Below the pieces are notes generated by a model that saw nothing but the letters and a program-made list of their open reading frames with translations, ran no database searches and had not been told where the DNA came from. This document shows positions 1-57,362 of a stretch of 57,362 bases of DNA, piece by piece. Position numbers and translations under genes: made by a program. Positions within the stretch are counted from its first letter, which is position 1. The number at the start of each line of letters is the position of its first letter. Location: the sequence record SRR31156797_3941. One strand, written 5' to 3'.

Positions 1-104
1 TCTTCGCTTACCCGGAGTCTTCGCTTACCTACTCGCAAAGCAGAAGCCCCATTTTTTGACAGACACTATCTAAACAACTGCGGCAAATGCCGATTAGACA
101 AGAC

Positions 105-701
105 ATGACACAACAGGTTAATTTCAATAAGGTTTCTTTTCTTATTTCCGCATTCTCTCTCAAGCAGCTACCGGATACAGGTTATCCGGAAATCGCCTTT
201 GCAGGGAGATCCAATGTAGGGAAGTCCAGTTTGATTAACTGTCTGGTTGGTAGAACCAGCCTAGTGAAGACAAGCTCTAAGCCGGGGAAAACCCAGAGTC
301 TTAATTATTTTGCTATTGATGATCAGCTTTACCTGGTCGATCTCCCCGGATATGGATTTGCGAAGGTGTCTAAAAAGGTACAAAACCAGTGGCTTGAGCT
401 GATTAACGGTTATCTCGAAAACAGAGAGCCGTTAAAAGTGGTTGTAGTTATTATCGATATTCGTCATGAGCTCAAGCAGTTAGACAGAGATCTTGTTGAC
501 TGGTTAAGGTATCACAACATTGTCTGCCAATTGGTGTACACCAAAGCCGACAAGCTGTCTAAAAATAAGCAAATACAAAATGCATCAGCACTAGATGCAG
601 GATTGTCCATTACAGCGAACGAGAGAATTATTTTTTCTGCGAAAAAAGGGCAGGGACTTGACGCGCTCAAACTAAAACTAGTCGAGCACGCCAGGGACTG
701 A
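105..701 (+). CDS. engB: Ribosome biogenesis GTP-binding protein YihA/YsxC (EngB)
   Basis: G1 GRSNVGKSS, G2 KPGKT, G3 DLPGYG and G4 TKADK motifs. ATG at 105 is preferred; 87 is the alternative start. Confidence 0.95.
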   Translation: MTQQVNFNKVSFLISAFSLKQLPDTGYPEIAFAGRSNVGKSSLINCLVGRTSLVKTSSKPGKTQSLNYFAIDDQLYLVDLPGYGFAKVSKKVQNQWLELINGYLENREPLKVVVVIIDIRHELKQLDRDLVDWLRYHNIVCQLVYTKADKLSKNKQIQNASALDAGLSITANERIIFSAKKGQGLDALKLKLVEHARD

Positions 702-716
702 TCGGTATGTATTTTT

Positions 717-2510
717 TTATTGGTCAGATTTAAGCACTGCCAAAAAGGCACTTTGTGGTATTTCCACATTACCAACGGTTTTCATCCGTTTTTTCCCAGC
801 CTTCTGTTTTTCGAGTAATTTCCTTTTTCGAGATATATCACCGCCGTAACACTTTGCAGTAACATCCTTTCTTAGAGCTGAAATATTTTTTCGTGCGACA
901 ATATTGCCGCCGATGGCAGCCTGGATGGCAATTTTGAACATCTGGCGAGGTATTTCATCTTGCAGCCTGTCGCATGCACCCAGTCCCCGTTCTCGTGCTT
1001 TTGTTCGATGAGTTAATTGAGAGAGAGCATCTACTTGCTCCCCGTTGACCAGAATATCCAGCTTCACCAAATCGCTGATACGGTAATCAAGTAACTCATA
1101 GTCAAAAGAACCATACCCTTGGGTAACTGATTTCAACCTATCGTAAAAGTCGTATATAACCTCAGCCAAAGGGAGCTCACAGGTGAACTCGATTCGTCCG
1201 GGCATAGGGTAATGATAGTTGGTGTTTTCCCCTCGTCGCTCCATGCACAAGTTCATAACAGCGCCCATGTAACGTTCTGGGATATGAATAGTAGCTTTAA
1301 GAAACGGTTCTTCAATTTTAGAAATTGACCCGGGGTCAGGGAAATAGGCGGGATTGTCCACGTTGGTCACCGTGCCATCCTGAAGGTAAAAAATGTATTT
1401 TACAGTAGGTACCGTGAGAATCAGTGAAATGTCAAATTCACGCTCAAGTCGCTCTTGAACAACTTCCAAGTGTAGCAGGCCAAGAAAGCCGCAGCGAAAA
1501 CCAAAACCAAGCGCAGCAGAAGAATCCTTCTGAAAGGTTAATGCTGCATCGTTAAGCTTGAGTTTTTCGAGCGCACTGGCCAGATCTTCATAATCTTCAG
1601 TGGAGATGGGGTAGATAGAAGAGAAGACAACCTGCTGGACTTCGCGAAACCCAGGAAGTGCAGAAGTACAGGGCTCAGTTTTTAGTGTAATGGTATCGCC
1701 TGGACGGGTATCGGATACCGTCTTCACACCGGCTATTATATATCCAATTTGGCCAGCACTCAGCGTTTTCTGTGGCACCCGTTTAAGTCCGAAAATACCG
1801 ATTTCCTCTACTCTGTATTCAGCCTTATTGGACATGAAAAAGATTTGGTCGCCGGTTTTTATCGTACCATTTATAATACGAACGGAAATAATAGTACCAC
1901 GATAGGGGTCATAATTTGCGTCAAAAACTAATGCCTGTAATGGTTCGTTAAGCTCTCCTTCCGGCGGAGGCAATAAGCGGGCAACGGATTCGAGCAGTTC
2001 TTGGACTCCTTCTCCTGTTTTTGCTGAACAGAGTTGAATACTATCCCCATCCAATCCTAAATCTTCCTCAATCTGTTTTACTACTTTTTCAGGCTCTGCT
2101 GCCGGCAGGTCAATCTTGTTAATCACTGGGATTATTTCCAGATCATTTTCCATGGCCAGGTAAAGGTTAGCAAGAGTCTGGGCTTCTATTCCTTGGGCAG
2201 CGTCAATGAGTAATAGTGCACCTTCACAGGAGGAAAGAGCCCTTGAAACCTCGTAACTGAAATCGACATGCCCGGGAGTGTCGACAAGATTGAAAGTGTA
2301 TTCTGTACCGTCACTCGCGGTAAAAGGAAGGCATATTGTCTGCGACTTGATGGTAATTCCACGCTCACGCTCGATGTCCATGTTGTCAAGCAATTGATCT
2401 TTAAACTCACGATCAGTCACCATTTTGCAAAATTGGATTATTCTATCTGCAAGAGTGGACTTGCCGTGATCTATATGAGCTATTATGCTGAAATTTCGTA
2501 TATTATCCAT
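717..2510 (-). CDS. lepA: Elongation factor 4 (LepA)
   Basis: NIRNFSIIAHIDHGKSTLADR, DTPGHVDF, GFRCGFLGLLH and C-terminal KCYGGDISRKRKLLEKQK; 597 aa. Confidence 0.99.
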   Translation of the reverse strand: MDNIRNFSIIAHIDHGKSTLADRIIQFCKMVTDREFKDQLLDNMDIERERGITIKSQTICLPFTASDGTEYTFNLVDTPGHVDFSYEVSRALSSCEGALLLIDAAQGIEAQTLANLYLAMENDLEIIPVINKIDLPAAEPEKVVKQIEEDLGLDGDSIQLCSAKTGEGVQELLESVARLLPPPEGELNEPLQALVFDANYDPYRGTIISVRIINGTIKTGDQIFFMSNKAEYRVEEIGIFGLKRVPQKTLSAGQIGYIIAGVKTVSDTRPGDTITLKTEPCTSALPGFREVQQVVFSSIYPISTEDYEDLASALEKLKLNDAALTFQKDSSAALGFGFRCGFLGLLHLEVVQERLEREFDISLILTVPTVKYIFYLQDGTVTNVDNPAYFPDPGSISKIEEPFLKATIHIPERYMGAVMNLCMERRGENTNYHYPMPGRIEFTCELPLAEVIYDFYDRLKSVTQGYGSFDYELLDYRISDLVKLDILVNGEQVDALSQLTHRTKARERGLGACDRLQDEIPRQMFKIAIQAAIGGNIVARKNISALRKDVTAKCYGGDISRKRKLLEKQKAGKKRMKTVGNVEIPQSAFLAVLKSDQ

Positions 2511-2799
2511 CTGCCATCTGTTAGTTTAGGGATTACTTGAAAAAGAAGCGGCTATAAATAGCATAGTTTACCATAAAAAAAAACTCTTCTACGAATTGTT
2601 ATCATATTAAAGTGAAAAAAAATAATTAATATAGTACAGTTGTTACAGACGAATATTCACAGTACAGTATATATATCGTCATTTTTTTCTTATTATAAAG
2701 CTTAGCATAGTGATTATAAAAACTGCTTTTCACTAAGTGCCAGCTAAGAGGTAAAAACAAGACAGGCTGCGCAGTATACAGCCCTAACTGGTTTTATAT

Positions 2800-3786
2800 A
2801 TGACTAAATCACGCGATAAGGCTTCGTTAGATCCCAACAACGCACAGCATCATCCACTGGTGGTAACCTCCAACGAAGAAAACCTGCCGGCCTTGAGTAA
2901 TCCGGCCTTGCATAGGTACCTCCAGGAAATCAGTCAGTATGAGCTTTTGAGCCGTGAAGAAACTGAGGCTCTGGCTACCCGTTTCCAAGAAACAGGTGAC
3001 CCTGACGCCGCATATCGCCTAGTGTCTGCAAACTTGCGTCTCGTGGTCAAAGTTGCCATGGACTTTCAGAAATACTGGATGCAAAACTTCATGGATCTCA
3101 TCCAAGAAGGTAATGTAGGTCTGGTCCAGGCAACCAAAAAGTTTGATCCTTACCGAGGAGTTAAGTTTTCCTATTATGCAGCCTATTGGATAAGAGCTTA
3201 TATCCTGAAATTTATCATGGATAACTGGCGATTGGTAAAGATCGGTACGACCCAAGCGCAGCGCAAATTGTTTTTTAGTTTGAACAAGGAAAAAAAACTT
3301 TTAGAAGCCCAAGGGTTCAAACCCGAGGTTAAACTGCTTGCTGAACGGCTCAATGTCAAAGAAAGTGAAGTTATTGAGATGGGCCAGCGTATGGACAACT
3401 GGGATGTATCCCTAGAGGCACCTGTACGAAGTGACTCCGAAGATGAACAAAAAAGCTTTCTGCCACAAGAAGGACCAGGCATTGAGGAAATTGTCGCCAG
3501 CCAGGAAATGCGTGAGCGCCTGATGGAAATCTTGGCAGGGCTCAACGATAAATTGAATGAAAAAGAGCAAGTTATCCTTCGTACTCGGCTTTTAAGCGAC
3601 GAGCCGAAAACATTGCAGACCATTGCCGACGAATTTCATATTTCAAGGGAAAGAGTTCGCCAGATTGAAGCGAATCTCCTCAAAAAACTCCGTAAGCAGT
3701 TGGAGAAAGAGATGCCCGATATTCATGATTTTTTCAACGGTGAAAGCATGATTCTCGCCAGTAAGCCCATCAAAGAAACCACCTGA
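2800..3786 (+). CDS. rpoH: RNA polymerase sigma-32 (RpoH)-family sigma factor
   Basis: Region 2 DLIQEGNVGL...FDPYRGVKFSYYAAYWIRA, RpoH-box-like TTQAQRKLFFSL, region 4 ISRERVRQIE. Confidence 0.85.
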   Translation: MTKSRDKASLDPNNAQHHPLVVTSNEENLPALSNPALHRYLQEISQYELLSREETEALATRFQETGDPDAAYRLVSANLRLVVKVAMDFQKYWMQNFMDLIQEGNVGLVQATKKFDPYRGVKFSYYAAYWIRAYILKFIMDNWRLVKIGTTQAQRKLFFSLNKEKKLLEAQGFKPEVKLLAERLNVKESEVIEMGQRMDNWDVSLEAPVRSDSEDEQKSFLPQEGPGIEEIVASQEMRERLMEILAGLNDKLNEKEQVILRTRLLSDEPKTLQTIADEFHISRERVRQIEANLLKKLRKQLEKEMPDIHDFFNGESMILASKPIKETT

Positions 3787-3835
3787 TTTTTTCTTTTTTC
3801 TCTATTATTTTTAAATTTTTATAGACTTATATTTT

Positions 3836-5020
3836 ATGAATGTACCACTACTTGATTTGAAGCCTCAACTTGAGGTACTTCGATCTGAGATTCTTGATAC
3901 TGTAACAAGTGTTATTGATTCCACTGGATATATCTTAGGGCCTGTTGTCGAACGTTTTGAAAACGAAGTTGCCGAGTATACCGGCTCCAAATACGGAGTT
4001 GGTGTTTCAAGCGGGACAGATGCTCTGTTGGCATCATTAATATCGTTGAATATTGGTGAGGGTGATCGTGTCTTAACGACCCCCTACACTTTTTTTGCGA
4101 CAATGGGAACCATCCTTCGTGCGGGAGCCACTCCCGTCTTTGTCGATATAGAAAAAGATAGTTTTAATATTGATCCTAAATTGGCCGCTGATGCACTGCA
4201 AAAAGCAGCGGGCAGTTCAAACCCTATTAAAGCTATTATGCCTGTCCATCTCTATGGCCAATGTGCTGATATGCAGCCGCTTTTGGCCCTAAGTAAGGAA
4301 TATTCAGTTCCGATTATTGAGGATGCTGCTCAGGCTATTGGGGCAGAGTATCCACTGCAGAAAGACGGGTCATTGGAATGGGTAAGAGCTGGGAGCATGG
4401 GGATTGCAGGATGTTTTTCATTTTTCCCAAGCAAAAATCTTGGTGGAATTGGTGATGGGGGAATGGTAACCACCTCGGACAAAGAATATGCGGCCATATT
4501 GCGATTCAATCGTAATCATGGTGCAGAGCCTAAATATTACCACTCCAGAATTGGAGGAAATTTTAGGCTCGATACCATCCAGGCCGCTGTACTTTCCGTC
4601 AAGCTCAAACATCTCCAAAATTGGCACCAGGCAAGGCGTAAAAATGCAGCCGTTTACAGCTCTCTCTTCGCAGATGCCGGATTAGTAGAGGAGCCCGTGC
4701 AGTTACCTAAAACTGTTTATAGTATACATGATGATCATGAACAGCATAATCACCACATATACAATCAATTTATAATCAAGGTACCCCAAAGAGATAAATT
4801 GCGCGAACACCTTGCTAATAACTCCATCGGCAGTGAGATATACTATCCGCTGTGTTTGCATCAACAGGAATGCGTTTCAGGGATTTCGAGCATTGCTAAA
4901 CAGCATTTTCCTGTGGCGGAAGAAGCAGCCTCGACATCTCTTGCTTTACCGATTTACCCGGAACTCTCTGAAGAACAATTAGAATATGTTGTTCGAACGA
5001 TAAAGAATTTTTATCAATAA
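3836..5020 (+). CDS. DegT/DnrJ/EryC1/StrS family PLP-dependent sugar aminotransferase
   Basis: SSGTDAL, PVHLYGQ, IEDAAQAIG and the PLP-lysine motif SFFPSKNLGGIGDGG. Confidence 0.93.
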   Translation: MNVPLLDLKPQLEVLRSEILDTVTSVIDSTGYILGPVVERFENEVAEYTGSKYGVGVSSGTDALLASLISLNIGEGDRVLTTPYTFFATMGTILRAGATPVFVDIEKDSFNIDPKLAADALQKAAGSSNPIKAIMPVHLYGQCADMQPLLALSKEYSVPIIEDAAQAIGAEYPLQKDGSLEWVRAGSMGIAGCFSFFPSKNLGGIGDGGMVTTSDKEYAAILRFNRNHGAEPKYYHSRIGGNFRLDTIQAAVLSVKLKHLQNWHQARRKNAAVYSSLFADAGLVEEPVQLPKTVYSIHDDHEQHNHHIYNQFIIKVPQRDKLREHLANNSIGSEIYYPLCLHQQECVSGISSIAKQHFPVAEEAASTSLALPIYPELSEEQLEYVVRTIKNFYQ

Positions 5021-5043
5021 ATCCCCTTACCGGGGTAATTTTC

Positions 5044-6366
5044 ATGATAAGTAAATCTTTCGGGCAAAGTTTAGTATTGTTTCCTGTTACTGTGGCTTTG
5101 CTGGTAGGAACCAGCCTGTCAGCAAATGCAGTAACCAAAGAAAACGAAGCTGACAACCTTGTACCAGCACGGGATATCGCATATGCGTCCCAAGACGCGC
5201 CTGTTTGGAAACTCACGTGGGATAAGGCGCGCGAGATGTCCCGTAACGGGAACTACGATAAGGCGCTCACCAATTTCACTGTTTTACTTGACAATAAACC
5301 AAACCTTGATGAGGCCAGGGGGGAGTATATCTCTGTACTGCTTCATCTGGGAAAATGGTATCAAGCGGAAAAACAATTAAATATTCTTTTGGCGAAAGGG
5401 CAGGTAAAAACGCAATATCTTTTTGCGCAGGCAAAGATTGCACTCCATACCGACAACCAACAACAAGCCGAACAACTTTACCGAAAACTCCTTGTTCATT
5501 TTCCGGCAGGGCAAAAGAACATTACAATATTGGATGGCTTGAGTAAGTCACTTATTGAGCAAGGAAAATATCAATTAGCAGTGCCTTTTGTCGAACAGCT
5601 AATGATCCAACTGCCTGATAACGCAATTTATACTCGCCGTGCAGCTCTGCTATATACACATTTAGAACGCTTTGACAGGGCAGGCGAATTTTTACCACAG
5701 GTATATGGGGTTTACCCCGCCGATTCGGAAGTGATCAGGGCATGCGCCCTGGCAGCAGAGCATAGAGGTAACCTGGAGGAATCTGCAAGGTTTTGGCAGG
5801 AATTGATAGCAGTGGTTCCCAATGATGAAGCCGCCAACTTTGCCCTAATCAGTTACTATCGCCTCAGAGGTAACCTTTCCATGGAGTTGCTCCACCTTGA
5901 AAGGTTGATGTCCATTATAGAACAAGACATTTCGCTCACCCAACGGCAGGCCGAAATATTTCTTGATAAAGGGCGTGCAGACAGGGCGTTGGAGATATGT
6001 GATTCGTTGATGCCTACTTATCCAAACAACGAATCACTTCTCAAGCTGCGACGCACCTCCTTAATCGCTTTAGCCTCTGACCTATTGGTAATAGTTGAAA
6101 ACAGCGGTTCAAAACTTTTATGGGAAGACCTGCTGGAGGTTACCTATTACAGAGTGGAAGTTTATAAAATAATGGCTGATTTCCTCCGTGAAAAGGGTGA
6201 GCTCAGCGAATTAACAGATATTTTGCTTCTCATTGCAAAAGAAGTACCAACGAGTGATCCAGTATGGCAGGAGCTGGAAAGGTTGCTGATTACTCAAGGC
6301 AGAAGCAAGGAGCTGGCTGCTTTGCATAAAAAAATCCAGCTGGATGGCAGCCAAGGGATCAATTGA
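5044..6366 (+). CDS. Secreted tetratricopeptide-repeat protein
   Basis: N-terminal signal peptide (..SLSANA) followed by repeated helical TPR-like units. Confidence 0.75.
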   Translation: MISKSFGQSLVLFPVTVALLVGTSLSANAVTKENEADNLVPARDIAYASQDAPVWKLTWDKAREMSRNGNYDKALTNFTVLLDNKPNLDEARGEYISVLLHLGKWYQAEKQLNILLAKGQVKTQYLFAQAKIALHTDNQQQAEQLYRKLLVHFPAGQKNITILDGLSKSLIEQGKYQLAVPFVEQLMIQLPDNAIYTRRAALLYTHLERFDRAGEFLPQVYGVYPADSEVIRACALAAEHRGNLEESARFWQELIAVVPNDEAANFALISYYRLRGNLSMELLHLERLMSIIEQDISLTQRQAEIFLDKGRADRALEICDSLMPTYPNNESLLKLRRTSLIALASDLLVIVENSGSKLLWEDLLEVTYYRVEVYKIMADFLREKGELSELTDILLLIAKEVPTSDPVWQELERLLITQGRSKELAALHKKIQLDGSQGIN

Positions 6367-6512
6367 TACTATTTAATAACAGCAGGGGTAATCTACACCC
6401 ATCACATATAGCTTTCTCGCGAAAAAACAGGCACTCGACTGCAAACTTTTTTCAGGATCGTTGGAAAAGCTATACCTGCAAAAACAACAATTTATAGCAA
6501 GAGGAAGAAGTA

Positions 6513-6998
6513 ATGGTTGAACGTATACCTATGTCCCTTACAGGAAACAAACAACTTCGTAGCGAACTCGATAGGCTTGAAAGAGTGGAGCGTCACGAAA
6601 CAGTGAAGGCTATAGAGGTAGCCAGGGAACATGGCGATCTTAAAGAAAATGCCGAGTATCATGCTGCAAAAGAACGACAAGGTATGATTGAAGGTCGAAT
6701 AATGGAGTTGAAAGATAAGCTCGGAAGAGCAGAAATAATAGATTGCTCCCAGGTTCCTGTAGAAAGGGCAATTTTCGGAACAGTGATCACCCTGATGGAC
6801 ATGGAGACCGACGAAGAAGTGACCTACCAGCTTCTAGGTCCGGAAGAGGCAGATGTAAAAAAAGGATCAATCTCTGTCTTGTCGCCACTTGGTAGGTCAA
6901 TCCTCGGTAAAGAGGTTGGAGATGATGTGGTAACCAAAACGCCTGGTGGGGTTCGAGAATTTGAGGTAGTCGATATAGCTGTTGGTACAATCCAATAA
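6513..6998 (+). CDS. greA: Transcription elongation factor GreA
   Basis: AREHGDLKENAEYHAAKE and ISVLSPLGRSILGK; RBS GAGGA upstream. Confidence 0.97.
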   Translation: MVERIPMSLTGNKQLRSELDRLERVERHETVKAIEVAREHGDLKENAEYHAAKERQGMIEGRIMELKDKLGRAEIIDCSQVPVERAIFGTVITLMDMETDEEVTYQLLGPEEADVKKGSISVLSPLGRSILGKEVGDDVVTKTPGGVREFEVVDIAVGTIQ

Positions 6999-7029
6999 GT
7001 AGGTGCGGATCATAACCAACCGTATAGAG

Positions 7030-7067
7030 TGATCAGCATCTTTGGAGTGGGGCAGGGTTGCTGATCA
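7030..7067. terminator. Hairpin between convergent greA and tetR, probable terminator
   Basis: 9-bp inverted repeat TGATCAGCA...TGCTGATCA with additional inner G-U pairing; no strong U-tract. Confidence 0.45.
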
Positions 7068-7147
7068 AGTAAGACAGCGAAGATTATATTTTGTTAAGGT
7101 TGGCACCTTACCAGAAAGTTTACCTTGGTTTTTTCTAAAAAAGTTGC

Positions 7148-7747
7148 TTACTCTTTGCCGGCTACCATGACACCTTGCTGAAAAATGGCTGTCAGTTGGT
7201 TGGTCACCTCTTCAACAGTGAATTCCATGCCGATTTCATTACCTGGTCCCCAAATACGTGATATTTCATCCAGTGCGCCAAAAAGTATTTGTTTAGCGAT
7301 ATCAGATTCAATATCCTGACGGAAAATGCGCTTTTGTTTACCTTCCTCAATAATGGAAGAGACTATATTGAGGTAATTACTAAAGCTGTTTTTTCGGTAG
7401 TCGCGGACAAGTTTATTGGTTTGCCTGAGTTCAATGTGTATGACCTCAGCAAGATTTTTATTTTTCTTCATCTCTTCGAGATGTTTACCAATAAAAATTT
7501 CCAATTTAACCTTGGGGTCGTCTTCTTTATTGATAAGTTCGGTGATTTGCTCGATGAGCTTACCTATTTCCTGCTCAAAAACAGAAATAAGAATATCAAA
7601 CTTATTTTTAAAGTAGAGATATATAGTGCCGTCTGCCACCTTAGCCTCTTTTGCAATATCAGAAATTCGGGCATTAAAAAAACCCTTTTTTGCAAAAACC
7701 TTGGTGGCAGCACGAATAATTTTTCGATGCTTATCAGCTGATTTCAT
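7148..7747 (-). CDS. TetR/AcrR family regulator, FadR(YsiA)-like
   Basis: HTH AATKVFAKKGFFNARISDIAKEAKVADGTIYLYFKNK; C-terminal IELRQ and LFGALDE resemble Bacillus FadR/YsiA. Confidence 0.9.
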   Translation of the reverse strand: MKSADKHRKIIRAATKVFAKKGFFNARISDIAKEAKVADGTIYLYFKNKFDILISVFEQEIGKLIEQITELINKEDDPKVKLEIFIGKHLEEMKKNKNLAEVIHIELRQTNKLVRDYRKNSFSNYLNIVSSIIEEGKQKRIFRQDIESDIAKQILFGALDEISRIWGPGNEIGMEFTVEEVTNQLTAIFQQGVMVAGKE

Positions 7748-7776
7748 TTATATGTTTGGGGGGAATTTACCTTAAA

Positions 7777-7796
7777 ATGAATGAGCCCTCATTCTT
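7777..7796. promoter_or_regulatory. Palindromic FadR-box-like operator of the tetR gene
   Basis: ATGAATGAGCCCTCATTCTT (GAATGAG-N2-CTCATTC), 30 bp upstream of the tetR ATG. Confidence 0.7.
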
Positions 7797-7797
7797 G

Positions 7798-7826
7798 AGG
7801 TTAACAACAGTGACAAACTGTGTCAA
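7798..7826 (-). promoter_or_regulatory. Sigma-70 promoter of tetR
   Basis: Minus strand TTGACA-17 nt-TAACCT. Confidence 0.65.
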
Positions 7827-7990
7827 GAAAAATGCCTGATAAAATTCATCGAAGTTCATGCATAATTTATTATTTAAACAAGGAATTTCATTAAATCCGA
7901 CCGGTTTTTACTGGACGGATGCTATATCTTTTTATTAGGTATGCAGAAAAATAATCAACAGCCTAAAATTTTGGCTTAGGAGATTGGATA

Positions 7991-9763
7991 ATGAAAATTT
8001 TGGTAATCGGTAGCGGCGGTCGCGAACACGCTCTTGTTTGGAAGCTCAAACAGTCATCACGGGCAAGTAAAATATTTTGCGCACCTGGCAATGCAGGCAT
8101 AAGTAAAATTGCCACATGCGTTGATATCGCTGCTGGCGATGTTGAAAATTTACTGCAATTTGCACTCAATGAATCCATAGATCTTACTGTGGTCGGCCCT
8201 GAAGATCCACTTACTAGCGGTATTGTCGATACATTTGAAGATAAGGGGCTGCGTATTTTCGGGCCATCAAAGGCTGGGGCAGAACTTGAGGCAAGCAAAG
8301 CTTTTACTAAGGATTTTCTTAAAAAATATAATATTCCCAGCGCCTCATACAAAGTATTCAGCAAACCTGGACAAGCCAAAAAATATATAGATAAAATTGG
8401 TGCCCCTTGTGTGGTGAAAGCAGATGGCCTCGCTGCTGGCAAAGGTGTCATTATTGCCGAGAGCAAAGACATTGCTAAACAAGCTGTAGACGCCATAATG
8501 AAAGAAAAGCGTTTTGGGGTTGCCGGAGAAAGGGTTGTTGTAGAAAGTTTTTTACGTGGGGAAGAGGCCTCGTTTATTGCCTTTACTGATGGGAAAACCG
8601 TTTTACCGTTACCTTCATCTCAAGATCATAAGGCGGCCTTTGAAGGGGATAGAGGGCCAAATACCGGCGGCATGGGCGCTTACTCACCTGCTCCTATTCT
8701 AACCGACCATTTGACCATGCGTGTTATGAATGAAGTCATGCTGCCCACTGTGAGGGGGATGGCAGAGGAAGGGCGTCCTTATAAAGGGATGCTTTACGCA
8801 GGCCTAATGATAGATAATGATAAAATAAATGTACTCGAATTTAACTGCCGGTTTGGGGATCCTGAGTGCCAGCCTCTCCTGATGCGTTTGAACAGTGACT
8901 TGGTTGATGTACTTGAACACTGTATTGATCAGACCCTCGACGAGATAGAGTTGGATATTGATCCGCGACCTACAGTATGTGTTGTCATGGCCTCAGGCGG
9001 CTACCCTGGAGATTATACAAAGGGCAAGGCTATCACAGGGTTGATCAAGGCAGGGAGGATCAAGAATGTTGAGGTCTTCCATGCGGGAACAACCACTGCA
9101 AACAGAAGGACAGTTACTAACGGCGGTAGAGTACTTGGTATTACCGCCATAGGGCAAAATATTGAAAAGGCGATTCAACTCGCGTACCAGGCCGTCGATG
9201 AGATTAGCTGGTCAGAATCCTATTACCGACGCGACATAGGACATCGAGCTTTAAAACGCTTAAAACAGCAGGAGGGACCATCTGTCGGCATTCTTATGGG
9301 TAGTGACTCTGATTTGCCCGTAATGCAGGCTGCTGCAGACGTACTCAAAAGCTTTGATATATCATATGAGATTCTCATTGCTTCTGCACACAGGACGCCT
9401 GCTCAAGCTGCAGATTATGCACAAACAGCCTACGAACGCGGCGTAAAATTGATCATTGCCGGTGCCGGAATGGCCGCGCATCTCGCTGGTGTTTTGGCTG
9501 CGCATACCACAATACCGGTTATTGGTGTGCCAATTGACGCCTCTTCGCTTAACGGTCTTGATGCGTTGCTGTCAACGGTTCAAATGCCCCCTGGAATCCC
9601 GGTTGCAACTATGGGTATCGGTAAAGCTGGAGCCAAAAATGCTGCGGTATTAGCAGCACGTATTCTTGGTATTACCGACCAAGAGATGCAGGAGAAACTG
9701 ACGCAACACGCTCTTGATATGGAACAGCAAGTATTGGAAAAAAATAATGCTTTAAAAGCATGA
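7991..9763 (+). CDS. purD: Fused phosphoribosylamine-glycine ligase (PurD) and N5-CAIR mutase (PurE)
   Basis: PurD motifs GSGGREHAL, GPNTGGMGAYSP and EFNCRFGDPE are followed in frame by PurE motifs ILMGSDSD, SAHRTP, AGMAAHLAG and STVQMPPGIPVAT. Confidence 0.96.
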   Translation: MKILVIGSGGREHALVWKLKQSSRASKIFCAPGNAGISKIATCVDIAAGDVENLLQFALNESIDLTVVGPEDPLTSGIVDTFEDKGLRIFGPSKAGAELEASKAFTKDFLKKYNIPSASYKVFSKPGQAKKYIDKIGAPCVVKADGLAAGKGVIIAESKDIAKQAVDAIMKEKRFGVAGERVVVESFLRGEEASFIAFTDGKTVLPLPSSQDHKAAFEGDRGPNTGGMGAYSPAPILTDHLTMRVMNEVMLPTVRGMAEEGRPYKGMLYAGLMIDNDKINVLEFNCRFGDPECQPLLMRLNSDLVDVLEHCIDQTLDEIELDIDPRPTVCVVMASGGYPGDYTKGKAITGLIKAGRIKNVEVFHAGTTTANRRTVTNGGRVLGITAIGQNIEKAIQLAYQAVDEISWSESYYRRDIGHRALKRLKQQEGPSVGILMGSDSDLPVMQAAADVLKSFDISYEILIASAHRTPAQAADYAQTAYERGVKLIIAGAGMAAHLAGVLAAHTTIPVIGVPIDASSLNGLDALLSTVQMPPGIPVATMGIGKAGAKNAAVLAARILGITDQEMQEKLTQHALDMEQQVLEKNNALKA

Positions 9764-10383
9764 TCATACTACCTGCCGACGAGCAATCAATCCGCCAGGC
9801 TGCTTGCGTATTACGTGCCGGCGGTTTGGTTGCATATCCGACAGAAACGTACTATGGCCTTGGTGTAGACCCGTACAACCAACAAGCTTTAAAAAAGCTT
9901 TTTAAGATTAAAAAAAGGGCGGCACACTTACCTATCCTCGTTTTGATTGCTGGTGTAAAACAGGCAGAAAAGTTGGCCGCCCTTCCGTTACCAAAAAGCT
10001 TTACGCAACTTGCTGAACAATTCTGGCCTGGTCCGGTAACTCTTGTGTGTGCAGCACGTTCAGAGCTCCCGAACGCGTTAACCGGTGGTACTCGGACCAT
10101 TGGGATGCGTCAATCTTCCCATGTTGTTGCCCGACAACTTGTAAAGGCCTTTGGTGGACCAGTAACGGCCACAAGTGCCAACCTGTCTGGCAGTGCACCC
10201 GCAAACACTGCTGAGCAGGTCGCAGCTTATTTTGCAGACGACATAGATATTATTCTCGATGGCGGTGAAACAGCAGGTACGAAAGGATCAACTCTTGTCA
10301 TGTGCAAGCATGGATCCATAGAATGTATTCGTCAAGGAATGATTGAATTTCAGACCATTAAAGAGAAGAACCGTATGTTGTGA
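9760..10383 (+). CDS. tsaC: L-threonylcarbamoyladenylate synthase (TsaC/YrdC/Sua5 family)
   Basis: VAYPTETYYGL, FWPGPVTL and TATSANLSG; ATGA overlap with the upstream gene. Confidence 0.93.
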   Translation: MIILPADEQSIRQAACVLRAGGLVAYPTETYYGLGVDPYNQQALKKLFKIKKRAAHLPILVLIAGVKQAEKLAALPLPKSFTQLAEQFWPGPVTLVCAARSELPNALTGGTRTIGMRQSSHVVARQLVKAFGGPVTATSANLSGSAPANTAEQVAAYFADDIDIILDGGETAGTKGSTLVMCKHGSIECIRQGMIEFQTIKEKNRML

Positions 10384-10410
10384 AACTGGTTCAACGAACA
10401 GGAGATAAAA

Positions 10411-10746
10411 ATGGTATCCCTACAATGGAACAAAGAGTTTGCTCTGGAACAGACAGCCGATGATCAAGAACTTTTAGATGAATTGCTTATTCTTTTTAAA
10501 GATTCCTCGGCTGGAGATTTTCAACAGTTACAAGAAGCCGTCGCTGCGAACAACGCTGAAGGCATACTCACATCTGCTCACAGCATAAAAGGGGCTGCGG
10601 CAAGCCTGGGCATTGAAGGCATTCGTATAGTGGCAATGGAGATCGAGGAATATGCCCGCGAGTCACAAGCTTCTGGCTCAATCGAGGGAAAAGTGGCTGA
10701 ACTTGACGAATTATTTGAGCAATTCAATTTACTTTTGCAAGACTGA
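10411..10746 (+). CDS. Stand-alone histidine phosphotransfer (Hpt) protein
   Basis: Hpt motif AHSIKGAAASLG; RBS AGGAGA. Confidence 0.9.
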   Translation: MVSLQWNKEFALEQTADDQELLDELLILFKDSSAGDFQQLQEAVAANNAEGILTSAHSIKGAAASLGIEGIRIVAMEIEEYARESQASGSIEGKVAELDELFEQFNLLLQD

Positions 10747-10766
10747 CAGCAAAGGAAAATGATGGT

Positions 10767-10811
10767 ACTCCGAAGAGCAGCGAGAACGATGTCTCAAGGC
10801 ACTTCGGAGTA
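10767..10811. terminator. Hairpin between the convergent Hpt and rhodanese genes
   Basis: TACTCCGAAG...CTTCGGAGTA 10-bp inverted repeat with an inner GAGA/TCTC stem. Confidence 0.55.
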
Positions 10812-10832
10812 GTCAGGTCGGGAATAAAGAAT

Positions 10833-12155
10833 TTACGGTCTTATAATCTCGCAATCACACTCAGCATCAGCAATATTGAGCAGCAAAAATTTTGCCTTAT
10901 AACCATTTTTCAACAACTCTTTATAGGCCATATCAGCCCTAGCTCCACTTGCGCAATGGACGTAAATTTTCTTGTCCTTGGGCAGTTCGCTCATACGAGC
11001 TGGGATCTCATCGAGCGGGATATTAACCGTATTCTTAAATATCCCCAATTCTGCCACTTCAGCCTTTGTACGGGCATCGACGATAATCGCCCCCTTATCT
11101 TCACCTGAGGCTGCTTTTCTAAAATCTGCTAAGGAAACTTCACCTTTACCAAGCTTACGCACCCAACGTATTTCAGTATTGAAAATCGGGCCTTTTTCAA
11201 TTGCTTCGCCGGAAGCTATCCAACCAGCGAACCCACCCTGCACAAGAGAAACAAATTTAAACCCATCGTCGCGCATGTCTTCCACGGCATCAAGGGTTTC
11301 CTGGTCACCGTAGAGAATAACAGGTGCGTTACGGGGGATATCATCGAGTCGGTCATCAAGTTGATCATACGGAATGGAGTAAGCGCCCTTAATACGACCC
11401 TTGACAGCCTCATTACTGGCACGAACATCCACAAGCACAACATTGCCGTTTTTGATAAAATCATGAGTGGCATAAGTCGGCAGAAATGCCTTGGCCCATG
11501 CAGGCTCGCCATCAAGGTAAACACGAACGTTTTTATAACCTAATTTCTTCGCCAGACCGGCGGAGGTTGTTGACATGCCTCATGTGGGGCCTCCGCAGTA
11601 GAAAACCAACAACTCGTTTTTGTCAGCCGGGAGCAAAGCTGCCTGTTTTTCTTTAAGGAGGGGGACAGGAACGGAAACCGCACCTGGAAGATGTGATTGA
11701 CCGTATCGACTTGCTGGTCTGGAGTCGACCAAATACATCTTATGATTATCGGCGACTAAAGCGCTTAACTCTTCGGTCTTGATTTCAGTGACGCCCTGAG
11801 GCAGTTTAGCTAATTTCTGCTTAACGACTTTTGCATAGGTGTCATTTCCGCGTTTTTCAAAGGTAATGATCGCAGCATGACCTTTTACAGCATGTTCAAC
11901 GCCCTGGGTTTGGTCATCAAACTTGACCATCATAATTTTGGCTTGTTTTCCTTTGCCAACTTCAATCGAGATGGTTTTGGCTAAATTTGATTTTCCGACT
12001 ATTTTTCCTTTGTAAACATTTTTTTGCACCTGCTGCTTGGTCTGTCCGGTTTTGGGAGTCATATCTTGCTTGACGTCCTCTTTCTGCGCACAGCCAAAAC
12101 TCAGCAGGCAGATCATCAACAATCCAGGTAAAAATTTGACACAGCTTTTATGCAC
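10833..12155 (-). CDS. Selenocysteine-containing multi-rhodanese (sulfurtransferase) lipoprotein, about 440 aa, Sec encoded by TGA at 11580-11582
   Basis: ORFs 11580-12206 and 10833-11576 are in frame and separated only by TGA-GGC, giving FYCGGPT-U-GMSTTSAGLAKKLGY. GTG start at 12155 follows AGGAGG. Lipobox LSFGC, three rhodanese domains and a SECIS-like hairpin after the TGA. Confidence 0.88.
11547..11565 (-). promoter_or_regulatory. Bacterial SECIS element
   Basis: Minus strand CTCCGCC-GGTCT-GGCGAAG. The CGCC/GGCG stem starts 18 nt after the UGA and carries a GGUCU apical loop like the E. coli fdhF SECIS. Confidence 0.8.
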
Positions 12156-12455
12156 GTTCAACCTCCTTTGTATGGGATTACAGGGGAAATGGTCCTCATG
12201 CTTCAAGGCTGCAGATTTGGTCCCCCAAATCTGTGTAAATCAAAAAACTCAACCATTTCCTCCTTCCTTCTTTCACACTATTAATATTAGCATTTATGTT
12301 TGTCTTTATTCAAGCACTGTGTAGCCTAATAAAAGGGATAATATTGATAACCACTATCAAACTAATAGATGGACCTAAGCAGTGACCTCTAGAGGAAACC
12401 AGTACGTAGGAACTATCACTCAGATGAAAGTACCTGTCTTAAAGGAATAAAGAAA

Positions 12456-15400
12456 TCACTCCACTGTACGGCAGTTATTTTCAACCTCCTGCCAATGGGC
12501 CAACAAACGTTTTTCAGATACAGGCATAATGGTTCCTAATTCAGGAGCAAAAACGGAAACCCGAAACTCTTCAACAAGCTCTTTGTAAGCTGCCAGGCAC
12601 TGTAGGCATGCAGCGGATGGGGAGGAAAACTCCTTAAACTGATTTAGACGGCCAAGAGATTTCAGTAACTTTTCTGCTTTTTTACGATCTTTTTCAGGTG
12701 AATGTTCCGCCCGTTCTATCCGCACAATGAGAGCCTGCAAATATCTGTTAGTATGGAGTGACAGCTGAAAATTGTTCTGAAACAAAAAGTTATGGGGTAA
12801 TATTTGTTCAAGAGTCTGCAAATACTGATCGTATTGCTCGTGGTCAAAGCTTTTACTCTTCCTGGCTCGTTGCGACCATTCGGTTATCTTTTGCTTTGCC
12901 TGTTTCCGCTTTTGCAGACTTTCTAAAAACAATTTAGTAATCGGGGCGGCTGTTCTAAGTAGACCCTGTTTTCGAATTTTATCTACATTTTCCGAAAAAT
13001 GTGCAGTAGTGGGAATTTCTCCTTCTGATATATTAAAAAGGCTGCTCATAACATGGGAAAAAAGTTGTTCTTTTAGTATAGCGGCTGACACTTTACCGCC
13101 TAAGGACAGCCAGCTGGCTGAATTATTTGAAACTAATGCCTTGCACTCCTTTTTCAGCTGCTTAATTTCCTGTGGAAATTGCTGACAATATAATACTTCT
13201 AAGCCTGCTCGATTGTTTACCCGATTATCTGCATTTTCCTTTCCATACTTGAGGTGAACCTGGTCCTTGGTGGGATTTATTTCCATGCATGGAGAATAGA
13301 CCTGTACGACGCCGGCAGCCCCTTCCTTAACACTTATTTTGGGCAGTATGGTATCTAGATCACGACTTGTGATGTTGCTTATCTCTGGCAGAGTTGCTGC
13401 TGCTTGGTTTACCAAAGGGGCAGCATCTGTTTTCAGGTAGTGATGGACGTCTTTAAAAGACCTAGAATTGAGGCAGATCTTTCCTTGTTCGTCAATGAAA
13501 CTGAACCTCATCTTCAAGAAAGGCGGCAAGACATCGGGTTGCCAATCAGTCCTCTCAACCTTAACCCGATATGACTTGAGCAATATTTTTTCTATATTTT
13601 GATAAAGGGATCCTTTGTATAATTCAAGCGAATCCATAACCCGGTCAACTGCATCTGGTAGAGGAACTAAAGTTTTACGAAGTCGCTTGGGTAAACGCTT
13701 CAGTAAAAAAAGAAGTTTTTCGGGAAGCAGGCCGGGGACTAACCATTCAAAAAGGGCAGGATTAATGTAATCTACTATCTGGCAGGGGATAGACACGGTC
13801 ACACCGTCTTGCTCGTCTCCTGGTATAAAAGAATATTGCAGCGCAAACTTAAATTCTCCAGCCTGCAGTGTTGGGGGGTATTTATACAGTTCATCCTGAA
13901 CAGGGGCGTCCACTACAATGTCATCACTTGTCATCCGCAGAAAAGCATCATTTTTCTTACGGCGTAGCATCCTGTTTAAGGTAAACCTATCATAGACATT
14001 GCCAAGCTGGCGGTCATAGAAATGAAAAAGATGCTCCTCGTCTGCAACAACATTACGGCGCCTAATTCGTTCTTCAATTTCCCGATATTGAGAGATCAGC
14101 TGTTGATTAGCTTCCAAAAAAGGGTACCCTCTGCCCAATCGATTGGAAATAAGCGCTTCTCTGATAAAAATATCTTTTGCCTCCTGCCTGGTCACGCTAT
14201 TGATCCGGCCGTAGTTAACCTTGCGTCCACTTATAACCGGAAGACCAAACAGGGTAACATGCTCATTGGCAACCACTCTGCCGCTTTTTTTCTCCCAGCG
14301 TGGATTGGTCCATGAGCGTTTGCATAGTTCTCCCCCCAGTTCCTCGAGCCATTCTACTTTGATATTTGCAGATGTCCGTGCAAAAAGCTGGGTTGTTTCT
14401 ATAAAATGTGCGGCAACAATGTATTCACCACCACTTTTGTACAATGTAGAACCGGGAAACAAATATATTTCTTTGTTTCCACTGGAGAGGTATATTTTTT
14501 TTTCTTTTTTCCTGCATATATTTCGCAAAAAACCACTGGTCAATGCCATGTGAATGGCTTCATAACTTGCTGGCTCATCAATTTTCCTGAAACTGGTTCT
14601 CTGCTTTAAAAGCCTGGAGATTTGCTCAAAAACATCTATCCATTCCCGCATACGCTGCCAGGAAAGATAGTTTGATTTGCAAAATTTTGACAATTTGGAC
14701 CAACTTATCTTGGTTTCCTGTTCAAACAACTCGTTCCAGATATTGAGCAGGGTGAGGAAATCAGAACGTTTGTCAGTGAACTGTCGATGCGCTTCATCAG
14801 CTTTTTGCTCTTTTTCAAGAGGGCGAATTCTCGGGTCTTGAACAGAGAGTGCGGCTGCGATGATAGTGGTTTCTTTGAGTGCATCTCTTTTTCCGCCTTC
14901 AATAATAATTTTTGAGATACAAGGATCCAAAGGTAAAGTAGCCATCAGTCTGCCATTTTTGGTCAGAGAATGTTCCTTCGTTAATGCTCCGAGTTCAATC
15001 AACGTCTGAAATCCCTTTCGAATGGCTCTGGGGAGCGGTGCGTCTACGAAAGGGAAATGTTCTGGTTTGCCAATCTTCAGATTAACCATCTGCAAAATGA
15101 CCTCAGCCAGATTAGAGCGCTGAATTTCGGGCAAGGTGAACATGTCACGGTTCTGATAATCTTGTTCAGTGTAAAGCCTGATACAGGTACCAGGACCTGT
15201 CCTTCCGCATCGTCCTTGCCGTTGATTGCAACTTGCCTGTGAAATTTTTGATATCCGAAGGCTCGTTGTTCCGGTTCGGACATTGTACCTGGAGATTCGT
15301 GCCAAGCCGGTATCCACTACAAAACGGATACCAGGGACAGTGATTGAAGTTTCAGCGACATTGGTGGCAATAATAATTTTTCGTTTGGAAGACGCTTTAA

Positions 15401-16199
15401 ATATTTTCCGCTGATCTGCAGCCTGCAATCGACCAAAGAGCGGGAGAATAAGGTTACTTTCCCGTATGTATTCATCCAGTCCGTCAATGGTGTCCAAAAT
15501 ATCTCTTTCAGTCGGCATAAAAACAAGGATATCACCACCAAAAGGATCGGTTGCCAAATCATGGATGACCCGGAGAGCTTGCTCAACATACGTACCTTCC
15601 TGCAAGCTGTCATCGGTTTCATCCTCCTGATACACTGTTGTGATGGGAAATAACCTCCCTGAAACAGAAATGACAGGGGCATTAGAAAAATGTTGACTGA
15701 ATTTTTCAGTATCAATGGTTGCCGAAGATATAATAATCTTGAGATCAGGACGTTTTGGAAGCAGCTGTTTGATATAACCAAGCAAGAAATCAATATTTAG
15801 GCTTCGCTCATGTGCCTCATCAATAATCAAGGTATCATATTGTTTCAGCAGCCTATCATTTCTGGTCTCCGCAAGTAAGACTCCATCGGTCATGAACTTG
15901 ACAATGGTGTTTTCTGTAACGCGATCCTGAAACCGAATCTTATGTCCAACCTCACCATTTGACTGCGTTTCCTCCGCTACCCTTTCTGCCACCGAAACAG
16001 CGGCAATACGTCTTGGCTGGGTACAACCTATTCGCCCCTTGGTTCCACAACCGGCTTCAATACATATTTTAGGCAGTTGTGTCGTCTTGCCTGAACCTGT
16101 ATCACCAGCAATAACGATGACCTGATTATTTTCAAGGGCTGAACGGATTTCTTCTCTGTGTTCAGATATGGGCAGGGTAGGGGGATATGTAATATGCAT
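12456..16199 (-). CDS. hrpA: ATP-dependent RNA helicase HrpA
   Basis: GDTGSGKTTQLPK, TQPRRIAA, DEAH, SAT, TNVAETSITVPG and QRQGRCGR; long C-terminus ending EEFRVSVFAPELGT. Confidence 0.96.
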   Translation of the reverse strand: MHITYPPTLPISEHREEIRSALENNQVIVIAGDTGSGKTTQLPKICIEAGCGTKGRIGCTQPRRIAAVSVAERVAEETQSNGEVGHKIRFQDRVTENTIVKFMTDGVLLAETRNDRLLKQYDTLIIDEAHERSLNIDFLLGYIKQLLPKRPDLKIIISSATIDTEKFSQHFSNAPVISVSGRLFPITTVYQEDETDDSLQEGTYVEQALRVIHDLATDPFGGDILVFMPTERDILDTIDGLDEYIRESNLILPLFGRLQAADQRKIFKASSKRKIIIATNVAETSITVPGIRFVVDTGLARISRYNVRTGTTSLRISKISQASCNQRQGRCGRTGPGTCIRLYTEQDYQNRDMFTLPEIQRSNLAEVILQMVNLKIGKPEHFPFVDAPLPRAIRKGFQTLIELGALTKEHSLTKNGRLMATLPLDPCISKIIIEGGKRDALKETTIIAAALSVQDPRIRPLEKEQKADEAHRQFTDKRSDFLTLLNIWNELFEQETKISWSKLSKFCKSNYLSWQRMREWIDVFEQISRLLKQRTSFRKIDEPASYEAIHMALTSGFLRNICRKKEKKIYLSSGNKEIYLFPGSTLYKSGGEYIVAAHFIETTQLFARTSANIKVEWLEELGGELCKRSWTNPRWEKKSGRVVANEHVTLFGLPVISGRKVNYGRINSVTRQEAKDIFIREALISNRLGRGYPFLEANQQLISQYREIEERIRRRNVVADEEHLFHFYDRQLGNVYDRFTLNRMLRRKKNDAFLRMTSDDIVVDAPVQDELYKYPPTLQAGEFKFALQYSFIPGDEQDGVTVSIPCQIVDYINPALFEWLVPGLLPEKLLFLLKRLPKRLRKTLVPLPDAVDRVMDSLELYKGSLYQNIEKILLKSYRVKVERTDWQPDVLPPFLKMRFSFIDEQGKICLNSRSFKDVHHYLKTDAAPLVNQAAATLPEISNITSRDLDTILPKISVKEGAAGVVQVYSPCMEINPTKDQVHLKYGKENADNRVNNRAGLEVLYCQQFPQEIKQLKKECKALVSNNSASWLSLGGKVSAAILKEQLFSHVMSSLFNISEGEIPTTAHFSENVDKIRKQGLLRTAAPITKLFLESLQKRKQAKQKITEWSQRARKSKSFDHEQYDQYLQTLEQILPHNFLFQNNFQLSLHTNRYLQALIVRIERAEHSPEKDRKKAEKLLKSLGRLNQFKEFSSPSAACLQCLAAYKELVEEFRVSVFAPELGTIMPVSEKRLLAHWQEVENNCRTVE

Positions 16200-16322
16200 A
16201 AAAAAAATGGATTAGTACTTGAGTGGTAAAGAGGAATGCGAGTATAGTTTATTGATGTGTGTTTTGAAACTGCTCTTTGTAAGGCAATTAACAATTTCCA
16301 CTATACATTTATTGAGGCGATA

Positions 16323-17204
16323 ATGCAGGCAATAAGAAAAGCCGTTATTCCGGTTGCTGGACTTGGTACCAGATTTTTACCCGCTACAAAAGCCATTCCC
16401 AAGGAAATGCTGACCATCGTAGACAGACCAACCATCCAATACATTGTTGAAGAAGTCGTTGCGTCAGGCATTGAAGAGGTTATCCTCATTACCAGTGAAG
16501 GCAAGTCAGCCATTGAGAATCATTTTGATTATGACTTTCAGCTTGATACCGTGCTCAAAGAAAAAAACAAGGTTCAGCTCGGAGAAGAACTGACTAACAT
16601 TTCCAACCTGATTGATATCGTATCCGTTCGTCAAAAGAAGCCGCTTGGCCTTGGCCATGCCATATGGATGGCACGCAACGTTATAGGGAATGAACCGTTT
16701 ATGGTTCTTTTAGGCGATGACCTTGTTATGAGCGATGTACCTTGCTGCAAGCAAATGATTGATTTATACCAGGAAGTCGGCGAATCCATTGTTGCGGTCC
16801 AGCGAGTGCCCATGGATGAGACTTACCAATACGGAATTGTCGAAGGAGAGGCAATCGACAAGGAGCGAACCTTTAAAGTGAACCGAATGGTTGAAAAACC
16901 TGCACCCGGCACCTCTAACTCTGACATGGCTATTATTGGTCGTTACCTTTTAATGCCTGAAGTTTTTGACCTATTGGGGAAAACCACTCCAGGTCATGGC
17001 GGGGAAATTCAATTGACGGATGCTCTCCTTGCTTTATCGAACCAAAGGGGTATGTATGCCTATGAATTTGAAGGTAATCGCTACGATGCTGGCGACAAGC
17101 TAGGCTACCTCAAGGCCATTGTCGATTTTTCCCTGCAGCACAGCACGTTGGGCAAGCCGTTTAGGAAACACCTTGAAAGCATCTGTAATGGATGTGCTAT
17201 ATGA
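16323..17204 (+). CDS. galU: UTP--glucose-1-phosphate uridylyltransferase
   Basis: KAVIPVAGLGTRFLPATKAIPKEML, LGLGHA and GEIQLTDA; ATG at 16323 follows GAGG. Confidence 0.96.
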   Translation: MQAIRKAVIPVAGLGTRFLPATKAIPKEMLTIVDRPTIQYIVEEVVASGIEEVILITSEGKSAIENHFDYDFQLDTVLKEKNKVQLGEELTNISNLIDIVSVRQKKPLGLGHAIWMARNVIGNEPFMVLLGDDLVMSDVPCCKQMIDLYQEVGESIVAVQRVPMDETYQYGIVEGEAIDKERTFKVNRMVEKPAPGTSNSDMAIIGRYLLMPEVFDLLGKTTPGHGGEIQLTDALLALSNQRGMYAYEFEGNRYDAGDKLGYLKAIVDFSLQHSTLGKPFRKHLESICNGCAI

Positions 17205-17217
17205 GTGTCTCTCATTA

Positions 17218-19737
17218 ATGACCCTTTATGAAGTGGCCGTTGCAGCCCCTGTCGACCAGACACTGACCTACGGCCATCCTGCCGATCGGAAAGACGAAAT
17301 TCCGGTCGGCAGTTGTGTGTTGGTTCCGCTTGGCAGAAGGCGGGTGACCGGTTATGTCCTGGACGCATTCCCACTAACAAAGGCCACGCAACCAGAGTTC
17401 AAGCTGAAGTCTATTCTAGATGTTTTCGCCCCTACTCCTTTTTTCCCTGCCTTCCTTATCCCGCTGTATCGTTGGATTTCTTCCTACTACCACCATCCTT
17501 TGGGCGAAGTCATAAAAACAGCCCTTCCCTTGGCCCCATCGGCTAAAAGCGGCTACAGGATCAAAGTAATCGATATAAAAACTTTGAAATTTCATGAGGG
17601 TTTACCTGAAAGTTCCCGATTTTGTGATTATAATTGGTTTCATACACTGCTGCAAAACCAAGACCTCCCCCCCGCCCAGGTTGCAAAAATCCGTCAGGAC
17701 AAGGTTCAAAAAAAATATTTGCAAACATTAATCAAAGACGGCTCCGTCGAGTTGGTACCTGAGCTAATTGCTTCCCAAGTAAAGGCAAAAGAAGAAACCG
17801 TATACAGCTTGGCACCCACTTTTTTCGAAAACACGGGATTTGCTGCAACTGTTGATCTTTCAACTCTGCAACCCGAAAATGATCTGCACTTAACAAAAAT
17901 ACTCAAACTTTCCGAGAGAAAAACCCTTGCTCTGTTTCTCAAAAATCAACTTGAAAGCGGAACAAAACGGGTTGCCAGAAAAGTGCTCCTAGCCCTGTAC
18001 CCAAACTGTGGCAAGGCATTGTCCACGCTTTGTGATGAAGGAATTCTTAGCAAACACAATCAGAGAGTGTATAGAGATCCGTTTGGCAACACGATTACAA
18101 GCACTCCGCAATTGTTGACTCTAACCGATGAACAACAGAACGTTTTAGGGGAAATTGAACCAAGCATAGCAGCAAGGGAGTTCAAGGCCTTTTTACTTTT
18201 TGGTGTTACTGGATGCGGGAAGACAGAGGTATACTTGCGGGCGGCCGAAACAGCACTGCTGCAAGGTAAAACAGCGCTTGTCTTGGTACCAGAAATAGCC
18301 CTTGCCTCACAATTGGAAGCCCAGTTCTACACACGCTTCGGTGATAAGCTTGCCCTGTTTCACAGCGGCCTTTCCCAAGGAGAAAGACTGGACCAATGGC
18401 AACGGGTGAGAGACGGCTCTGCAAAGGTGGTCCTTGGTGCTCGTTCAGCCGTATTTGCTCCTATGGGACAGCTCGGAGTTGTTATTGTGGATGAAGAGCA
18501 CGAGCCAGCCTATAAACAGGAAGAGGGGCCCAGGTATCACGGAAGAGATGTTGCTGTGATGCGCGCTAAATTCACCTCCTGTCCGATTATACTAGGCTCA
18601 GCAACGCCCTCTGTAACAAGTTATCATAACACAATAAAAGGAAAATACAGCTTATTGACCATTGCAAAGCGGGTGCAGGAAAAACCGCTGCCGAAAGTTG
18701 ACGTGGTCGATCTTTCAACAAAAAAACGTGCGCGGCGCGACCTTTTTTTTTCAGATACACTGATCCGTGAAATCGGAAACACGTTGGATAACAACCAGCA
18801 GTCGCTGCTGTTCGTCAATCGTCGCGGTTTTTCCTCCACTATGCTCTGTCGAGATTGCGGCCATGTACTTCAGTGTCGCCATTGCCAGGTCTCACTCACA
18901 TACCATAGAAGCAAAGGGCGATTGCTCTGTCATTACTGTGGGTTTACCATGTCTTCGAAAATTATTTGCCCTAGCTGTCGTTCTCAAAATATTACAGGTG
19001 TTGGCATTGGGGCCGAGCGCATTGAAGAGGAAGCAAAACAGCTTTTTCCTGCCGCAAGAGTAGCTAGGTTAGATAGCGATGTGGCTGCCAAACGGAAAAA
19101 ATATCTTTCTATTCTCCATTCAGTTAAGAATAGGGAAATCGACATCCTGGTCGGTACCCAGATGATAGCCAAGGGATTGCATTTTCCGAGTATTACCCTT
19201 GTTGGCGTCATTTGGGCAGATGCCGGCTTTGCAATTCCTGATTACAAGGCCGGTGAGCGAACATTTTCTCTGCTTTCCCAGGTAACAGGTAGAGCGGGCA
19301 GGGGCGATCAACCAGGAAAGGTTATTATACAAACAAATCAACCTCATCATTATGCGATAAGATTTGCTCAGGATCATGATTATAACGCACTGTATGAACA
19401 GGAAATTGAAACGCGTTCGCCCATGGGATTCCCGCCTTTTTCAAGGCTGATCAATATAAAATTTAATGGTGTTGAGGAAGCAAAAGTTGAACAGGCGGCT
19501 CGCAAGACCTCTGCCTTCATAAATGACGATTGCAAACAGCATCAGATCGCTATTTTAGGACCGTCACCGTCGCCGGTGGGGAAAATAAAGGATAAATTCA
19601 GGTGGCAGCTGCTGCTGAAAAGTGTTTCTGCAACGGCTTTACACAATGTCTGTTCGCGTCTATTAAGTGAGAGGCGTGCTCTCTGCCCACAGAATGTAAG
19701 AATGGTGGTAGATGTTGATCCTGAAAACATGATGTAG
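17218..19737 (+). CDS. priA: Primosomal protein N' (replication restart helicase PriA)
   Basis: GVTGCGKTEVY, DEEHE, four CxxC zinc motifs, QVTGRAGR and C-terminal DVDP; start placed at MTLYEVAV. Confidence 0.96.
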   Translation: MTLYEVAVAAPVDQTLTYGHPADRKDEIPVGSCVLVPLGRRRVTGYVLDAFPLTKATQPEFKLKSILDVFAPTPFFPAFLIPLYRWISSYYHHPLGEVIKTALPLAPSAKSGYRIKVIDIKTLKFHEGLPESSRFCDYNWFHTLLQNQDLPPAQVAKIRQDKVQKKYLQTLIKDGSVELVPELIASQVKAKEETVYSLAPTFFENTGFAATVDLSTLQPENDLHLTKILKLSERKTLALFLKNQLESGTKRVARKVLLALYPNCGKALSTLCDEGILSKHNQRVYRDPFGNTITSTPQLLTLTDEQQNVLGEIEPSIAAREFKAFLLFGVTGCGKTEVYLRAAETALLQGKTALVLVPEIALASQLEAQFYTRFGDKLALFHSGLSQGERLDQWQRVRDGSAKVVLGARSAVFAPMGQLGVVIVDEEHEPAYKQEEGPRYHGRDVAVMRAKFTSCPIILGSATPSVTSYHNTIKGKYSLLTIAKRVQEKPLPKVDVVDLSTKKRARRDLFFSDTLIREIGNTLDNNQQSLLFVNRRGFSSTMLCRDCGHVLQCRHCQVSLTYHRSKGRLLCHYCGFTMSSKIICPSCRSQNITGVGIGAERIEEEAKQLFPAARVARLDSDVAAKRKKYLSILHSVKNREIDILVGTQMIAKGLHFPSITLVGVIWADAGFAIPDYKAGERTFSLLSQVTGRAGRGDQPGKVIIQTNQPHHYAIRFAQDHDYNALYEQEIETRSPMGFPPFSRLINIKFNGVEEAKVEQAARKTSAFINDDCKQHQIAILGPSPSPVGKIKDKFRWQLLLKSVSATALHNVCSRLLSERRALCPQNVRMVVDVDPENMM

Positions 19738-19755
19738 ACAATTCTCTACAGGGCA

Positions 19756-19806
19756 CAAAAAAAACTCCCCCAGCAGGAAAAAAGGAGGGAAACCTGCCAG
19801 GGGAGA
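19756..19806 (-). terminator. Rho-independent terminator of the zraP-like gene
   Basis: Minus strand CTCCCCCTGGCAGG-loop-CCTGCTGGGGGAG followed by T9. Confidence 0.8.
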
Positions 19807-19828
19807 GGGGAAGAAATGAAATATCAGG

Positions 19829-20248
19829 TTATCTGTTTATAGATTTCATACCTCTGCAGCCAGTGTTTGACATACAGTCATTACTACCCATAAAGGCACC
19901 ACGTGTGGAAAATCCGTATTCATTTGCCTTAAGGCGAAGTTGTTCACGGAGGTCAAACAGTTCTCCTGCAACCTTTGCAGCTTGGTTTGCATCAGGTTTT
20001 TCAGCTCCCATTATAGCACGCATGGCAGCCCTTTTTTCCATCATTTGTTTGCGGAGTTCTACAGTTTCTTGTAAAAATTTCTCTTGAGCCTTCTGGGTTA
20101 CACTATCCAATTGTTGCGTCTGGCAAGGTGCTTTGCTTTTACTATGCCAATTGGGACCAGCTATTGCAGCCTGGCTAATAACTAGCGAGATACCACTGGT
20201 AAGGATGGCCGCAAGTATTATGTTCTTTTTATTCATTTTTTTTATCAT
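19829..20248 (-). CDS. Periplasmic ZraP/Spy/CpxP-like zinc-resistance or envelope-stress protein
   Basis: Signal peptide (SQAAIA), helical core ETVELRKQMMEKRAAMRAIMGAEKPD...VAGELFDLREQL and a Gly/Met-rich tail; divergent from a ZraS-like kinase. Confidence 0.8.
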   Translation of the reverse strand: MIKKMNKKNIILAAILTSGISLVISQAAIAGPNWHSKSKAPCQTQQLDSVTQKAQEKFLQETVELRKQMMEKRAAMRAIMGAEKPDANQAAKVAGELFDLREQLRLKANEYGFSTRGAFMGSNDCMSNTGCRGMKSINR

Positions 20249-20300
20249 TTAGATTCTCCCAAATTTTGAGTTTGTGTTTTCGCCTGTTGCACCCTTTATA

Positions 20301-20316
20301 AGCTAAGACCGTGCCA
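20301..20316 (-). promoter_or_regulatory. Sigma-54 (-24/-12) promoter of the zraP-like gene
   Basis: Minus strand TGGCAC-GGTCT-TAGCT versus consensus TGGCAC-N5-TTGCW, with correct GG-N10-GC spacing. Confidence 0.8.
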
Positions 20317-20412
20317 GTTTTACGGGTACAGTCGTAACTTTCCGAAATATAAGTATTTTTAATAAAAATGTGCAAGCGTGAATGATTCTGCCAATACTTT
20401 TCTCCATGCTAT

Positions 20413-20462
20413 TGTTCACTTTTTACCCACCCTGTTTAAACAAAGTGAGTAAAAAATACCCA
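20413..20462. promoter_or_regulatory. Paired inverted enhancer sites for a ZraR-like sigma-54 activator
   Basis: GTGGGTAAAAAGTGAACA (minus, 20413-20430) and GTGAGTAAAAAATACCCA (plus, 20445-20462) are 13/18 identical and lie about 100-145 bp upstream of the sigma-54 promoter. Confidence 0.6.
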
Positions 20463-20574
20463 GAATGTCTGTCTCGCCAACCAGGCTCTACTTAATATAA
20501 CTTGTCAACAGCCGAAAGGCAGTGGAACGCTATCCACATGCTTATGATGGCAGCATTATTGCAATACTGAACTT

Positions 20575-22431
20575 ATGAACAAAGTCATATCTCTTCTCCG
20601 TTCCAGATTTCTTTTCGCATCCCCGTGGCTGCTCACTGCCGCAGCGGGTTTGCTCATCGTTATTGTTGTCACGTTTGCTTTTCATAATCTAAGACTTGAA
20701 AAACGATTGATGACTAATGCCATGCTCCAAAAAGGAGCCACCTTAATTAAGGCAGTACAGTCTGGGGCGAGGGCATCATATGTATCTGATATAAGGAGAA
20801 ATTTCTGGGAAAGCGATTCATGGTACAGTCATGTACAAAAAGTGATAGATCACCTCATTGAAGACCCGGACATACTTGTAATTACCCTCATGGATGATCA
20901 AGGAAAAATTATTGCCCATAATGATAAAGGACAAGTTGGCACCACCCTGTCAGTTCCCTCTTTCACAAATAACCCTCCACAAATTAATGATGGTTCAAAA
21001 CTTTATTACTCCATTGTCACTGATAAAAGAAAAAAACGCATTTTTAAAACAACACGTGTTTTAAAACCTTTTGTGCCCAAACATGCGCGTCTATCAATGA
21101 CTATGAAACATTCAGGCCATCGTAATTTTTTCATGGACAGAAACAAACGAAGCATGGGGCCGCCCATTATCAATAGGGCACCTGGGGAGAGTGATCTCAA
21201 TAAACCTTTTTTCATTGTTGTCGGTTTGGACATGACAGAATATGACCATACTCTAGGGCGCCTCAGGGTACAGATTTTTATCCTTTCTTTAGCCATGCTT
21301 TTGGTTGGGCTGGCTGGCTGGTTTTCGCTGTCTGTAGTGCAAGGGTACAGAGTTTCGCAAGCAACACTCAATGAAATACAGGCATTTACCACCTTGCTCA
21401 TAACATCGCTCCCAGTTGGTATAATTGCGACAAACCAATCCGGTCGAATTGCAACATGGAACCAGGCGATAGAAAAAATAACCGGTATAAAAGAATCAGA
21501 TGCTGTTGGTAAGATTCCCAGGGAAATACTACATGAAGAATTAGCAGCATTTTTCAGTGATAAAACGCCGAGACCGTCTGCCTCTGCAGACGAAAGAGAG
21601 ATTCAAATTGCTTTTGCAGGCGACATGTACGTCCTCCTTTGCCGCTTGATTCAGATATTTGATAGAGAGCAAAAATATGTGGGTGATGTCCTGCTTGTAT
21701 CAGACATCTCAAAGGTAAAACAGCTAGAACAAAAGATGCGTGAAAGTGAAAAACTAGCAGCCATAGGTAAAATGGCAGGTGGTGTTGCACATGAGGTAAG
21801 AAACCCACTAAGCTCAATTAAGGGGTTGGCTCTCTTACTGAAAAACAAGTTCGTTGCTGGAAGTAAAGAATGTGATACCGCGCAGCTCCTGATCCAGGAA
21901 ACTGAACGTATGAACAGGACTATCACTGAAATGCTTAGTTTTTCGCGGCCGACTTCACTCTGCCTACAAACTGTTGATGTCCATCGGCTGTTGGAAAAAG
22001 AAATAGAGTTAATACAAACAGAAACGCTTGAAAATGATGTTGAGGTGTCACTTGCCGTAACGGAAAACCTTAAGCACGTTAAAGGTGACAAGGACAGGCT
22101 AACCCAATTATTCATGAATATTTTGCTCAACAGTATACAGGCAATGCCTGAAGGGGGAGCAATAACTATTGAAGCTGAAAACAGCGGGTCAGGTGATTTT
22201 GTACAGCTCACAATCTCAGATACCGGAATAGGTATGGAAGAAAGTGTGCTTTCCCAGGCGTTCTATCCTTACTTTACAACTAAACAACAGGGGACAGGAA
22301 TTGGGCTTGCTATTTCGCAAAAAATTATTTTAGACCATAACGGCTCTATTGCCATAGCAAGTAAACCTGGGAAAGGTACGGTTGTTACCGTGCAGTTACC
22401 ATCAGTTGATGGTCCTGATGTTACTGCTTAG
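20575..22431 (+). CDS. Membrane sensor histidine kinase, ZraS/HydH-like, with PAS domain
   Basis: Two TM helices, a PAS domain, H-box AHEVRNPLSSIKG, N-box NILLNSIQA, DTGIG and GTGIGL. Confidence 0.9.
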   Translation: MNKVISLLRSRFLFASPWLLTAAAGLLIVIVVTFAFHNLRLEKRLMTNAMLQKGATLIKAVQSGARASYVSDIRRNFWESDSWYSHVQKVIDHLIEDPDILVITLMDDQGKIIAHNDKGQVGTTLSVPSFTNNPPQINDGSKLYYSIVTDKRKKRIFKTTRVLKPFVPKHARLSMTMKHSGHRNFFMDRNKRSMGPPIINRAPGESDLNKPFFIVVGLDMTEYDHTLGRLRVQIFILSLAMLLVGLAGWFSLSVVQGYRVSQATLNEIQAFTTLLITSLPVGIIATNQSGRIATWNQAIEKITGIKESDAVGKIPREILHEELAAFFSDKTPRPSASADEREIQIAFAGDMYVLLCRLIQIFDREQKYVGDVLLVSDISKVKQLEQKMRESEKLAAIGKMAGGVAHEVRNPLSSIKGLALLLKNKFVAGSKECDTAQLLIQETERMNRTITEMLSFSRPTSLCLQTVDVHRLLEKEIELIQTETLENDVEVSLAVTENLKHVKGDKDRLTQLFMNILLNSIQAMPEGGAITIEAENSGSGDFVQLTISDTGIGMEESVLSQAFYPYFTTKQQGTGIGLAISQKIILDHNGSIAIASKPGKGTVVTVQLPSVDGPDVTA

Positions 22432-22481
22432 ACGCCTGAGCTTCCTTGAAAATAATAAGACAATTTGGAGTGAAAATTGTT

Positions 22482-22682
22482 TTAAGTGTTGCAAGAGGCT
22501 GATTTTGAAAAGTTTTTATCCAAAAAGGCGCAATCTGCCGGGGAAAGATCAAAACGAATTTCAGCCTCCTGCAGAAGCTGTTCTCTACCTGCGCCTGGTT
22601 TTTGCTCCTGAGCTTCACTTAACCAGACCAGAGCCTTTTTAATTTTATCGGACCTGGAGTATAACGAGTTATTATTATTCAT
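22482..22682 (-). CDS. Small hypothetical protein (66 aa)
   Basis: ATG at 22682 follows AAGGT. KIKKALVWLSE...EAEIRFDLSPADCAFL resembles a small Desulfobacterota family (from memory, unverified). Confidence 0.65.
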   Translation of the reverse strand: MNNNNSLYSRSDKIKKALVWLSEAQEQKPGAGREQLLQEAEIRFDLSPADCAFLDKNFSKSASCNT

Positions 22683-22787
22683 ATTGATTACCTTAAAAAT
22701 TATAGTTTGATACTTTTTGTTTCTGAGTCTTAGCATACAATACAACAAAATCCTCATTTTTCGACAAACCCTAGTTAACTCAATTAA

Positions 22788-22822
22788 CACCCTTGACTGT
22801 TCGAACCCAAGGGTGCTAGGAT
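22788..22822 (+). promoter_or_regulatory. Putative sigma-70 promoter of the yqgE run, overlapped by an 8-bp inverted repeat
   Basis: TTGACT-18 nt-TAGGAT; CACCCTTG...CAAGGGTG inverted repeat. Confidence 0.4.
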
Positions 22823-22852
22823 TTCTTTAAAAGAACCTTAATCAGAGATACC

Positions 22853-23404
22853 ATGGAAAGTTTAGCCGGTCATTTTCTCATATCCACTCCACAGATGCCT
22901 GATCCCCGTTTTAAAAAACAGGTTATATACATGTGCGCTCATAATGAAGAAGGAGCTATGGGACTCGTGATCAATAACCCCAACGACGAAATTAGCCTGC
23001 TGGAAGTATTCCATGGTGCCAATCTGCCTATACCCGAAGGACCTTTACCTTCCGTGTACATAGGAGGACCGGTTGAAATGGATGCTGGGTTTATTTTATA
23101 TGAGACAAAACAAGAAGATCCCTTTTCGCTGGCAGTTACACCTGAGGTCGCTCTTTCTCGTGACACGCGCTTGCTGGAAGACATCAGCCTTGGTGTCGGC
23201 CCGCAGGAATATCTCTTTTTCCTGGGATACGCTGGTTGGGGTGCAGGACAGCTCGAAAGAGAGTTGCTTGATAATGGATGGCTAACAGTTCCTGGTAATA
23301 TTGACGTTATTTTTCATACCCCTAATGATAAAAAGTGGAAAAAAGCTGCCGCACGATTAGGCATCGACATTTCCATACTAGGTGATACTATAGGCTCGGC
23401 CTGA
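22853..23404 (+). CDS. YqgE/AlgH family protein (UPF0301)
   Basis: MPDPRF..VIYMCAHNEEGAMGLVIN, GGPV and LGYAGWGAGQLERE..NGWL. Confidence 0.93.
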   Translation: MESLAGHFLISTPQMPDPRFKKQVIYMCAHNEEGAMGLVINNPNDEISLLEVFHGANLPIPEGPLPSVYIGGPVEMDAGFILYETKQEDPFSLAVTPEVALSRDTRLLEDISLGVGPQEYLFFLGYAGWGAGQLERELLDNGWLTVPGNIDVIFHTPNDKKWKKAAARLGIDISILGDTIGSA

Positions 23405-23469
23405 AACAACATAAACTCTTTCTTCCTCAGCGCCGTGCTTTGCCACCGGTGCTCTTTTTTTTTACAGCT

Positions 23470-23898
23470 ATGCAAAATAAAAATACAGATACCTCAGAAA
23501 ATATTTTTCAGTGTACCCGGTGTGGCTTTTGCTGCCACGGTGAAACAACTGTTTCTTTAACCCCGTTTGACCAGCAGCGAATGGCTGCAGCACTTGGTAT
23601 GTCAGTTAAGGAGGTAGAAGGAACATACTGGCGAGTTACCGGCAATGTGGTGCAGATGAAGGTTGTTGACGGGCACTGTATTTTTTATAATTCCGACCTG
23701 AAGGGGTGCGCTGTCCATGACGGCAGGCCTGAGCGTTGCCGCGAATGGCCGCTGCACCCAAGCATGCTTTTTGATAAAAACAATTACATAACTATCGTCG
23801 AGTCGTGCCCAGGGCTTAACCGTGACTTGAGCTATGAGGATTTTTGCACCAAATTAAAGGCAGCCCTGGAAGACAAAAAACAAGATAGCCAACCATGA
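23470..23898 (+). CDS. YkgJ family CxxCxxCC cysteine-cluster protein
   Basis: FQCTRCGFCC, CIFY...CAVHDGRPERCREWP and CPG. Confidence 0.88.
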   Translation: MQNKNTDTSENIFQCTRCGFCCHGETTVSLTPFDQQRMAAALGMSVKEVEGTYWRVTGNVVQMKVVDGHCIFYNSDLKGCAVHDGRPERCREWPLHPSMLFDKNNYITIVESCPGLNRDLSYEDFCTKLKAALEDKKQDSQP

Positions 23899-24368
23899 AG
23901 TTTGTCCTTCCCTTTATGGGAAAAACCAAAAAAGGGTATCTCGATGAGGGGATTCGTGACTATGCTGATCGACTCAGCCACTTTGCTCAGGTCGATATTC
24001 CTGTTCTCAAAGATAAAAGTGCCAAAAAAACACCAGATGATAAAATAAAACTCCTTGAAGCAGACCAGTTGCTGGGTAAAATTGACCAATATAAAAAAGG
24101 GGTGATTGTCGCTTTGGATCCTCAGGGTAAGATGGTTGATTCGGAAAAACTGGCAGCTCTTCTCGTTCGGTGGCAGGATAGAGGCATTGAAACGGCAACT
24201 TTTCTCATTGGTGGGCACTTGGGTTTGCACCAATCAGTTCTTGACCGCGCCGACGAGGTGCTTTCCCTCTCAAAACTCACCTTTACCCATGAGATGACTC
24301 GCATGATTCTGCTTGAGCAACTCTATAGGGCATGCACCATCCAGGCTGGGCATAAATATCACAAATAG
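23895..24368 (+). CDS. rlmH: 23S rRNA pseudouridine-1915 N3-methyltransferase RlmH
   Basis: SPOUT motifs FLIGGHLG and LSLSKLTFTHEMTRMILLEQLYRA..I..GHKYH. Confidence 0.95.
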   Translation: MKFVLPFMGKTKKGYLDEGIRDYADRLSHFAQVDIPVLKDKSAKKTPDDKIKLLEADQLLGKIDQYKKGVIVALDPQGKMVDSEKLAALLVRWQDRGIETATFLIGGHLGLHQSVLDRADEVLSLSKLTFTHEMTRMILLEQLYRACTIQAGHKYHK

Positions 24369-24546
24369 CAGGTGTCTTGAATAGGGGTCGATTTTTCTTG
24401 TTTTTTTGTCAGTCAAATTAAAAAGTTAAATCTTGCTCTGATCTGGTAATTTTTATACAATCTTTTTAAGAGAATAATTCCAGGTACTGATAAGTTCCTC
24501 CTTGGTGATGCATGAACCACCTTAGCTATTACTTACTATAATTATT

Positions 24547-25053
24547 GTGTCATTAGCTAACCCCATAACCACACAACCAGTTACGCTCAAGCAATTGAAG
24601 TTTTTTGCTGAAAAGCTATCATCTCTGTTTGAAGCAGGGGATACGCTTTTGCTGGAAGGGGGACTAGGTGCAGGCAAGACTACTCTAGTACAGCTCATCG
24701 CCAACAACCTTGAAATTGGAGATGATCAATATGTCTCCAGCCCATCATTTTCCCTGCTGCATGAATATTCAGGAACTCTCCAGGTATTTCATATGGACCT
24801 CTATCGACTTACAGGCGAAGATGATGTCGAGGCTGCAGGGTTACTGGATTATTTAGCGCACCAGGGCCTCTGTCTCATTGAATGGCCGGAAAGACTTGGA
24901 GCTGCAAAACCAAACAACTATCTCCAGATAGAAATTGGTATCCCTGACAGTGAGCATCGTACGCTCACCCTCAGTGCCTGTGGATCAAGGTGGAAGCAGC
25001 GTCTCAAGAGCCTTGCCCTCCTCGTCGACCATGTAAACGAACACGTTTTATAA
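24547..25053 (+). CDS. tsaE: tRNA threonylcarbamoyladenosine biosynthesis ATPase TsaE
   Basis: LEGGLGAGKTT, VSSPSFSL, HMDLYRL and LIEWPE. Confidence 0.94.
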   Translation: MSLANPITTQPVTLKQLKFFAEKLSSLFEAGDTLLLEGGLGAGKTTLVQLIANNLEIGDDQYVSSPSFSLLHEYSGTLQVFHMDLYRLTGEDDVEAAGLLDYLAHQGLCLIEWPERLGAAKPNNYLQIEIGIPDSEHRTLTLSACGSRWKQRLKSLALLVDHVNEHVL

Positions 25054-26267
25054 TGGATATTTACCTGGCCCGACAACCAATTTTTAATCGTAAAAAACAA
25101 CTCTATGGCTACGAAATTTTATACAGGGGAGACGTCAATAACTATTTCCCACAAAAAATAGACGGGGAAGTCGCAACCAGTACTGTAGTTGCCCATGCGT
25201 TGTTTAATATCGGTCTGGAAGGCTTAACAAGTGGTAAAAAAGCTCTGATTAATTTTACCGAAAAACATCTTTTGGCGGGCACTCCATCCCAGCTGCCAAA
25301 AGAGAGATGCATAGTTGAAATCCTGGAAGAAGTAACGCCTACCAGTTCTATATTGGATGCCTGCCGAGACCTGAAGAAGGCAGGATACAGACTGGCTTTG
25401 GACGATTACATTTTTGACAAAGCCCATGCACCTCTGCTAGACGTTGTGGATATTGTCAAAGTAGATTGCCAAGCCCTTTCTCTTGGCGAAATTCAAGATA
25501 ACTTCAAACACTTTCGAGCTGGTCGTTCCTTTGAGCTGATTGCGGAAAAGATTGAGACCCATCAGGAATTTGCGCAATGCCATGATATGGGGTTTGATTA
25601 TTTTCAGGGCTTTTTCTTCAGTAAACCTGAAATAATAAAAAAGCAAAAACTCGATATAAGCAAGGTTACGCTTTTGGGACTCATTGCTGAGGTGAATCGT
25701 ACTGATTTCAGTTTTTCCCGAGTAGAAAAAATGATTACCGCAGATGTTGCTCTCTCTTATAAACTGCTTCGTTATATAAACTCAGCGTACTATTCACTGG
25801 TGTCCAAAGTCAAATCAATTCGTCATGCCCTGACCTATCTGGGAGAATCCGGAGCCCGTCAATTTGTTTGCCTGGCAGTTGCGTCTGAATTAGCGGTACA
25901 GAAGACGCCTGAACTGACAAAGGTTTCCATTATTCGAGCTCAGTTGTGTAAATTACTTGCCCAAAAAGGCGACGGAGGGTATGACGAATCACAGGCTTTT
26001 TTGGTAGGACTGTTTTCCATGCTTGATGCCATGTTGGACATCTCCATGCAGGAACTCATAATTAAAATTCCACTTGCTCAAGATCTTACCCATGCCCTCA
26101 ATGAGAGAAAAGGGCCTCTGGCGCATTTTTTGCTCGCTGTAGAAGCCTATGAACAGGGTAAGATTGACATTTGTGAACAAGAGTTGGCCTTGGTCGGTGT
26201 GACTCCTGAAGAAATGGTCAGTTCATATTTTGAAGCACTCCGGTGGGCAGACCTTTTAAACGATTAA
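25053..26267 (+). CDS. EAL and HDOD domain protein (YuxH/PdeH-like c-di-GMP phosphodiesterase)
   Basis: ARQPI, GYEILYR, LALDDY, AEKIET and FQGFFF, followed by HDOD LSYKLLRYINSA and FLVGLFSMLDA; TAATG coupling to tsaE. Confidence 0.9.
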   Translation: MDIYLARQPIFNRKKQLYGYEILYRGDVNNYFPQKIDGEVATSTVVAHALFNIGLEGLTSGKKALINFTEKHLLAGTPSQLPKERCIVEILEEVTPTSSILDACRDLKKAGYRLALDDYIFDKAHAPLLDVVDIVKVDCQALSLGEIQDNFKHFRAGRSFELIAEKIETHQEFAQCHDMGFDYFQGFFFSKPEIIKKQKLDISKVTLLGLIAEVNRTDFSFSRVEKMITADVALSYKLLRYINSAYYSLVSKVKSIRHALTYLGESGARQFVCLAVASELAVQKTPELTKVSIIRAQLCKLLAQKGDGGYDESQAFLVGLFSMLDAMLDISMQELIIKIPLAQDLTHALNERKGPLAHFLLAVEAYEQGKIDICEQELALVGVTPEEMVSSYFEALRWADLLND

Positions 26268-26334
26268 GAATACGTTTTACCCGCAAAAAAACATTACCCG
26301 CCTATCTTCTTAGACAACCACATTTCTAAAATAC

Positions 26335-28086
26335 ATGAATATTAAAAAATTTTCCCTGCAGTCATGCAGAAAAGAATACACCTATGATCAGGATAAGGCC
26401 TGTTCCCCAACAGAAACCGTACAACGCTTTCACCAGCGACTTAAAGCCACCAGGCTCGACATCTTAAAAGAGGTGAAGCGAATAGACAATGGGCGGTTGG
26501 ATATTCCCGTCTACTTCAGCGTTTGCGGCACCGATGCTGAAAAAATGATTGGCAACAAAAAACAGATGGGCAAAGGATCCACCCCTGAACAATCACAGGC
26601 AAGTGCCTGTATGGAACTCGGTGAAAGATTTTCTTTTTTTAGTTTTGTGCAAAACCATGATAACTTTTTGGTAGGCGACTATAAAGCCATGGAAGAGGCT
26701 GGTCACTCAGTCTTGCCATTGCATATCCTTCTCCAATCAGTACATGACGACAGCTTGGAACCAACAGTTTTAAGAGAGCTGCTTGCAGGTCTTCCAATGC
26801 TCTGGACCTGGGCAACCCGCCTATCCGACATGGAATCAATTCTGATCCCTTTCAGCTGGTTTTATGCCATCAACGAATTTAACGGACCTTCCGCTGGTAA
26901 CACTTACGAAGAAGCCGTAATGCAGGGTATTTGTGAAATTATCGAGCGACACGTTTGTGCCGTCATTACCAGGGATAAGGTCTCAACGCCGTCCATAGAT
27001 CTCGATTCTATAACCGATCCAGTGGCTGTAGATTTAATTAAAAAATTCAGAGCCAATAATATAGAGCTCTGTCTCAGCGATTTTTCTTTGGACACAGGGA
27101 TTCCGACTATCGGCGCAGTTGCTTGGGATCCGCAAACCTTTCCTGAAAAAAGTGAAATTGTCTATACTGCAGGAACGACACCGGATGCAAACAAGGCTGT
27201 AATACGCGCCCTGACAGAAGTTGCTCAATTAGCAGGAGACTTTAACAGCGGTTCTAATTATGTAGCCAGCGGCCTCCCCAAACCCCTGCAGCTTAACGAG
27301 GTGGACCATGTACTTAAGGGCACGCAAATAGGTATTGGTGAAATAGCTGATGTCGATGATGCTGATATGTACCAGGAAGTCAAAAACTGTATTGCTGCTG
27401 TCCAGAAAATGGACACAGATATCTACGTCATTGATACCACCCATCCCGAGTTGCAAATCCCTGCCTTATATACCATTATCCCCGGTGCTCATTTTCGTGA
27501 AAGAGCCATGGGGGGCAATGGGGCAATGTTTGCGGCAAAGCTTGCTTCTCAGCTTCTGGAAGCCGAGAGGCTGACACATAAACTGATTGAGATGGAACAG
27601 GCATTGCCGACAGCCTATTACCTCAAGTTTTATCTAGGGAGGGATGCCTACGAGAACGGCGACCTCATCCAGGCGCTTGAAAATTTTGATAAAGCACTGG
27701 GACTTGATCCCAATGAGGAGGACATTCCTTACATTTTTTCCTACAAGGGAAGTTGCCTGAGGGATATGGGACTTTATACAGAGGCAATAGCCGCCTTGGA
27801 GCAGGGGCTTGCAGTAGATGAAGAAAGGCCGGACATACATAATATCATTGGTGTCTGCTTTTACAAATGCGTCCAGTATGATCAGGCAGTCCACCATTTT
27901 CGCAGGGCAGTGGAGCTTAATCCTGTATCGGCCATTGATTATGCTAATCTGGCACTGAATCTGGAAAAAACAGGACAGCGGCAAGAAGCGATAGAACAAT
28001 ACCAAATCGCGCTGGGTCAGGATCCCACCATTGAGTTTGCAATGCAGCGATTGGAAAAACTGCTTCAAGAATCAAAAGAGGCTTAA
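26335..28086 (+). CDS. YcaO-family protein with C-terminal TPR repeats
   Basis: YcaO motifs GKG..QSQASACMELGER, NGPSAGNTYEEAVMQGICEIIERH and RALTEVAQ; about four TPRs at the C-terminus. Confidence 0.9.
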   Translation: MNIKKFSLQSCRKEYTYDQDKACSPTETVQRFHQRLKATRLDILKEVKRIDNGRLDIPVYFSVCGTDAEKMIGNKKQMGKGSTPEQSQASACMELGERFSFFSFVQNHDNFLVGDYKAMEEAGHSVLPLHILLQSVHDDSLEPTVLRELLAGLPMLWTWATRLSDMESILIPFSWFYAINEFNGPSAGNTYEEAVMQGICEIIERHVCAVITRDKVSTPSIDLDSITDPVAVDLIKKFRANNIELCLSDFSLDTGIPTIGAVAWDPQTFPEKSEIVYTAGTTPDANKAVIRALTEVAQLAGDFNSGSNYVASGLPKPLQLNEVDHVLKGTQIGIGEIADVDDADMYQEVKNCIAAVQKMDTDIYVIDTTHPELQIPALYTIIPGAHFRERAMGGNGAMFAAKLASQLLEAERLTHKLIEMEQALPTAYYLKFYLGRDAYENGDLIQALENFDKALGLDPNEEDIPYIFSYKGSCLRDMGLYTEAIAALEQGLAVDEERPDIHNIIGVCFYKCVQYDQAVHHFRRAVELNPVSAIDYANLALNLEKTGQRQEAIEQYQIALGQDPTIEFAMQRLEKLLQESKEA

Positions 28087-28089
28087 TCC

Positions 28090-29148
28090 TTGAATTGTTC
28101 TCTGCCCAATAATCCTCGTAAAATTCTCATCCGCTCAACTAACTGGATTGGGGATGCTGTTATGACAACCCCGGCGGTACGGACGATACGCGAGAACTTT
28201 CCTGAAACTCAGATCTCGATCCTTGTTCTTCCCTGGGTGAGTGACATATTCCGCTTTAGCCCACGGGTTGATTCCATCATCACCTACGACAAGAAGGGAC
28301 GCCACCAGGGACTTGCAGGTAAGTGGAGACTGGCTAGGGAACTCAGAGCCCAAAATTTTGATTGTGCCATATTGCTGCAGAATGCCTTTGAAGCAGCTTT
28401 CATTGCTACGCTTGCGCGGATACCCTGCCGGGGAGGCTATACAACCGATGCTCGCGGACCTCTTCTTTCTCATAAGGTACGGAAAAACAAGGGCATAAAT
28501 AAAAAACATCAGGTGTATTATTACCAGGAAATGGTACAGGGGCTAGGACTGCAGCCCGGTGATGATGCACTTGAGCTCTATATCCCGCATACCCTTCAGC
28601 AAACCACCAGAGAACAACTCCATTCTGCCACCAAAGGCAGTATTGAAAATAGTCCGCTAATTGGATTTAATCCAGGCGCAGCCTATGGACCTGCAAAGAG
28701 ATGGCCAGCTCAAAAATACGCCGATTTAGCTCGCTCCATCTGCAGCGACCGCGATGCCTATATAGCAGTGTTTGGCACAGCAGCAGATAACGAAGCGGCA
28801 CAGTGTATTAAACAGAATGTCCCAGACCCGGACAAAGTTCTCGACTACACAGGAAAAACTAATCTTGTCGAGGCCATGGCGCTGATAGAGCAGTGCAATG
28901 TGTTTGTCACTAATGATTCCGGCCTCATGCACGTGGCAGCAGCTCTTAACGTGCCGCTTGCCGCAATCTTTGGCTCTACCGATCACATTGCCACCGGTCC
29001 TTTTTCAGACAACAGTGTTATCATTAGAAAACCATTGCCCTGCAGCCCCTGCAAACAGACCCATTGTCCGGAAAAACATCTCCGTTGCCTTGAACAAATT
29101 AAGACAGAAGAAGTTTTTACAGCTGTCACCAACTTATTGCACCAATAA
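28090..29148 (+). CDS. waaF: ADP-heptose:LPS heptosyltransferase II
   Basis: NWIGDAVM, NPGAAYGPAKRWP and VTNDSGLMHVAAA (GT9 family). Confidence 0.92.
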   Translation: MNCSLPNNPRKILIRSTNWIGDAVMTTPAVRTIRENFPETQISILVLPWVSDIFRFSPRVDSIITYDKKGRHQGLAGKWRLARELRAQNFDCAILLQNAFEAAFIATLARIPCRGGYTTDARGPLLSHKVRKNKGINKKHQVYYYQEMVQGLGLQPGDDALELYIPHTLQQTTREQLHSATKGSIENSPLIGFNPGAAYGPAKRWPAQKYADLARSICSDRDAYIAVFGTAADNEAAQCIKQNVPDPDKVLDYTGKTNLVEAMALIEQCNVFVTNDSGLMHVAAALNVPLAAIFGSTDHIATGPFSDNSVIIRKPLPCSPCKQTHCPEKHLRCLEQIKTEEVFTAVTNLLHQ

Positions 29149-29158
29149 GGTCACCACC

Positions 29159-29746
29159 ATGCCTGAAACATTGCGCCCTGCTGTTTTCCTCGATCGCGAC
29201 GGTACCATCAATGAACAGATGGGATATATCAACCATATTTCGAGGTTCCAGCTTCTACCCGGTATTGAGGATGCAATCCGTCGTTTGAATGAGATGAACA
29301 TTCCGGTGATAGTGGTCACTAACCAGTCAGGTCTTGCAAGGGGATATTTTCCAGCCTCCCTCCTTGACCAAGTACACCAAAAGATGGAAAGACAACTGGC
29401 TGCCGCCGGTGCCCATGTGGACGGTATTTATATCTGTCCACACCATCCGGAGGCAAAAGAAGAAAAATATCGTATCGCCTGCAACTGCCGAAAACCCAAA
29501 ACCGGTCTTCTTGAGCAAGCAGCCGTTGAATTAAAAATAGACCTTACAGCTTCTTTTGTTGTGGGGGACAGGTGGTCGGATATACGCTGCGGGAAAGCTG
29601 TGGGAGCCAAATCTATATTGGTTCTTACTGGATATGGCAGGGGAGATGCAGAATATATTGGCCCGAACATGACCATACAACCAGACCATACAGCAGAAAG
29701 CCTGCATTATGCCGTCGATTGGATAGTGGAACATCTCCAGCGGTGA
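29159..29746 (+). CDS. gmhB: D-glycero-D-manno-heptose 1,7-bisphosphate phosphatase (HAD family)
   Basis: FLDRDGTIN, VTNQSG, ICPHHP...CNCRKP and VGDRWSD; ATG at 29159. Confidence 0.93.
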   Translation: MPETLRPAVFLDRDGTINEQMGYINHISRFQLLPGIEDAIRRLNEMNIPVIVVTNQSGLARGYFPASLLDQVHQKMERQLAAAGAHVDGIYICPHHPEAKEEKYRIACNCRKPKTGLLEQAAVELKIDLTASFVVGDRWSDIRCGKAVGAKSILVLTGYGRGDAEYIGPNMTIQPDHTAESLHYAVDWIVEHLQR

Positions 29747-29772
29747 TTATGTTTCACGTACCATGGGAAATT

Positions 29773-29802
29773 CCTCAACAGCAAAAGGGTTTGCTGTTGA
29801 GG
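29773..29802. terminator. Hairpin between convergent gmhB and pilZ, probable terminator
   Basis: Perfect 13-bp stem CCTCAACAGCAAA-AGGG-TTTGCTGTTGAGG. Confidence 0.75.
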
Positions 29803-30240
29803 TTAACGTTTGTTCAGGCGCGCAAGACTATCTATAAATTCAGCACCCACTCGCATCCCTGCCAAGCTTCTCAGTCGAATTTTCCGTTGAATAGCAGCCC
29901 CTGAAGCTGAACGATATTTTAGAGTTAGTTCCTGGCCAATACGCATCCTTCTCGTCTGTCCTGCCCTGACATTAAAACCGATACCCGCAAGAGAAACATC
30001 ACAGAGCCGCACCCGCAATTCGTTATGGGGTCCGATAGTTACTATTGCATGACCACTTAAGGACTCACGCACGAAACCGCGGTGGTTAAGTATATAACTA
30101 GTAACTTTTCCGCATTTACAGCGAACTGGTTTACGGCGCGATGAAGAGGAAACAGGCACATACCTGATAGATTTACAACGGCTGCAAACAACTCGAATCC
30201 GGCCGCCTTTAACATCACAATTTTGCGTTCTTCCTGCCAT
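29803..30240 (-). CDS. Zn-ribbon plus PilZ domain protein (putative c-di-GMP effector)
   Basis: CSRC...RCKCG, then RGFVR (RxxxR), DVSLAG (DxSxxG) and VGAEF; RBS GAGGA. Confidence 0.8.
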   Translation of the reverse strand: MAGRTQNCDVKGGRIRVVCSRCKSIRYVPVSSSSRRKPVRCKCGKVTSYILNHRGFVRESLSGHAIVTIGPHNELRVRLCDVSLAGIGFNVRAGQTRRMRIGQELTLKYRSASGAAIQRKIRLRSLAGMRVGAEFIDSLARLNKR

Positions 30241-30389
30241 AGTATCCTCGTGTGAGACAGTCGCTGGTGGCACAATAATACCAAAGCTGCTTTTTTACAT
30301 ACAGCCAGCTCTCTAGCGGATCTGTTTTAAAAGTATACCAGACCAATTATAAGCTGGAAATATATTCGACTATAGTATTTAATTATAAT

Positions 30390-30616
30390 CTAAATCCTGA
30401 GCGTTGAATATGAGTAAAAAGGGATTTTCCCAGTAATAACAAAAAATTGAAAGTGTAGCTGTTGTTCATCTTAATACACTGCTTAGGTGAACTCGTTTTG
30501 TCGTCAGATTTGACACCCTTCGGGATTGGTATTTTACCGAAGGCTTGAAGTACTCATTTACGTCTGCACCTCCGGTGCTTCACATCTCCTGTAAAATTGG
30601 CTATTGCAGGATTTAG
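30390..30616. repeat. Possible MITE-like element
   Basis: Perfect 10-bp terminal inverted repeat CTAAATCCTG...CAGGATTTAG around a non-coding 227-bp segment with internal hairpins (CCTTCGG...CCGAAGG; GCACC-TCC-GGTGC). Confidence 0.35.
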
Positions 30617-30768
30617 GTGTAACATTTATTTTTTTACGGTAACCTTGGCCTCATCAATTCATGTTTGGCTCACATTACGTCGGTAGTATTTCCAGTCAGG
30701 TTGCGGAACCTATGAGCGGCTGACCGCGCCTGTTCTATCTGAAACTCACTTCCCTAAGGAGGATATTC

Positions 30769-33690
30769 ATGCCACCTGAGAAGGATGTTCGAGTCTGGCG
30801 ACCTTTTTTTATCCGTATCATTCTGCCTTCTCTTTTGGCAATTGCTCTTTTTGCATCAGTTATATTTATGCTGATCATTCCATCTTTGGAACGTTCAATG
30901 ATGGCGGGAAAAAGAGAGACGATAAAAGAACTCTCCTTTGCCGCCTGGTCCATTGTCAACAAAGCTGCAAGGCAGGAGCAGGAAGGGCGGTTAGGCAGAG
31001 AAGAGGCACAGAAACAGGCCCTGCAATACATTCAGTTTCTCAGATATGGAGAGGAAATCAAGGATTATTTTTGGGTTATGGACCTGACTCCCAAAATGCT
31101 CATGCACCCATATAGAGCTGATCTGATCGGTCAAGAGCTGCAGACATTCAGAGACCAGGAGGGAAGGCACCTTTTTGCAGAATTTGTCGATGTTGCAAAA
31201 ACTAATGGGGACGGCTACATCCGATATTTATGGGAGGACAAAAACGACTCAAGTAAAACGGTTCCTAAATTATCCTATGTCAAACTTTTTAAACCATGGG
31301 GTTGGATTATCGGCACCGGCATTTATCTTGAGGATGTTCATGGGGAAATCAGAGCCCTTACCAGTCGACTCCTCATCATATCCCTCACCATAACCGGTAT
31401 CATCGCGGCATTGCTCTTCTTTATAACTAGAGAGAGCATGAAAATAGAGGCCAAACGCCAGGAAAATGAGCATCGGCTGCGCCAGGCCGGTGAAAAGTAT
31501 AAGTCTCTTGTAGATGCCTCCACAGAAGGTGTCATGATGATCATAAAAAAGGAAATTGCCTATGCCAATAAAATTCTGGAAGACATCAGCGGTTATACTG
31601 AAGACGAAATGATGAGCATGGCCTTGGCTGATTTTATCTCCCTGCTGCCTTCTGTGGAAAATCCACTCAGCCAGGTCGATGATATTTTGAACCTGGAAGT
31701 ACAGGCACAATTTGAAGCGCTGTTCCACCACAAGACCGGCTCTACCTTTGACATACTTCTTTCCCTGTCACCAATGGAAATAGGGGGGCAGCAAGGTATT
31801 ATCCTGGTCATTAAAGACATCAGTACTCAAAAACAAATTGATGGCGAGCTTGGCGCAAGCAGGAAAAAATTTGAACATTTGACAGATAATATAAGTGTCG
31901 GCGTTTTTCGCACAACATTTGATGACAACGAGGTATTTGTTGAAGCCAATCCTGCTACAGCCCAAATTTTTGGGGTCAAATCCACTGAAAAGCTTTTCTC
32001 TTTAAAAGTAAAAGATATTTTCAGCAGCCATTCCCAGTACCAGTTTTTCAAACAAACGTTACGTGCCAAAGGGGCGGTCAAAGATATGGTAATAGAGCAC
32101 CGGCGGTCAGACGGTGAATTAACAGCACTCTCTTTAACAGCTGTTCTGGTGAAAAATGCAAGAGGGTCGCTCGCCTATTGTGATGGCTTTGTCGAGGATA
32201 TAACAAAACGCCACAAACGTGAGCAGGAGAGGGAGGGGTTGATCAGTGAACTCCAGGCAAGCCTGCTCTTTCAAAACGAGCCAATTCATAGGGCATATTC
32301 TGTTGCCATACCAACCTGCACGTTGTCCACAACCATCGAGCTTGCCGCCCGCTTTATGACACATGCCGGTTCGAGTGCAATCCTGGTTAAACCCGATGCT
32401 GATAACGACCCTATTGGCATTGTTACTGATAACGATATCCGCGAACGGATGATTGCGGGGAGTATTAGCAGTAAGACTCCTGTTTCGGCCATAATGAGTG
32501 CACCTCTAATAGGTATATCAGGCGATGCGTTAATTTTTGAAGGTATTGTAAAAATGCTCGAGAAAAACGTTGATCACCTTCTGATTCGTGACCCGCAGGG
32601 TGAATATTTTAAGGTTATCAGTGCGAAAAACCTCTTAAAAAACCAACAGTATATCCTTACCAAGCTGATAAGTGATATCGACAGGGTTGAATCACCGTTG
32701 CAGCTTACTTCACTTAGAGACCAGCTGCCTCTGTTGGTGCAGCGCCTTTTTGAAAGCAGTCCTGATGCACGTAACTTGACCCGAATAATTTCTGCCGTTG
32801 CTGAAGCAGTCATGACAAAATGCCTCTCTCTGGCCATAGAGGAGCTTGGACCTCCCCCATGTAAATATGCTTTTTTGGCCCTTGGCAGTGTTGGTCGAGA
32901 GGAGCAAACCCTTGTTACTGACCAGGATAATGCCATTGTCTATGAAAATATTGCTCCTGAGATGGAAGAGGAAGCTGCATCGTATTTCCATAGTATGGGG
33001 GACAAGGTATGTACTTGGCTCGATGATGCAGGTTATGCGCTCTGCAAGGGAGATATCATGGCCAAAAACCCGAAGTGGTGTCAACCTGTCCATATCTGGC
33101 AGGAATATTTTCAGACATGGGTATCAGCCATGGAACCCGCTGATTTACTGGACACTAAAATATTTTTTGATTTCCGCTGGGTACACGGTGACGTGCAGCT
33201 TGTTAGCGATTTGCGGATTTTTCTCAATGAACTCACCGCTAAAAAGCCGCTCTTTTTTTATCATCTCGCCCAAAATTGTCTTCAATCCAAGCCGCCGTTA
33301 AATTTATTTAAAAACATTGTGGTCGAATCCAGCGGTGCACATCGGGAGATGTTCAGTATCAAAAAGGCCATGACCCCGTTGGTTGATTACACACGGATAT
33401 ATGCACTTCGACATGGAATCTTCCAAACCAACACCTTTGCGCGTTTTAATCAGCTGCAGGCAAAAGGCCATCTCAGCAAAAAAGAAAGCCAGGAGCTGAC
33501 CCTCGTCTACAAATATTTACTTGAGCTGCGGTTCAAACATCAAATTCTCGCACTTGGAGCAGGAAATACGCCTGATAATTACATAAACCCAAAACAAGTC
33601 ACCGAAATGGAGCAGGTGTTACTCAGGGAAGCGCTTTCCCAGGTTGCAGATTTTCAGACCAAGATGAGTTTTGATTTTAAGGCGGTATAA
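30769..33690 (+). CDS. Membrane sensor: sCache_2 - PAS - PAS - CBS pair - DUF294 nucleotidyltransferase - DUF294_C
   Basis: TM helix, Cache (DYFWVMD..MLMHPY, KLSYVKLFKPWGWIIGTGIY), second TM, two PAS domains, CBS (GIVTDNDIR, VSAIMSAPL), NTase LGSVGREEQTLVTDQDNA and IFFDFR. Confidence 0.88.
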   Translation: MPPEKDVRVWRPFFIRIILPSLLAIALFASVIFMLIIPSLERSMMAGKRETIKELSFAAWSIVNKAARQEQEGRLGREEAQKQALQYIQFLRYGEEIKDYFWVMDLTPKMLMHPYRADLIGQELQTFRDQEGRHLFAEFVDVAKTNGDGYIRYLWEDKNDSSKTVPKLSYVKLFKPWGWIIGTGIYLEDVHGEIRALTSRLLIISLTITGIIAALLFFITRESMKIEAKRQENEHRLRQAGEKYKSLVDASTEGVMMIIKKEIAYANKILEDISGYTEDEMMSMALADFISLLPSVENPLSQVDDILNLEVQAQFEALFHHKTGSTFDILLSLSPMEIGGQQGIILVIKDISTQKQIDGELGASRKKFEHLTDNISVGVFRTTFDDNEVFVEANPATAQIFGVKSTEKLFSLKVKDIFSSHSQYQFFKQTLRAKGAVKDMVIEHRRSDGELTALSLTAVLVKNARGSLAYCDGFVEDITKRHKREQEREGLISELQASLLFQNEPIHRAYSVAIPTCTLSTTIELAARFMTHAGSSAILVKPDADNDPIGIVTDNDIRERMIAGSISSKTPVSAIMSAPLIGISGDALIFEGIVKMLEKNVDHLLIRDPQGEYFKVISAKNLLKNQQYILTKLISDIDRVESPLQLTSLRDQLPLLVQRLFESSPDARNLTRIISAVAEAVMTKCLSLAIEELGPPPCKYAFLALGSVGREEQTLVTDQDNAIVYENIAPEMEEEAASYFHSMGDKVCTWLDDAGYALCKGDIMAKNPKWCQPVHIWQEYFQTWVSAMEPADLLDTKIFFDFRWVHGDVQLVSDLRIFLNELTAKKPLFFYHLAQNCLQSKPPLNLFKNIVVESSGAHREMFSIKKAMTPLVDYTRIYALRHGIFQTNTFARFNQLQAKGHLSKKESQELTLVYKYLLELRFKHQILALGAGNTPDNYINPKQVTEMEQVLLREALSQVADFQTKMSFDFKAV

Positions 33691-33947
33691 AAAGCTGAAA
33701 AACAAAAATTTAAGCAACGCTAGGTTTCAATCCGCGTTTTCCAGCGTTCAATTCCGTGTTCGTGTTGGTGATCAGTTGCTCCATGCCGGACTTACATAAA
33801 GACCTTGACCTGAAACCGTGATTACTATGAAATTTTTTCCCATATATTTCTCTCTTTTTGCAATGCAAATTAAACATCATCAATTCAGGATGATAGCTTG
33901 GTCTGACCCGATTACCGTAAAATTTAGCTGATACTTTATTCTAGTAC

Positions 33948-34460
33948 ATGAGAGAACATTCAAATAAAGATAAATTACTGGCAGAGATGAGTAATAATTT
34001 TAGGAAACTAGGTCTTGAACTCGATACTCTTCCACCGGTTCTTTTAGACGATGCATCAATTCGCACTAATGTAGATGGCTTATTGGTAAATGTTTGCCAG
34101 CTCGTCGTTCATGCAGCCGGATGGACAGAACTCGCATTGAAATGGCTCAACAAACAGCAGGCGGGGGAGATAGTAGCCCATCCGCAAATGGGTTATAGCT
34201 GGGGCGAACTAAACGACCTTTCGAAATCATTTTATGACGAATATACAGCGACACCCTTCAAAGAGGCCCGTGCCAGATTCAAGAACAGTAATATCTTCCT
34301 TATTGATAAGATCGCAGATAGCGATGCAGCAACCCTTTTCGGCCCCCTTCTACATGACAACTTTACAATGGGGGGCATGATTCACCGCTATATCTCAGAA
34401 CTATACGCCCAAGATCACTACCAGATACGAGCTTGGAAAAAGGGCCTTGGCTGGGTTTAA
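33948..34460 (+). CDS. ClbS/DfsB (DUF1706) family four-helix-bundle protein
   Basis: NKDKLL..., LVVHAAGW.L.LKW, P..GYSWGELNDLSKSFYDEY and C-terminal IRAWKK match the family pattern. Confidence 0.75.
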   Translation: MREHSNKDKLLAEMSNNFRKLGLELDTLPPVLLDDASIRTNVDGLLVNVCQLVVHAAGWTELALKWLNKQQAGEIVAHPQMGYSWGELNDLSKSFYDEYTATPFKEARARFKNSNIFLIDKIADSDAATLFGPLLHDNFTMGGMIHRYISELYAQDHYQIRAWKKGLGWV

Positions 34461-34584
34461 TGATAAAGCCATTTTTCGGCTACTCTTTTTTATTGGCAGT
34501 GCGAATCTAGAATCCGAGATTAATCACCCCCAGTTACTATTGAGTGCAGAGTCTGACACAGTGAACGTCACAGCAAAGTAGTGC

Positions 34585-34605
34585 TTGCTTGCGTCGGCCA
34601 CGGCG
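34585..34605 (+). repeat. 21-bp direct repeat, copy 1
   Basis: TTGCTTGCGTCGGCCACGGCG, 20/21 identical to 35482-35502. Confidence 0.8.
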
Positions 34606-34648
34606 TTTATCACGTCGCTATTATATTTACAAAGAAAAAGGTACCGCA

Positions 34649-35329
34649 ATGTCCACACAAGTAGTTTTTGATAAGTATGCGTCCCAATATGATGATTCAC
34701 GGGAGAAACTAATCCCTTGCTTTAATGATTTTTATAAAATTTCGATTGAAGCGATCCCGTTTAACAAAGAAAAGAATATTGATGTTTTAGATCTTGGTGC
34801 TGGTACCGGTTTGATGGCAGGGTTGGTAGCTTCAAACTATCCCAACTCCAAAATTCATTTAATTGATATTGCCGAAAAAATGTTGTCTGAGGCCAGACAA
34901 AAACTGAAATGTTTCAAAAATGAATTCGATTTTATTATTTCCAATTATTCAAAGGCAGATTCTTTTTCTCAGGATTACGATTTAATCATTTCGTCTCTTT
35001 CAATTCATCATCTGGCGGCGATAGAAAAACAGCGACTGTTTAAAACAATATATTCACATCTTAAGTCAGGTGGCATCTTTATAAATGCTGACCAAGTCTT
35101 GGGTGATACAGAAGAAATAGAGAAAATCTATCGAAGTAAATGGATAGAGCAAGTCACGGAAAGAGGAGCCAATCCTGAAGAACTTAATGCGGCACTTGAA
35201 AGGATGAAAGAGGATAAAATGTCTACCCTGTCCTCACAAATGAAGTGGTTAAAGGAAGCTGGTTTCATAAATGTTAATTGTTGGTTTAAGCACTATAGCT
35301 TTGTCATCTTTAGTGGAATAAAGAGTTGA
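34649..35329 (+). CDS. Class I SAM-dependent methyltransferase (CmoA-like/Methyltransf_25)
   Basis: VLDLGAGTG, YDLIISSLSIHHL and LKSGGIFINADQ; ATG at 34649. Confidence 0.9.
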   Translation: MSTQVVFDKYASQYDDSREKLIPCFNDFYKISIEAIPFNKEKNIDVLDLGAGTGLMAGLVASNYPNSKIHLIDIAEKMLSEARQKLKCFKNEFDFIISNYSKADSFSQDYDLIISSLSIHHLAAIEKQRLFKTIYSHLKSGGIFINADQVLGDTEEIEKIYRSKWIEQVTERGANPEELNAALERMKEDKMSTLSSQMKWLKEAGFINVNCWFKHYSFVIFSGIKS

Positions 35330-35481
35330 CATATATCATACCACAAGTCACTGCAAGGGACCGGAGGGCAACGCGATTTTCCTAAGTTCTGCCATGTTTC
35401 CGAAAACAATTCAATCAAAGCTCAGTGCTGCAAAACTCCACCGGGCCAGAGCTAAGACGATCTTGCTGACTTAATCAAGCT

Positions 35482-35502
35482 TTGCTTGCGTTGGCCACGG
35501 CG
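35482..35502 (+). repeat. 21-bp direct repeat, copy 2, enclosed by a TGCTGAC/GTCAGCA stem
   Basis: TTGCTTGCGTTGGCCACGGCG. Confidence 0.8.
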
Positions 35503-35546
35503 CGGGTCAGCATCGATAACCACTTTTCAAAGCGTCATTGAAGAAT

Positions 35547-35927
35547 TTAATATTGACTCCAATAGCTATCATCGTCATGGATATTCTTACATGGTTCACA
35601 GATAGGAAGTAAATCAGTTACGATTTGCTCTTCTGAGAGCGCATTCTGGACTTCCGCAATCACCTGCTAACGTTCTTTTTCCACCATTTTTCTTTGGTCA
35701 ACTTCACGGACTAATGAGTGTCGTGACGTTATTGGAGCCTGAAAAATTTCAGCCACATTGCTGGAAGATTGTTCCATTGAGCCTCTCTCGTCACTTGAAT
35801 GGTCTGTTGAGCGAGTATCGAGTGCTCCTTTATTACTGGTCAGTGTCGCTTTAATTCCTGCATTGGAACGATGACCTGGCAGATCGACATTAATTATCTG
35901 CTGCCAGGATAAGTGTAGAGGCAGCAT
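35547..35927 (-). pseudogene. Decayed fragment of a signal-transduction gene with an LPICxxCKxIxDDxxYW C-terminal domain
   Basis: Reading through the TAG at 35667-35669 gives EVDQRKMVEKER*QVIAEVQNALSEEQIVTDLLPICEPCKNIHDDDSYWSQY*. The 5' limit is uncertain. Confidence 0.7.
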
Positions 35928-36421
35928 ATAATACCAAGCATGTTAAGCTCGGATCCTGAACTGATCATAGCGTAATGCATTCGGCATTATATGCTTTGAT
36001 CATTTCCAGAACGCCTTCTGGCTGTAGCATGTGTGAGGGGCCTTCTTTTGTCCAGCTTATCAAATGAGTACAGTCGGCACTAAAATTTAATTGCACTTTA
36101 GTAGTCAGGCATGGGAGATATCAGGGTTGACTCCCGCCATGTATTGACAGGTAAGATTGCCGAAAGAAACCATAGAACACAGTAAAATAACGAAATAATA
36201 GAGGTGGTACCACGATATAATATTGAGTAAATGGTATAAGATCGCGATAGTGATAGGGTGAAAAAGTTTAGTGGCTGGTGTGGTCGCGGTTTTAACTCAG
36301 AGCCATGTGTTTAGCATAAATTTAACAAAGGCCACTGAGCAAAACCTGCGCTATAGTTTGCAAAAAAAAACCACCGATCCTGCTTTGGGAGCAGGCCTGT
36401 ACCTTCTTTCCAGGGAGACAG

Positions 36422-37201
36422 ATGAGATTAAAAGGAAAAATTATAAAGTGGCAAAACGATAAAGGGTTCGGGTTCATTAAACCAATTAATGCGATGCCTG
36501 ATTTATTTTTTCACGAGAACTTTCTGCTCAACCAATCCAGAAGACCTGTTGCCGGAGACCAAGTCTCTTTTGAAATAACTACAAACCCAGAGGGCAAACA
36601 AAGGGCGGAGAGGATTTTGTTTCGAGGGGAACGGGATCCGAGGAAAAGAGGTGCGTTTTTTGACGCTGTTTACTCGAGCTTGTCCTGCGCATTTTTAATT
36701 TGTATTGGTGTTCTGGTTTATTTTAAAAATTTGAACCAGGTTATCTTAATCCTGTATTTGTTGTTAAGCCTCACCACATTTTTACTGTATCGGCAGGATA
36801 AGATTAAAGCAAAAAATGATGAATGGAGAACGCCGGAAAAGAAACTCCATTTTTTTAGTTTAATTGGAGGGTGGCCAGGTGCACTGATTGCACAAAGACG
36901 GCTCCGCCACAAATCAAGAAAGCAATCATTTCTGGTGGTGTTTTATATCACCGTTATCCTCAACATTGCTGCCGTTTCGTTTTACTCGTATTCAGGATCG
37001 AATTTGATAATCTACGATTTCTCTATTCATAAATTCAATCAGCTTGCAGAAAAATTCTTTAAAAAAAGTCAAGACAAGCCTAACCAAAAACAAAAAGGAC
37101 CGGTTTACAGTTGGACAAACAAAAAAGGTAAAACTGTTTTTTCAAATATTGGTTTTCCGCTCGATGAAACTTACCGTGACGGAAAAATTGAGTGGAAATG
37201 A
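36422..37201 (+). CDS. Cold-shock domain plus DUF1294 membrane protein with a short DUF4124-like C-terminus
   Basis: KGKIIKWQNDKGFGFI; DK..AK..EWRTPEKKLHFFSLIGGWPGALIAQRRLRHKSRK; VYSWTNKKGKTVFSN. Confidence 0.85.
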   Translation: MRLKGKIIKWQNDKGFGFIKPINAMPDLFFHENFLLNQSRRPVAGDQVSFEITTNPEGKQRAERILFRGERDPRKRGAFFDAVYSSLSCAFLICIGVLVYFKNLNQVILILYLLLSLTTFLLYRQDKIKAKNDEWRTPEKKLHFFSLIGGWPGALIAQRRLRHKSRKQSFLVVFYITVILNIAAVSFYSYSGSNLIIYDFSIHKFNQLAEKFFKKSQDKPNQKQKGPVYSWTNKKGKTVFSNIGFPLDETYRDGKIEWK

Positions 37202-37264
37202 TGAAAATTGGATAAACAATAAACATATAATTACAAAAGCTTAGAAGGTTAAAGGAGGGGAGGG

Positions 37265-37852
37265 ATGAGACAGTATTGCACCATGTTTTTTACTTATGCT
37301 GTGGTTGCACTTGTGGTTTCCAGCTGCGGGTATAACGCTTTGCAACTCAAGGAGGAAGCGGTTTTTAAAGCGTGGGCAGATATTGAATCCAACCTGCAGC
37401 GCCGTGCCGATTTGATTCCAAACCTGGTTGAAACGGTCAAAGGATATGCCAAGCATGAGACAGAGACTCTGGAAGCCGTTATCAGTGCACGTGCTCAAGC
37501 AACTTCTGTGCAGATTCGTCCTGAAGATTTAGGCAATGCAGCTACTATGAAACAGTTGCAGGCTGCCCAGGGAAAGTTATCTTCTGCACTTTCCAGACTG
37601 ATGGTGGTGGTGGAGAGATATCCTGATCTCAAAGCGAGCCAAAACTTTCTTGACCTGCAAAACCAACTGGAAGGAACTGAAAATAGAATAAATGTTGCCC
37701 GGCAGCGTTACAATCAGGCAGTAGAAATATTTAATGGTGCTATCAGGAAATTTCCAGAGCAGTTAACCAATGATATTGTTCTCCATTTGGAAAGAAAAGA
37801 GTATTTCAAAGCAGAAGCAACGGCTAAAGATGTTCCCAAGATAACATTTTAG
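37265..37852 (+). CDS. lemA: LemA family lipoprotein
   Basis: [36 protein letters not shown] and [13 protein letters not shown]. Confidence 0.95.
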
Positions 37853-37861
37853 TAAAATATC

Positions 37862-38764
37862 ATGCGCCTGTTGAAATTTCGTAACGCCTCTATAACTGTT
37901 TTTATTGTTGCAGTGTGGAGCCTCCTTTTTTCTCTCCAGGTGGAGGCTCTCACTGTCCCTGAGTTAGAGGGGTATGTCAACGATACTGCGAGTATCTTGT
38001 CTGTCGGCACAAGGCAACTGTTGGAACAGCAGTTGCACCAAGTTGCTGCCCAGGACTCGACCCAAATTATAGTACTCACCATCGGCTCCCTTGGTAATGA
38101 AGATATTGAACAGTATTCTCTAGAAGTCGCAGAAACATGGGCCATAGGAGAACAACAGTTTGATAACGGGGTATTGCTGCTTATTGCTGCAAAGGATAGG
38201 AAAATCCGTATCGAAACCGGATATGGCGTTGAAGGGGTACTGACCGACCTGGTTGCCGGACGGATCATCCGTAATATAATTGTCCCCGAGTTCAGGAAAA
38301 AACAATTTGACCAAGGGGTTATCAACGGGGTTGGCGCAATAATAGAGTCGGTTAAAGGGGAATTTGATATTGCCTCTTTGGAAAAACCAACTCAAAGCCC
38401 TGATCCAGGAGGCTGGATCATAGCCTCTCTGTTTGGCTTCTTTTTTGTCGGCATTACTCTTCAAAAGAAACGAAAAATCGCTTCTGCCGCAGGCGGTCTC
38501 TACGGGTTGGTCCTTGCGCTAGTGGCGCCATTCATCAATACCATTGGCATGATTTTGCTTGTAGCAGTTGTCGGTATGATAGGCGGAGCCATTGCCAGTA
38601 CGGTGATTGTTAAAAGAGGTCGCAGTGGTCGAAAGGGGACAGGGGGCATATTCCCTGGAACTCTTGGCGATAATAATAGCCGAGGCGGCTTTGGTACCGG
38701 CAGTGAGGGATTTGGTGGTGGCGGTGGTGGATTCGGCGGCGGCGGAGCTTCAGGAGATTGGTAA
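37862..38764 (+). CDS. TPM-domain (YgcG-like) membrane protein
   Basis: YVNDTA, DNGVLLLIA, RIETGYGVEGVLTD and a GGGFGGGGASGDW tail. Confidence 0.92.
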   Translation: MRLLKFRNASITVFIVAVWSLLFSLQVEALTVPELEGYVNDTASILSVGTRQLLEQQLHQVAAQDSTQIIVLTIGSLGNEDIEQYSLEVAETWAIGEQQFDNGVLLLIAAKDRKIRIETGYGVEGVLTDLVAGRIIRNIIVPEFRKKQFDQGVINGVGAIIESVKGEFDIASLEKPTQSPDPGGWIIASLFGFFFVGITLQKKRKIASAAGGLYGLVLALVAPFINTIGMILLVAVVGMIGGAIASTVIVKRGRSGRKGTGGIFPGTLGDNNSRGGFGTGSEGFGGGGGGFGGGGASGDW

Positions 38765-38768
38765 TGAC

Positions 38769-39452
38769 ATGACACACGCACAGCGTTTTCTTAATGCAGA
38801 CGAACAGGAACAAGTTAGGCAGTGTGTACAGCGGGCAGAACAGCAGACTTCCGGTGAAATTGTTCCTATGATTGTTTCAGCAAGTCATCCGTACCCAGCG
38901 GCTGCATTGCTTGGCGGATCTGTTCTTGCCTTTTTGTCTGCAATAGTTGTTACTCAGGTACTGGGTCATACCCTGTGGCTGGGCAGCAATCTCCTTTGGG
39001 TCTTTTTAGGTCTGTTTTTCGTATTTTATCCATTAGGCACCTTTCTGGTTAACCGCGTTCCCTCAATTAAAAAGTTTTTTATAGCCGACGATCACAAGGA
39101 AATGGAGGTCCAGCGTGGTGCATTTACCAGTTTTTATGAGAAAAATCTTCATGAAACCAAGGATGCAAATGGGGTACTCATCTATGTATCAGTCCTTGAA
39201 CACAAAGTCTGGATACTGGGTGATCAACAGGTTAACCAAAAGGTGGATTCGGGAACATGGCAAGAAATAGTTGATGAGCTGACCAACGGCATCCAGCAAA
39301 ATAAACAGGGGGAATCGTTTTGCCACGCTATAGAGAGGGTTGCGCTGATCTTAAAAGAACACTTTCCTTTGCAGGCTGACGATACCAATGAACTGCGGGA
39401 TCTAATTATTAGAGGGGACAGACATAGTTGTCACCAATTAGTGGTCCGCTAG
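38769..39452 (+). CDS. TPM-domain membrane protein (third gene of the lemA-TPM-TPM operon)
   Basis: AEQQTSGEIV, GVLIYVSVLEHKVWILGD and HFP...DDTNEL; ATG at 38769. Confidence 0.88.
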   Translation: MTHAQRFLNADEQEQVRQCVQRAEQQTSGEIVPMIVSASHPYPAAALLGGSVLAFLSAIVVTQVLGHTLWLGSNLLWVFLGLFFVFYPLGTFLVNRVPSIKKFFIADDHKEMEVQRGAFTSFYEKNLHETKDANGVLIYVSVLEHKVWILGDQQVNQKVDSGTWQEIVDELTNGIQQNKQGESFCHAIERVALILKEHFPLQADDTNELRDLIIRGDRHSCHQLVVR

Positions 39453-39464
39453 CAGGTACCGGTT

Positions 39465-40118
39465 TTAGAAAAAACTAAACCGAGCGTTCCAGCCACTTTT
39501 CAGGATTGAGCCCAATACCGGTGATTTAATCTCTCCGGGGCGAAAATAGTAGTCATGCGGCTGCGCGGTGGAATAATTATCCACGCTCCATTGTTCTCCT
39601 AAACCGACTTTCAAAAATAGTTTTGGCTTGCCGATAAAACCAGTTTTTACCTTATTAGGACAATCAATAAATCGCAACCTGCGCATTTTGTCCGCAACAA
39701 CAACGGTTTTGGTGGCATTATCAAAAACGAGATGCAGTTCATAAAGTGTATCCAAGCCGCTTCTGTTCATCAGTTCACACCATTGTGGACTTGAATAGTG
39801 CCATGTGACAATAATTTTATCTTTTTTTTTCAGAACTTGAATCGGCCCTTCACCATTATTAACAGCAAGTAACTTTGCTTTGAGAATTTCCAAGGCAACA
39901 AATTCACCGTGCCCTTTGAAAAACCAGATTTTCCTAATAATCATTGACAGAGCAGGTACAAGCGAACCTAGGGCTAACAATCCCCATATGCCAAAGGCAA
40001 GCTGATGGGTTTGCTGTTCCATTCCGGTTCCGATGATAACCAAAGGGGTCAGGGTCGCTGTGTACCCAAGCAACAGCAAAATAAAGGCAGCAATAGTTAA
40101 GAAATAACGTTTTATCAT
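39465..40118 (-). CDS. Hypothetical membrane protein
   Basis: 217-aa ORF with two N-terminal hydrophobic helices, co-oriented with the upstream ldcA and coaX genes. Confidence 0.7.
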   Translation of the reverse strand: MIKRYFLTIAAFILLLLGYTATLTPLVIIGTGMEQQTHQLAFGIWGLLALGSLVPALSMIIRKIWFFKGHGEFVALEILKAKLLAVNNGEGPIQVLKKKDKIIVTWHYSSPQWCELMNRSGLDTLYELHLVFDNATKTVVVADKMRRLRFIDCPNKVKTGFIGKPKLFLKVGLGEQWSVDNYSTAQPHDYYFRPGEIKSPVLGSILKSGWNARFSFF

Positions 40119-40131
40119 AAAGGATTAAAAA

Positions 40132-41088
40132 TCACAAAACCTGTACTGAGTCAGTATGCAGTCGCAGCTTGCCGCTTTGTGAATCCATGGTCGCCTGCAT
40201 CCCCATGGGTAATGCAAAATTGGCAGTTTGGTGGCCGGCAGGAAAATTCGCCCACACCGGAAAATTATACTGTTGGGTCAGCTCCAACACCCTCTGCCAT
40301 ACCTGTTCCTGCAAGCGCAGGGTTTCAAGCTGATCAGAATTCCCTGGATCAAAGGTACCCAGAAGAAGCCCTGCTAAACGATCCAAACGTCCGCTGAATG
40401 CCAACTGGGTTAACATCCGGTCCAGTCGGTAAAAAGTTTCTCCAGTATCTTCAAGAACAAGAAGAGCATCTTCCCAGGAACAATCCCAAGGAGTACCCAT
40501 AAGATGCACCAGTGTGGTCAGGTTACCACCAAGTATTTGTCCTTTCCGGTTACCGCCGCGTAATATCTCCATTCCTTTGGAACCAATAGAATCATCTGCC
40601 TCACCTGTCAGCAGCGAAAACAACTGGTGGACACTTTGTTGATCATGCAGAGTAAGGGAGGTTAGAACTGGTCCATGCACAGCTACTATGTTTGCATTGC
40701 CTATCATGCCGCTGATCAAGGCACTGACATCACTAAACCCTATCAACATTTTAGGATTGCGCTGCAGGCGATCCAGATCAATGTACTTCATCATCCTGAT
40801 CGAGCCAAAACCGCCACGTATTGCCATAACAGCGTTTACGTTAACATCATCCCACAGAGCATGAAGACTTTTAGCACGGGCAGCATCGTCATCTGCAAGG
40901 TAGTGGCCATTGTTCTGAAAGGCGCCCTGAAGCTTTACCTTGAACCCAAGGTCTTTAATCAGGGTTATACCATCTTCAAAAGCTCTGATGTCTTTGACTG
41001 GTCCGGCAGGACAAAACAAGCCAATAGTGTCACCTTTCCGCAGTCTAGGCGGTAGGACAGGTTTTATATTATTTGGTGTTAATGTCAT
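40132..41088 (-). CDS. ldcA: LD-carboxypeptidase (peptidase S66, LdcA-like)
   Basis: IRGGFG, catalytic Ser in GFSDVS, HGP, GGNL, LED and PAGH. Confidence 0.9.
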   Translation of the reverse strand: MTLTPNNIKPVLPPRLRKGDTIGLFCPAGPVKDIRAFEDGITLIKDLGFKVKLQGAFQNNGHYLADDDAARAKSLHALWDDVNVNAVMAIRGGFGSIRMMKYIDLDRLQRNPKMLIGFSDVSALISGMIGNANIVAVHGPVLTSLTLHDQQSVHQLFSLLTGEADDSIGSKGMEILRGGNRKGQILGGNLTTLVHLMGTPWDCSWEDALLVLEDTGETFYRLDRMLTQLAFSGRLDRLAGLLLGTFDPGNSDQLETLRLQEQVWQRVLELTQQYNFPVWANFPAGHQTANFALPMGMQATMDSQSGKLRLHTDSVQVL

Positions 41089-41860
41089 AAAGATGCTTTA
41101 ATCCAGACAGGGTCAACTGCGTATCAGCAATCTCCAGAGAATTGGCATAAGGCAGGATAACATTTGCCATACCACCTGTGGCTATGGTTTGCACTTTCTC
41201 CTGTTTAGGAGCGAGCTCTTTTCCAAGGATATCCGTCATCCTATCTATTAGGCCACCAAACCCGTATAACATCCCGGAATGGATTGCTTTTACAGTAGAA
41301 GTGCCAATGGGGCTCTCTGGGGTAACGTCAATATCTAGCCGCGGTAATTTGGCTGTCCGCGAGGCAAGGGCATCCAGAGAAATACCTATTCCAGGATGAA
41401 TGGTGCCTCCAAGATATTCGTGTTTAGCATTGATGCAGTCAAAAGTAATGGCAGTCCCAAAATCCACCACTATAAATGCAGAGTGAAAACGATCCCAGGC
41501 TGCTACAGCATTGACAATACGGTCTGCACCAACTTCAGCCGGGTTTTCGATTTTAATTTTTAAACCGGCGAGATCCAACAGATGATTGACTGCAAGAGGA
41601 GGATGCTCGAGTTCAATCAGGTAATTGTTGGCAAAATTGAGCCAGCTGGTCTCCAAAGTTGGTACAACAGACGACACAATAAAACCAGTAATCTGTTGCG
41701 GATCGATCTTCGCCATCTGAAAGAGAGCGTTATAACGAATAGCTAGTTCATCGGCGGTTCTGTCTTGATTGGACTGCAAGCGCCAATTTGCTATAAATTT
41801 GCCGTTGTGCAATACCCCACTGACAGTGTGGGAGTTGCCGACATCAACAGTAAAAAGCAT
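41069..41860 (-). CDS. coaX: Type III pantothenate kinase
   Basis: VDVGNSH, SSVVP, VGADRIVNA, VVDFGTAITFD and IATGG. Confidence 0.96.
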   Translation of the reverse strand: MLFTVDVGNSHTVSGVLHNGKFIANWRLQSNQDRTADELAIRYNALFQMAKIDPQQITGFIVSSVVPTLETSWLNFANNYLIELEHPPLAVNHLLDLAGLKIKIENPAEVGADRIVNAVAAWDRFHSAFIVVDFGTAITFDCINAKHEYLGGTIHPGIGISLDALASRTAKLPRLDIDVTPESPIGTSTVKAIHSGMLYGFGGLIDRMTDILGKELAPKQEKVQTIATGGMANVILPYANSLEIADTQLTLSGLKHLYDINTK

Positions 41861-42006
41861 TTTCTCTCCAGCTGTTTACTTTACCCTTGGGCAATATTTG
41901 TTTTTTTTGGCCGAGGTTGTTAATATGCCTCTGTCAAAAGGAAATTGCGGACTCTTTTTCCGACATTGTGGAAACTCTCTACCAGTTATTTTACGAGGTG
42001 TAAATA

Positions 42007-42336
42007 GTGTCAACATATATTCAGGTACAGACAACGGTTGCCAACGAAACAGACGCGCTTGCAATTGCTAGGCAAGTAGTTGAAAAACGCCTTGCCGGCT
42101 GTGTACAGATAAGCCAGTGCAGCTCCCTATACAGGTGGCAGGGCGAAGTGAACCAGGATAAAGAATATCTCTGCACTATGAAATCGCACAGTGACCTTTT
42201 TAATCTCTTGCAAGATTTTATTAAACAAGTCCATCCCTATGACGAACCAGAGATTATAGCCACTCCTATTATACTCGGTTCTGCCACCTATTTAGAATGG
42301 CTTGCCGGTGAGTTGCTGGATCTTGATGCGGGATAG
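42007..42336 (+). CDS. cutA: Divalent-cation tolerance protein CutA
   Basis: RLAGCVQ, SLYRWQG, HPYDEPEII and YLEW. Confidence 0.93.
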   Translation: MSTYIQVQTTVANETDALAIARQVVEKRLAGCVQISQCSSLYRWQGEVNQDKEYLCTMKSHSDLFNLLQDFIKQVHPYDEPEIIATPIILGSATYLEWLAGELLDLDAG

Positions 42337-42384
42337 AAAAATCGTTATAATTAATAAGTATTTACTAAGCTATTGGCCAAAAAT

Positions 42385-42591
42385 ATGAATGACAGCACAG
42401 CATCAAGCAGACGCAGAAGACGTCGCAAAGAATTTAAATGTCATTGCTGCAAACAGGAACAGCCGTTTTGCTGGAATTGCACCTGTGGATTCCAGATTTG
42501 TCCCGAATGCTTTGCTGAAAATAAATGGGGCATCAGTAACGGGCCCACCTGGATTTGCCCAGACTGTGAAAGGGTACACATGATGGAGTAA
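42385..42591 (+). CDS. Small Arg-rich, 10-cysteine putative zinc-finger protein
   Basis: RRRRRRKEFKCHCCK...FCWNCTCGFQICPEC...WICPDC. Start is ATG 42385 or TTG 42373. Confidence 0.7.
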   Translation: MNDSTASSRRRRRRKEFKCHCCKQEQPFCWNCTCGFQICPECFAENKWGISNGPTWICPDCERVHMME

Positions 42592-42677
42592 TGCCACAAT
42601 GTAAACAGATTGCCAATCGCAAAAAAGTATCCCAACAACAAGATTAAGAACTAACGACCACCGGAAATAATCGGCCT

Positions 42678-44510
42678 ATGTCAAACCATCAGTACGACGA
42701 ATCAAAAATTAAAACCCTCAGTTCCCTGGAACATATCAGAAAACGACCCGGGATGTATATTGGGCGGCTGGGTGATGGCAGTCATCCAGATGACGGCATC
42801 TATATCTTACTTAAAGAGGTGGTGGATAATGCCGTGGATGAATTTATTATGGGATGTGGAAAAACGGTCGACATAACCATTGAGGAATCAGGATACTGCC
42901 GGATCCGTGATTATGGCCGCGGCATTCCCCTGGGCAAGGTGGTGGAATGTGTTTCTGTTATCAATACCGGAGCAAAATACAATACCGATGTTTTCCAGTT
43001 TTCGGTAGGTCTCAATGGTGTAGGAACAAAAGCTGTTAATGCCCTCTCAAACGTTTTTTCAGTATGCGCTTTCCGTGACGGCATGTACAAAAAAGCGATT
43101 TTTGATCATGGAAATCTCAAAGAGGAAGAAGAAGGGGAGACCCAGGAAAAAAATGGCACCCTCATCGAGTTTCTGCCTGATCCCAACCTTTTCCCTGAAT
43201 ACAGCTTTGACCATGAATATGTTGACCAGAGACTTTGGCGATACGCGTATCTCAATGCCGGGCTGAAACTGCACTTTAACGAAACAGAGTATTTTTCCAA
43301 AAGAGGGCTGCAAGACTTATTGGAAAAGGAAGTTAACAGCAACAGGATTTATGAACCCGGCTACTTCAGTGACAATGCTCTGGAATTTGCCTTCACCCAT
43401 ACCGATGATTATGGCGAACTCTATTTCTCATTTGTGAACGGAACTTATACCAGTGAAGGGGGTACTCACCTTTCCGCTTTTCGCGAGGGTGTATTGAAAG
43501 GCGTTAATGAGTTTAGCGACAAAAAATTCACTGGCCAGGATGTTCGAGACGGCCTAGTCGCCGTACTAGCAGTAAAGGTTCAGGAACCGGTTTTTGAGTC
43601 CCAGACTAAAAACAAACTTGGCAACACCGATATTCGTTCCGGTATTGTTAACGCAACCAAGGATGCAGTTGCCAATTTTTTGTATATGAATCCAGAATCA
43701 GCAGAATTGGTGCTCGATAAGATACAACGAAACGAAAGGGTACGCAAAGAGCTGCAGTCCGTAAGAAAAGAGGCTAAGGCCAAGGCCAGAAAAGTTGCCC
43801 TCAAAATTCCACAGTTAAAAGATTGTAAGTATCACCCCTCAAGAGGGAAACCATCAAAGCAGGGCCGGGAAAACATGCTCTTTATCACAGAGGGGCAGTC
43901 AGCAGCAGGATCCATTGTCAGCTCGCGGGATCCTATGGTTCAGGCCGTTTTCTCCATCAAGGGCAAGCCGATGAATGTCTATGGACAACGGCTCGATGTG
44001 TTGTATAAGAATGATGAAATGTATTCCCTGATGCGTGCACTGGACATTGAGGAATCCATATCCAACCTTCGATTTGACAAAGTTATATTTGCAACTGATG
44101 CCGATGTTGACGGACTCCATATCCGCAACCTGCTGCTCACCTTTTTCCTTCATTATTTTGAACCGCTGATCAAGCTCGGTCATGTGTATATTCTGGAAAC
44201 ACCAATCTTCAGGGTTCGTAACAAACAGAATACCCATTACTGTTATACTGACAAGGAAATGGATGAAGCAATGCTCTCGCTCAAAGCAAAGGGCAAGGGA
44301 GATAAAAGTATTGAAGTAACTAGATTTAAAGGGTTGGGAGAAATTTCGCCACCGGAGTTCAAGCAGTTTATTGGCGCTGATATGCGTATTAGACAGGTCA
44401 GAATGGATTCGCTCAGCGAAGTGGGCAGAGTACTAAAATTTTACATGGGCAAAAATACCCCAGAACGCCGTCAGTATATTATGGACCATCTCACATTGGA
44501 GCCGGTATGA
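42678..44510 (+). CDS. parE: Type IIA topoisomerase subunit B (topoisomerase IV ParE-like)
   Basis: EHIRKRPGMYIG, EVVDNAVDE, DYGRGIP, GLNGVG, TEGQSA, TDADVDG and RFKGLGE; short at 610 aa. Confidence 0.9.
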   Translation: MSNHQYDESKIKTLSSLEHIRKRPGMYIGRLGDGSHPDDGIYILLKEVVDNAVDEFIMGCGKTVDITIEESGYCRIRDYGRGIPLGKVVECVSVINTGAKYNTDVFQFSVGLNGVGTKAVNALSNVFSVCAFRDGMYKKAIFDHGNLKEEEEGETQEKNGTLIEFLPDPNLFPEYSFDHEYVDQRLWRYAYLNAGLKLHFNETEYFSKRGLQDLLEKEVNSNRIYEPGYFSDNALEFAFTHTDDYGELYFSFVNGTYTSEGGTHLSAFREGVLKGVNEFSDKKFTGQDVRDGLVAVLAVKVQEPVFESQTKNKLGNTDIRSGIVNATKDAVANFLYMNPESAELVLDKIQRNERVRKELQSVRKEAKAKARKVALKIPQLKDCKYHPSRGKPSKQGRENMLFITEGQSAAGSIVSSRDPMVQAVFSIKGKPMNVYGQRLDVLYKNDEMYSLMRALDIEESISNLRFDKVIFATDADVDGLHIRNLLLTFFLHYFEPLIKLGHVYILETPIFRVRNKQNTHYCYTDKEMDEAMLSLKAKGKGDKSIEVTRFKGLGEISPPEFKQFIGADMRIRQVRMDSLSEVGRVLKFYMGKNTPERRQYIMDHLTLEPV

Positions 44511-46501
44511 CCGAACCCGTGGAACGGCAGGGAGGTAAACTGCACAGACTTTTTGACGCAAATTTTTTAGAATATACGTCCTACGTTATCCGAGAACGCG
44601 CCATTCCCGATGTAGACGACGGCCTTAAGCCTGTCCAGCGACGAATTCTGCAGACATTACACAACATGGATGACGGCCGCTATCACAAGGTAGCTAATGT
44701 GGTTGGAGAAACCATGAAGCTGCATCCCCATGGTGATCAATCTATTTTTGCCGCCTTGGTTAACCTGGCAAATAAAGATTTCCTCATCGATCGCCAGGGG
44801 AATTTTGGTAACATTTTTACCGGTGACCAGGCATCTGCGCCCAGGTATATCGAATGTCGCCTTTCTCCGCTTGCCAGAGCAACCCTGTTCAATAAAGAGT
44901 TGACCCAGTTTATTGATTCATATGACGGTCGGATGCAGGAACCGGTGAGTCTGCCAGTAAAAATTCCGTTACTTTTGCTGCTAGGGGCCGAGGGAATTGC
45001 CGTGGGCATGGCCACTAAGATCATGCCTCATAATTTCAACGAACTACTCAAGGCGCAGATAGATTATCTGCAGGGTAGGGACTTTACTCTGTATCCAGAC
45101 TTTCCCAGAGGCGGGATTATTGATGTCAGTGATTACGATCATGGCAACGGAAAAATACGCTGCCGAGCCCGGATCGAACAACCTGACAGTAAAACCATCC
45201 ACATCACAGAACTCCCCTATAATGTCACCACTCATTCGTTGATTGAATCCATTGAACGAGCAGCCAAAAATGAAAAGCTGAAGATTGCCTCTGTCAACGA
45301 CTATACTGCCGAAAAAGTTGAGGTGGAAATTAAACTGCCTCGCAATATTCACGCAGAAGAAACCATTGATGCACTCTATGCCTTTACTGATTGTGAAATA
45401 AGCGTATCACCTAACCTTATTGCCATTGAAGACAATATGCCTAAAGTGGTGATGGTTGAGGATGCCTTACGCAGAAATACAGACAAGTTAGTTGCCAACC
45501 TGCAAAAAGAACTGGAAATAGAGCTGGAACGATTGTTGGTAAAGTGGCATGCACGCAAACTCGAGCAAATTTTTATTGAAGAACGGATTTATAAACAGAT
45601 CGAGGAGCAGACCAATTACAAGGCCGTTATCAGTGTAGTACGAAAAAGTCTCCTTCCCTTTGCAAAAGAACTGCAGCGTAAAGTCACCACTGATGATATC
45701 GAGCGTTTGCTGGAAATTAAAATTCGCCGTATTTCAAGATATGATATCAACCGGCAGGCAAAAGAACTCAAAGAAATCGAAAAAGACATCAAGCACATTA
45801 AGAATGATCTCAAAGATATGGTTGCCTTTAGCATCAACTATATCCAAAAACTACTCGATAAATATGGCCACGAATACCCGCGAAAAAGCCAGTTAGGTAC
45901 CTTGGGGGAGGTGGATGCAAGAGCCGCAGCTCTCTCTAACCTCAACCTGGTGTACCAGAAGGAAAGCGGCTTTCTAGGCTGCAAACTGAAAGTTGAAAAT
46001 CCACGTAAAGACATAGAGCTGAGCTGTTCTGAATATGACCGGATTCTGCTTATCTTCAAAAACGGAATGTATAAGGTCGTAAACGTACAGGAAAAACTTT
46101 TTATAGGCAGCGAACTTTCCTGGATGGGACTAGTTTTCCCAGAGCAGACCTTCAATATTATCTATCGCAATGGTCTGGAAAACCTGACCTACATTAAAAG
46201 GTTCACCACACCCAAGTTTATTCTCAATCGTGAGTATCATCTCTTTGAGGAACATAAACGTTCTGCCATCCTCTTTCTGATGACAGGTGAAGCAGAAATC
46301 CGCGCAAGGGTCAGCTTAGTTCCATCTTCCAGGGCTAGATACAACAGCCTAGAACTTGATTTCGACGACTACCTGCTGAAGGGAGCAACTGCCAAGGGCA
46401 AACGTGTTTCCAACCGGGTTGTCAGACGTGTAAGCAACCTTACCGGCACCCCTCGAAAAGAGCCGCGCACTGCTCCGGGGTTACCCGGATTCAGCAAATA
46501 G
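44507..46501 (+). CDS. parC: Type IIA topoisomerase subunit A (topoisomerase IV ParC-like)
   Basis: RAIPDVDDGLKPVQRRIL, HPHGD, catalytic SAPRYIE and GIAVGMAT; no GyrA box; ATGA overlap with parE. Confidence 0.9.
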   Translation: MTEPVERQGGKLHRLFDANFLEYTSYVIRERAIPDVDDGLKPVQRRILQTLHNMDDGRYHKVANVVGETMKLHPHGDQSIFAALVNLANKDFLIDRQGNFGNIFTGDQASAPRYIECRLSPLARATLFNKELTQFIDSYDGRMQEPVSLPVKIPLLLLLGAEGIAVGMATKIMPHNFNELLKAQIDYLQGRDFTLYPDFPRGGIIDVSDYDHGNGKIRCRARIEQPDSKTIHITELPYNVTTHSLIESIERAAKNEKLKIASVNDYTAEKVEVEIKLPRNIHAEETIDALYAFTDCEISVSPNLIAIEDNMPKVVMVEDALRRNTDKLVANLQKELEIELERLLVKWHARKLEQIFIEERIYKQIEEQTNYKAVISVVRKSLLPFAKELQRKVTTDDIERLLEIKIRRISRYDINRQAKELKEIEKDIKHIKNDLKDMVAFSINYIQKLLDKYGHEYPRKSQLGTLGEVDARAAALSNLNLVYQKESGFLGCKLKVENPRKDIELSCSEYDRILLIFKNGMYKVVNVQEKLFIGSELSWMGLVFPEQTFNIIYRNGLENLTYIKRFTTPKFILNREYHLFEEHKRSAILFLMTGEAEIRARVSLVPSSRARYNSLELDFDDYLLKGATAKGKRVSNRVVRRVSNLTGTPRKEPRTAPGLPGFSK

Positions 46502-46508
46502 CAGGTTC

Positions 46509-46554
46509 GCGACATACCACTGCTTCATTGTTTCTCTAAACGTTGGTATGTCGC
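46509..46554. terminator. Inverted repeat just after parC, possible terminator
   Basis: Perfect 11-bp GCGACATACCA...TGGTATGTCGC with a 24-nt loop and no U-tract. Confidence 0.4.
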
Positions 46555-46666
46555 CACTAACGTCAAACACCCCACCAACCTTGCCTGTTTCCGGATAATG
46601 ATCATTGTCTACCTCAAGTAGATTTAACTCTACGCACAAAGATCAGGCAAACATGGAGGTAACAAA

Positions 46667-47212
46667 ATGAGCATGCAGGAAAATACACAACAACAGGCAA
46701 AGGCTATGTTTGCCGGAGGCTGCTTCTGGTGCATGGAAGCCCCTTTTGAAAAAATGACCGGTGTATATGATGTGGTTGCAGGATATGCCGGTGGAACAAC
46801 CATCAATCCGACCTATGAAAATTATGGACATGGCGGACATGTGGAAGTGGTGGAAGTGACGTATGACCCTGAAAAGATAACCTATGAGCAGCTGCTTGGG
46901 GTTTTTTGGAAGCAAATTGACCCTACCGACGAAGGCGGCCAGTTTGTGGATCGCGGTCACGGGTATTCAACCGCCGTATTCTACTATGATGAAGCACAGC
47001 GAGTTGCCGCAGAAAAATCCAAAAAGCAGCTTGCTGAGCAAAACATCTTTACTAAATCGATAGTCACTCCTATTCTGCCAGCCCCTGATTTTTATCCTGC
47101 AGAGGATTATCATCAGGATTATTACATCAAAAACCCAACCAGATACAAAATGTATCGCTTTGGATCAGGCAGGGAAAATTTTCTAAAAATGGCATGGGAT
47201 AAAAAAGAATAA
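46667..47212 (+). CDS. msrA: Peptide-methionine (S)-S-oxide reductase MsrA
   Basis: FAGGCFWC, GYAGG, IDPTD.GGQF.DRG and FYPAEDYHQDYY; RBS GGAGG. Confidence 0.95.
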   Translation: MSMQENTQQQAKAMFAGGCFWCMEAPFEKMTGVYDVVAGYAGGTTINPTYENYGHGGHVEVVEVTYDPEKITYEQLLGVFWKQIDPTDEGGQFVDRGHGYSTAVFYYDEAQRVAAEKSKKQLAEQNIFTKSIVTPILPAPDFYPAEDYHQDYYIKNPTRYKMYRFGSGRENFLKMAWDKKE

Positions 47213-47567
47213 CTGTTTGTTTGACATCATTCACCTGATCATCGTCTCTTTCTTGTTTTAAAGGTCTGGGCGTTATAATCATGTTTAAACGCCCATTGTT
47301 CCAAACTTGATCTATGGGTAGAGCTTACATGCCGACTTTGGTTTGCATCAGATAAGATTTTACCCCAAACTCTCCCTAGTTATTCTGAGGGCCATTTCTC
47401 TCCACCATTTTCAGCATCTCTCAATTCCATGTCAAAACCAATAGTTATGCTTTAGCAGACCAGCAGTTTGACATTTTTTTTGACTTTTCCCTTCCGTTTG
47501 ATACCATATGTATTAAGAATTATTAGAATTGTTTAGCGAACAAAACAACTAACCTCTACCTCGGTAT

Positions 47568-47692
47568 GTAACTATTCAGAAGCGCTCTAGATGCACACAA
47601 ACAGGTTGGATAATTAGAGTAATAATATGTTTTACGCACAGATCGTGCGCAGGGGTACGGCCGTCTCAGAGGGGATGCTACTGAAGAGTTAC
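47568..47692. mobile_element. 125-bp MITE-like non-autonomous element
   Basis: Terminal inverted repeats GTAACTATTCAG / CTGAAGAGTTAC (11/12 match), non-coding interior, no target-site duplication visible. Confidence 0.55.
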
Positions 47693-47909
47693 GAAATATT
47701 CTTCAAATTAAGCAATATAGAGTATCTTAAGAAGGATCTTATTTTTTACTAATTCCATTCCGTCAGGTGATCGTTAATAAGAAAGGGCTACTAACTATTT
47801 AGAGGGATCGGTTAGTTTTTGCCAGTTTGTTGCTAAACAAATATCATCATTACAGATATTTATTAAACTTCCTGTTTTAGGCTACAAACAAATAAACAGC
47901 TAACAATCT

Positions 47910-50222
47910 GTGTTTATGTTTGATAAAAAAAAGAAAAGGGCCATTCGCTCCATACTTTGGTTCGCGCTTGTTCCGATATTGTTTTTATCGGTAATGGGCA
48001 GTGTCTGGCTTGGATCGAGATACTATGTAATAAATAAGGCTGAAAACGATATTCAGACGATGCTGCTCCAACACAAGGGAGTTCATCACTATGTTCAACG
48101 TTTAGCCCATCCTGAGCTTTACGCCCTGAAGCGTGATCGTAAAATATCTGAATCTTTGTATACTCCGATCCTTTTCTCGTCATCTTACATGGTGAGAAAT
48201 ACTCATGATTTTTATAATGAAGAAAGAAAAAAACTTGGGCTTTCAGAGCTTTATTATAAAATGGCAGCTGAAAATCCAAGAAACCCAATAAATAAAGCTG
48301 ACGAGTTTGAATCAGATTTGATTCGAATGTTTAACAAAAAAGATGCGCCTAAAAGCTTCAGAAAGCTGGTGGAGAAAAATGGAACCAAATACCTCTATGT
48401 TGCAATCCCTTTTTTGCCAAATGAACAACGTTGTCTGAAGTGCCATGGGAGATACGAGGAAGCTCCAGCTCAACTGCAGGAAAGTTACTTAGAAAAAGGG
48501 GGGTTTGATGAAAAAGTTGGCTATATCCGTGCAATAGAGTCTTTAAGAGCACCCCTTGATGGTGAGCTAACTATTGCTTACATTGCTCTTATCTCTGTAT
48601 CCGTTGTGTGCGGCGTTATTTTTTTGCTTCTTCTGGTAAACCGTCGACTAGACTCCCTGGTAATAGAACGCACCCAGCTTATTGAGGAACAGGCTTCAGC
48701 GCTCAAGGAAAGCGAGGAAAACCTTGCTATTACTCTTAATTCCATCGGAGATGCTGTTATAGCTACCGATGAATATTGTAATATTACGTTAATGAATCCA
48801 GTTGCTGAAGAATTGACCGGTTATTCCTTTGCTTCCGCAAAAGGAAAACACTTGCAAACTGTTTTTAATATTGCCAATTCGAAGAATGTTGAGACAGTTG
48901 ATAATCCTGCCCAACACATACTGGACACAGGAAAGCCTGTTGAGTTCCAGGACAACTTACTTGTAGCCCAAAATGGTACTGAGCGGGTCGTCTCCAACAG
49001 TGGTGCTCCTATTCATAATGCTGAGGGTATTATTGTCGGTATGGTGCTGGTGTTTAAAGATGTCACCCGGGAAAAACAGGTAGAAGAACATCTGCGTCAA
49101 GCAGAGAAAATGACAGCTGTAGGGCAGTTGGCCGGTGGGGTCGCCCATGATTTCAACAACATGCTTGGGGGTATTTCTGGGGCGGCTGAGTTGCTTGAAA
49201 TGACGGTTTCCAACAATCCGCAGGCAATGAAATACATCGATATGATTAAAAATGCCACGGAGCGCACCTCTGGCTTAACACATAAATTATTGGCATTCAG
49301 TAGAAAGGGGAAATTAGTTTCTACACCAGTTGATGTCCACACCATTATAATGGATGCTGTTTCTATTCTTGAACGGAGCATTGACAAAAGGATCACTATC
49401 ACGACAAATCTTAAGGCTGAGTTGTCAATGGTTGTTGGCGATCCCTCCCAACTGCAAAACGGGTTTCTCAACCTTTTTGTTAACGCTAGAGATGCTATGC
49501 CCGAAGGGGGAGAGCTGTTCATTGCAACTGTTAACACCTTCTTTGATGAGGATTATTGCCTGGTAGACTCTACTCTTTTTGGTAACACCTTTATCCATAT
49601 TTCAGTTCAGGATACAGGGAGCGGCATTCCTGCAGAAGTTCAATCGCATATTTTTGAACCATTTTTTACTACCAAAGAGATCGGTAAAGGAACCGGTCTT
49701 GGACTTGCTGCTGTCTACGGTATGATTCAGGAGCATCATGGCAATATCCGTTTGTACAGTGAGCCAGAAAAAGGAACGGTATTTAATATTTACCTTCCCG
49801 TGTCATCAGAAAACTCATCACTGAAAAGCCAGGAAAAGGAACAGAAGCATTATGGTAATGGTACCATCTTGTTAATTGATGATGAGGAGATTATCAGAAC
49901 AACAGGAGCCCAATTGCTGGTGCACCTGGGGTATAATGTCATGCTCGCAGAAAATGGTGCTAAAGGCGTTGCTGCTTACCAGGAAAACATAGATAAAATA
50001 GATCTCGTTATTATTGATATTGTTATGCCTGTCATGAATGGCAAGGAAGCATTTGATCGCATAGTAAGCCTTGACCCCAAGGCGAAAGTGATAATGTCTT
50101 CTGGGTTTGCCAGGGATATTAAAATGGCTGATATGGAGAAAAAAGGATTAAGCGGGTTTATAATGAAGCCCTTCAATCAGTTCCAACTCAGCAAGCTTGT
50201 TGCAGAAGTAATAGAATTATGA
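47910..50222 (+). CDS. Hybrid sensor histidine kinase: c-type heme DUF3365-like periplasmic domain, PAS, HisKA/HATPase, receiver
   Basis: TM helix, NPRNPINKADEFE, CLKCH, second TM, PAS, AHDFNNML, GTGLGL and receiver LIDDE..DIVMP..KPF. Start is 47910 or 47916. Confidence 0.9.
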   Translation: MFMFDKKKKRAIRSILWFALVPILFLSVMGSVWLGSRYYVINKAENDIQTMLLQHKGVHHYVQRLAHPELYALKRDRKISESLYTPILFSSSYMVRNTHDFYNEERKKLGLSELYYKMAAENPRNPINKADEFESDLIRMFNKKDAPKSFRKLVEKNGTKYLYVAIPFLPNEQRCLKCHGRYEEAPAQLQESYLEKGGFDEKVGYIRAIESLRAPLDGELTIAYIALISVSVVCGVIFLLLLVNRRLDSLVIERTQLIEEQASALKESEENLAITLNSIGDAVIATDEYCNITLMNPVAEELTGYSFASAKGKHLQTVFNIANSKNVETVDNPAQHILDTGKPVEFQDNLLVAQNGTERVVSNSGAPIHNAEGIIVGMVLVFKDVTREKQVEEHLRQAEKMTAVGQLAGGVAHDFNNMLGGISGAAELLEMTVSNNPQAMKYIDMIKNATERTSGLTHKLLAFSRKGKLVSTPVDVHTIIMDAVSILERSIDKRITITTNLKAELSMVVGDPSQLQNGFLNLFVNARDAMPEGGELFIATVNTFFDEDYCLVDSTLFGNTFIHISVQDTGSGIPAEVQSHIFEPFFTTKEIGKGTGLGLAAVYGMIQEHHGNIRLYSEPEKGTVFNIYLPVSSENSSLKSQEKEQKHYGNGTILLIDDEEIIRTTGAQLLVHLGYNVMLAENGAKGVAAYQENIDKIDLVIIDIVMPVMNGKEAFDRIVSLDPKAKVIMSSGFARDIKMADMEKKGLSGFIMKPFNQFQLSKLVAEVIEL

Positions 50223-50235
50223 ATCTCTTTTCGAT

Positions 50236-51394
50236 TTGTTGGATTATATAATGATCGAAACTGCCGTTAATTGGAAACAGGTAGCTGAACGCGAAACCCA
50301 ACTAAAGCTTAATGCTCAAGCAGGACTTGAGGAAATGCGGCGTTTTTTGTTCGATTATTTTTATCTCTTAGGGCCTGATCCCAAAGCAAACATGTCGATA
50401 GTCGTGGATACACTTGGCAAGGTTCTTGGCTCAACTGTTGCTCTTTATAATCGTATGGATTCCGGCGTGCTTAAAACGTGGTGCATAGACCATGAGCCAG
50501 ATGGGCTTCGGCGGGAAGATTCACCAGATGGTCATATTTGTTATGACATGACCATACGTCAGCGAGACCGCTCCAATATAGCACCTGTAGTGCTAAACGA
50601 TCTCGAAGGTTCAGTGGGAAAAGCTTGATACAAATGTGGCTGAATACGGGCTGAAATTGTATTTGGGTTTTCCTATTCTGGTTGAAGAGGAAGTGGTCGG
50701 TTCACTATGCGTAGTAGATACAGAGAAACGGACTTTTACAGAAGTTGAAATTTACTTCATCGAGGCATTTGCCTCGGCTATTCGCCTTGAAGAAGAACGT
50801 CTCTTACCCCAGACCCGTTTGGCGTCCGCCAATGAGACCCTCAAAATTAAAAATGAGGCAATTGAAACACTTGCTCTTACAGATCAATTGACGGGGTTGC
50901 CCAACCGGCGAGCAATTATTCAAAACATAAAGGATACTCTTGCAATACTGCACCGAAGGTTATTTCGTGCTGAGAAAGCACAAGGGTTAAAGGGCTTTTC
51001 TCTAGCTTTGTGCGATATCGATCATTTTAAAGTAATAAACGATACGTATGGGCACAACCGTGGCGATGAGGTATTGAAAGCAGTGGCAAAAAAATTGTCC
51101 AGCCTTTTACGTGCTAAAGATGCGGTAGCGCGGTGGGGTGGAGAGGAGTTTCTCATAATCTTTCCTGAAACGGATATGACGACTACCGTGGCTATTGCCG
51201 AGCGGTTACGGAAAGCTATTTCAGAAATCCCTTTCTCACATAACGGGCAAACATTTCGAGTCACCTTAACACTGGGCGTCACAACCTGCGACACAGCAGA
51301 CATGGATTTGGATGCTTGTGTCCATTTTGCTGACATGGCTCTTTATGCGGGAAAAGAAAAAGGGCGCAACTGTGTTATGTCGACAATAGATTAA
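50236..51394 (+). pseudogene. GAF-GGDEF diguanylate cyclase split by a frameshift near 50614
   Basis: First frame ends ..LNDLEGS; the +1 frame continues WEKLDTNVAEYGLKLYLGFPI (GAF), then TDQLTGLPNRR, DIDHFK..ND.YGH and RWGGEEF. Confidence 0.75.
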
Positions 51395-51453
51395 AAGGAT
51401 TTTCCGAGATTGGAGTATTGTTATAACAACATCTACGTACTCCTCAGTCAGAA

Positions 51454-51484
51454 GCCGCGTTATTTTCTCACACAATAACGCGGC
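51454..51484. terminator. Hairpin between the convergent GGDEF gene and thiC, probable terminator
   Basis: Perfect 11-bp stem GCCGCGTTATT...AATAACGCGGC. Confidence 0.6.
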
Positions 51485-51504
51485 CTTCTCATCCGGCTGC
51501 AACC

Positions 51505-52803
51505 TCAAACTTTTTCCAGTATCTCACGACTTCGTTTTACAGCACAAAGATCGCCGCACATGGTGCACACATCCTTGTCGATAGGTTGGGAAGAAGCACG
51601 GTAAGCACGAGCCTTTTCAGGATCAATGGCGAGATCAAACATCTTTTCCCAGTCCAGTTCTTTGCGAGCATGGCTCATCTTGTTATCCCAGTCAATGGCA
51701 TTGGGAATACCTTTGGCTACGTCTGCTGCATGAGCAGCAATACGGGTGGCAATAATTCCCTGCTTCATGTCGTCTTCATCCGGCAGGCGAAGGTGTTCTG
51801 CGGGGGTGACATAGCAGAGAAAATCAGCACCAGATGCGGCTGCCAGTGCGCCACCAATTGCAGAGGTGATATGGTCATAGCCGGGCGCAACATCCGTAAC
51901 AATGGGTCCAAGCACGTAAAATGGTGCTCCATGACAAAGTTTCTTCTCTATCTGCATATTTGAAACCACCTCGTTGAGCGGCACATGGCCCGGTCCTTCG
52001 ATCATGACCTGAACGTCGGCCTCCCAGGATCGTTTGGTCAGCTCACCCAGTACAATCAACTCTTGGATCTGAGCAGCATCAGTGGCATCGTTCAAGCTGC
52101 CCGGGCGCAGTCCGTCACCAAGGCTAAGTGTCACATCGTACTGTCTACACATTTCAAGCAAGCGATCATAATGCTCAAAAAAGGGATTCTCAGCATCATT
52201 GACATCCATCCAGTGGAGCAGTAGTGAGCCGCCACGGCTGACTACGTGAGTGAGGCGAGGGTTGTTTTTCAGTCGCTCGACAGCAGTGCGGTTCAGTCCG
52301 GCATGGATGGTTAAAAAATCGACTCCGTCTTCCGCATGCATTTTGACAACATTAAAAAAATCATCAACTGTGATAGCTCCAACATTTTTACCATAGCGGG
52401 CAACGGCATCATATACCGGTACAGTACCAATCATAGCTGGACAAACTTCCACAGTTCTTTTGCGAAAGGTCTGGGTATCGCCAAAGGTACTTAAATCCAT
52501 AATGGCATCTGCCTTGAGTTCCACCGAACGACGAACCTTCGTAAGCTCTTTCTCTACGTTGCAGCAGTCCTCGGATACACCAAGATTAACGTTAACCTTA
52601 GTCCGTAGGCCACTGCCAATACCACAGCCAACGAGGTTGGTATGATTCACATTTGCGGGTATGACAATATGGCCGTTGGCTATTTTGGTTAAAAGATCAG
52701 TTTCTGCTATGACTTCACTTGCAAGCACGTCCTGCATCTGTTTGGTGACAATGCCCTGCCGTGCTGCGTCCATCTGGGTTGTATATGTGGTCACTTTATT
52801 CAC
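51505..52803 (-). CDS. thiC: Phosphomethylpyrimidine synthase
   Basis: [48 protein letters not shown] and CTMCGDLC. Confidence 0.97.
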
Positions 52804-52854
52804 TCCGAAAGATGTATATTTTTCGTTATTGATAAATGATTAAGGATAAAAAGA

Positions 52855-53493
52855 CTAAAAGATGTTGTTCAAGTTTTTCACCGCCTGGGCAATATCATCT
52901 GCGCCGACAATCTCTGAGACAAGGCAGATTGACTGTGCACCACGCTTTACCACCTCATCAATGTTGTGCTGCTTAATGCCGCCGATTGCGACACATGGGA
53001 TGATGGCATTTTTCACTGCATATTCAAGGTAATCGAAACCTACCGCAGCACAGGCATTTTCCTTGGTTTTAGTGGCGTAAATAGGACCGACACCTATATA
53101 GTCTGCCCCGACTTCCTGTGCCTGTTGCAACTGCTCAGGCGAATGGGTCGACAGCCCGATGATCTTATCTGGCCCAAGCAGGTGACGAACCGCATAGACT
53201 GGTAAATCTTCTTGGCCTACGTGGACGCCGTCGGCATCGACAAGGAGGGCGATATCGACAAAATCGTTGATGATAAAAGTGACCCCATGCTCTCTTGTAA
53301 TATCTCTGATTGCCTGGCATTCAGCTAAAATGTCACAATAGTCTTTCTGGTGTCTTTTTTCTCGGTACTGTATGACCTTGATACCGCCTTTGATCATTTC
53401 TTCTACGACATGGATATTTGAGCGGCCGCAGGAAAATTTTTCAGAGGTGATACCGTAAATCCCAAGTGGTAGAGTTGTGGTATTACATATCAT
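52855..53493 (-). CDS. thiE: Thiamine-phosphate synthase
   Basis: QYREK, INDFVDIA..DADGVHVGQED, GLSTH, GPIYATKTK and AIGGI. Start is 53493 or 53505. Confidence 0.95.
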   Translation of the reverse strand: MICNTTTLPLGIYGITSEKFSCGRSNIHVVEEMIKGGIKVIQYREKRHQKDYCDILAECQAIRDITREHGVTFIINDFVDIALLVDADGVHVGQEDLPVYAVRHLLGPDKIIGLSTHSPEQLQQAQEVGADYIGVGPIYATKTKENACAAVGFDYLEYAVKNAIIPCVAIGGIKQHNIDEVVKRGAQSICLVSEIVGADDIAQAVKNLNNIF

Positions 53494-54022
53494 TATCTTT
53501 TCCAAAGTTAAGAAGAACCGCTGTCATGCGAGCAGCCACCGTCACAACCTTATGGGCATATAGCGCTGCGTGACAACAGTCAGTGGTAAAATCACCTATA
53601 ACATGAGTGTTGCCGATTTTTTTAACGTAGATGGTTTCAATATCGCTGCCGGCAATCCCGCTTGCAGAAACAACCAACCGTTTGTTTTGGCTAAAATGCT
53701 CGATCACCATTTTTTTATCTGCCTGTTTGTCAAGGCCTTCGACAATGGTGTCACAGTTAAGAAAAAGCTGGTTAATATTATCAGATGTAATGTGCTCGGT
53801 GCTGACTTCAATTTTGATATCAGGATTAATACGTTCCAGGTTGTAGCGCAGCATCTTCACCTTTAGTCTTCCAACCTGATCGGCAAAATAGAACTGTCGG
53901 TCCAGGTTCGAAGATTCAACACGATCAAAATCAATAATCTTAAATGCAGTGATGCCGCTACGAACAAGGTTTACCGCAACATTAGAGCCAACCCCGCCGG
54001 CACCGGCTATTCCTATCTTCAT
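53483..54022 (-). CDS. thiF: Sulfur carrier protein ThiS adenylyltransferase (short ThiF type)
   Basis: GIAGAGGVGS and DFDRVESSNLDRQ; TAATG coupling to thiH. Confidence 0.9.
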   Translation of the reverse strand: MKIGIAGAGGVGSNVAVNLVRSGITAFKIIDFDRVESSNLDRQFYFADQVGRLKVKMLRYNLERINPDIKIEVSTEHITSDNINQLFLNCDTIVEGLDKQADKKMVIEHFSQNKRLVVSASGIAGSDIETIYVKKIGNTHVIGDFTTDCCHAALYAHKVVTVAARMTAVLLNFGKDNDM

Positions 54023-55128
54023 TAAATTTGGTCCCAATCCTTATACACAGGTTGATAACCATGGGTAGTTATAGCATCTGCCACCTGGCATACACTACGA
54101 GTGTCTGTAATCTCAAATTGAGGAGTATCTGTTTCTTCGTTTTCCGAGTAACCTCCGACACTGGTACATACTCCTGCGGAGAGGCGGGTTGCGCCAAGAT
54201 GTATCAGGTTATCGCGCATCATTTGATTTTCCCTGGTGGAAACAGTGATGCCGGCACGCGGCTGAAAAAGTCTTAAAGCCATTAAAAATTGAACAAAGGT
54301 TCTGTCATCCACAGGATATTGAGGAGAGAAATCACAATCAGCTTCGTTAAAGCGGGGCAGGGAGACGGAAATTTCAGTATCGAGGTAGGTATCATCCAGG
54401 TACGCTGCGTGCAAACCAGTAAAGAAAAATTCACTCCGTTTTTCGCCTAAACCCAGCAAAGCACCAATATTGACAGATCTGAAACCAGCTTTTGCTCCAC
54501 GTTCAGGCCCATCAAGCCTGAAAAAGTAATCTTTCTTTTTGCCTGCCACATGGACCTCAGCATAGACCTTTTGATCATACGCTTCCTGGAAAAGGGTTAA
54601 TCCATCAACACCTGCCTTTTTCAACTGCCTGTATTCATCCACGTTCATGGGGAAAATTTCAATTGAAACCGACGCGAAGTATTTTTTGAGACAGGTAACT
54701 GCTTCAACCAAGTAATCTATCGGAGTCGCTTGTTTTGATTCACCGGTTAGCACCAGCAAATGTTGGAGCCCTGTCGCAGCAATTGACTGGGCCTCTTTCT
54801 CTATTTCGTGAAGAGACAGCTTGCGACGGACAATATGATTAGCTTTGTTAAAACCGCAATAAATGCAATGGTTAGAGCAAAAATTTGAGATGTAAAGCGG
54901 GGTGAAAAGTTGAATAGTTTTACCGAAGTACTGCACAGTAAGGCGTTGGGCCTTGTGAGCTATTAATTCTAAATGTTCAGCAGCTTTTGGGCTAAGCAGG
55001 GTAAGAAAATCCATGGGCTGGATTGTGTCCTTGGCAACAATACGCTCAATATCATTATCCGTGACCTGCTCAAAAAAATCTGGAAAAGAGAAACCTTTGT
55101 ACTGCTCAACTATTTGAGAGAAGGACAT
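54022..55128 (-). CDS. thiH: 2-iminoacetate synthase (radical SAM)
   Basis: PLYISNFCSNHCIYCGF, FQEAY, STRE and YQPVYKDWD; RBS AGGAG. Confidence 0.95.
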   Translation of the reverse strand: MSFSQIVEQYKGFSFPDFFEQVTDNDIERIVAKDTIQPMDFLTLLSPKAAEHLELIAHKAQRLTVQYFGKTIQLFTPLYISNFCSNHCIYCGFNKANHIVRRKLSLHEIEKEAQSIAATGLQHLLVLTGESKQATPIDYLVEAVTCLKKYFASVSIEIFPMNVDEYRQLKKAGVDGLTLFQEAYDQKVYAEVHVAGKKKDYFFRLDGPERGAKAGFRSVNIGALLGLGEKRSEFFFTGLHAAYLDDTYLDTEISVSLPRFNEADCDFSPQYPVDDRTFVQFLMALRLFQPRAGITVSTRENQMMRDNLIHLGATRLSAGVCTSVGGYSENEETDTPQFEITDTRSVCQVADAITTHGYQPVYKDWDQI

Positions 55129-55178
55129 GTTCCACTCCTGTATTAAGGTCAATAGCAAATAGTAAAAGTGCCCTCAGG

Positions 55179-55949
55179 TTAGTTCAGAAAACCTGTTAAC
55201 GGTGAGGATGCCCGGGCAGCAGTGCTCATTTCCTGGGCCTCTGCCAGGTAAGCAGCTCGCCCTGCTCGTACTGCCAAGTTAAAAGCGCTGCCCATAGTCT
55301 CGGGGTCTTTTGCGGTAGCAATAGCAGTATTAACAAGCACAGCGTCAGCGCCCATCTCCATTGCTGCTGCAGCTTGAGAAGGTTGGCCTATCCCGGCATC
55401 AATCACCACCGGTATGGAGCAGTTTTCAATCAGCATCGCGAGCAGCGGTTTTGTCTCCAGTCCTCGATTGGTACCGATCGGAGACCCAAGCGGCATAACT
55501 GCGGCAGCCCCTGCAGACTCAAGCCTTTTGGCAAGCGGTAAGTCTGGCAGCACATAAGGCAGCACCACAAAACCTTCTTTAGCCAGTGTTTCCGTAGCGT
55601 TGAGTGTCTCATAGTTATCTGGCATCAGGTATTTAGAGTCGGTGATCACCTCAATTTTGATAAAATTTCCGCAACCTGCCTCCCTGGCAATGCGTGCCAC
55701 TCGTACTGCTTCTTTTGCTGTGCGTGCACCGGATGTGTTGGGGAGCAGAGTGACGTTATCGGGTATAAAATCAAGGATGTTTTCAGTTTTTGACCCAATA
55801 TCAATACGCCTCAAGGCAACGGTGATCATCTGGGAACCGCTTGCTTTAAGCATTTTTGGGATTTGGGTATTTGCAGCAAATTTTCCGGTTCCGGTAAAAA
55901 GACGGTTGGTAAAGGTTAGGTTGCCGAGTTTCAGGCCTTGATCCACCAT
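55179..55949 (-). CDS. thiG: Thiazole synthase
   Basis: [37 protein letters not shown] and ASSP. Confidence 0.97.
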
Positions 55950-55952
55950 GAT

Positions 55953-56150
55953 TCATCCCCCACCGACGAAATTAAGCAGCTCCAGGCCATCTCCGTCTCG
56001 AAGAATTGTCCCTGCCCATTGTTCCTGTCGAATTATTTGTTCATTGTGCTCAACAACCAATGAATTAAAATCAAGTTCGAGTTCCTGCACCAATTCAGCA
56101 ATAGTGGAGGCATTGCTTGTTTCAATTGTTCCGTTGATGCTAAGCTGCAT
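55953..56150 (-). CDS. thiS: Sulfur carrier protein ThiS
   Basis: 65-aa ubiquitin-like protein ending in FVGGG; first gene of the operon. Confidence 0.95.
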   Translation of the reverse strand: MQLSINGTIETSNASTIAELVQELELDFNSLVVEHNEQIIRQEQWAGTILRDGDGLELLNFVGGG

Positions 56151-56160
56151 AATTGCCCCT

Positions 56161-56200
56161 AAAATAAAAAAGCCACTTACCCAATTAGGGCAAGTGGCTA
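56161..56200 (-). terminator. Riboswitch-controlled intrinsic terminator (attenuator)
   Basis: Minus strand TAGCCACTTGCCC-TAATT-GGGTAAGTGGCT followed by a U-tract, directly before the thiS RBS. Confidence 0.85.
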
Positions 56201-56245
56201 GAAAGTCTCAAAAAATATAAATAGAATTTTGAAAATTCGTTATTA

Positions 56246-56328
56246 GCCGCTTCCCTTCGCCGGTATTATCCGGATCAGGTTGTAAGGGTTGGATAGATTC
56301 CTCTCAGCAGAGACAGCACCCCTAGCGA
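56246..56328 (-). ncRNA. TPP riboswitch aptamer (THI element)
   Basis: Minus strand CTAGGGGTGC...GCTGAGA...ACCCTTACAACCTGATCCGGATAATACCGGCGAAGGGAAG, upstream of thiS. Confidence 0.96.
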
Positions 56329-56335
56329 TGTTTCT

Positions 56336-56364
56336 TGTATAAAGGAGCATTTTGGTTTTGTCAA
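56336..56364 (-). promoter_or_regulatory. Putative sigma-70 promoter of the thi operon leader
   Basis: TTGACA-17 nt-TATACA, which places +1 at the riboswitch 5' end. Confidence 0.55.
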
Positions 56365-56676
56365 CAAGATAATATAATGTGAGCAAGATCGGATCCCTAC
56401 GAATCAAATTAATTTAAAACGACCTTTTTTCAGTATTTTGAAATCAATACTTTATATTTTGATTTAACAATTGATGACGAGCGCATCAGTGAGTATCGGC
56501 AAAAAGCATGCGAAAAAGATGTACGCCACCAACAAAAGGTAATGGAAAGGCATTATTACAACGGTAAGAGAATATGTGGTAATAGGACACCATGAGAGGT
56601 GAGAAAAAGTTAGTCCTCCAATTGTCAAGAAGTGTAAATAAAACGCCAATGCTCTAATTATAAAAATGGATCAACA

Positions 56677-57348
56677 TTGATACAAAACAAATACAATGCA
56701 ACCCCTTGCCCTCTGTGCAGCAGTAAAATCTGCAAACCTTTTTTCCAAGATACGAAAAGGAAATACTTGCGTTGTTCACACTGTGAACTCGTTTTTGTTC
56801 CTCAAGTTTACTGGCTTAACTCCATAGATGAAAAAGCAATTTATGATTTGCATCAGAATTCTCCACATGATGAAGGGTATAGGAACTTTCTATCCAGACT
56901 CACCTACCCGTTGTTAAACAAACTGAGCTCAAAACAAAAGGGTTTGGATTTTGGTTGCGGACCAGGGCCAACTCTTTCGTCCATTTTGGAAGAGAAGGGC
57001 CACAAGGTCGATTTATATGACCCATTTTACTACGATGATCCTTCAGTTTTTTCAAAACATTACGATTTTATATGTGCCACAGAAGTGGTGGAGCATCTGC
57101 ACAATCCATGCGCATCGTTTACTTCGTTATTTCAAATGCTCAAAGAGCACGGCTGGTTGGGTATTATGACCAAAATGGTGATCGACAAGCAGTCTTTCGA
57201 GACTTGGCATTATATCCGCGACATGACACATATTTGTTTCTACAACCGCACTTCATTCGAATACATTGCGAAATGTTTTAATGCAAAAGTTACCTTTTTT
57301 GGTGATGATGTAATCTTGTTGCATAAAATAAAATCATCTAAAAAATGA
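56677..57348 (+). CDS. Class I SAM-dependent methyltransferase with N-terminal Zn ribbon
   Basis: CPLC...CSHC, GLDFGCGPGP, EVVEHL and WHYIRDMTHICFY; TTG start. Confidence 0.88.
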   Translation: MIQNKYNATPCPLCSSKICKPFFQDTKRKYLRCSHCELVFVPQVYWLNSIDEKAIYDLHQNSPHDEGYRNFLSRLTYPLLNKLSSKQKGLDFGCGPGPTLSSILEEKGHKVDLYDPFYYDDPSVFSKHYDFICATEVVEHLHNPCASFTSLFQMLKEHGWLGIMTKMVIDKQSFETWHYIRDMTHICFYNRTSFEYIAKCFNAKVTFFGDDVILLHKIKSSKK

Positions 57349-57362
57349 AATTTTATTATAAC

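Follow-up and report, generated by a model that had tools for sequence, protein, structure and literature searches.

A rhodanese gene of Desulfobulbales recorded as two proteins and predicted to carry selenocysteine in its catalytic loop

Rhodanese-related sulfurtransferases were already among the selenoprotein families in earlier surveys (PMC1088965, PMC1976440), and a 2026 review describes five rhodanese selenoprotein forms, namely UxxS, UxxG, CxU (NF041203), a COG2897-type UxxG and the UxxxxU protein TsoB (PMC13188914), where U is selenocysteine (Sec). According to the same review, TsoB (NCBIfam NF045694, named a rhodanese/DsbD fusion-like selenoprotein; 'form 5') is encoded in a selenoprotein operon and combines two Sec residues with a fused membrane domain of the DsbD type, and 'form 1' is a PF00581 protein with the UxxS motif, exemplified by WP_010941598.1 (PMC13188914, PMC9312934). 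The 'form 3' proteins, covered by NF041203 (rhodanese_LYCAU), have their Sec at +2 from the catalytic cysteine, in a single domain of about 126 profile positions. Another rhodanese-domain protein from a sulfur/selenium setting is ExtH from Geobacter sulfurreducens, which is described as a 49 kDa lipoprotein encoded in the extHIJKL conduit cluster (PMC6148476, PMC5877670). The solved rhodanese BH2092 (PDB 3nhv, 3o3w) is an all-Cys, single-domain protein with the loop YCWGPAC, that is, CxxxxC. To our knowledge, no function has been described for it. Regarding the group of bacteria considered below, a literature search returned no paper combining rhodanese, selenocysteine and Desulfobulbus, and a search on the second cysteine of the rhodanese loop returned nothing relevant by title or abstract.

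The locus compared here with those systems lies on the minus strand of a 57,362-nucleotide stretch of DNA from sequence record SRR31156797_3941, called the window in what follows. One frame runs from a GTG start at 12155 to a TAA stop at 10833, giving 440 codons with UGA taken as Sec, and the TGA at 11580-11582, codon 192 of the 440, is its sole interruption. We consider it highly probable, from the sequences compared below, that the two neighbouring rhodanese fragments are a single gene of 440 residues whose UGA is decoded as selenocysteine. The features on which the reading of the gene depends are as follows.

10833..12155, minus strand: whole gene, read with TGA as U; homologues of full length (about 440 aa) align collinearly with it from end to end
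12162..12169, minus strand: ribosome-binding site AAAGGAGG, six bases upstream of the GTG
11580..11582, minus strand: UGA codon 192, predicted to encode selenocysteine from the TGA/Cys pattern in orthologous loci
11550..11562, minus strand: SECIS-like hairpin CGCC-GGUCU-GGCG, at nucleotides 21-33 (the U of the UGA being 1), conserved across the TGA forms

An earlier note on this DNA had read the minus strand as TAC TGC GGA GGC CCC ACA TGA GGC ATG TCA, with the frame staying open for 248 codons after the TGA and with Sec as residue 192 of a protein of about 440 aa. On re-reading, the letters are the same, translation with TGA as U bears out the open frame and yields a 440-residue product in which residue 192 is U, and the homologues support the Sec reading. 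The note had also expected standard pipelines to call two genes or a pseudogene, and the public records do list two proteins, of 191 and 247 aa. Under translation table 11, two open reading frames (ORFs) abut the TGA in the same frame, at 11580..12206 and 10833..11576, the latter encoding 247 aa and opening at an ATG two codons past the UGA. Among the orthologues, in 72 loci examined, the start lying nearest to 191 residues before the codon is mostly GTG or ATG, with a GGAGG-like site ahead of it. A sigma-54 promoter upstream of the gene was considered and rejected, the only candidate being a weak GGGGACCAAATCTGCA at -70 that is missing in locus L001. Scanning the window for other frames split by a TGA returned antisense or overlap artefacts only.

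The predicted protein has a putative N-terminal export signal and three stretches matching the rhodanese family PF00581 of Pfam (137.8 bits for the whole protein, with a cut-off of 22.2), arranged as follows.

12090..12155, minus strand: putative signal peptide and lipobox, residues 1-22, ending ...LLSFG-C22, from the sequence and its conservation in the homologue alignment
11811..12023, minus strand: N-terminal domain with no family assigned, about residues 45-115, conserved in the homologue alignment
11490..11774, minus strand: rhodanese domain 1, residues 128-222, with the loop C187-GGPT-U192; best PF00581 stretch, with PDB matches to BH2092 and 6mxv
11595..11597, minus strand: codon of Cys187, which is the canonical catalytic cysteine of rhodanese domain 1 and aligns with the loop cysteine of PspE and 6mxv
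11202..11468, minus strand: rhodanese domain 2, about residues 230-318, by PF00581, with a GlpE-type match at 230-315 and an Alr3790 match at 240-318
10893..11138, minus strand: rhodanese domain 3, about residues 340-421, with the loop H-C401-ASGARA, by PF00581 and a match to the rhodanese domain of CoA-disulfide reductase
10851..10859, minus strand: C-terminal motif C433-D-C435, with C435 nearly invariant in the homologue alignment

The N-terminus is K-rich, then hydrophobic, and then reads LSFG-C22; in the homologue alignment, G21 and C22 are conserved at 90% or more and L18 is nearly invariant. This lipobox-like sequence points to an exported lipoprotein. The only Pfam match of the N-terminal domain is BipA_C, which stays below its cut-off of 23.8 with 22 bits for the domain alone and 18.4 in the whole protein. 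Domain 1 reads FYC187-GGPT-U192-GMS, placing the predicted Sec five residues past Cys187, and the PF00581 stretch at 128-222 spans the TGA, in agreement with the claim that the upstream ORF on its own would end in a broken domain. Domain 2 lacks a cysteine at the catalytic place, which reads LYGD, and in domain 3 residues C401, G404 and R406 are invariant in the homologue alignment. For one homologue (P0025), the matches in the ESM Atlas are rhodanese clusters only.

A protein search over 5.8 billion sequences was used to collect the best 120 homologues, of which 53 are C-terminal pieces of 247-248 aa that match exactly the part after the TGA, the rest being mostly collinear proteins of about 440 aa with a few shorter partials. 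Searching with query residues 1-191 returned the matching pieces of 191 aa. The homologue alignment was built from the window protein and 38 full-length proteins picked from the best 120, in which cysteines at positions 187 and 192 are nearly invariant, the sole exception (P0099) lacking both. At the nucleotide level, a scan of species genomes of Desulfobulbales confirmed 249 relatives, and codon 192 was tallied in the best 80 of these 249 loci: 43 have TGA, 36 have TGC or TGT and one has neither. A motif script had called 38 TGA and 36 TGC/TGT loci, and the six loci that it missed were then resolved individually; five of them have TGA after differing preceding residues (MYCGGPT or AFCGGPT), and the remaining one, L069, reads FYDGGHGRG, with neither cysteine present. 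Conservation of the TGA extends to loci with amino-acid identity as low as about 50%, the flanking frames being intact, and Cys187 is kept in all of the forms compared, 39 with Sec and 36 with Cys at codon 192. This is the outcome of the comparison that had been proposed, namely to look among homologues for a Cys or a conserved UGA at the codon. The accompanying remark that many rhodaneses carry YCGGxxC holds inside the family, given the Cys found in 36 of the 80 loci, and BH2092 has its YCWGPAC at the aligned place. Such an alternation of TGA and Cys codons is the standard Sec/Cys signature as read from sequence.

In bacteria, the SECIS is a stem-loop just 3' of the UGA with a G in its apical loop, and the range searched by bSECISearch is reportedly 16-37 nt. 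The hairpin of the present gene lies at nucleotides 21-33, its first base being the 18th nucleotide after the UGA, as the earlier note had stated, and it has a G in the apical loop. The CGCC/GGCG stem is identical in all 44 Sec forms (the 43 loci and the window), and the loop, which is GGUCU in 38, GGUCA in three and GGUUC in three, opens with GGU in 44 of 44. Codon usage was compared between 39 Sec forms (38 loci and the window) and the 36 Cys forms. In the Sec forms, codons +7 to +10 are GCC (39/39), GGT (39/39), CTG (37/39, with CAG in two) and GCG (39/39), and equally conserved residues flanking the hairpin are encoded by two to six synonymous codons. In the Cys forms, by contrast, the alanines at +7 and +10 are each encoded by four codons, so the synonymous sites are frozen in the TGA forms and variable in the Cys forms, and the proposed conservation of a SECIS together with the UGA is seen in the codons themselves. 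Some Cys forms, for example L060 and L070, retain GCCGGTCAGGCG-like remnants.

The 4-bp hairpin by itself is no better than chance: a single-sequence fold of 71 nt has an energy of -13.3 kcal/mol (z = +0.28), a stability equalled or exceeded by 123 of 200 shuffles, so it is the invariance across the Sec forms that lifts the element above chance. RNAalifold retained this 4-bp helix alone and found no conserved lower stem and no covariation among the Sec forms, the latter because the stem never varies. At the hairpin, Rfam gave no match, whether gathering thresholds were applied or E values up to 10 were allowed. The likeness to the SECIS of Escherichia coli fdhF, which the earlier note had pointed out, was confirmed from the K-12 gene, which reads TGA CAC GGC CCA TCG GTT GCA GGT CTG CAC. 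Its apical GGUCUG is framed as GGU CUG, just as in the window hairpin, and lies at nucleotides 22-27 from the U of the UGA, compared with 25-30 in the window hairpin, that is, one codon further downstream in the latter. In fdhF, the SECIS includes a bulged U and a lower helix that is long, whereas the window element has a conserved 4-bp GC stem only.

Regarding the organism, the nearest genome is that of Desulfogranum marinum DSM 2058, whose protein shares 88% amino-acid identity with the window protein and whose sequence is syntenic over 10 kb around the gene at 80% nucleotide identity. Logan contigs of X2 and X6, about 88-90% identical, span 11530-11744, and among the differences listed none falls at 11580-11582. 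The Pfam survey of 40 larger ORFs in the 57-kb window returned housekeeping genes only and no sel gene. Five relatives were therefore the basis for judging the Sec machinery, three Sec-form and two Cys-form species, with Desulfogranum marinum included. The tRNA-Sec scores above cut-off in all five, selA was found in all five, selD is present in all five with an in-frame TGA of its own in each, and selB exceeds its curated cut-off in four, that of D. rhabdoformis scoring below. From these relatives, we infer that the window's organism has the machinery as well. TGA terminates 17 of the 41 genes in the window, so the genetic code is ordinary. Around the gene, over 81 loci, the neighbours are an ORF of 590 aa (32 loci), Sua5/YrdC (27), Hpt (26), a TetR-family regulator (21) and a helicase (10); by eye, the 590-aa ORF resembles a PurD-PurE fusion and the helicase resembles HrpA. 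No conserved DsbD-like or Psr-like partner was found beside the gene in these 81 loci, which show housekeeping synteny only.

The locus can also be taken as it stands in the databases, as two genes or a pseudogene, with the UGA ending an exported fragment of 191 residues and the 247-residue ORF translated alone from its ATG or never. NCBI holds exactly such a pair for D. marinum, WP_205221352.1 (191 aa) and WP_205221353.1 (247 aa), which are consecutive in GenBank as MBM9511621.1 and MBM9511622.1, together with the same 191-aa and 247-aa pair for D. mediterraneum and the 247-aa piece for D. propionicus DSM 2032, and the ATG two codons past the UGA offers a start. However, that internal ATG has no Shine-Dalgarno sequence ahead of it, and the stop falls inside rhodanese domain 1, right after the loop cysteine, leaving each piece with a partial domain. 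Moreover, the gene is uninterrupted with Cys at the codon in 36 of the 80 orthologues, and in the 43 that keep the TGA the flanking frames stay intact over a divergence as deep as about 50% amino-acid identity. We regard two separate genes or a pseudogene as very improbable.

We judge equally improbable that, in a single gene, a standard tRNA reads through the UGA, be it a near-cognate tRNA for Trp, Cys or Gly or a suppressor. The small size of the hairpin would suit this explanation, and the inserted residue is predicted from sequence; nevertheless, wherever the motif is kept without a TGA (36 of 36 loci) the residue is Cys, the loop opens with GGU as in fdhF, and the hairpin is frozen in the TGA forms only. 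In addition, all five relatives tested keep the Sec machinery (selB above cut-off in four of the five), and TGA serves as an ordinary stop elsewhere in the window. As for an assembly or sequencing error in place of TGC or TGT, a single base change would yield Cys, but the same TGA stands in 43 independent genomes, and the probability of an error is close to nil. Run X1 likewise has a Logan contig that is identical throughout, although this run probably comes from the source sample itself and is then not independent. Decoding of the UGA as selenocysteine within one gene is thus the reading taken forward here.

The distribution of the two forms was followed on an unrooted FastTree phylogeny of 74 rows, from which one locus that was too short (L050) and the six late-resolved loci were left out. 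The tree needs eight Sec/Cys changes, at least five of which are forced by well-supported branches, compared with a mean of about 25 when the labels are shuffled. Since the two Cys-form relatives tested also keep the Sec machinery, the switch to Cys is not tied to machinery loss. Because distant Sec clades share an identical hairpin, a Sec-first history with repeated replacement by Cys is simpler, and we infer from the sequences, on a tree that is unrooted, that Sec is probably the older state, repeatedly replaced by Cys.

As for how the gene probably works, UGA 192 would be decoded as Sec by SelA, SelB, SelD and tRNA-Sec, with the minimal SECIS CGCC-GGUCU-GGCG directing the insertion from inside the coding sequence. 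Cys187 would be the usual rhodanese persulfide site, open to attack by a selenol favourably positioned five residues further along, and sulfane sulfur from polysulfide, S0 or thiosulfate would be picked up on either Cys187 or Sec192. The other residue would then resolve the intermediate, forming a selenenylsulfide, with sulfide released or the sulfur passed on. In the periplasm, domain 3, whose C401 loop is ordinary, would serve as a conventional carrier of persulfide. A redox-active pairing of Cys187 with Sec192 is suggested by analogy and is a serious possibility, one that we place slightly short of probable. Relatives have a second cysteine at the place of Sec192, and TsoB has a second Sec there; the resulting series of Cys/Cys, Cys/Sec and Sec/Sec, together with the DsbD-type (reductant-importing) fusion of TsoB, would fit such a pair. 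HMMER alignments to PspE and 6mxv have a two-residue gap in the loop, and the loop geometry may therefore differ from that of textbook rhodaneses.

Desulfobulbaceae are reported to express periplasmic rhodaneses at high levels when they oxidize sulfide and disproportionate sulfur (PMC13047784), and the window gene may be among the rhodaneses in Table S2 of that paper. As a putative exported lipoprotein in Desulfobulbaceae, the predicted protein has a setting that suggests extracytoplasmic handling of polysulfide, S0 or thiosulfate. Taken jointly, the proposal that a CxxxxU selenenylsulfide centre attacks periplasmic S0, polysulfide or thiosulfate, with Sec being ancestral and replaced by Cys at least five times, is a doubtful one, rather unlikely to hold in all its parts; the ancestry of Sec within it is based on the identical SECIS in distant Sec clades and on the SECIS-like relics in the Cys forms. 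If it were true, the rhodanese domain would have been turned from a passive sulfur carrier into an enzyme releasing or relaying sulfide, and a step in the sulfur disproportionation or respiration of Desulfobulbales would depend on selenium.

The consequences for annotation are more direct, as a Sec codon, as predicted here, interrupts the gene in 43 of the 80 Desulfobulbales loci and the public records list two proteins. Lacking a signal peptide, the C-terminal piece would probably be scored as cytoplasmic, so the split annotation can mislead surveys of periplasmic and cytoplasmic rhodaneses in sulfur-cycling bacteria. In one such survey, the word 'selenocysteine' occurs 0 times in the main text (PMC13047784). 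For biochemistry, the natural series from Cys/Cys through Cys/Sec to the Sec/Sec of TsoB offers a test system for the second chalcogen of the rhodanese loop. With regard to evolution, one gene tree would hold at least five to eight Sec/Cys switches, with the Sec machinery kept either way in the lineages tested.

Comparing the family with the described forms, its closest counterpart in the loop is TsoB. In six TsoB loci, the loop VFYUAGLTUVRSDSAARVAVKLGY aligns gap-free with VFYCGGPTUGMSTTSAGLAKKLGY of the window protein, and Sec192 would therefore be the homologue of the second Sec of TsoB; by eye, a stem-loop follows the second UGA of TsoB at a comparable distance. The two proteins differ in that the window protein pairs a Cys with one Sec and has three rhodanese domains and a putative lipoprotein signal, with no DsbD part. 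The TsoB model NF045694 scores the window protein at 59.4 bits against a cut-off of 805, over profile positions 42-158 of 572 only, and the protein is thus not a member. Of 401 genomes sampled across the phylum, 25 have TsoB genes above the cut-off, and every match listed contains two TGAs. The best selenoprotein-specific match in NCBIfam is NF041203, which likewise places a Sec near the catalytic Cys of a rhodanese domain; with 70.3 bits against a cut-off of 115, the window protein does not belong to it either, and its Sec is at +5 (CxxxxU) instead of +2. No model in NCBIfam captures the window family. The U-G-M-S of the window protein fits the motif of 'form 1' (UxxS), and on this motif the family may equal that form.

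The CxxxxU arrangement extends beyond this family. When domain 1 was searched across the phylum, matches occurred in 127 of the 401 genomes, and among 30 loci fetched, 13 belong to other rhodanese subfamilies and have a TGA at the equivalent place of the loop, with sequences such as FYCGGFRUVLSP, FYCGGLAUPFT and VYCRSFRULRG; CxxxxU-x-L-S is also seen among these 13. An Ext-type conduit was considered and rejected, there being no multihaem neighbours around two other CxxxxU rhodaneses. ExtH itself is similar to the window protein by description, in its rhodanese domains, its lipoprotein nature (putative for the window protein), size and sulfur/selenium setting, and differs in its conduit cluster, the window gene having housekeeping neighbours. 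The YCWGPAC of BH2092 aligns gap-free with the YCGGPTU of the window protein, which differs from it in having Sec in place of the second cysteine, as predicted, and three rhodanese domains. Rhodanese selenoproteins are thus a known kind, and the window gene is a previously unannotated member of that kind and not a new principle.

The placement of TGA in the rhodanese catalytic loop is not restricted to the gene under study, as the same +5 loop position bears this codon in other rhodanese subfamilies of the phylum, with frames of approximately 400-500 aa (L095, L102, L106, L109, L111, L112, L115, L100, L110, L104 and L092). Each of these loci possesses a downstream stem-loop of its own, such as GCCGCCAGGTTGGCGG. 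Judging from these reading frames, a +5 loop TGA is widespread outside the family of the gene.

Regarding the orthologues from Desulfobulbales genomes, the SECIS-like hairpin varies in its loop, where GGUUC replaces GGUCU in three Sec forms (L054, L055 and L062), resulting in a Leu-to-Ser change in the protein and leaving the CGCC/GGCG stem unchanged. In addition, some Cys forms (L057, L060, L064 and L070) retain GCCGGTC(T/A)GGC(G/A) at the SECIS position, and these remnants seem to have been left behind when Sec was recently replaced by Cys. Both loop cysteines are gone (FYDGGHGRG) in L069 and in the full-length homologue protein P0099, representing a paralogous or divergent copy; L069 comes from the same MAG as L027, with the cysteine-less copy found alongside a Cys-form copy in one assembly.

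Near-consensus sigma-54 promoters precede the gene in a deeper-branching set of orthologues (L049, L059, L063, L064, L071, L073, L074 and L076), located approximately 100-210 nt upstream and having the form TGGCAC/T-N5-TTGCT or CTGC. Also upstream of the orthologue, a divergent PAS histidine kinase is encoded at 17 loci and an NtrC-type sigma-54 activator at 16 loci. At the corresponding place, the window carries an HrpA-like helicase (recognized by eye) instead of the kinase or the activator, and its upstream region gives only a weak sigma-54 promoter match. Among the neighbours of the gene, the PurD-PurE-like ORF is the best conserved (32 of the 81 loci); it is listed here with other features of the window:

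7991-9763, plus strand: PurD-PurE fusion-like ORF of 590 aa (resemblance by eye)
37862-38764 and 38607-39452, plus strand: a pair of ORFs that overlap in different frames, each matching the TPM-phosphatase domain
51505-55949, minus strand: thiamine operon (ThiG, radical-SAM/BATS protein, TMP synthase and ThiC)
56235-56333, minus strand: TPP riboswitch (74.1 bits), upstream of the thiamine operon

A frameshift could explain the TPM-phosphatase pair, as could neighbouring paralogues for which a start was set wrongly.

Other selenoprotein candidates occur in the five relatives whose genomes were checked for Sec machinery (G001-G005). One in-frame TGA is found in selD of all five (e.g., G001:C151:42295-43236), and therefore selenophosphate synthetase itself appears to be a selenoprotein in this clade. 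The nearest relative, G001, also has a DsbD-like reading frame (440 aa) that contains a single in-frame TGA (G001:C157:7529-8758). This could be a further selenoprotein and a possible supplier of reductant; compared with the profile of TsoB, a rhodanese/DsbD fusion selenoprotein with a UxxxxU loop, it was matched over positions 150-548 with 172 bits.

Follow-up and report, generated by a model that had tools for sequence, protein, structure and literature searches.

A protein family which is widespread in the Desulfobulbaceae (disproportionators and relatives of cable bacteria), and which bears on how these bacteria deal with elemental sulfur and polysulfide beyond the cytoplasm, is represented in the DNA analysed here, a window of 57,362 nucleotides from record SRR31156797_3941. 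Within this window lies a gene which combines an OB domain with three rhodanese domains and which carries a single in-frame TGA. What does such a gene encode, and what would its product do? The gene is confirmed as real and not a chance artefact, since its reading frame runs on past the TGA in 45 related loci. The N-termini of homologues line up with its GTG start, and those homologues which have Cys at the site are full-length, uninterrupted proteins of about 440 amino acids. Retrieval gave 80 loci at species level, and the relatives counted came to 332. The closest relatives belong to the Desulfobulbaceae (Desulfogranum, Desulfobulbus), which fits the proposal of the first-pass annotation that the DNA comes from a sulfur-cycling organism. 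The features of the gene are collected in Table 1; all lie on the minus strand, a point left unstated in the earlier annotation.

Table 1. Features of the selenoprotein gene and its immediate flanks, numbered by position in the window
Feature	Position	Strand	Remarks
Whole gene, 440 codons plus TAA stop	10833..12155	-	Predicted selenoprotein lipoprotein, OB domain plus three rhodanese domains; GTG start 12155-12153, TAA stop 10835-10833
Shine-Dalgarno sequence AGGAGG	12162..12167	-	Six bases ahead of the GTG start
Predicted signal peptide, residues 1-22	12090..12155	-	Ends in lipobox L-S-F-G-C; predicted lipid-modified Cys22
Low-complexity tether, residues 23-44	12024..12089	-	Predicted disordered
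OB-fold beta-barrel domain, residues 45-117	11805..12023	-	
Rhodanese domain 1, residues 118-229	11469..11804	-	Pfam best stretch 128-222
Active-site loop C187-G-G-P-T-U192	11580..11597	-	Predicted Sec codon TGA 11582-11580
Putative SECIS apical hairpin CGCC-GGUCU-GGCG	11550..11562	-	Loop begins 21 nt past UGA
Rhodanese domain 2, residues 230-322	11190..11468	-	I-L-Y-G-D-Q (280-285), without catalytic Cys
Rhodanese domain 3, residues 336-428	10872..11150	-	Canonical loop C401-A-S-G-A-R406 at 10938-10955
C-terminal tail, residues 432-440	10836..10862	-	E-C-D-C-E-I-I-R-P, Cys pair
Stem-loop past the stop codon, between convergent genes	10766..10811	-	Likely terminator

Comparison across the family indicates that codon 192, a TGA, specifies selenocysteine. 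Of the 80 related loci, 45 have TGA in this place and 34 have TGC or TGT, the last being a partial locus which lacks the site. Codons +7 to +10, which form the downstream hairpin, read GCC GGT CTG GCG in 44 of the 45 TGA loci; the remaining one has CAG through a single non-synonymous change, and synonymous changes are absent altogether. The same codons are variable in the 36 Cys sequences. That the hairpin codons of the TGA loci have undergone no synonymous change argues for SECIS function. The bSECIS rules given in PMC13188914 describe a stem-loop 16-37 nt past the UGA, whose loop of 3-9 nt has G in its first two positions, with a stem of at least 4 bp and an MFE of -7.5 kcal/mol or lower. 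The loop GGUCU (5 nt), the 4-bp stem and the 21-nt spacing all fall within these rules, whilst the 24-nt hairpin alone, with an MFE of -7.3 kcal/mol, is just short of the energy rule; a 63-nt stretch reaches -9.6. An 81-nt stretch around the UGA folds no better than its shuffles (z -0.08), and it is conservation rather than folding energy that carries the case for a putative SECIS element. All nine Sec genes of a sister clade, locus L098 and two genes for TsoB, a selenoprotein discussed below, have a hairpin in the corresponding position. Among four related genomes, selB scores above its cut-off in every one and tRNA-Sec in three, the closest MAG being the one in which tRNA-Sec stays below. 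The neighbouring hrpA gene ends in TGA, which indicates that elsewhere in this DNA the codon serves as a stop.

Were the TGA a true stop, the locus would specify two proteins of 191 and 247 amino acids, as public records have it, or else be a pseudogene. The Sec forms are indeed annotated as pairs of ORFs, type strains not excepted (Desulfobulbus propionicus DSM 2032 is an example), and among the 120 matches listed 53 are ORF calls of 247-248 amino acids; the three that were retrieved all begin two codons past the TGA. A true stop would nevertheless cut rhodanese domain 1 within its active-site loop and leave the second ORF without a signal peptide, and it is at odds with the continuity of the Cys homologues, with a TGA kept in 45 loci of which 44 have identical hairpin codons, and with the Sec machinery of the relatives. 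Its probability is considered close to nil. Because they are split in this way, the Sec forms are hidden in public records; the gene models are corrected here, adding a Sec/Cys family with multiple switches. The number of switches between Sec and Cys is at least five and most parsimoniously nine, as counted on a quick tree.

Export of the product through a lipoprotein signal, with a predicted lipid anchor, is confirmed at the level of sequence. Lipobox rules of the PROSITE PS51257 type place an invariant Cys after a hydrophobic signal region. The pattern matches residues 12-22, where the L-S-F-G-C picked out by the first-pass annotation occupies residues 18-22, and it is matched in 52 of 59 aligned homologues, six of the seven misses keeping G-C after a hydrophobic stretch. 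G21 and C22 are conserved in at least 90% of homologues. In the sister clade each of the ten rows (L088-L097) has a signal peptide together with a CxxCH or Cx4CH motif, the haem-c motif replacing the lipid anchor. Attachment of haem c happens outside the cytoplasm, so that this combination supports the same location. The tether which follows the anchor is poorly conserved in sequence, and pLDDT is below 50 for residues 18-44.

The N-terminal domain, which had been described as beta-rich, is predicted by AF2 to be a five-strand OB barrel (residues 45-117, pLDDT 92.7). The best Foldseek matches are CusF/SilF, with TM 0.73-0.78, and VIA gives Z of about 8 to 8.5, with CusF/SilF level with SSB/PriB. 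CusF and SilF are metallochaperones which bear a His/Met/Trp metal site on the OB barrel. His, Met, Cys and Trp are absent from the invariant and nearly invariant columns of the domain (63 rows), and identity as a CusF/SilF metallochaperone is rejected, the conserved metal ligands being missing and the fold match being shared with SSB/PriB. On the model, the domain is a generic OB fold without a specific family. A search of the ESM Atlas with the N-terminal domain returned sub-threshold leads only, the best, at 0.86, being DUF5666 on 25% of one cluster.

The remainder of the protein scores 137.8 bits against the Pfam Rhodanese model (PF00581; gathering cut-off 22.2) over three stretches, and the AF2 model has three alpha/beta domains whose fold matches are rhodaneses. 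Structure prediction had been proposed as a check on the first-pass annotation, and it returns the three rhodanese domains described there, which in sequence are differently armed. Domain 3 has the classic loop, H-C-A-S-G-A-R at residues 400-406, with C401, G404 and R406 invariant in 59 rows; a Cys-led six-residue C-x-x-G-x-R/T loop after the central strand is the criterion for a rhodanese sulfurtransferase, and this is what domain 3 contains. By sequence, it is most similar in the PDB to rhodanese domains from CoA-disulfide/persulfide reductases. Domain 2 has no Cys in its loop in any aligned row, L281 and Y282 being invariant. Domain 1 has both Cys and predicted Sec, in a loop 2-3 residues longer than the canonical six and devoid of Arg, and the Cys-x4-Sec/Cys pair is kept in all 90 aligned rows. 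C187 is assigned to the canonical catalytic position from where the strands end in the model and from the alignment with TsoB; in a MAFFT alignment of the internal domains C187 falls one column off C401. The terminal E-C-D-C-E of the earlier annotation is found at residues 432-436. Within this tail C435 is conserved in at least 90% of homologues and pLDDT is below 50 at residues 429-433; the Cys pair has other spacing in distant members, and five of the ten sister-clade rows end in F-C-C-F/Y-K.

The closest point of comparison for domain 1 is TsoB (NCBIfam NF045694), which the table of PMC13188914 lists as 'rhodanese form 5, UxxxxU'. Domain 1 matches positions 42-158 of the TsoB profile (E 1.8e-16), and each of C187 and U192 shares an alignment column with one of the two Sec in the TsoB motif U-A-G-L-T-U. 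The two rhodanese domains are homologous, have active-site loops of equal length and are both predicted to lie outside the cytoplasm, and the spacing from the second Sec of TsoB to its hairpin equals that seen here. By contrast, TsoB has two Sec, begins with a membrane helix and includes a DsbD-like membrane core, and it lacks the OB domain and the further rhodanese domains. The present protein, with one Sec and no membrane core, is not a member of that family, scoring 59.4 bits against a cut-off of 805. TsoB genes with two TGA codons were found in 25 of 401 genomes.

The protein probably acts on reactive sulfur beyond the cytoplasm, in a bacterium that cycles sulfur. The link to sulfur is argued for by the invariant C, G and R of domain 3, by the position of one sister locus, L096, beside Psr-like genes, and by the precedent of MccSep, a multihaem Sec polysulfide reductase which, according to PMC13510729, is periplasmic, occurs in the same phylum and shows that polysulfide can be cleaved by a Sec/Cys pair. 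As described there, Sec and a nearby Cys of MccSep attack S-S bonds, an electron supply resets a proposed Se-S-S intermediate, in a way of working similar to that proposed below, and both Cys-type and Sec-type members exist. The folds are nonetheless unrelated, MccSep being a pentahaem cytochrome c, whereas a haem motif is missing from the present protein and occurs only in its sister clade. L096 is flanked by a DUF3373 protein and by a molybdopterin oxidoreductase with an NrfD/PsrC-like gene, Psr-like neighbours being present in only one of seven sister loci examined.

Domain 1 itself seems to be more than a passive carrier of sulfur and to form a redox-active centre, because its pair is homologous to the double-Sec site of TsoB, which is joined to a membrane module for electron transfer of the DsbD type, and because the sister clade bears a haem-c motif. 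The reading favoured here, whose chance of being right is judged about even, is that of a periplasmic sulfane-sulfur transferase with a redox-active Cys/Sec pair, which would both carry sulfane sulfur and resolve it reductively. On the evidence above, TGA codon 192 is read as Sec with the aid of the putative SECIS hairpin about 20 nt downstream, and the 440-residue selenoprotein, exported through its lipoprotein signal, is predicted to be tethered to a membrane and to face the periplasm. Under the proposed scheme Cys401 of domain 3 would accept sulfane sulfur, held as a persulfide, from elemental sulfur, thiosulfate or polysulfide. In domain 1 the Cys187/Sec192 pair would serve as the redox-active centre: the selenolate of Sec192 would attack S-S bonds to give an Se-S or Se-S-S bridge, with sulfide released or passed on, and an external periplasmic electron donor would return the centre to its starting state. 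Movement between the sites may be provided by the two Cys of the C-terminal tail, working as a swinging arm. The outcome would be that sulfane sulfur is both carried and reductively resolved in the periplasm of a Desulfobulbaceae-type sulfur cycler. No reductant partner for the Cys/Sec pair was identified; a DsbD-like 'selenoprotein' considered for this part in the closest cultured relative is actually two ordinary adjacent genes, for CcdA and then a TlpA-like protein. The first-pass annotation had envisaged an exported Se/S relay. Of this, the domain architecture stands, as do the signal for export and the reading of TGA as Sec, whilst the emphasis has moved from a passive carrier to a redox-active domain 1; the persulfide or polysulfide relay role is one that we infer.

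A pure carrier, which would bind sulfane sulfur as persulfides and hand it on in the manner of Sud without redox turnover of its own, is in essence what the first-pass annotation envisaged and has a modest chance of being correct. The recipient would be a membrane enzyme (Psr/Phs) or an importer, and Sec would only speed transfer at low substrate. Such a protein is suggested by the canonical sulfurtransferase loop of domain 3, by the sister locus which adjoins Psr-like genes and by the presence of multi-rhodanese periplasmic proteins such as YnjE among the fold matches. YnjE and PspE of E. coli and Sud of Wolinella are, like the present protein, exported rhodanese-domain proteins, and PspE matches domain 1 by sequence. 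YnjE has three rhodanese domains, of which the last alone is active. Its global superposition on the present protein is poor, however (TM ~0.22, rmsd >16 A), Sec, a second residue in the loop, a lipid anchor and an OB domain are all missing from the three proteins, and the present protein is below the curated cut-offs of the periplasmic sulfurtransferase families in this comparison. Periplasmic rhodaneses, not necessarily of this family, are also reported to be highly expressed in Desulfobulbales relatives (PMC13047784). A pure carrier leaves unexplained both the DsbD-type wiring of the homologous TsoB site and the haem motif of the sister clade; furthermore, a Cys-x4-Sec/Cys pair present in 90 of 90 rows is typical of redox pairs and would be superfluous for a carrier of a single persulfide.

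The genomic setting is in keeping with the statement of the first-pass annotation that the gene stands alone, with its own upstream region and a downstream hairpin. A 300-bp spacer separates it from hrpA upstream, and it is convergent with an Hpt gene. Across the likely terminator between the gene and Hpt, a 96-nt stretch has a folding energy of -25.7 kcal/mol (z = -4.1), with one of 200 shuffles folding as well; a simple pattern-based terminator scan did not flag this stem-loop. The neighbours in the window are housekeeping genes (Hpt, tsaC, purD-purE, hrpA, priA). This synteny is common to Sec and Cys forms and so looks phylogenetic in origin. No sulfur gene lies beside the locus in the window, nor beside any of the 12 annotated related loci that are placed differently, whose neighbours are unrelated, and no conserved functional partner was found in the gene context of the window, the related loci or the sister loci. 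Across the whole window Rfam reported a TPP riboswitch only and no relevant family, and no tRNA was found there.

Housekeeping neighbours, and the wide occurrence of the family whatever the sulfur gene context, would suit a guardian of protein thiols, which in a sulfidic periplasm clears persulfides and sulfenic acids or reduces the disulfides of exported proteins. PspE and DsbG have somewhat comparable roles in E. coli. The site is homologous to a DsbD-fused domain, and DsbD systems normally feed protein-thiol repair. An additional canonical rhodanese domain and a dead one would, however, be superfluous for this task, no thioredoxin-fold partner is linked to the gene, and within what was searched the family is confined to sulfur-cycling Desulfobacterota. 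A guardian role is regarded as unlikely.

Handling of chalcogen or related oxyanions, in which selenite, tellurite or arsenate is bound or reduced at the cell envelope, is a further proposal, made by others around ExtH of Geobacter sulfurreducens. As described in PMC5877670 and PMC6148476, ExtH is a 49.0-kDa rhodanese-like lipoprotein of the extHIJKL cluster, which is needed for selenite and tellurite reduction, and it is encoded beside the Sec-dependent polysulfide reductase ExtKL/MccSep. By description alone, ExtH and the present protein are rhodanese-family lipoproteins of similar size from the same phylum. The present gene differs in having no ext-type neighbours, and neither ext, ars nor selenium-uptake genes are near it in the window or near its counterparts in the 12 related loci. 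Rhodanese-fold arsenate reductases have a lengthened active-site loop. Domain 1 resembles them in the length of its loop; the absence of Arg from that loop speaks against such a role, and oxyanion handling is considered very unlikely.

Returning to the favoured redox-active transferase, it is attractive to ask whether its catalytic site has a wider use. The Cys-x4-Sec rhodanese would then be the catalytic module of unrecognised Mo-free periplasmic enzymes which cleave or form the S-S bonds of polysulfides and persulfides, a reading held to be rather unlikely. Such enzymes may occur in three wirings: lipid-anchored in the Desulfobulbales, as with this gene, joined to haem c in the sister clade, and fused to a DsbD conduit in TsoB. 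If this were true, sulfur disproportionators and related organisms could owe to them a step, so far missing, in which sulfur is activated in the periplasm. One Sec site ties together the lipoprotein, haem-bearing and DsbD-fused architectures, and the family provides a concrete candidate with defined residues (C187, U192, C401 and C433/C435).

Rhodanese-like selenoproteins were reportedly catalogued by Zhang and Gladyshev in 2005. Sec in rhodanese domains being already catalogued, the present architecture is rated a variant of this theme; a search of the open full-text literature found no description of a Sec lipoprotein that combines an OB domain with a triple rhodanese. Four rhodanese-like selenoprotein forms, in addition to TsoB, are tabulated in PMC13188914 and PMC9312934, and as tabulated they share with the present protein a Sec in a rhodanese domain and an origin in Deltaproteobacteria-type organisms. 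Forms 2 and 4 (UxxG) were rejected, since in the tabulated motifs Sec is at the canonical Cys position, whereas here that position is taken by Cys187 and Sec comes five residues later. Form 3 (NF041203, LYCAU type, CxU) was likewise rejected, at 70.3 bits against a cut-off of 115, the present motif being C-x4-U. The motif of form 1 (UxxS; WP_010941598.1), taken from the table and considered by itself, fits both the U-G-M-S of the present gene and the U-V-L-S of the sister clade.

The gene on the minus strand at 12155..10833 is real and encodes a rhodanese selenoprotein; a full-text literature search found no description of its architecture, a selenocysteine (Sec) lipoprotein with an OB domain and three rhodanese domains. 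The features listed by the first-pass annotation were correctly observed. The lipobox is present as L-S-F-G-C at residues 18-22, and the three rhodanese domains are recovered as three Pfam stretches (137.8 bits against a cut-off of 22.2). As had been proposed, the first carries a Cys plus Sec in C-G-G-P-T-U (residues 187-192), the second lacks a catalytic Cys, having I-L-Y-G-D-Q at residues 280-285, and the third bears the classic loop H-C-A-S-G-A-R (residues 400-406), with a terminal Cys motif, E-C-D-C-E, at residues 432-436. The gene also stands alone with its own upstream region, a 300-bp spacer dividing it from hrpA and a small Hpt gene converging on it downstream. The downstream hairpin that had been noted is a stem-loop at 10766-10811, 3' of the stop, within a 96-nt stretch of -25.7 kcal/mol (z = -4.1); a simple terminator scan did not flag it. 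The structure prediction that had been called for, an AlphaFold2 model based on an alignment of 59 rows, has a mean pLDDT of 85.7 and a pTM of 0.77.

Features of the gene (window positions) and of its 440-residue product (residues)
Feature	Position	Strand	Remarks
Shine-Dalgarno AGGAGG	12167-12162	minus	six bases before GTG start
Start GTG	12155	minus	opens the 440-codon frame
In-frame TGA, codon 192	11582-11580	minus	single one in the frame
Stop TAA	10835-10833	minus	end of the frame
Signal peptide with lipobox	residues 1-22		lipobox pattern match
Tether	residues 23-44		poor conservation, low model confidence
OB barrel	residues 45-117		five strands, folds on its own, pLDDT 92.7
Rhodanese domain 1	residues 118-229		Cys187 straight after central strand 183-186; next helix from 194
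Rhodanese domain 2	residues 230-322		without Cys
Rhodanese domain 3	residues 336-428		C401, G404, R406 invariant (59 rows)

Evidence that codon 192 is read as Sec comes from a scan of relatives, limited to one genome per species, from which the best 80 of 332 confirmed relatives were taken. The site is TGA in 45 of these 80 loci and TGC or TGT in 34, one partial locus stopping short of it, and both the frame and the flanking F-Y-C-G-G-x-T-[U/C] are conserved throughout. Codons +7 to +10 past the TGA read GCC GGT CTG GCG in 44 of the 45 TGA loci, CAG replacing CTG in the other; there are no synonymous changes in these codons, whilst adjacent codons vary freely. In 36 Cys sequences, by contrast, the first Ala codon is GCC (20), GCG (9), GCT (4) or GCA (2), and the second GCC (15), GCG (10), GCA (6) or GCT (5). 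The conserved codons form a hairpin, CGCC-GGUCU-GGCG, with a 4-bp stem and a 5-nt loop opening with GG, 21 nt past the UGA. Loop, stem and spacing agree with the bacterial SECIS rules as quoted in section 5 of a 2026 review (PMC13188914). The 24-nt hairpin alone, at -7.3 kcal/mol, narrowly misses the SECIS energy rule of -7.5 kcal/mol, and an 81-nt stretch around the UGA is no more stable than its shuffles; the case for Sec therefore rests on conservation. TGA does serve as a stop elsewhere in the organism, since the neighbouring hrpA terminates in it, and that codon 192 is likewise a true stop is very improbable. selB scores above cut-off in four of four relatives' genomes and tRNA-Sec does so in three of the four. 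One of these relatives has the Cys form, so that the choice of Cys does not follow simply from loss of the machinery.

Sec forms of the gene are mis-annotated in public records. Among the matches listed, ORFs of 247-248 aa account for 53 of 120, those of Desulfobulbus propionicus DSM 2032 and Desulfogranum mediterraneum included, and the split second ORFs begin at a Met two codons past the TGA (three of three examined). Adjacent rhodanese genes cited from the Desulfocapsa sulfexigens genome paper, UWK_03368 and UWK_03369, might be halves of one such gene, which is only a lead.

The lipobox pattern, a PROSITE-type rule, matches the studied protein and 52 of 59 homologues; of the seven that it misses, six nonetheless have G-C after a hydrophobic stretch. 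For the OB barrel, Foldseek places CusF/SilF at the top (TM 0.73-0.78, E about 1e-3), and VIA gives a Z of 8.5, level with SSB and PriB. Across 63 rows the barrel has no conserved Cys, His, Met or Trp, and it is read as a generic OB scaffold, not a metal site. In domain 3 of the model, strand 396-400 leads to the Cys, C401, and a helix from 405. The helix starts later in domain 1, whose loop is therefore 2-3 residues longer and ends at Sec192; a MAFFT alignment of the three rhodanese domains is one column out at the Cys. Within the Cys pair of the C-terminal tail, conservation of C435 is 90% or higher, and distant members space the pair differently.

Domain 1 has two NCBIfam matches below cut-off: NF041203 (70 bits; cut-off 115) and NF045694, or TsoB (59 bits; cut-off 805). 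TsoB comprises an N-terminal membrane helix, a rhodanese domain resembling domain 1 and a DsbD-like membrane core. DsbD cores relay cytoplasmic electrons to thiol pairs in the periplasm. True TsoB genes, with two TGA each, occur in 25 of 401 genomes. In six pairwise alignments, the U-A-G-L-[T/A]-U of TsoB falls exactly on C-G-G-P-T-U, Cys187 matching the first TsoB Sec and Sec192 the second. The name and the motif 'UxxxxU' are those of table rows in PMC13188914, which gives five forms of rhodanese selenoprotein, a group catalogued since 2005; the U-G-M-S of the window protein fits the 'UxxS' motif of form 1. A 2022 review and an Olavius paper mention such proteins as list items. Four stand-alone ORFs of about 165-200 aa (G055:C23:38466-38939, G400:C53:6958-7428, G376:C26:13491-14006 and G328:C208:89-547) match the rhodanese part of TsoB only, have 2-3 in-frame TGA and may be free double-Sec rhodanese domains.

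Among the best 80 relatives, identity is highest to a Desulfobulbus sp. MAG (95%) and to Desulfogranum marinum DSM 2058 (90%), and all 80 have Desulfobulbales-type titles or placements. Across an even sample of the phylum, matches at E <=1e-25 occur in 36 of 401 genomes. A second tier, at 33-42% identity, aligns from the OB domain through the third rhodanese domain. Ten loci of this tier were examined (L088-L097) and make up a sister clade in which the lipobox gives way to an ordinary signal peptide followed by a haem motif just ahead of the OB domain, CxxCH in eight loci and Cx4CH in two. The site equivalent to codon 192 is Sec in nine and Cys in one, a hairpin lies at equal distance 3' of the UGA in all nine Sec genes, and five of the ten rows have tails ending F-C-C-F/Y-K. 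A quick maximum-likelihood tree of 90 rows (omitting L069 and L080, too short, and L094, missed by the motif pattern) separates the haem-motif clade from the lipoprotein clade and places the window protein within an all-Sec clade; nine Sec/Cys changes are needed, at least five of them forced by well-supported branches. Two loci, L044 (~1000-2400) and L051 (~1100-2500), have an extra Cys-type paralogue. It lies upstream of the Sec-type gene by about 5 kb and fills the greA / tsaC-purDE slot, where the gene is located in other genomes.

It is mainly because of the TsoB homology and the haem motif of the sister clade that Cys187/Sec192 is read as redox-active. We give about an even chance to a role combining sulfane-sulfur uptake by domain 3 with a redox-cycling Cys187/Sec192 pair. 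Domain 3 would accept sulfane sulfur in persulfide form, the pair would attack S-S bonds and cycle via a Se-S bridge, an external periplasmic donor would reset the bridge, and the Cys pair of the tail may move to and fro between sites. What is shown is the export signal, the Sec codon with its conserved hairpin, the domain order and the conserved residues. Against it, no sulfur gene neighbours were seen in the window or at 12 loci annotated elsewhere, and no reductant was found, the sole candidate partner being rejected. A pure sulfur carrier is a possible, clearly less probable reading; a guardian of protein thiols is more doubtful still, and the handling of chalcogen oxyanions quite unlikely. 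The rejected partner, a frame flagged as DsbD-like with one TGA (L087:3009-4328, genome G001), is not a selenoprotein: a CcdA-type gene ends in TGA and is followed in the same frame by that of a TlpA-like thioredoxin lipoprotein.

ExtH of Geobacter, a rhodanese-like lipoprotein of 49 kDa, is reported to have its gene next to ExtKL (PMC5877670, PMC6148476). ExtKL is now described as MccSep, a periplasmic Sec-dependent polysulfide reductase for which a Se-S-S intermediate involving Sec and a Cys has been proposed (PMC13510729). A clade of periplasmic rhodaneses is reported to be universal in cable bacteria and highly expressed in relatives (PMC13047784).

The neighbourhood is one of housekeeping genes, with greA, TetR, a fused purD-purE, tsaC and Hpt on one flank and hrpA, a nucleotidyl transferase and priA on the other. 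This synteny is common to about half of the best 80 loci, Sec and Cys forms alike; in the 12 annotated loci placed elsewhere the neighbours are unrelated. Among seven sister loci examined, the sole sulfur-type neighbourhood is L096:5511-12569, where the Cys-type gene is flanked by a DUF3373 protein and a small ORF, and by a molybdopterin oxidoreductase then an NrfD/PsrC-like gene; at L092 the gene lies upstream of a ten-haem cytochrome. In arrangement, L096 resembles a rhodanese / molybdopterin oxidoreductase / polysulfide reductase operon whose expression in Desulfurivibrio alkaliphilus is reported to be high (PMC5516251).

Elsewhere in the window, the purD-purE fusion is a single 590-aa ORF at 7991-9763 (+), containing the GARS N, A and C domains of PurD and the AIR carboxylase of PurE; it is matched along its length in many related loci. 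A 583-aa ORF at 26335-28086 (+) fuses a YcaO domain to a run of TPR repeats. It is followed by a heptosyltransferase ORF (28090-29148, +) and a HAD-hydrolase ORF (28898-29746, +), whose listed overlap of about 250 bases is noted; the true start of the latter is probably further downstream. A TPP riboswitch (56235-56333, -; 74 bits) lies upstream of a minus-strand thiamine operon (51505-55949) encoding ThiG, a ThiH-like radical SAM protein, ThiF, ThiE and ThiC.

What the first reader, a model, noticed from the sequence alone, without database searches (positions are those of the whole stretch)
30769..33690. Transmembrane receptor whose output is a DUF294 nucleotidyltransferase
Seen: TM-sCache_2-TM-PAS-PAS-coiled linker-CBS pair-NTase with an intact GS...DxD motif (LGSVGREEQTLVTDQD) and a helical substrate-binding domain. 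There is no kinase, GGDEF or MCP domain. Known: DUF294 proteins are GlnD/GlnE-related predicted signal-transduction nucleotidyltransferases, usually cytoplasmic (cNMP-CBS-DUF294) and often found beside solute symporters and DEDDh exonucleases; sCache_2 domains often bind small carboxylates. Inference: a one-component system that converts an external organic-acid signal plus energy state (CBS) into protein nucleotidylation or a nucleotide messenger. None of the usual partner genes is adjacent, so the target is unknown.
Basis: partly seen in the sequence, partly recalled or inferred. Interest (0 to 1): 0.75.

Follow-up and report, generated by a model that had tools for sequence, protein, structure and literature searches.

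The report
Carboxylate-sensing membrane receptor with nucleotidyltransferase output
This gene encodes a membrane sensor that probably detects small organic acids such as acetate or propionate outside the cell and signals through a GlnE-like nucleotide-transferring enzyme instead of a kinase; the type is widespread in bacteria, yet its chemistry and target are unknown.

Summary
Confirmed. ORF 30769-33690 (+) encodes a 973-aa protein: TM, sCache_2, TM, PAS, PAS, helix, CBS pair, DUF294 NTase, DUF294_C. All domains pass Pfam thresholds, and there is no kinase, MCP or GGDEF.

It is not a chimera: all 120 listed relatives carry DUF294 and 119 carry the Cache domain, across many phyla.

The Cache pocket matches 7 of 7 propionate-contact residues of PscD. 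The input is therefore probably acetate, propionate or pyruvate-type acids.

The NTase motif (G706-S707, D718-x-D720, D801) is invariant in 38 of 38 relatives. The modelled fold is closest to GlnE and DrrA.

New here: relatives carry an N-terminal nucleotide phosphoesterase. At least 38 clusters have a TrpH-type PHP. Two have a fused SapH-like Metallophos, and one has it adjacent, beside DUF485-ActP. This mirrors the DEDDh exonuclease beside cytoplasmic DUF294 genes (10 of 11 loci).

I read it as a carboxylate receptor driving the writer half of a reversible nucleotidylation switch over carboxylate uptake or assimilation. The acceptor is unproven: protein is favoured, a nucleotide product is the rival. 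No eraser or transporter lies nearby in this lineage. The family is catalogued but uncharacterised.

The parts
30756..30762 (+). Ribosome-binding site AAGGAGG, 6 nt before the ATG
   Evidence: read directly from the sequence
30769..33690 (+). Whole ORF, 973 aa plus stop: Cache-PAS-PAS-CBS-DUF294 receptor
30793..30897 (+). Hydrophobic segment, residues 9-43 (TM1)
   Evidence: Kyte-Doolittle mean up to 2.68 over 19 residues
30898..31350 (+). Periplasmic sCache_2 domain, residues 44-194. Pocket residues: Y100, W102, H113, F136, Y153, W155, K167
   Evidence: Pfam E 2.3e-39. PDB 4k08 E 2.5e-34 and 5g4y E 4e-33. Pocket mapped onto PscD residues. Conserved in 38 of 38.
31351..31434 (+). Hydrophobic segment, residues about 195-222 (TM2)
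   Evidence: Kyte-Doolittle mean up to 2.77
31492..31824 (+). PAS domain 1, residues 242-352
   Evidence: Pfam PAS/PAS_9 and TIGR00229
31867..32214 (+). PAS domain 2, residues 367-482
   Evidence: Pfam PAS_8/PAS_4
32221..32274 (+). Helical linker, residues 485-502, between PAS2 and the CBS pair
   Evidence: helix 2-19 of the AlphaFold model of residues 484-973
32308..32652 (+). CBS pair (Bateman module), residues about 514-628
   Evidence: Pfam CBS, 2 stretches. PDB CBS proteins by sequence and by fold.
32722..33138 (+). DUF294 nucleotidyltransferase domain, residues 652-790
   Evidence: Pfam E 5.6e-46. Fold closest to GlnE and DrrA.
32881..32928 (+). Catalytic motif LGSVGREEQTLVTDQD, residues 705-720 (G706-S707, D718-x-D720)
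   Evidence: Invariant in 38 of 38.
33169..33171 (+). Codon of D801, the candidate third catalytic carboxylate
   Evidence: invariant in 38 of 38. Its role is inferred from the pol-beta NTase fold (recalled).
33250..33678 (+). DUF294_C helical domain, residues 828-970
   Evidence: Pfam E 5.2e-42. Grouped with the GlnD/GlnE C-terminal domains in PMC3710099 (passages).

Best explanation
The gene encodes a transmembrane one-component receptor.

1. Input. The periplasmic sCache_2 domain binds a C2/C3 monocarboxylate (acetate, propionate, pyruvate, glycolate or lactate class).
2. Transmission. The signal passes through TM2, two PAS domains and a helical linker to a CBS pair. These may add intracellular cues; that part is inferred, and their ligands are unknown.
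3. Output. The signal sets the activity of a catalytically competent GlnE/DrrA-like nucleotidyltransferase. I take this enzyme to be the writer of a reversible nucleotidylation switch that transfers an NMP from an NTP onto a hydroxyl of an acceptor. The acceptor is most likely a protein, as with every characterised member of its structural neighbourhood.
4. Reversal. The mark is removed by a nucleotide-directed phosphoesterase. In relatives this eraser is fused to the N-terminus (TrpH-type PHP, or SapH-like Metallophos) or encoded next door. In cytoplasmic DUF294 systems it is a DEDDh exonuclease.
5. Process controlled. Uptake or assimilation of short-chain carboxylates.

Shown here: the architecture, conservation of the pocket and of the catalytic residues, the fold relationship, and the partner fusions and adjacencies. 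Inferred: the ligand, NMP transfer, a protein acceptor, the writer/eraser logic and the physiological target. In this genome neighbourhood the receptor stands alone, so its eraser and target must lie elsewhere or be missing.
For: Input:
- The Cache domain matches acetate-bound Adeh_3718 (4k08, E 2.5e-34) and propionate-bound PscD (5g4y/5g4z, E 4e-33).
- The seven PscD contact residues named in PMC5062169 (passages) are identical here, and each is conserved in 38 of 38 relatives.
- NCBIfam finds partial similarity to the MctS and CtpM sensors.

Output:
- DUF294 and DUF294_C score far above their cut-offs.
- G706-S707, D718-x-D720 and D801 are invariant in 38 of 38, and also in the 33 PHP-fused forms.
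- The AlphaFold model of residues 484-973 has pLDDT 86 and pTM 0.74.
- The only Foldseek PDB hits covering the NTase part are GlnE 1v4a (E 8e-9, 408 columns), GlnE 3k7d (5e-8) and DrrA 6yx5_B (6.5e-8, TM 0.65 on the target).

Eraser:
- 7 of the 120 listed relatives carry an N-terminal PHP.
- All 32 of 32 proteins of 680-2167 aa that match that PHP domain are PHP-Cache-DUF294 fusions.
- The PHP metal ligands are invariant in 33 of 33.
- The PHP type is 3',5'-nucleoside-bisphosphate phosphatase / RNase AM-like.
- In L009 a Metallophos gene ends 10 bp before the receptor. Two of the 150 listed relatives of that Metallophos run on into the receptor's TM1 and Cache region at 44-45% identity.
- Its fold is closest to 3rqz and to the Ap4A hydrolase/phosphodiesterase SapH.
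- Cytoplasmic cNMP-CBS-DUF294 genes have an exonuclease within two genes in 10 of 11 annotated loci. RNase_T was confirmed in all 4 that I scanned.

Process:
- L009 has DUF485 and an ActP-like symporter directly downstream (747 bits against a cut-off of 750).
- 8 of 11 cytoplasmic loci have a sodium:solute symporter directly upstream, and 2 of 11 have acs.
- P. putida pp_0354/pp_0353 form an operon that is a direct ErdR target. Loss of the exonuclease impairs growth on pyruvate, while loss of the NTase does not (PMC9927547, abstract and passages). This fits an unopposed writer being harmful; that reading is my inference.
- A 2026 preprint reports moderate defects on propionate and pyruvate (10.64898/2026.09.07.749794, passage).
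- D. mediterraneum uses propionate, pyruvate and lactate (PMC9751629, Table 1 passage).
Against: - No activity, ligand or acceptor has been measured for any DUF294 protein in the papers I could search. [quoted passage not shown]
- The closest characterised relatives of all three partner phosphoesterases act on nucleotides or oligonucleotides, not on modified proteins: RNase T-type exonuclease, pAp phosphatase / 5'-3' exoribonuclease, and Ap4A hydrolase. This favours the rival.
- The fold match to GlnE and DrrA is moderate (TM about 0.5-0.65, 12-14% identity). The GlnE sequence model scores 17.9 bits against a cut-off of 625.
- In the window and in four close relatives no eraser, symporter or acs lies nearby.
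- Only one genomic context of a distant Cache-type relative (L009) could be examined, and its receptor gene carries a frameshift.
- The P. putida phenotypes are mild, and in 2022 there was none on acetate.
- The contexts of the two Vibrio loci, Hymenobacter and Salinivibrio concern sugars or uronates, not short-chain acids.
Confidence: 0.45

Rival explanations
1. Same receptor and same input, but the NTase acts on a nucleotide or nucleic acid. Either it makes a nucleotide-based messenger (a linear or cyclic oligonucleotide, or a dinucleoside polyphosphate) or it tails an RNA 3' end. The fused or adjacent phosphoesterase then degrades that product.
For: All three alternative partners belong to families whose nearest characterised members hydrolyse nucleotides or short oligonucleotides:
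- RNase_T/DEDDh
- PHP closest to 3',5'-nucleoside bisphosphate phosphatase and RNase RNM, and to PDB 3e0f/3o0f, 2yb1, 9etk and 7ug9 ('5'-3' exoribonuclease')
- Metallophos closest, among named structures, to the Ap4A hydrolase/phosphodiesterase SapH

Synthase-plus-hydrolase pairs on one receptor are the rule for nucleotide messengers (established knowledge of GGDEF-EAL proteins, recalled). Pol-beta-fold NTases include messenger synthases (recalled).
Against: No messenger synthase or RNA-tailing enzyme appears among the listed Foldseek hits. The only NTase hits are GlnE and DrrA. DUF294_C is grouped with the GlnD/GlnE helical domains (PMC3710099 passages). No effector or receptor for such a messenger is evident next to any locus examined.
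Confidence: 0.3
2. The NTase domain does not act as a writer. It works in the removal direction, as the N-terminal GlnE domain does by phosphorolysis, or it is mainly a nucleotide-binding regulatory module. In that case PHP-less receptors such as this one need no separate eraser.
For: The best fold hit, 1v4a, is the N-terminal GlnE domain, which in E. coli carries the adenylyl-removing activity (recalled). 113 of the 120 listed relatives have no fused phosphoesterase. None lies near this gene or its four close relatives.
Against: The full transferase signature is invariant in 38 of 38 relatives and in 33 of 33 PHP-fused forms, which speaks against a non-catalytic role. A hydrolase partner, fused or adjacent, is most simply explained if the NTase writes. 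The second-best hit is the adenylylating GlnE half (3k7d), with nearly the same score.
Confidence: 0.1
3. The architecture is as described, but the Cache domain senses something other than a C2/C3 monocarboxylate. The link to short-chain acid metabolism would then be coincidental for this lineage.
For: The PscD paper itself warns that identical pockets can differ in affinities, and that experimental verification is needed (PMC5062169 passages). Cytoplasmic DUF294 modules also sit in sugar and uronate loci. No carboxylate transporter lies near this gene.
Against: 7 of 7 contact residues are identical, including the hydrophobic residues said to limit ligand size. They are invariant in 38 of 38. 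The one distant relative with context sits beside DUF485-ActP.
Confidence: 0.12

Closest known systems
Cytoplasmic cNMP-CBS-DUF294 proteins (COG2905), for example P. putida PP_0354 with its exonuclease PP_0353, and the P. aeruginosa PA3232-PA3235 cluster
   Same: Same CBS pair, DUF294 and DUF294_C module: 29-35% identity over about 450 residues in 67 plasmid records, with the architecture confirmed in 3 of 3 scanned. The same catalytic motif is implied by family membership. Both are linked to monocarboxylate transport and use.
   Different: The input is an extracytoplasmic sCache_2 domain between two TM helices, followed by two PAS domains, where those proteins have a cytoplasmic cNMP-binding domain. 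There is no adjacent DEDDh exonuclease or symporter here. In Cache-type relatives the partner is a PHP or Metallophos enzyme.
GlnE (glutamine synthetase adenylyltransferase) and the DrrA AMPylation domain; GlnD by family grouping
   Same: They are the nearest solved folds for the NTase plus helical domain. The G-x11-D-x-D spacing matches: G706 to D718, read from the sequence, with the motif definition recalled. The helical C-terminal domain is of the GlnD/GlnE type. GlnE and GlnD are also writer/eraser systems under metabolic control (recalled).
   Different: It is not an orthologue: the GlnE model scores 17.9 bits against a cut-off of 625, with 12-14% identity. It is membrane-anchored and ligand-gated. 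The acceptor is unknown. The eraser is a different enzyme class.
sCache_2 carboxylate chemoreceptors PscD, McpP and Adeh_3718, and the MctS sensor kinase
   Same: The sensor domain is closely related (E 1e-33 to 1e-34), with 7 of 7 pocket residues identical to PscD. It has the same TM-Cache-TM topology.
   Different: The output is a nucleotidyltransferase, not an MCP signalling domain or a histidine kinase. The MctS and CtpM models match the sensor part only: 87 and 67 bits against cut-offs of 700 and 900.
PHP-Cache-(PAS-PAS-CBS)-DUF294 fusion proteins (database entries only; no paper found)
   Same: About 41-44% identical over 99-100% of the protein's length for the seven PHP-fused forms, with the same domain order from TM1 onward.
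   Different: They add an N-terminal cytoplasmic TrpH-type PHP domain of about 230-270 residues with an intact metal site. A shorter form lacks CBS and one PAS. The window protein has only 12 residues before TM1.

Membership tests
DUF294 / COG2905 signal-transduction nucleotidyltransferases | PF03445 (DUF294) above the gathering score | tested here: met
   156.3 bits against 21, residues 652-790
DUF294 / COG2905 signal-transduction nucleotidyltransferases | PF10335 (DUF294_C helical domain) above the gathering score | tested here: met
   143.5 bits against 22.5, residues 828-970
DUF294 / COG2905 signal-transduction nucleotidyltransferases | CBS pair directly N-terminal of the NTase | tested here: met
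   Pfam CBS, 2 stretches, 42.3 bits against 24. CBS-pair folds.
DUF294 / COG2905 signal-transduction nucleotidyltransferases | N-terminal cNMP-binding domain (the typical COG2905 architecture) | tested here: not met
   No PF00027 at E <= 1. It is present in 3 of 3 plasmid relatives scanned. Here it is replaced by TM-sCache_2-TM-PAS-PAS.
DUF294 / COG2905 signal-transduction nucleotidyltransferases | Adjacent 3'-5' exonuclease and/or sodium:solute symporter | tested here: not met
   Present in 10 of 11 and 8 of 11 annotated loci respectively. Absent from the whole window and from L001-L005.
GlnE/GlnD/DrrA-type protein nucleotidyltransferases | Pol-beta NTase core plus helical domain of this type | tested here: met
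   Foldseek: 1v4a E 8e-9, 3k7d 5e-8, 6yx5_B 6.5e-8; TM 0.47-0.65
GlnE/GlnD/DrrA-type protein nucleotidyltransferases | G-x11-[DE]-x-[DE] catalytic motif (definition recalled) | tested here: met
   G706, then 11 residues, then D718-Q-D720. Invariant in 38 of 38.
GlnE/GlnD/DrrA-type protein nucleotidyltransferases | Passes a curated sequence model of GlnE or GlnD | tested here: not met
   NF010707 scores 17.9 bits against a cut-off of 625. No GlnD model is listed.
GlnE/GlnD/DrrA-type protein nucleotidyltransferases | Transfers AMP or UMP to a protein side chain | not testable with these tools
   Needs labelled-NTP assays and mass spectrometry
sCache_2 C2/C3-carboxylate sensor domains (PscD/McpP/Adeh_3718 type) | PF17200 above the gathering score, lying between two TM segments | tested here: met
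   135.2 bits against 25. Hydrophobic segments at residues 9-43 and 194-222.
sCache_2 C2/C3-carboxylate sensor domains (PscD/McpP/Adeh_3718 type) | Seven ligand-contact residues (PscD Y90, W92, H103, F126, Y143, W145, K156) | tested here: met
   Y100, W102, H113, F136, Y153, W155 and K167, by the phmmer alignment and the paper's residue list. Positions verified.
sCache_2 C2/C3-carboxylate sensor domains (PscD/McpP/Adeh_3718 type) | Measured binding of acetate, propionate or pyruvate | not testable with these tools
   Needs thermal shift or ITC
Classical transmembrane transducers (histidine kinase, MCP, GGDEF/EAL, cyclase, Ser/Thr kinase) | One of those output domains | tested here: not met
   None listed by Pfam at E <= 1. 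The NCBIfam kinase, MCP and cyclase models match the sensor or PAS parts only, far below their cut-offs.

The most novel reading that the evidence does not exclude
Cache-DUF294 proteins would be an unrecognised, phylum-spanning class of transmembrane receptors. Their output would be a ligand-gated, reversible nucleotidylation cycle, not phosphorylation, methylation or cyclic-nucleotide synthesis. The writer is a GlnE-like NTase. The eraser is an interchangeable nucleotide phosphoesterase (PHP, Metallophos or DEDDh), and some members carry both on one polypeptide. The cycle would tune short-chain carboxylate uptake or assimilation post-translationally, much as GlnD, PII and AmtB tune ammonium uptake.
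Probability: 0.35. Interest if true: 0.8.

Novelty: new variant of a known kind. Interest (0 to 1): 0.62.

Why it matters
DUF294 is a large, decades-old family of predicted signalling nucleotidyltransferases with no known reaction. The only genetics I found are mild growth phenotypes in Pseudomonas.

The Cache-linked form turns that open question into an experiment. It offers a predicted trigger (acetate, propionate or pyruvate added from outside), a defined catalytic motif to mutate, and, in relatives, a built-in candidate eraser.

If the output is protein nucleotidylation, it would add a new output type to bacterial transmembrane signalling. It would also add a new control layer over short-chain fatty-acid uptake in anaerobes that live on these acids. 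If the output is a nucleotide messenger, it would be a new messenger system. Either result would also explain the NTase-exonuclease pair found beside carboxylate symporters in many Proteobacteria.

Tried and rejected
Literature:
- 'DUF294' gave 22 papers, but most were prefix matches to other DUFs. A whole-word check gave 0 occurrences in two of them. The only relevant passage was in the HEPN survey.
- 'COG2905' gave 4 papers, with one relevant passage. 'PF03445' gave 0 papers.
- 'Cache + nucleotidyltransferase + output domain + one-component' listed no paper describing this architecture. In that listing, the Cache-superfamily paper PMC4822843 has 0 occurrences of 'nucleotidyltransferase'.
- Locus-tag searches gave the Pseudomonas papers used above.

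Sequence and context searches:
- Rfam over the whole window found nothing in the 495-bp upstream gap. The only hit was a TPP riboswitch elsewhere.
- The promoter/terminator scan was at background level, 11 sites against 9.3 expected, and was not used.
- The plasmid collection has no full-length Cache-type receptor (0 of 487 records cover at least 80% of the query) and no Metallophos of the L009 type.
- tblastn with PHP, Metallophos, three DEDDh, DUF485 and ActP queries found nothing in the window (best E 0.67) and nothing in L001-L005 at E <= 0.01.
- The small hypothetical protein that follows DUF294 in Alphaproteobacteria has no relative in the window or in L009.
- The upstream PilZ-like gene was rejected as a partner. 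It is present in L002 and L004, but in L003 the upstream ORF is a HlyD-type fragment.
- Loci L006-L008 and L010-L013 match only the Cache or PAS part. Only L006 was scanned, and it is a histidine kinase with a LuxR-type regulator. The others were not used.
- The exhaustive search with the Metallophos protein found no receptor-length fusion among the 150 listed, only two truncated ones.

Not completed or without a verdict:
- Predicted complex of the fused PHP domain with the CBS-NTase module of the same protein: no verdict (score 0.00 against a mark of 0.32; controls not run). This is not evidence either way.
- The listing of cluster members could not be run because the database was switched off. 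The contigs behind P0248, P0301 and P0153 therefore stayed unchecked.
The neighbourhoods of the more than 100 distant relatives stayed unchecked.


Full report
**Observation.** The ORF sits at exactly 30769..33690 on the + strand (973 aa, ATG start). An AAGGAGG ribosome-binding site lies 6 nt upstream. No kinase, MCP, GGDEF or EAL family is listed even at E <= 1. NCBIfam adds only partial, sub-threshold similarity of the sensor part to the MctS kinase and the CtpM chemoreceptor, and an 18-bit trace of GlnE. Two strongly hydrophobic segments (residues 9-43 and 194-222) bracket the Cache domain. The quoted motif lies at residues 705-720. In the AlphaFold model the PAS2-CBS linker is a helix, residues 485-502.

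**Not a chimera, and not rare.** A word-seeded search of 5.8 billion proteins gave 3539 hits at E <= 1e-3 among the 8000 candidates scored. All 120 listed carry PF03445. By my reading of the table, 119 also carry PF17200; the exception, P0051, is 809 aa. Lengths cluster at 965-1000 aa and identities run from 91% down to 40%. Source names span Desulfogranum, Ignavibacteriae, Bacteroidetes, Aminicenantes, Phycisphaerae, Deferrimicrobia and others. Colinear full-length orthologues lie in two isolate genomes, D. marinum DSM 2058 (86%) and D. mediterraneum DSM 13871 (72%), and in MAGs. The ESM Atlas holds several clusters with Cache plus DUF294: representatives of 976 aa (120 members), 867 aa (120), 952 aa (64), 689 aa (53) and 1261 aa (314). 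The window therefore comes from a Desulfogranum-like member of the Desulfobulbaceae, and the gene belongs to a widespread family that databases name only by its domains.

**Input.** The Cache domain matches the sensor domains of Adeh_3718 (4k08, E 2.5e-34) and PscD (5g4y/5g4z, E 4e-33). The PscD paper (PMC5062169; abstract and passages read) reports binding of glycolate, acetate, propionate and pyruvate. It names seven residues that contact propionate: Y90, W92, H103, F126, Y143, W145 and K156. [quoted passage not shown] All are identical, and each is conserved in 38 of 38 diverse full-length relatives. The paper cautions that identical pockets can differ in affinity, so the ligand class is a strong prediction and not a result. 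It makes physiological sense, because D. mediterraneum uses propionate, pyruvate and lactate as electron donors (PMC9751629, Table 1 passage).

**Output.** G706-S707, D718-x-D720 and D801 are invariant in 38 of 38 relatives, and the corresponding residues are invariant in 33 of 33 PHP-fused forms. An AlphaFold model of residues 484-973, built on a 50-sequence alignment, has mean pLDDT 86 and pTM 0.74. In a Foldseek search of the PDB, the only listed hits that cover the NTase and helical domains are the two halves of E. coli GlnE (1v4a, E 8e-9, 408 columns; 3k7d, E 5e-8) and the AMPylation domain of DrrA (6yx5_B, E 6.5e-8). All other listed hits match the CBS pair. Identity is only 12-14% and TM-scores are 0.47-0.65. 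This is a family-level resemblance, not orthology. The HEPN survey groups DUF294_C with the C-terminal helical domains of GlnD and GlnE (PMC3710099, passages). No PDB entry matches the NTase part by sequence.

**Surroundings.** The gene stands alone, with a 495-bp gap upstream and a 257-bp gap downstream. Upstream, on the other strand, is a weak PilZ-like gene (29803-30273). Beyond it lie HAD, heptosyltransferase, YcaO-TPR and EAL-HDOD genes. Downstream lie DUF1706, a methyltransferase, CSD-DUF1294, LemA and two TPM genes. Pfam scans of 49 ORFs across the window found no symporter, exonuclease, PHP or Metallophos protein, and tblastn agreed (best E 0.67). In L002 and L004 the upstream backbone, including the PilZ-like gene, is kept. 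In L003 the upstream neighbour differs, and the downstream side varies in all of them. Rfam finds nothing in the upstream gap.

**The partner logic, tested instead of recalled.** The CBS-NTase half finds 67 plasmid records at 28-35% identity. I opened 11 of these loci from 11 species.
- Ten have an annotated exonuclease within two genes. RNase_T was confirmed in all 4 that I scanned.
- Eight have a sodium:solute symporter directly upstream, seven of them with DUF4212.
- Two have acs.
- Seven, all Alphaproteobacteria, have a small hypothetical protein directly after DUF294.
- The DUF294 proteins scanned (3 of 3) are cNMP-CBS-DUF294-DUF294_C.

**Phosphoesterases in the Cache-type subfamily.** This is the main addition to the finding. 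Seven of the 120 listed relatives are 1190-1240 aa long and carry a PHP domain. It lies at the N-terminus, before TM1, so it is cytoplasmic like the NTase. Searching with that PHP region among proteins of 680-2167 aa gave 32 hits, and all 32 are PHP-Cache-DUF294 fusions. Together with six that are not among them, this makes at least 38 clusters. A shorter form (about 961-974 aa) lacks CBS and one PAS. The PHP metal ligands are invariant in 33 of 33. The domain is closest to 3',5'-nucleoside bisphosphate phosphatase and RNase RNM models and to PDB 3e0f/3o0f, 2yb1/2yb4, 9etk and 7ug9, the last deposited as a 5'-3' exoribonuclease. Five stand-alone PHP proteins (259-297 aa) are 38-46% identical to the fused domain. 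Below them identity drops to 34% or less, and the hits that carry names are called TrpH or pAp phosphatase.

**A second, unrelated phosphoesterase in the same position.** In the only distant relative for which I had DNA (L009, Ignavibacteriales, 34% identity), a Metallophos gene ends 10 bp before the receptor gene. DUF485 and an ActP-like symporter follow it (747 bits against a cut-off of 750). That receptor gene carries a frameshift, which may be an assembly error. The Metallophos protein belongs to a compact family: 121 representatives at E <= 1e-30, mostly 245-262 aa. Two of the 150 listed members, P0248 and P0301, run on into a TM segment and an sCache_2 domain that are 44-45% identical to the window protein's N-terminus. 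P0248 is colinear with residues 5-267. Both proteins are truncated, so a read-through artefact cannot be excluded, but at the least they show adjacency on the same strand. The family's metal-binding motifs are conserved. Its model (pLDDT 95) is closest to 3rqz, then to the Ap4A hydrolase/phosphodiesterase SapH, with MJ0936, YfcE and lambda phosphatase lower.

**Published genetics on the cytoplasmic relatives.**
- In P. putida KT2440, pp_0354 and pp_0353 form an operon that ErdR binds directly. Deleting pp_0353 (the exonuclease) impairs growth on pyruvate, while deleting pp_0354 does not. Neither deletion matters on acetate. In P. aeruginosa PAO1 the homologues lie next to actP and yjcH (PMC9927547, abstract and passages).
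[quoted passage not shown] It reports moderate defects on propionate and pyruvate, and says further protein-chemical work is needed (10.64898/2026.09.07.749794, one passage).
- The PA3232-PA3235 cluster rises about 16-fold on propionate (PMC9765439, passages).
- Fitness data link COG2905 to a DUF4212 symporter (10.1101/072470, one passage).

**Mechanism.** Three unrelated nucleotide-directed phosphoesterases (DEDDh, TrpH-type PHP and SapH-like Metallophos) are tied by fusion or adjacency to one NTase family. The simplest reading is a writer/eraser pair acting on one NMP-bearing product. The finding that loss of the exonuclease is worse than loss of the NTase fits an unopposed writer being harmful; this is my inference. 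On fold and domain kinship I favour a protein acceptor (0.45 for the whole chain of inference). The known activities of the partners' nearest relatives point instead to a nucleotide or oligonucleotide product (0.30). A removal-direction or non-catalytic NTase (0.10) and a different Cache ligand (0.12, not exclusive of the others) remain open. For the window gene, the eraser and the target are not in the 57 kb available.

**Comparison and novelty.** By its models the protein is a member of the DUF294 family, but it fails two features typical of COG2905: the cNMP-binding domain and the adjacent exonuclease or symporter. It works like, but is not, GlnE or GlnD. Its sensor is of the PscD type, but it is not a chemoreceptor. 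I found no paper describing a Cache-linked DUF294 receptor or its PHP or Metallophos fusions. Supplementary files and subscription journals were not covered. I rate it a new variant of a known but uncharacterised kind, with interest 0.62. The architecture itself is already in the databases. The predicted ligand and the fused erasers make the old question of what DUF294 does directly testable.

Noticed in passing
window 56235-56333 (-): TPP riboswitch (Rfam RF00059, 74.1 bits against 54.3) upstream of a minus-strand thiamine operon: ThiG 55179-55949, radical-SAM/BATS 54022-55158, ThiF 53483-54037, TMP synthase 52855-53505 and ThiC 51505-52803.
   Followed up: partly
window 29803-30273 (-): Divergently transcribed small PilZ-like gene (21.9 bits, just under the Pfam cut-off of 22.5), 495 bp upstream of the receptor. 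It is kept in L002 and L004 (26.8 and 24.3 bits) but not in L003, so it is probably synteny and not a partner.
   Followed up: partly
window 33948-39452 (+): The stretch downstream of the receptor varies between close relatives. The window has DUF1706, a methyltransferase, CSD-DUF1294, LemA and two TPM genes. In L002 and L004 a TPM gene is the first named neighbour after the receptor, and in L003 it is LemA followed by two further ORFs.
   Followed up: partly
L015 6416-6997, L016 6370-6888, L018 6370-6867, and the corresponding genes in L019, L020, L022, L023: A small hypothetical protein (165-193 aa in the three translated; no Pfam family) directly follows the DUF294 gene in 7 of 11 annotated loci, all Alphaproteobacteria. 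The three compared are homologous to one another (E 1e-8 to 1e-18). It may be a third component or even the acceptor. It has no relative in the window or in L009.
   Followed up: partly
L009 about 8363-8381: The Ignavibacteriales receptor gene is split by a frameshift inside the Cache domain. Both pieces keep the pocket residues. This could be a long-read assembly error or a pseudogene.
   Followed up: partly
proteins P0303 and P0041: The best stand-alone PHP relative (P0303, 265 aa, source ena) and a PHP-less receptor (P0041, 971 aa, source ena) both list a longest contig of 6017 bases. They may be neighbours on one contig. This could not be checked because no context tool was available.
   Followed up: no
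window 20575-22431, 24990-26267, 47910-50222, 50636-51394: The window is rich in other signalling genes: a PAS histidine kinase, an EAL-HDOD protein, a Tll0287-like hybrid histidine kinase and a GAF-GGDEF protein.
   Followed up: no
L018 6867-7238 and L020 5898-6278: In Paracoccus and Marivivens a single-domain response regulator sits between the small hypothetical gene and a long exonuclease (659 aa in the Paracoccus protein I translated) whose N-terminal extension of about 450 residues has no Pfam family.
   Followed up: no
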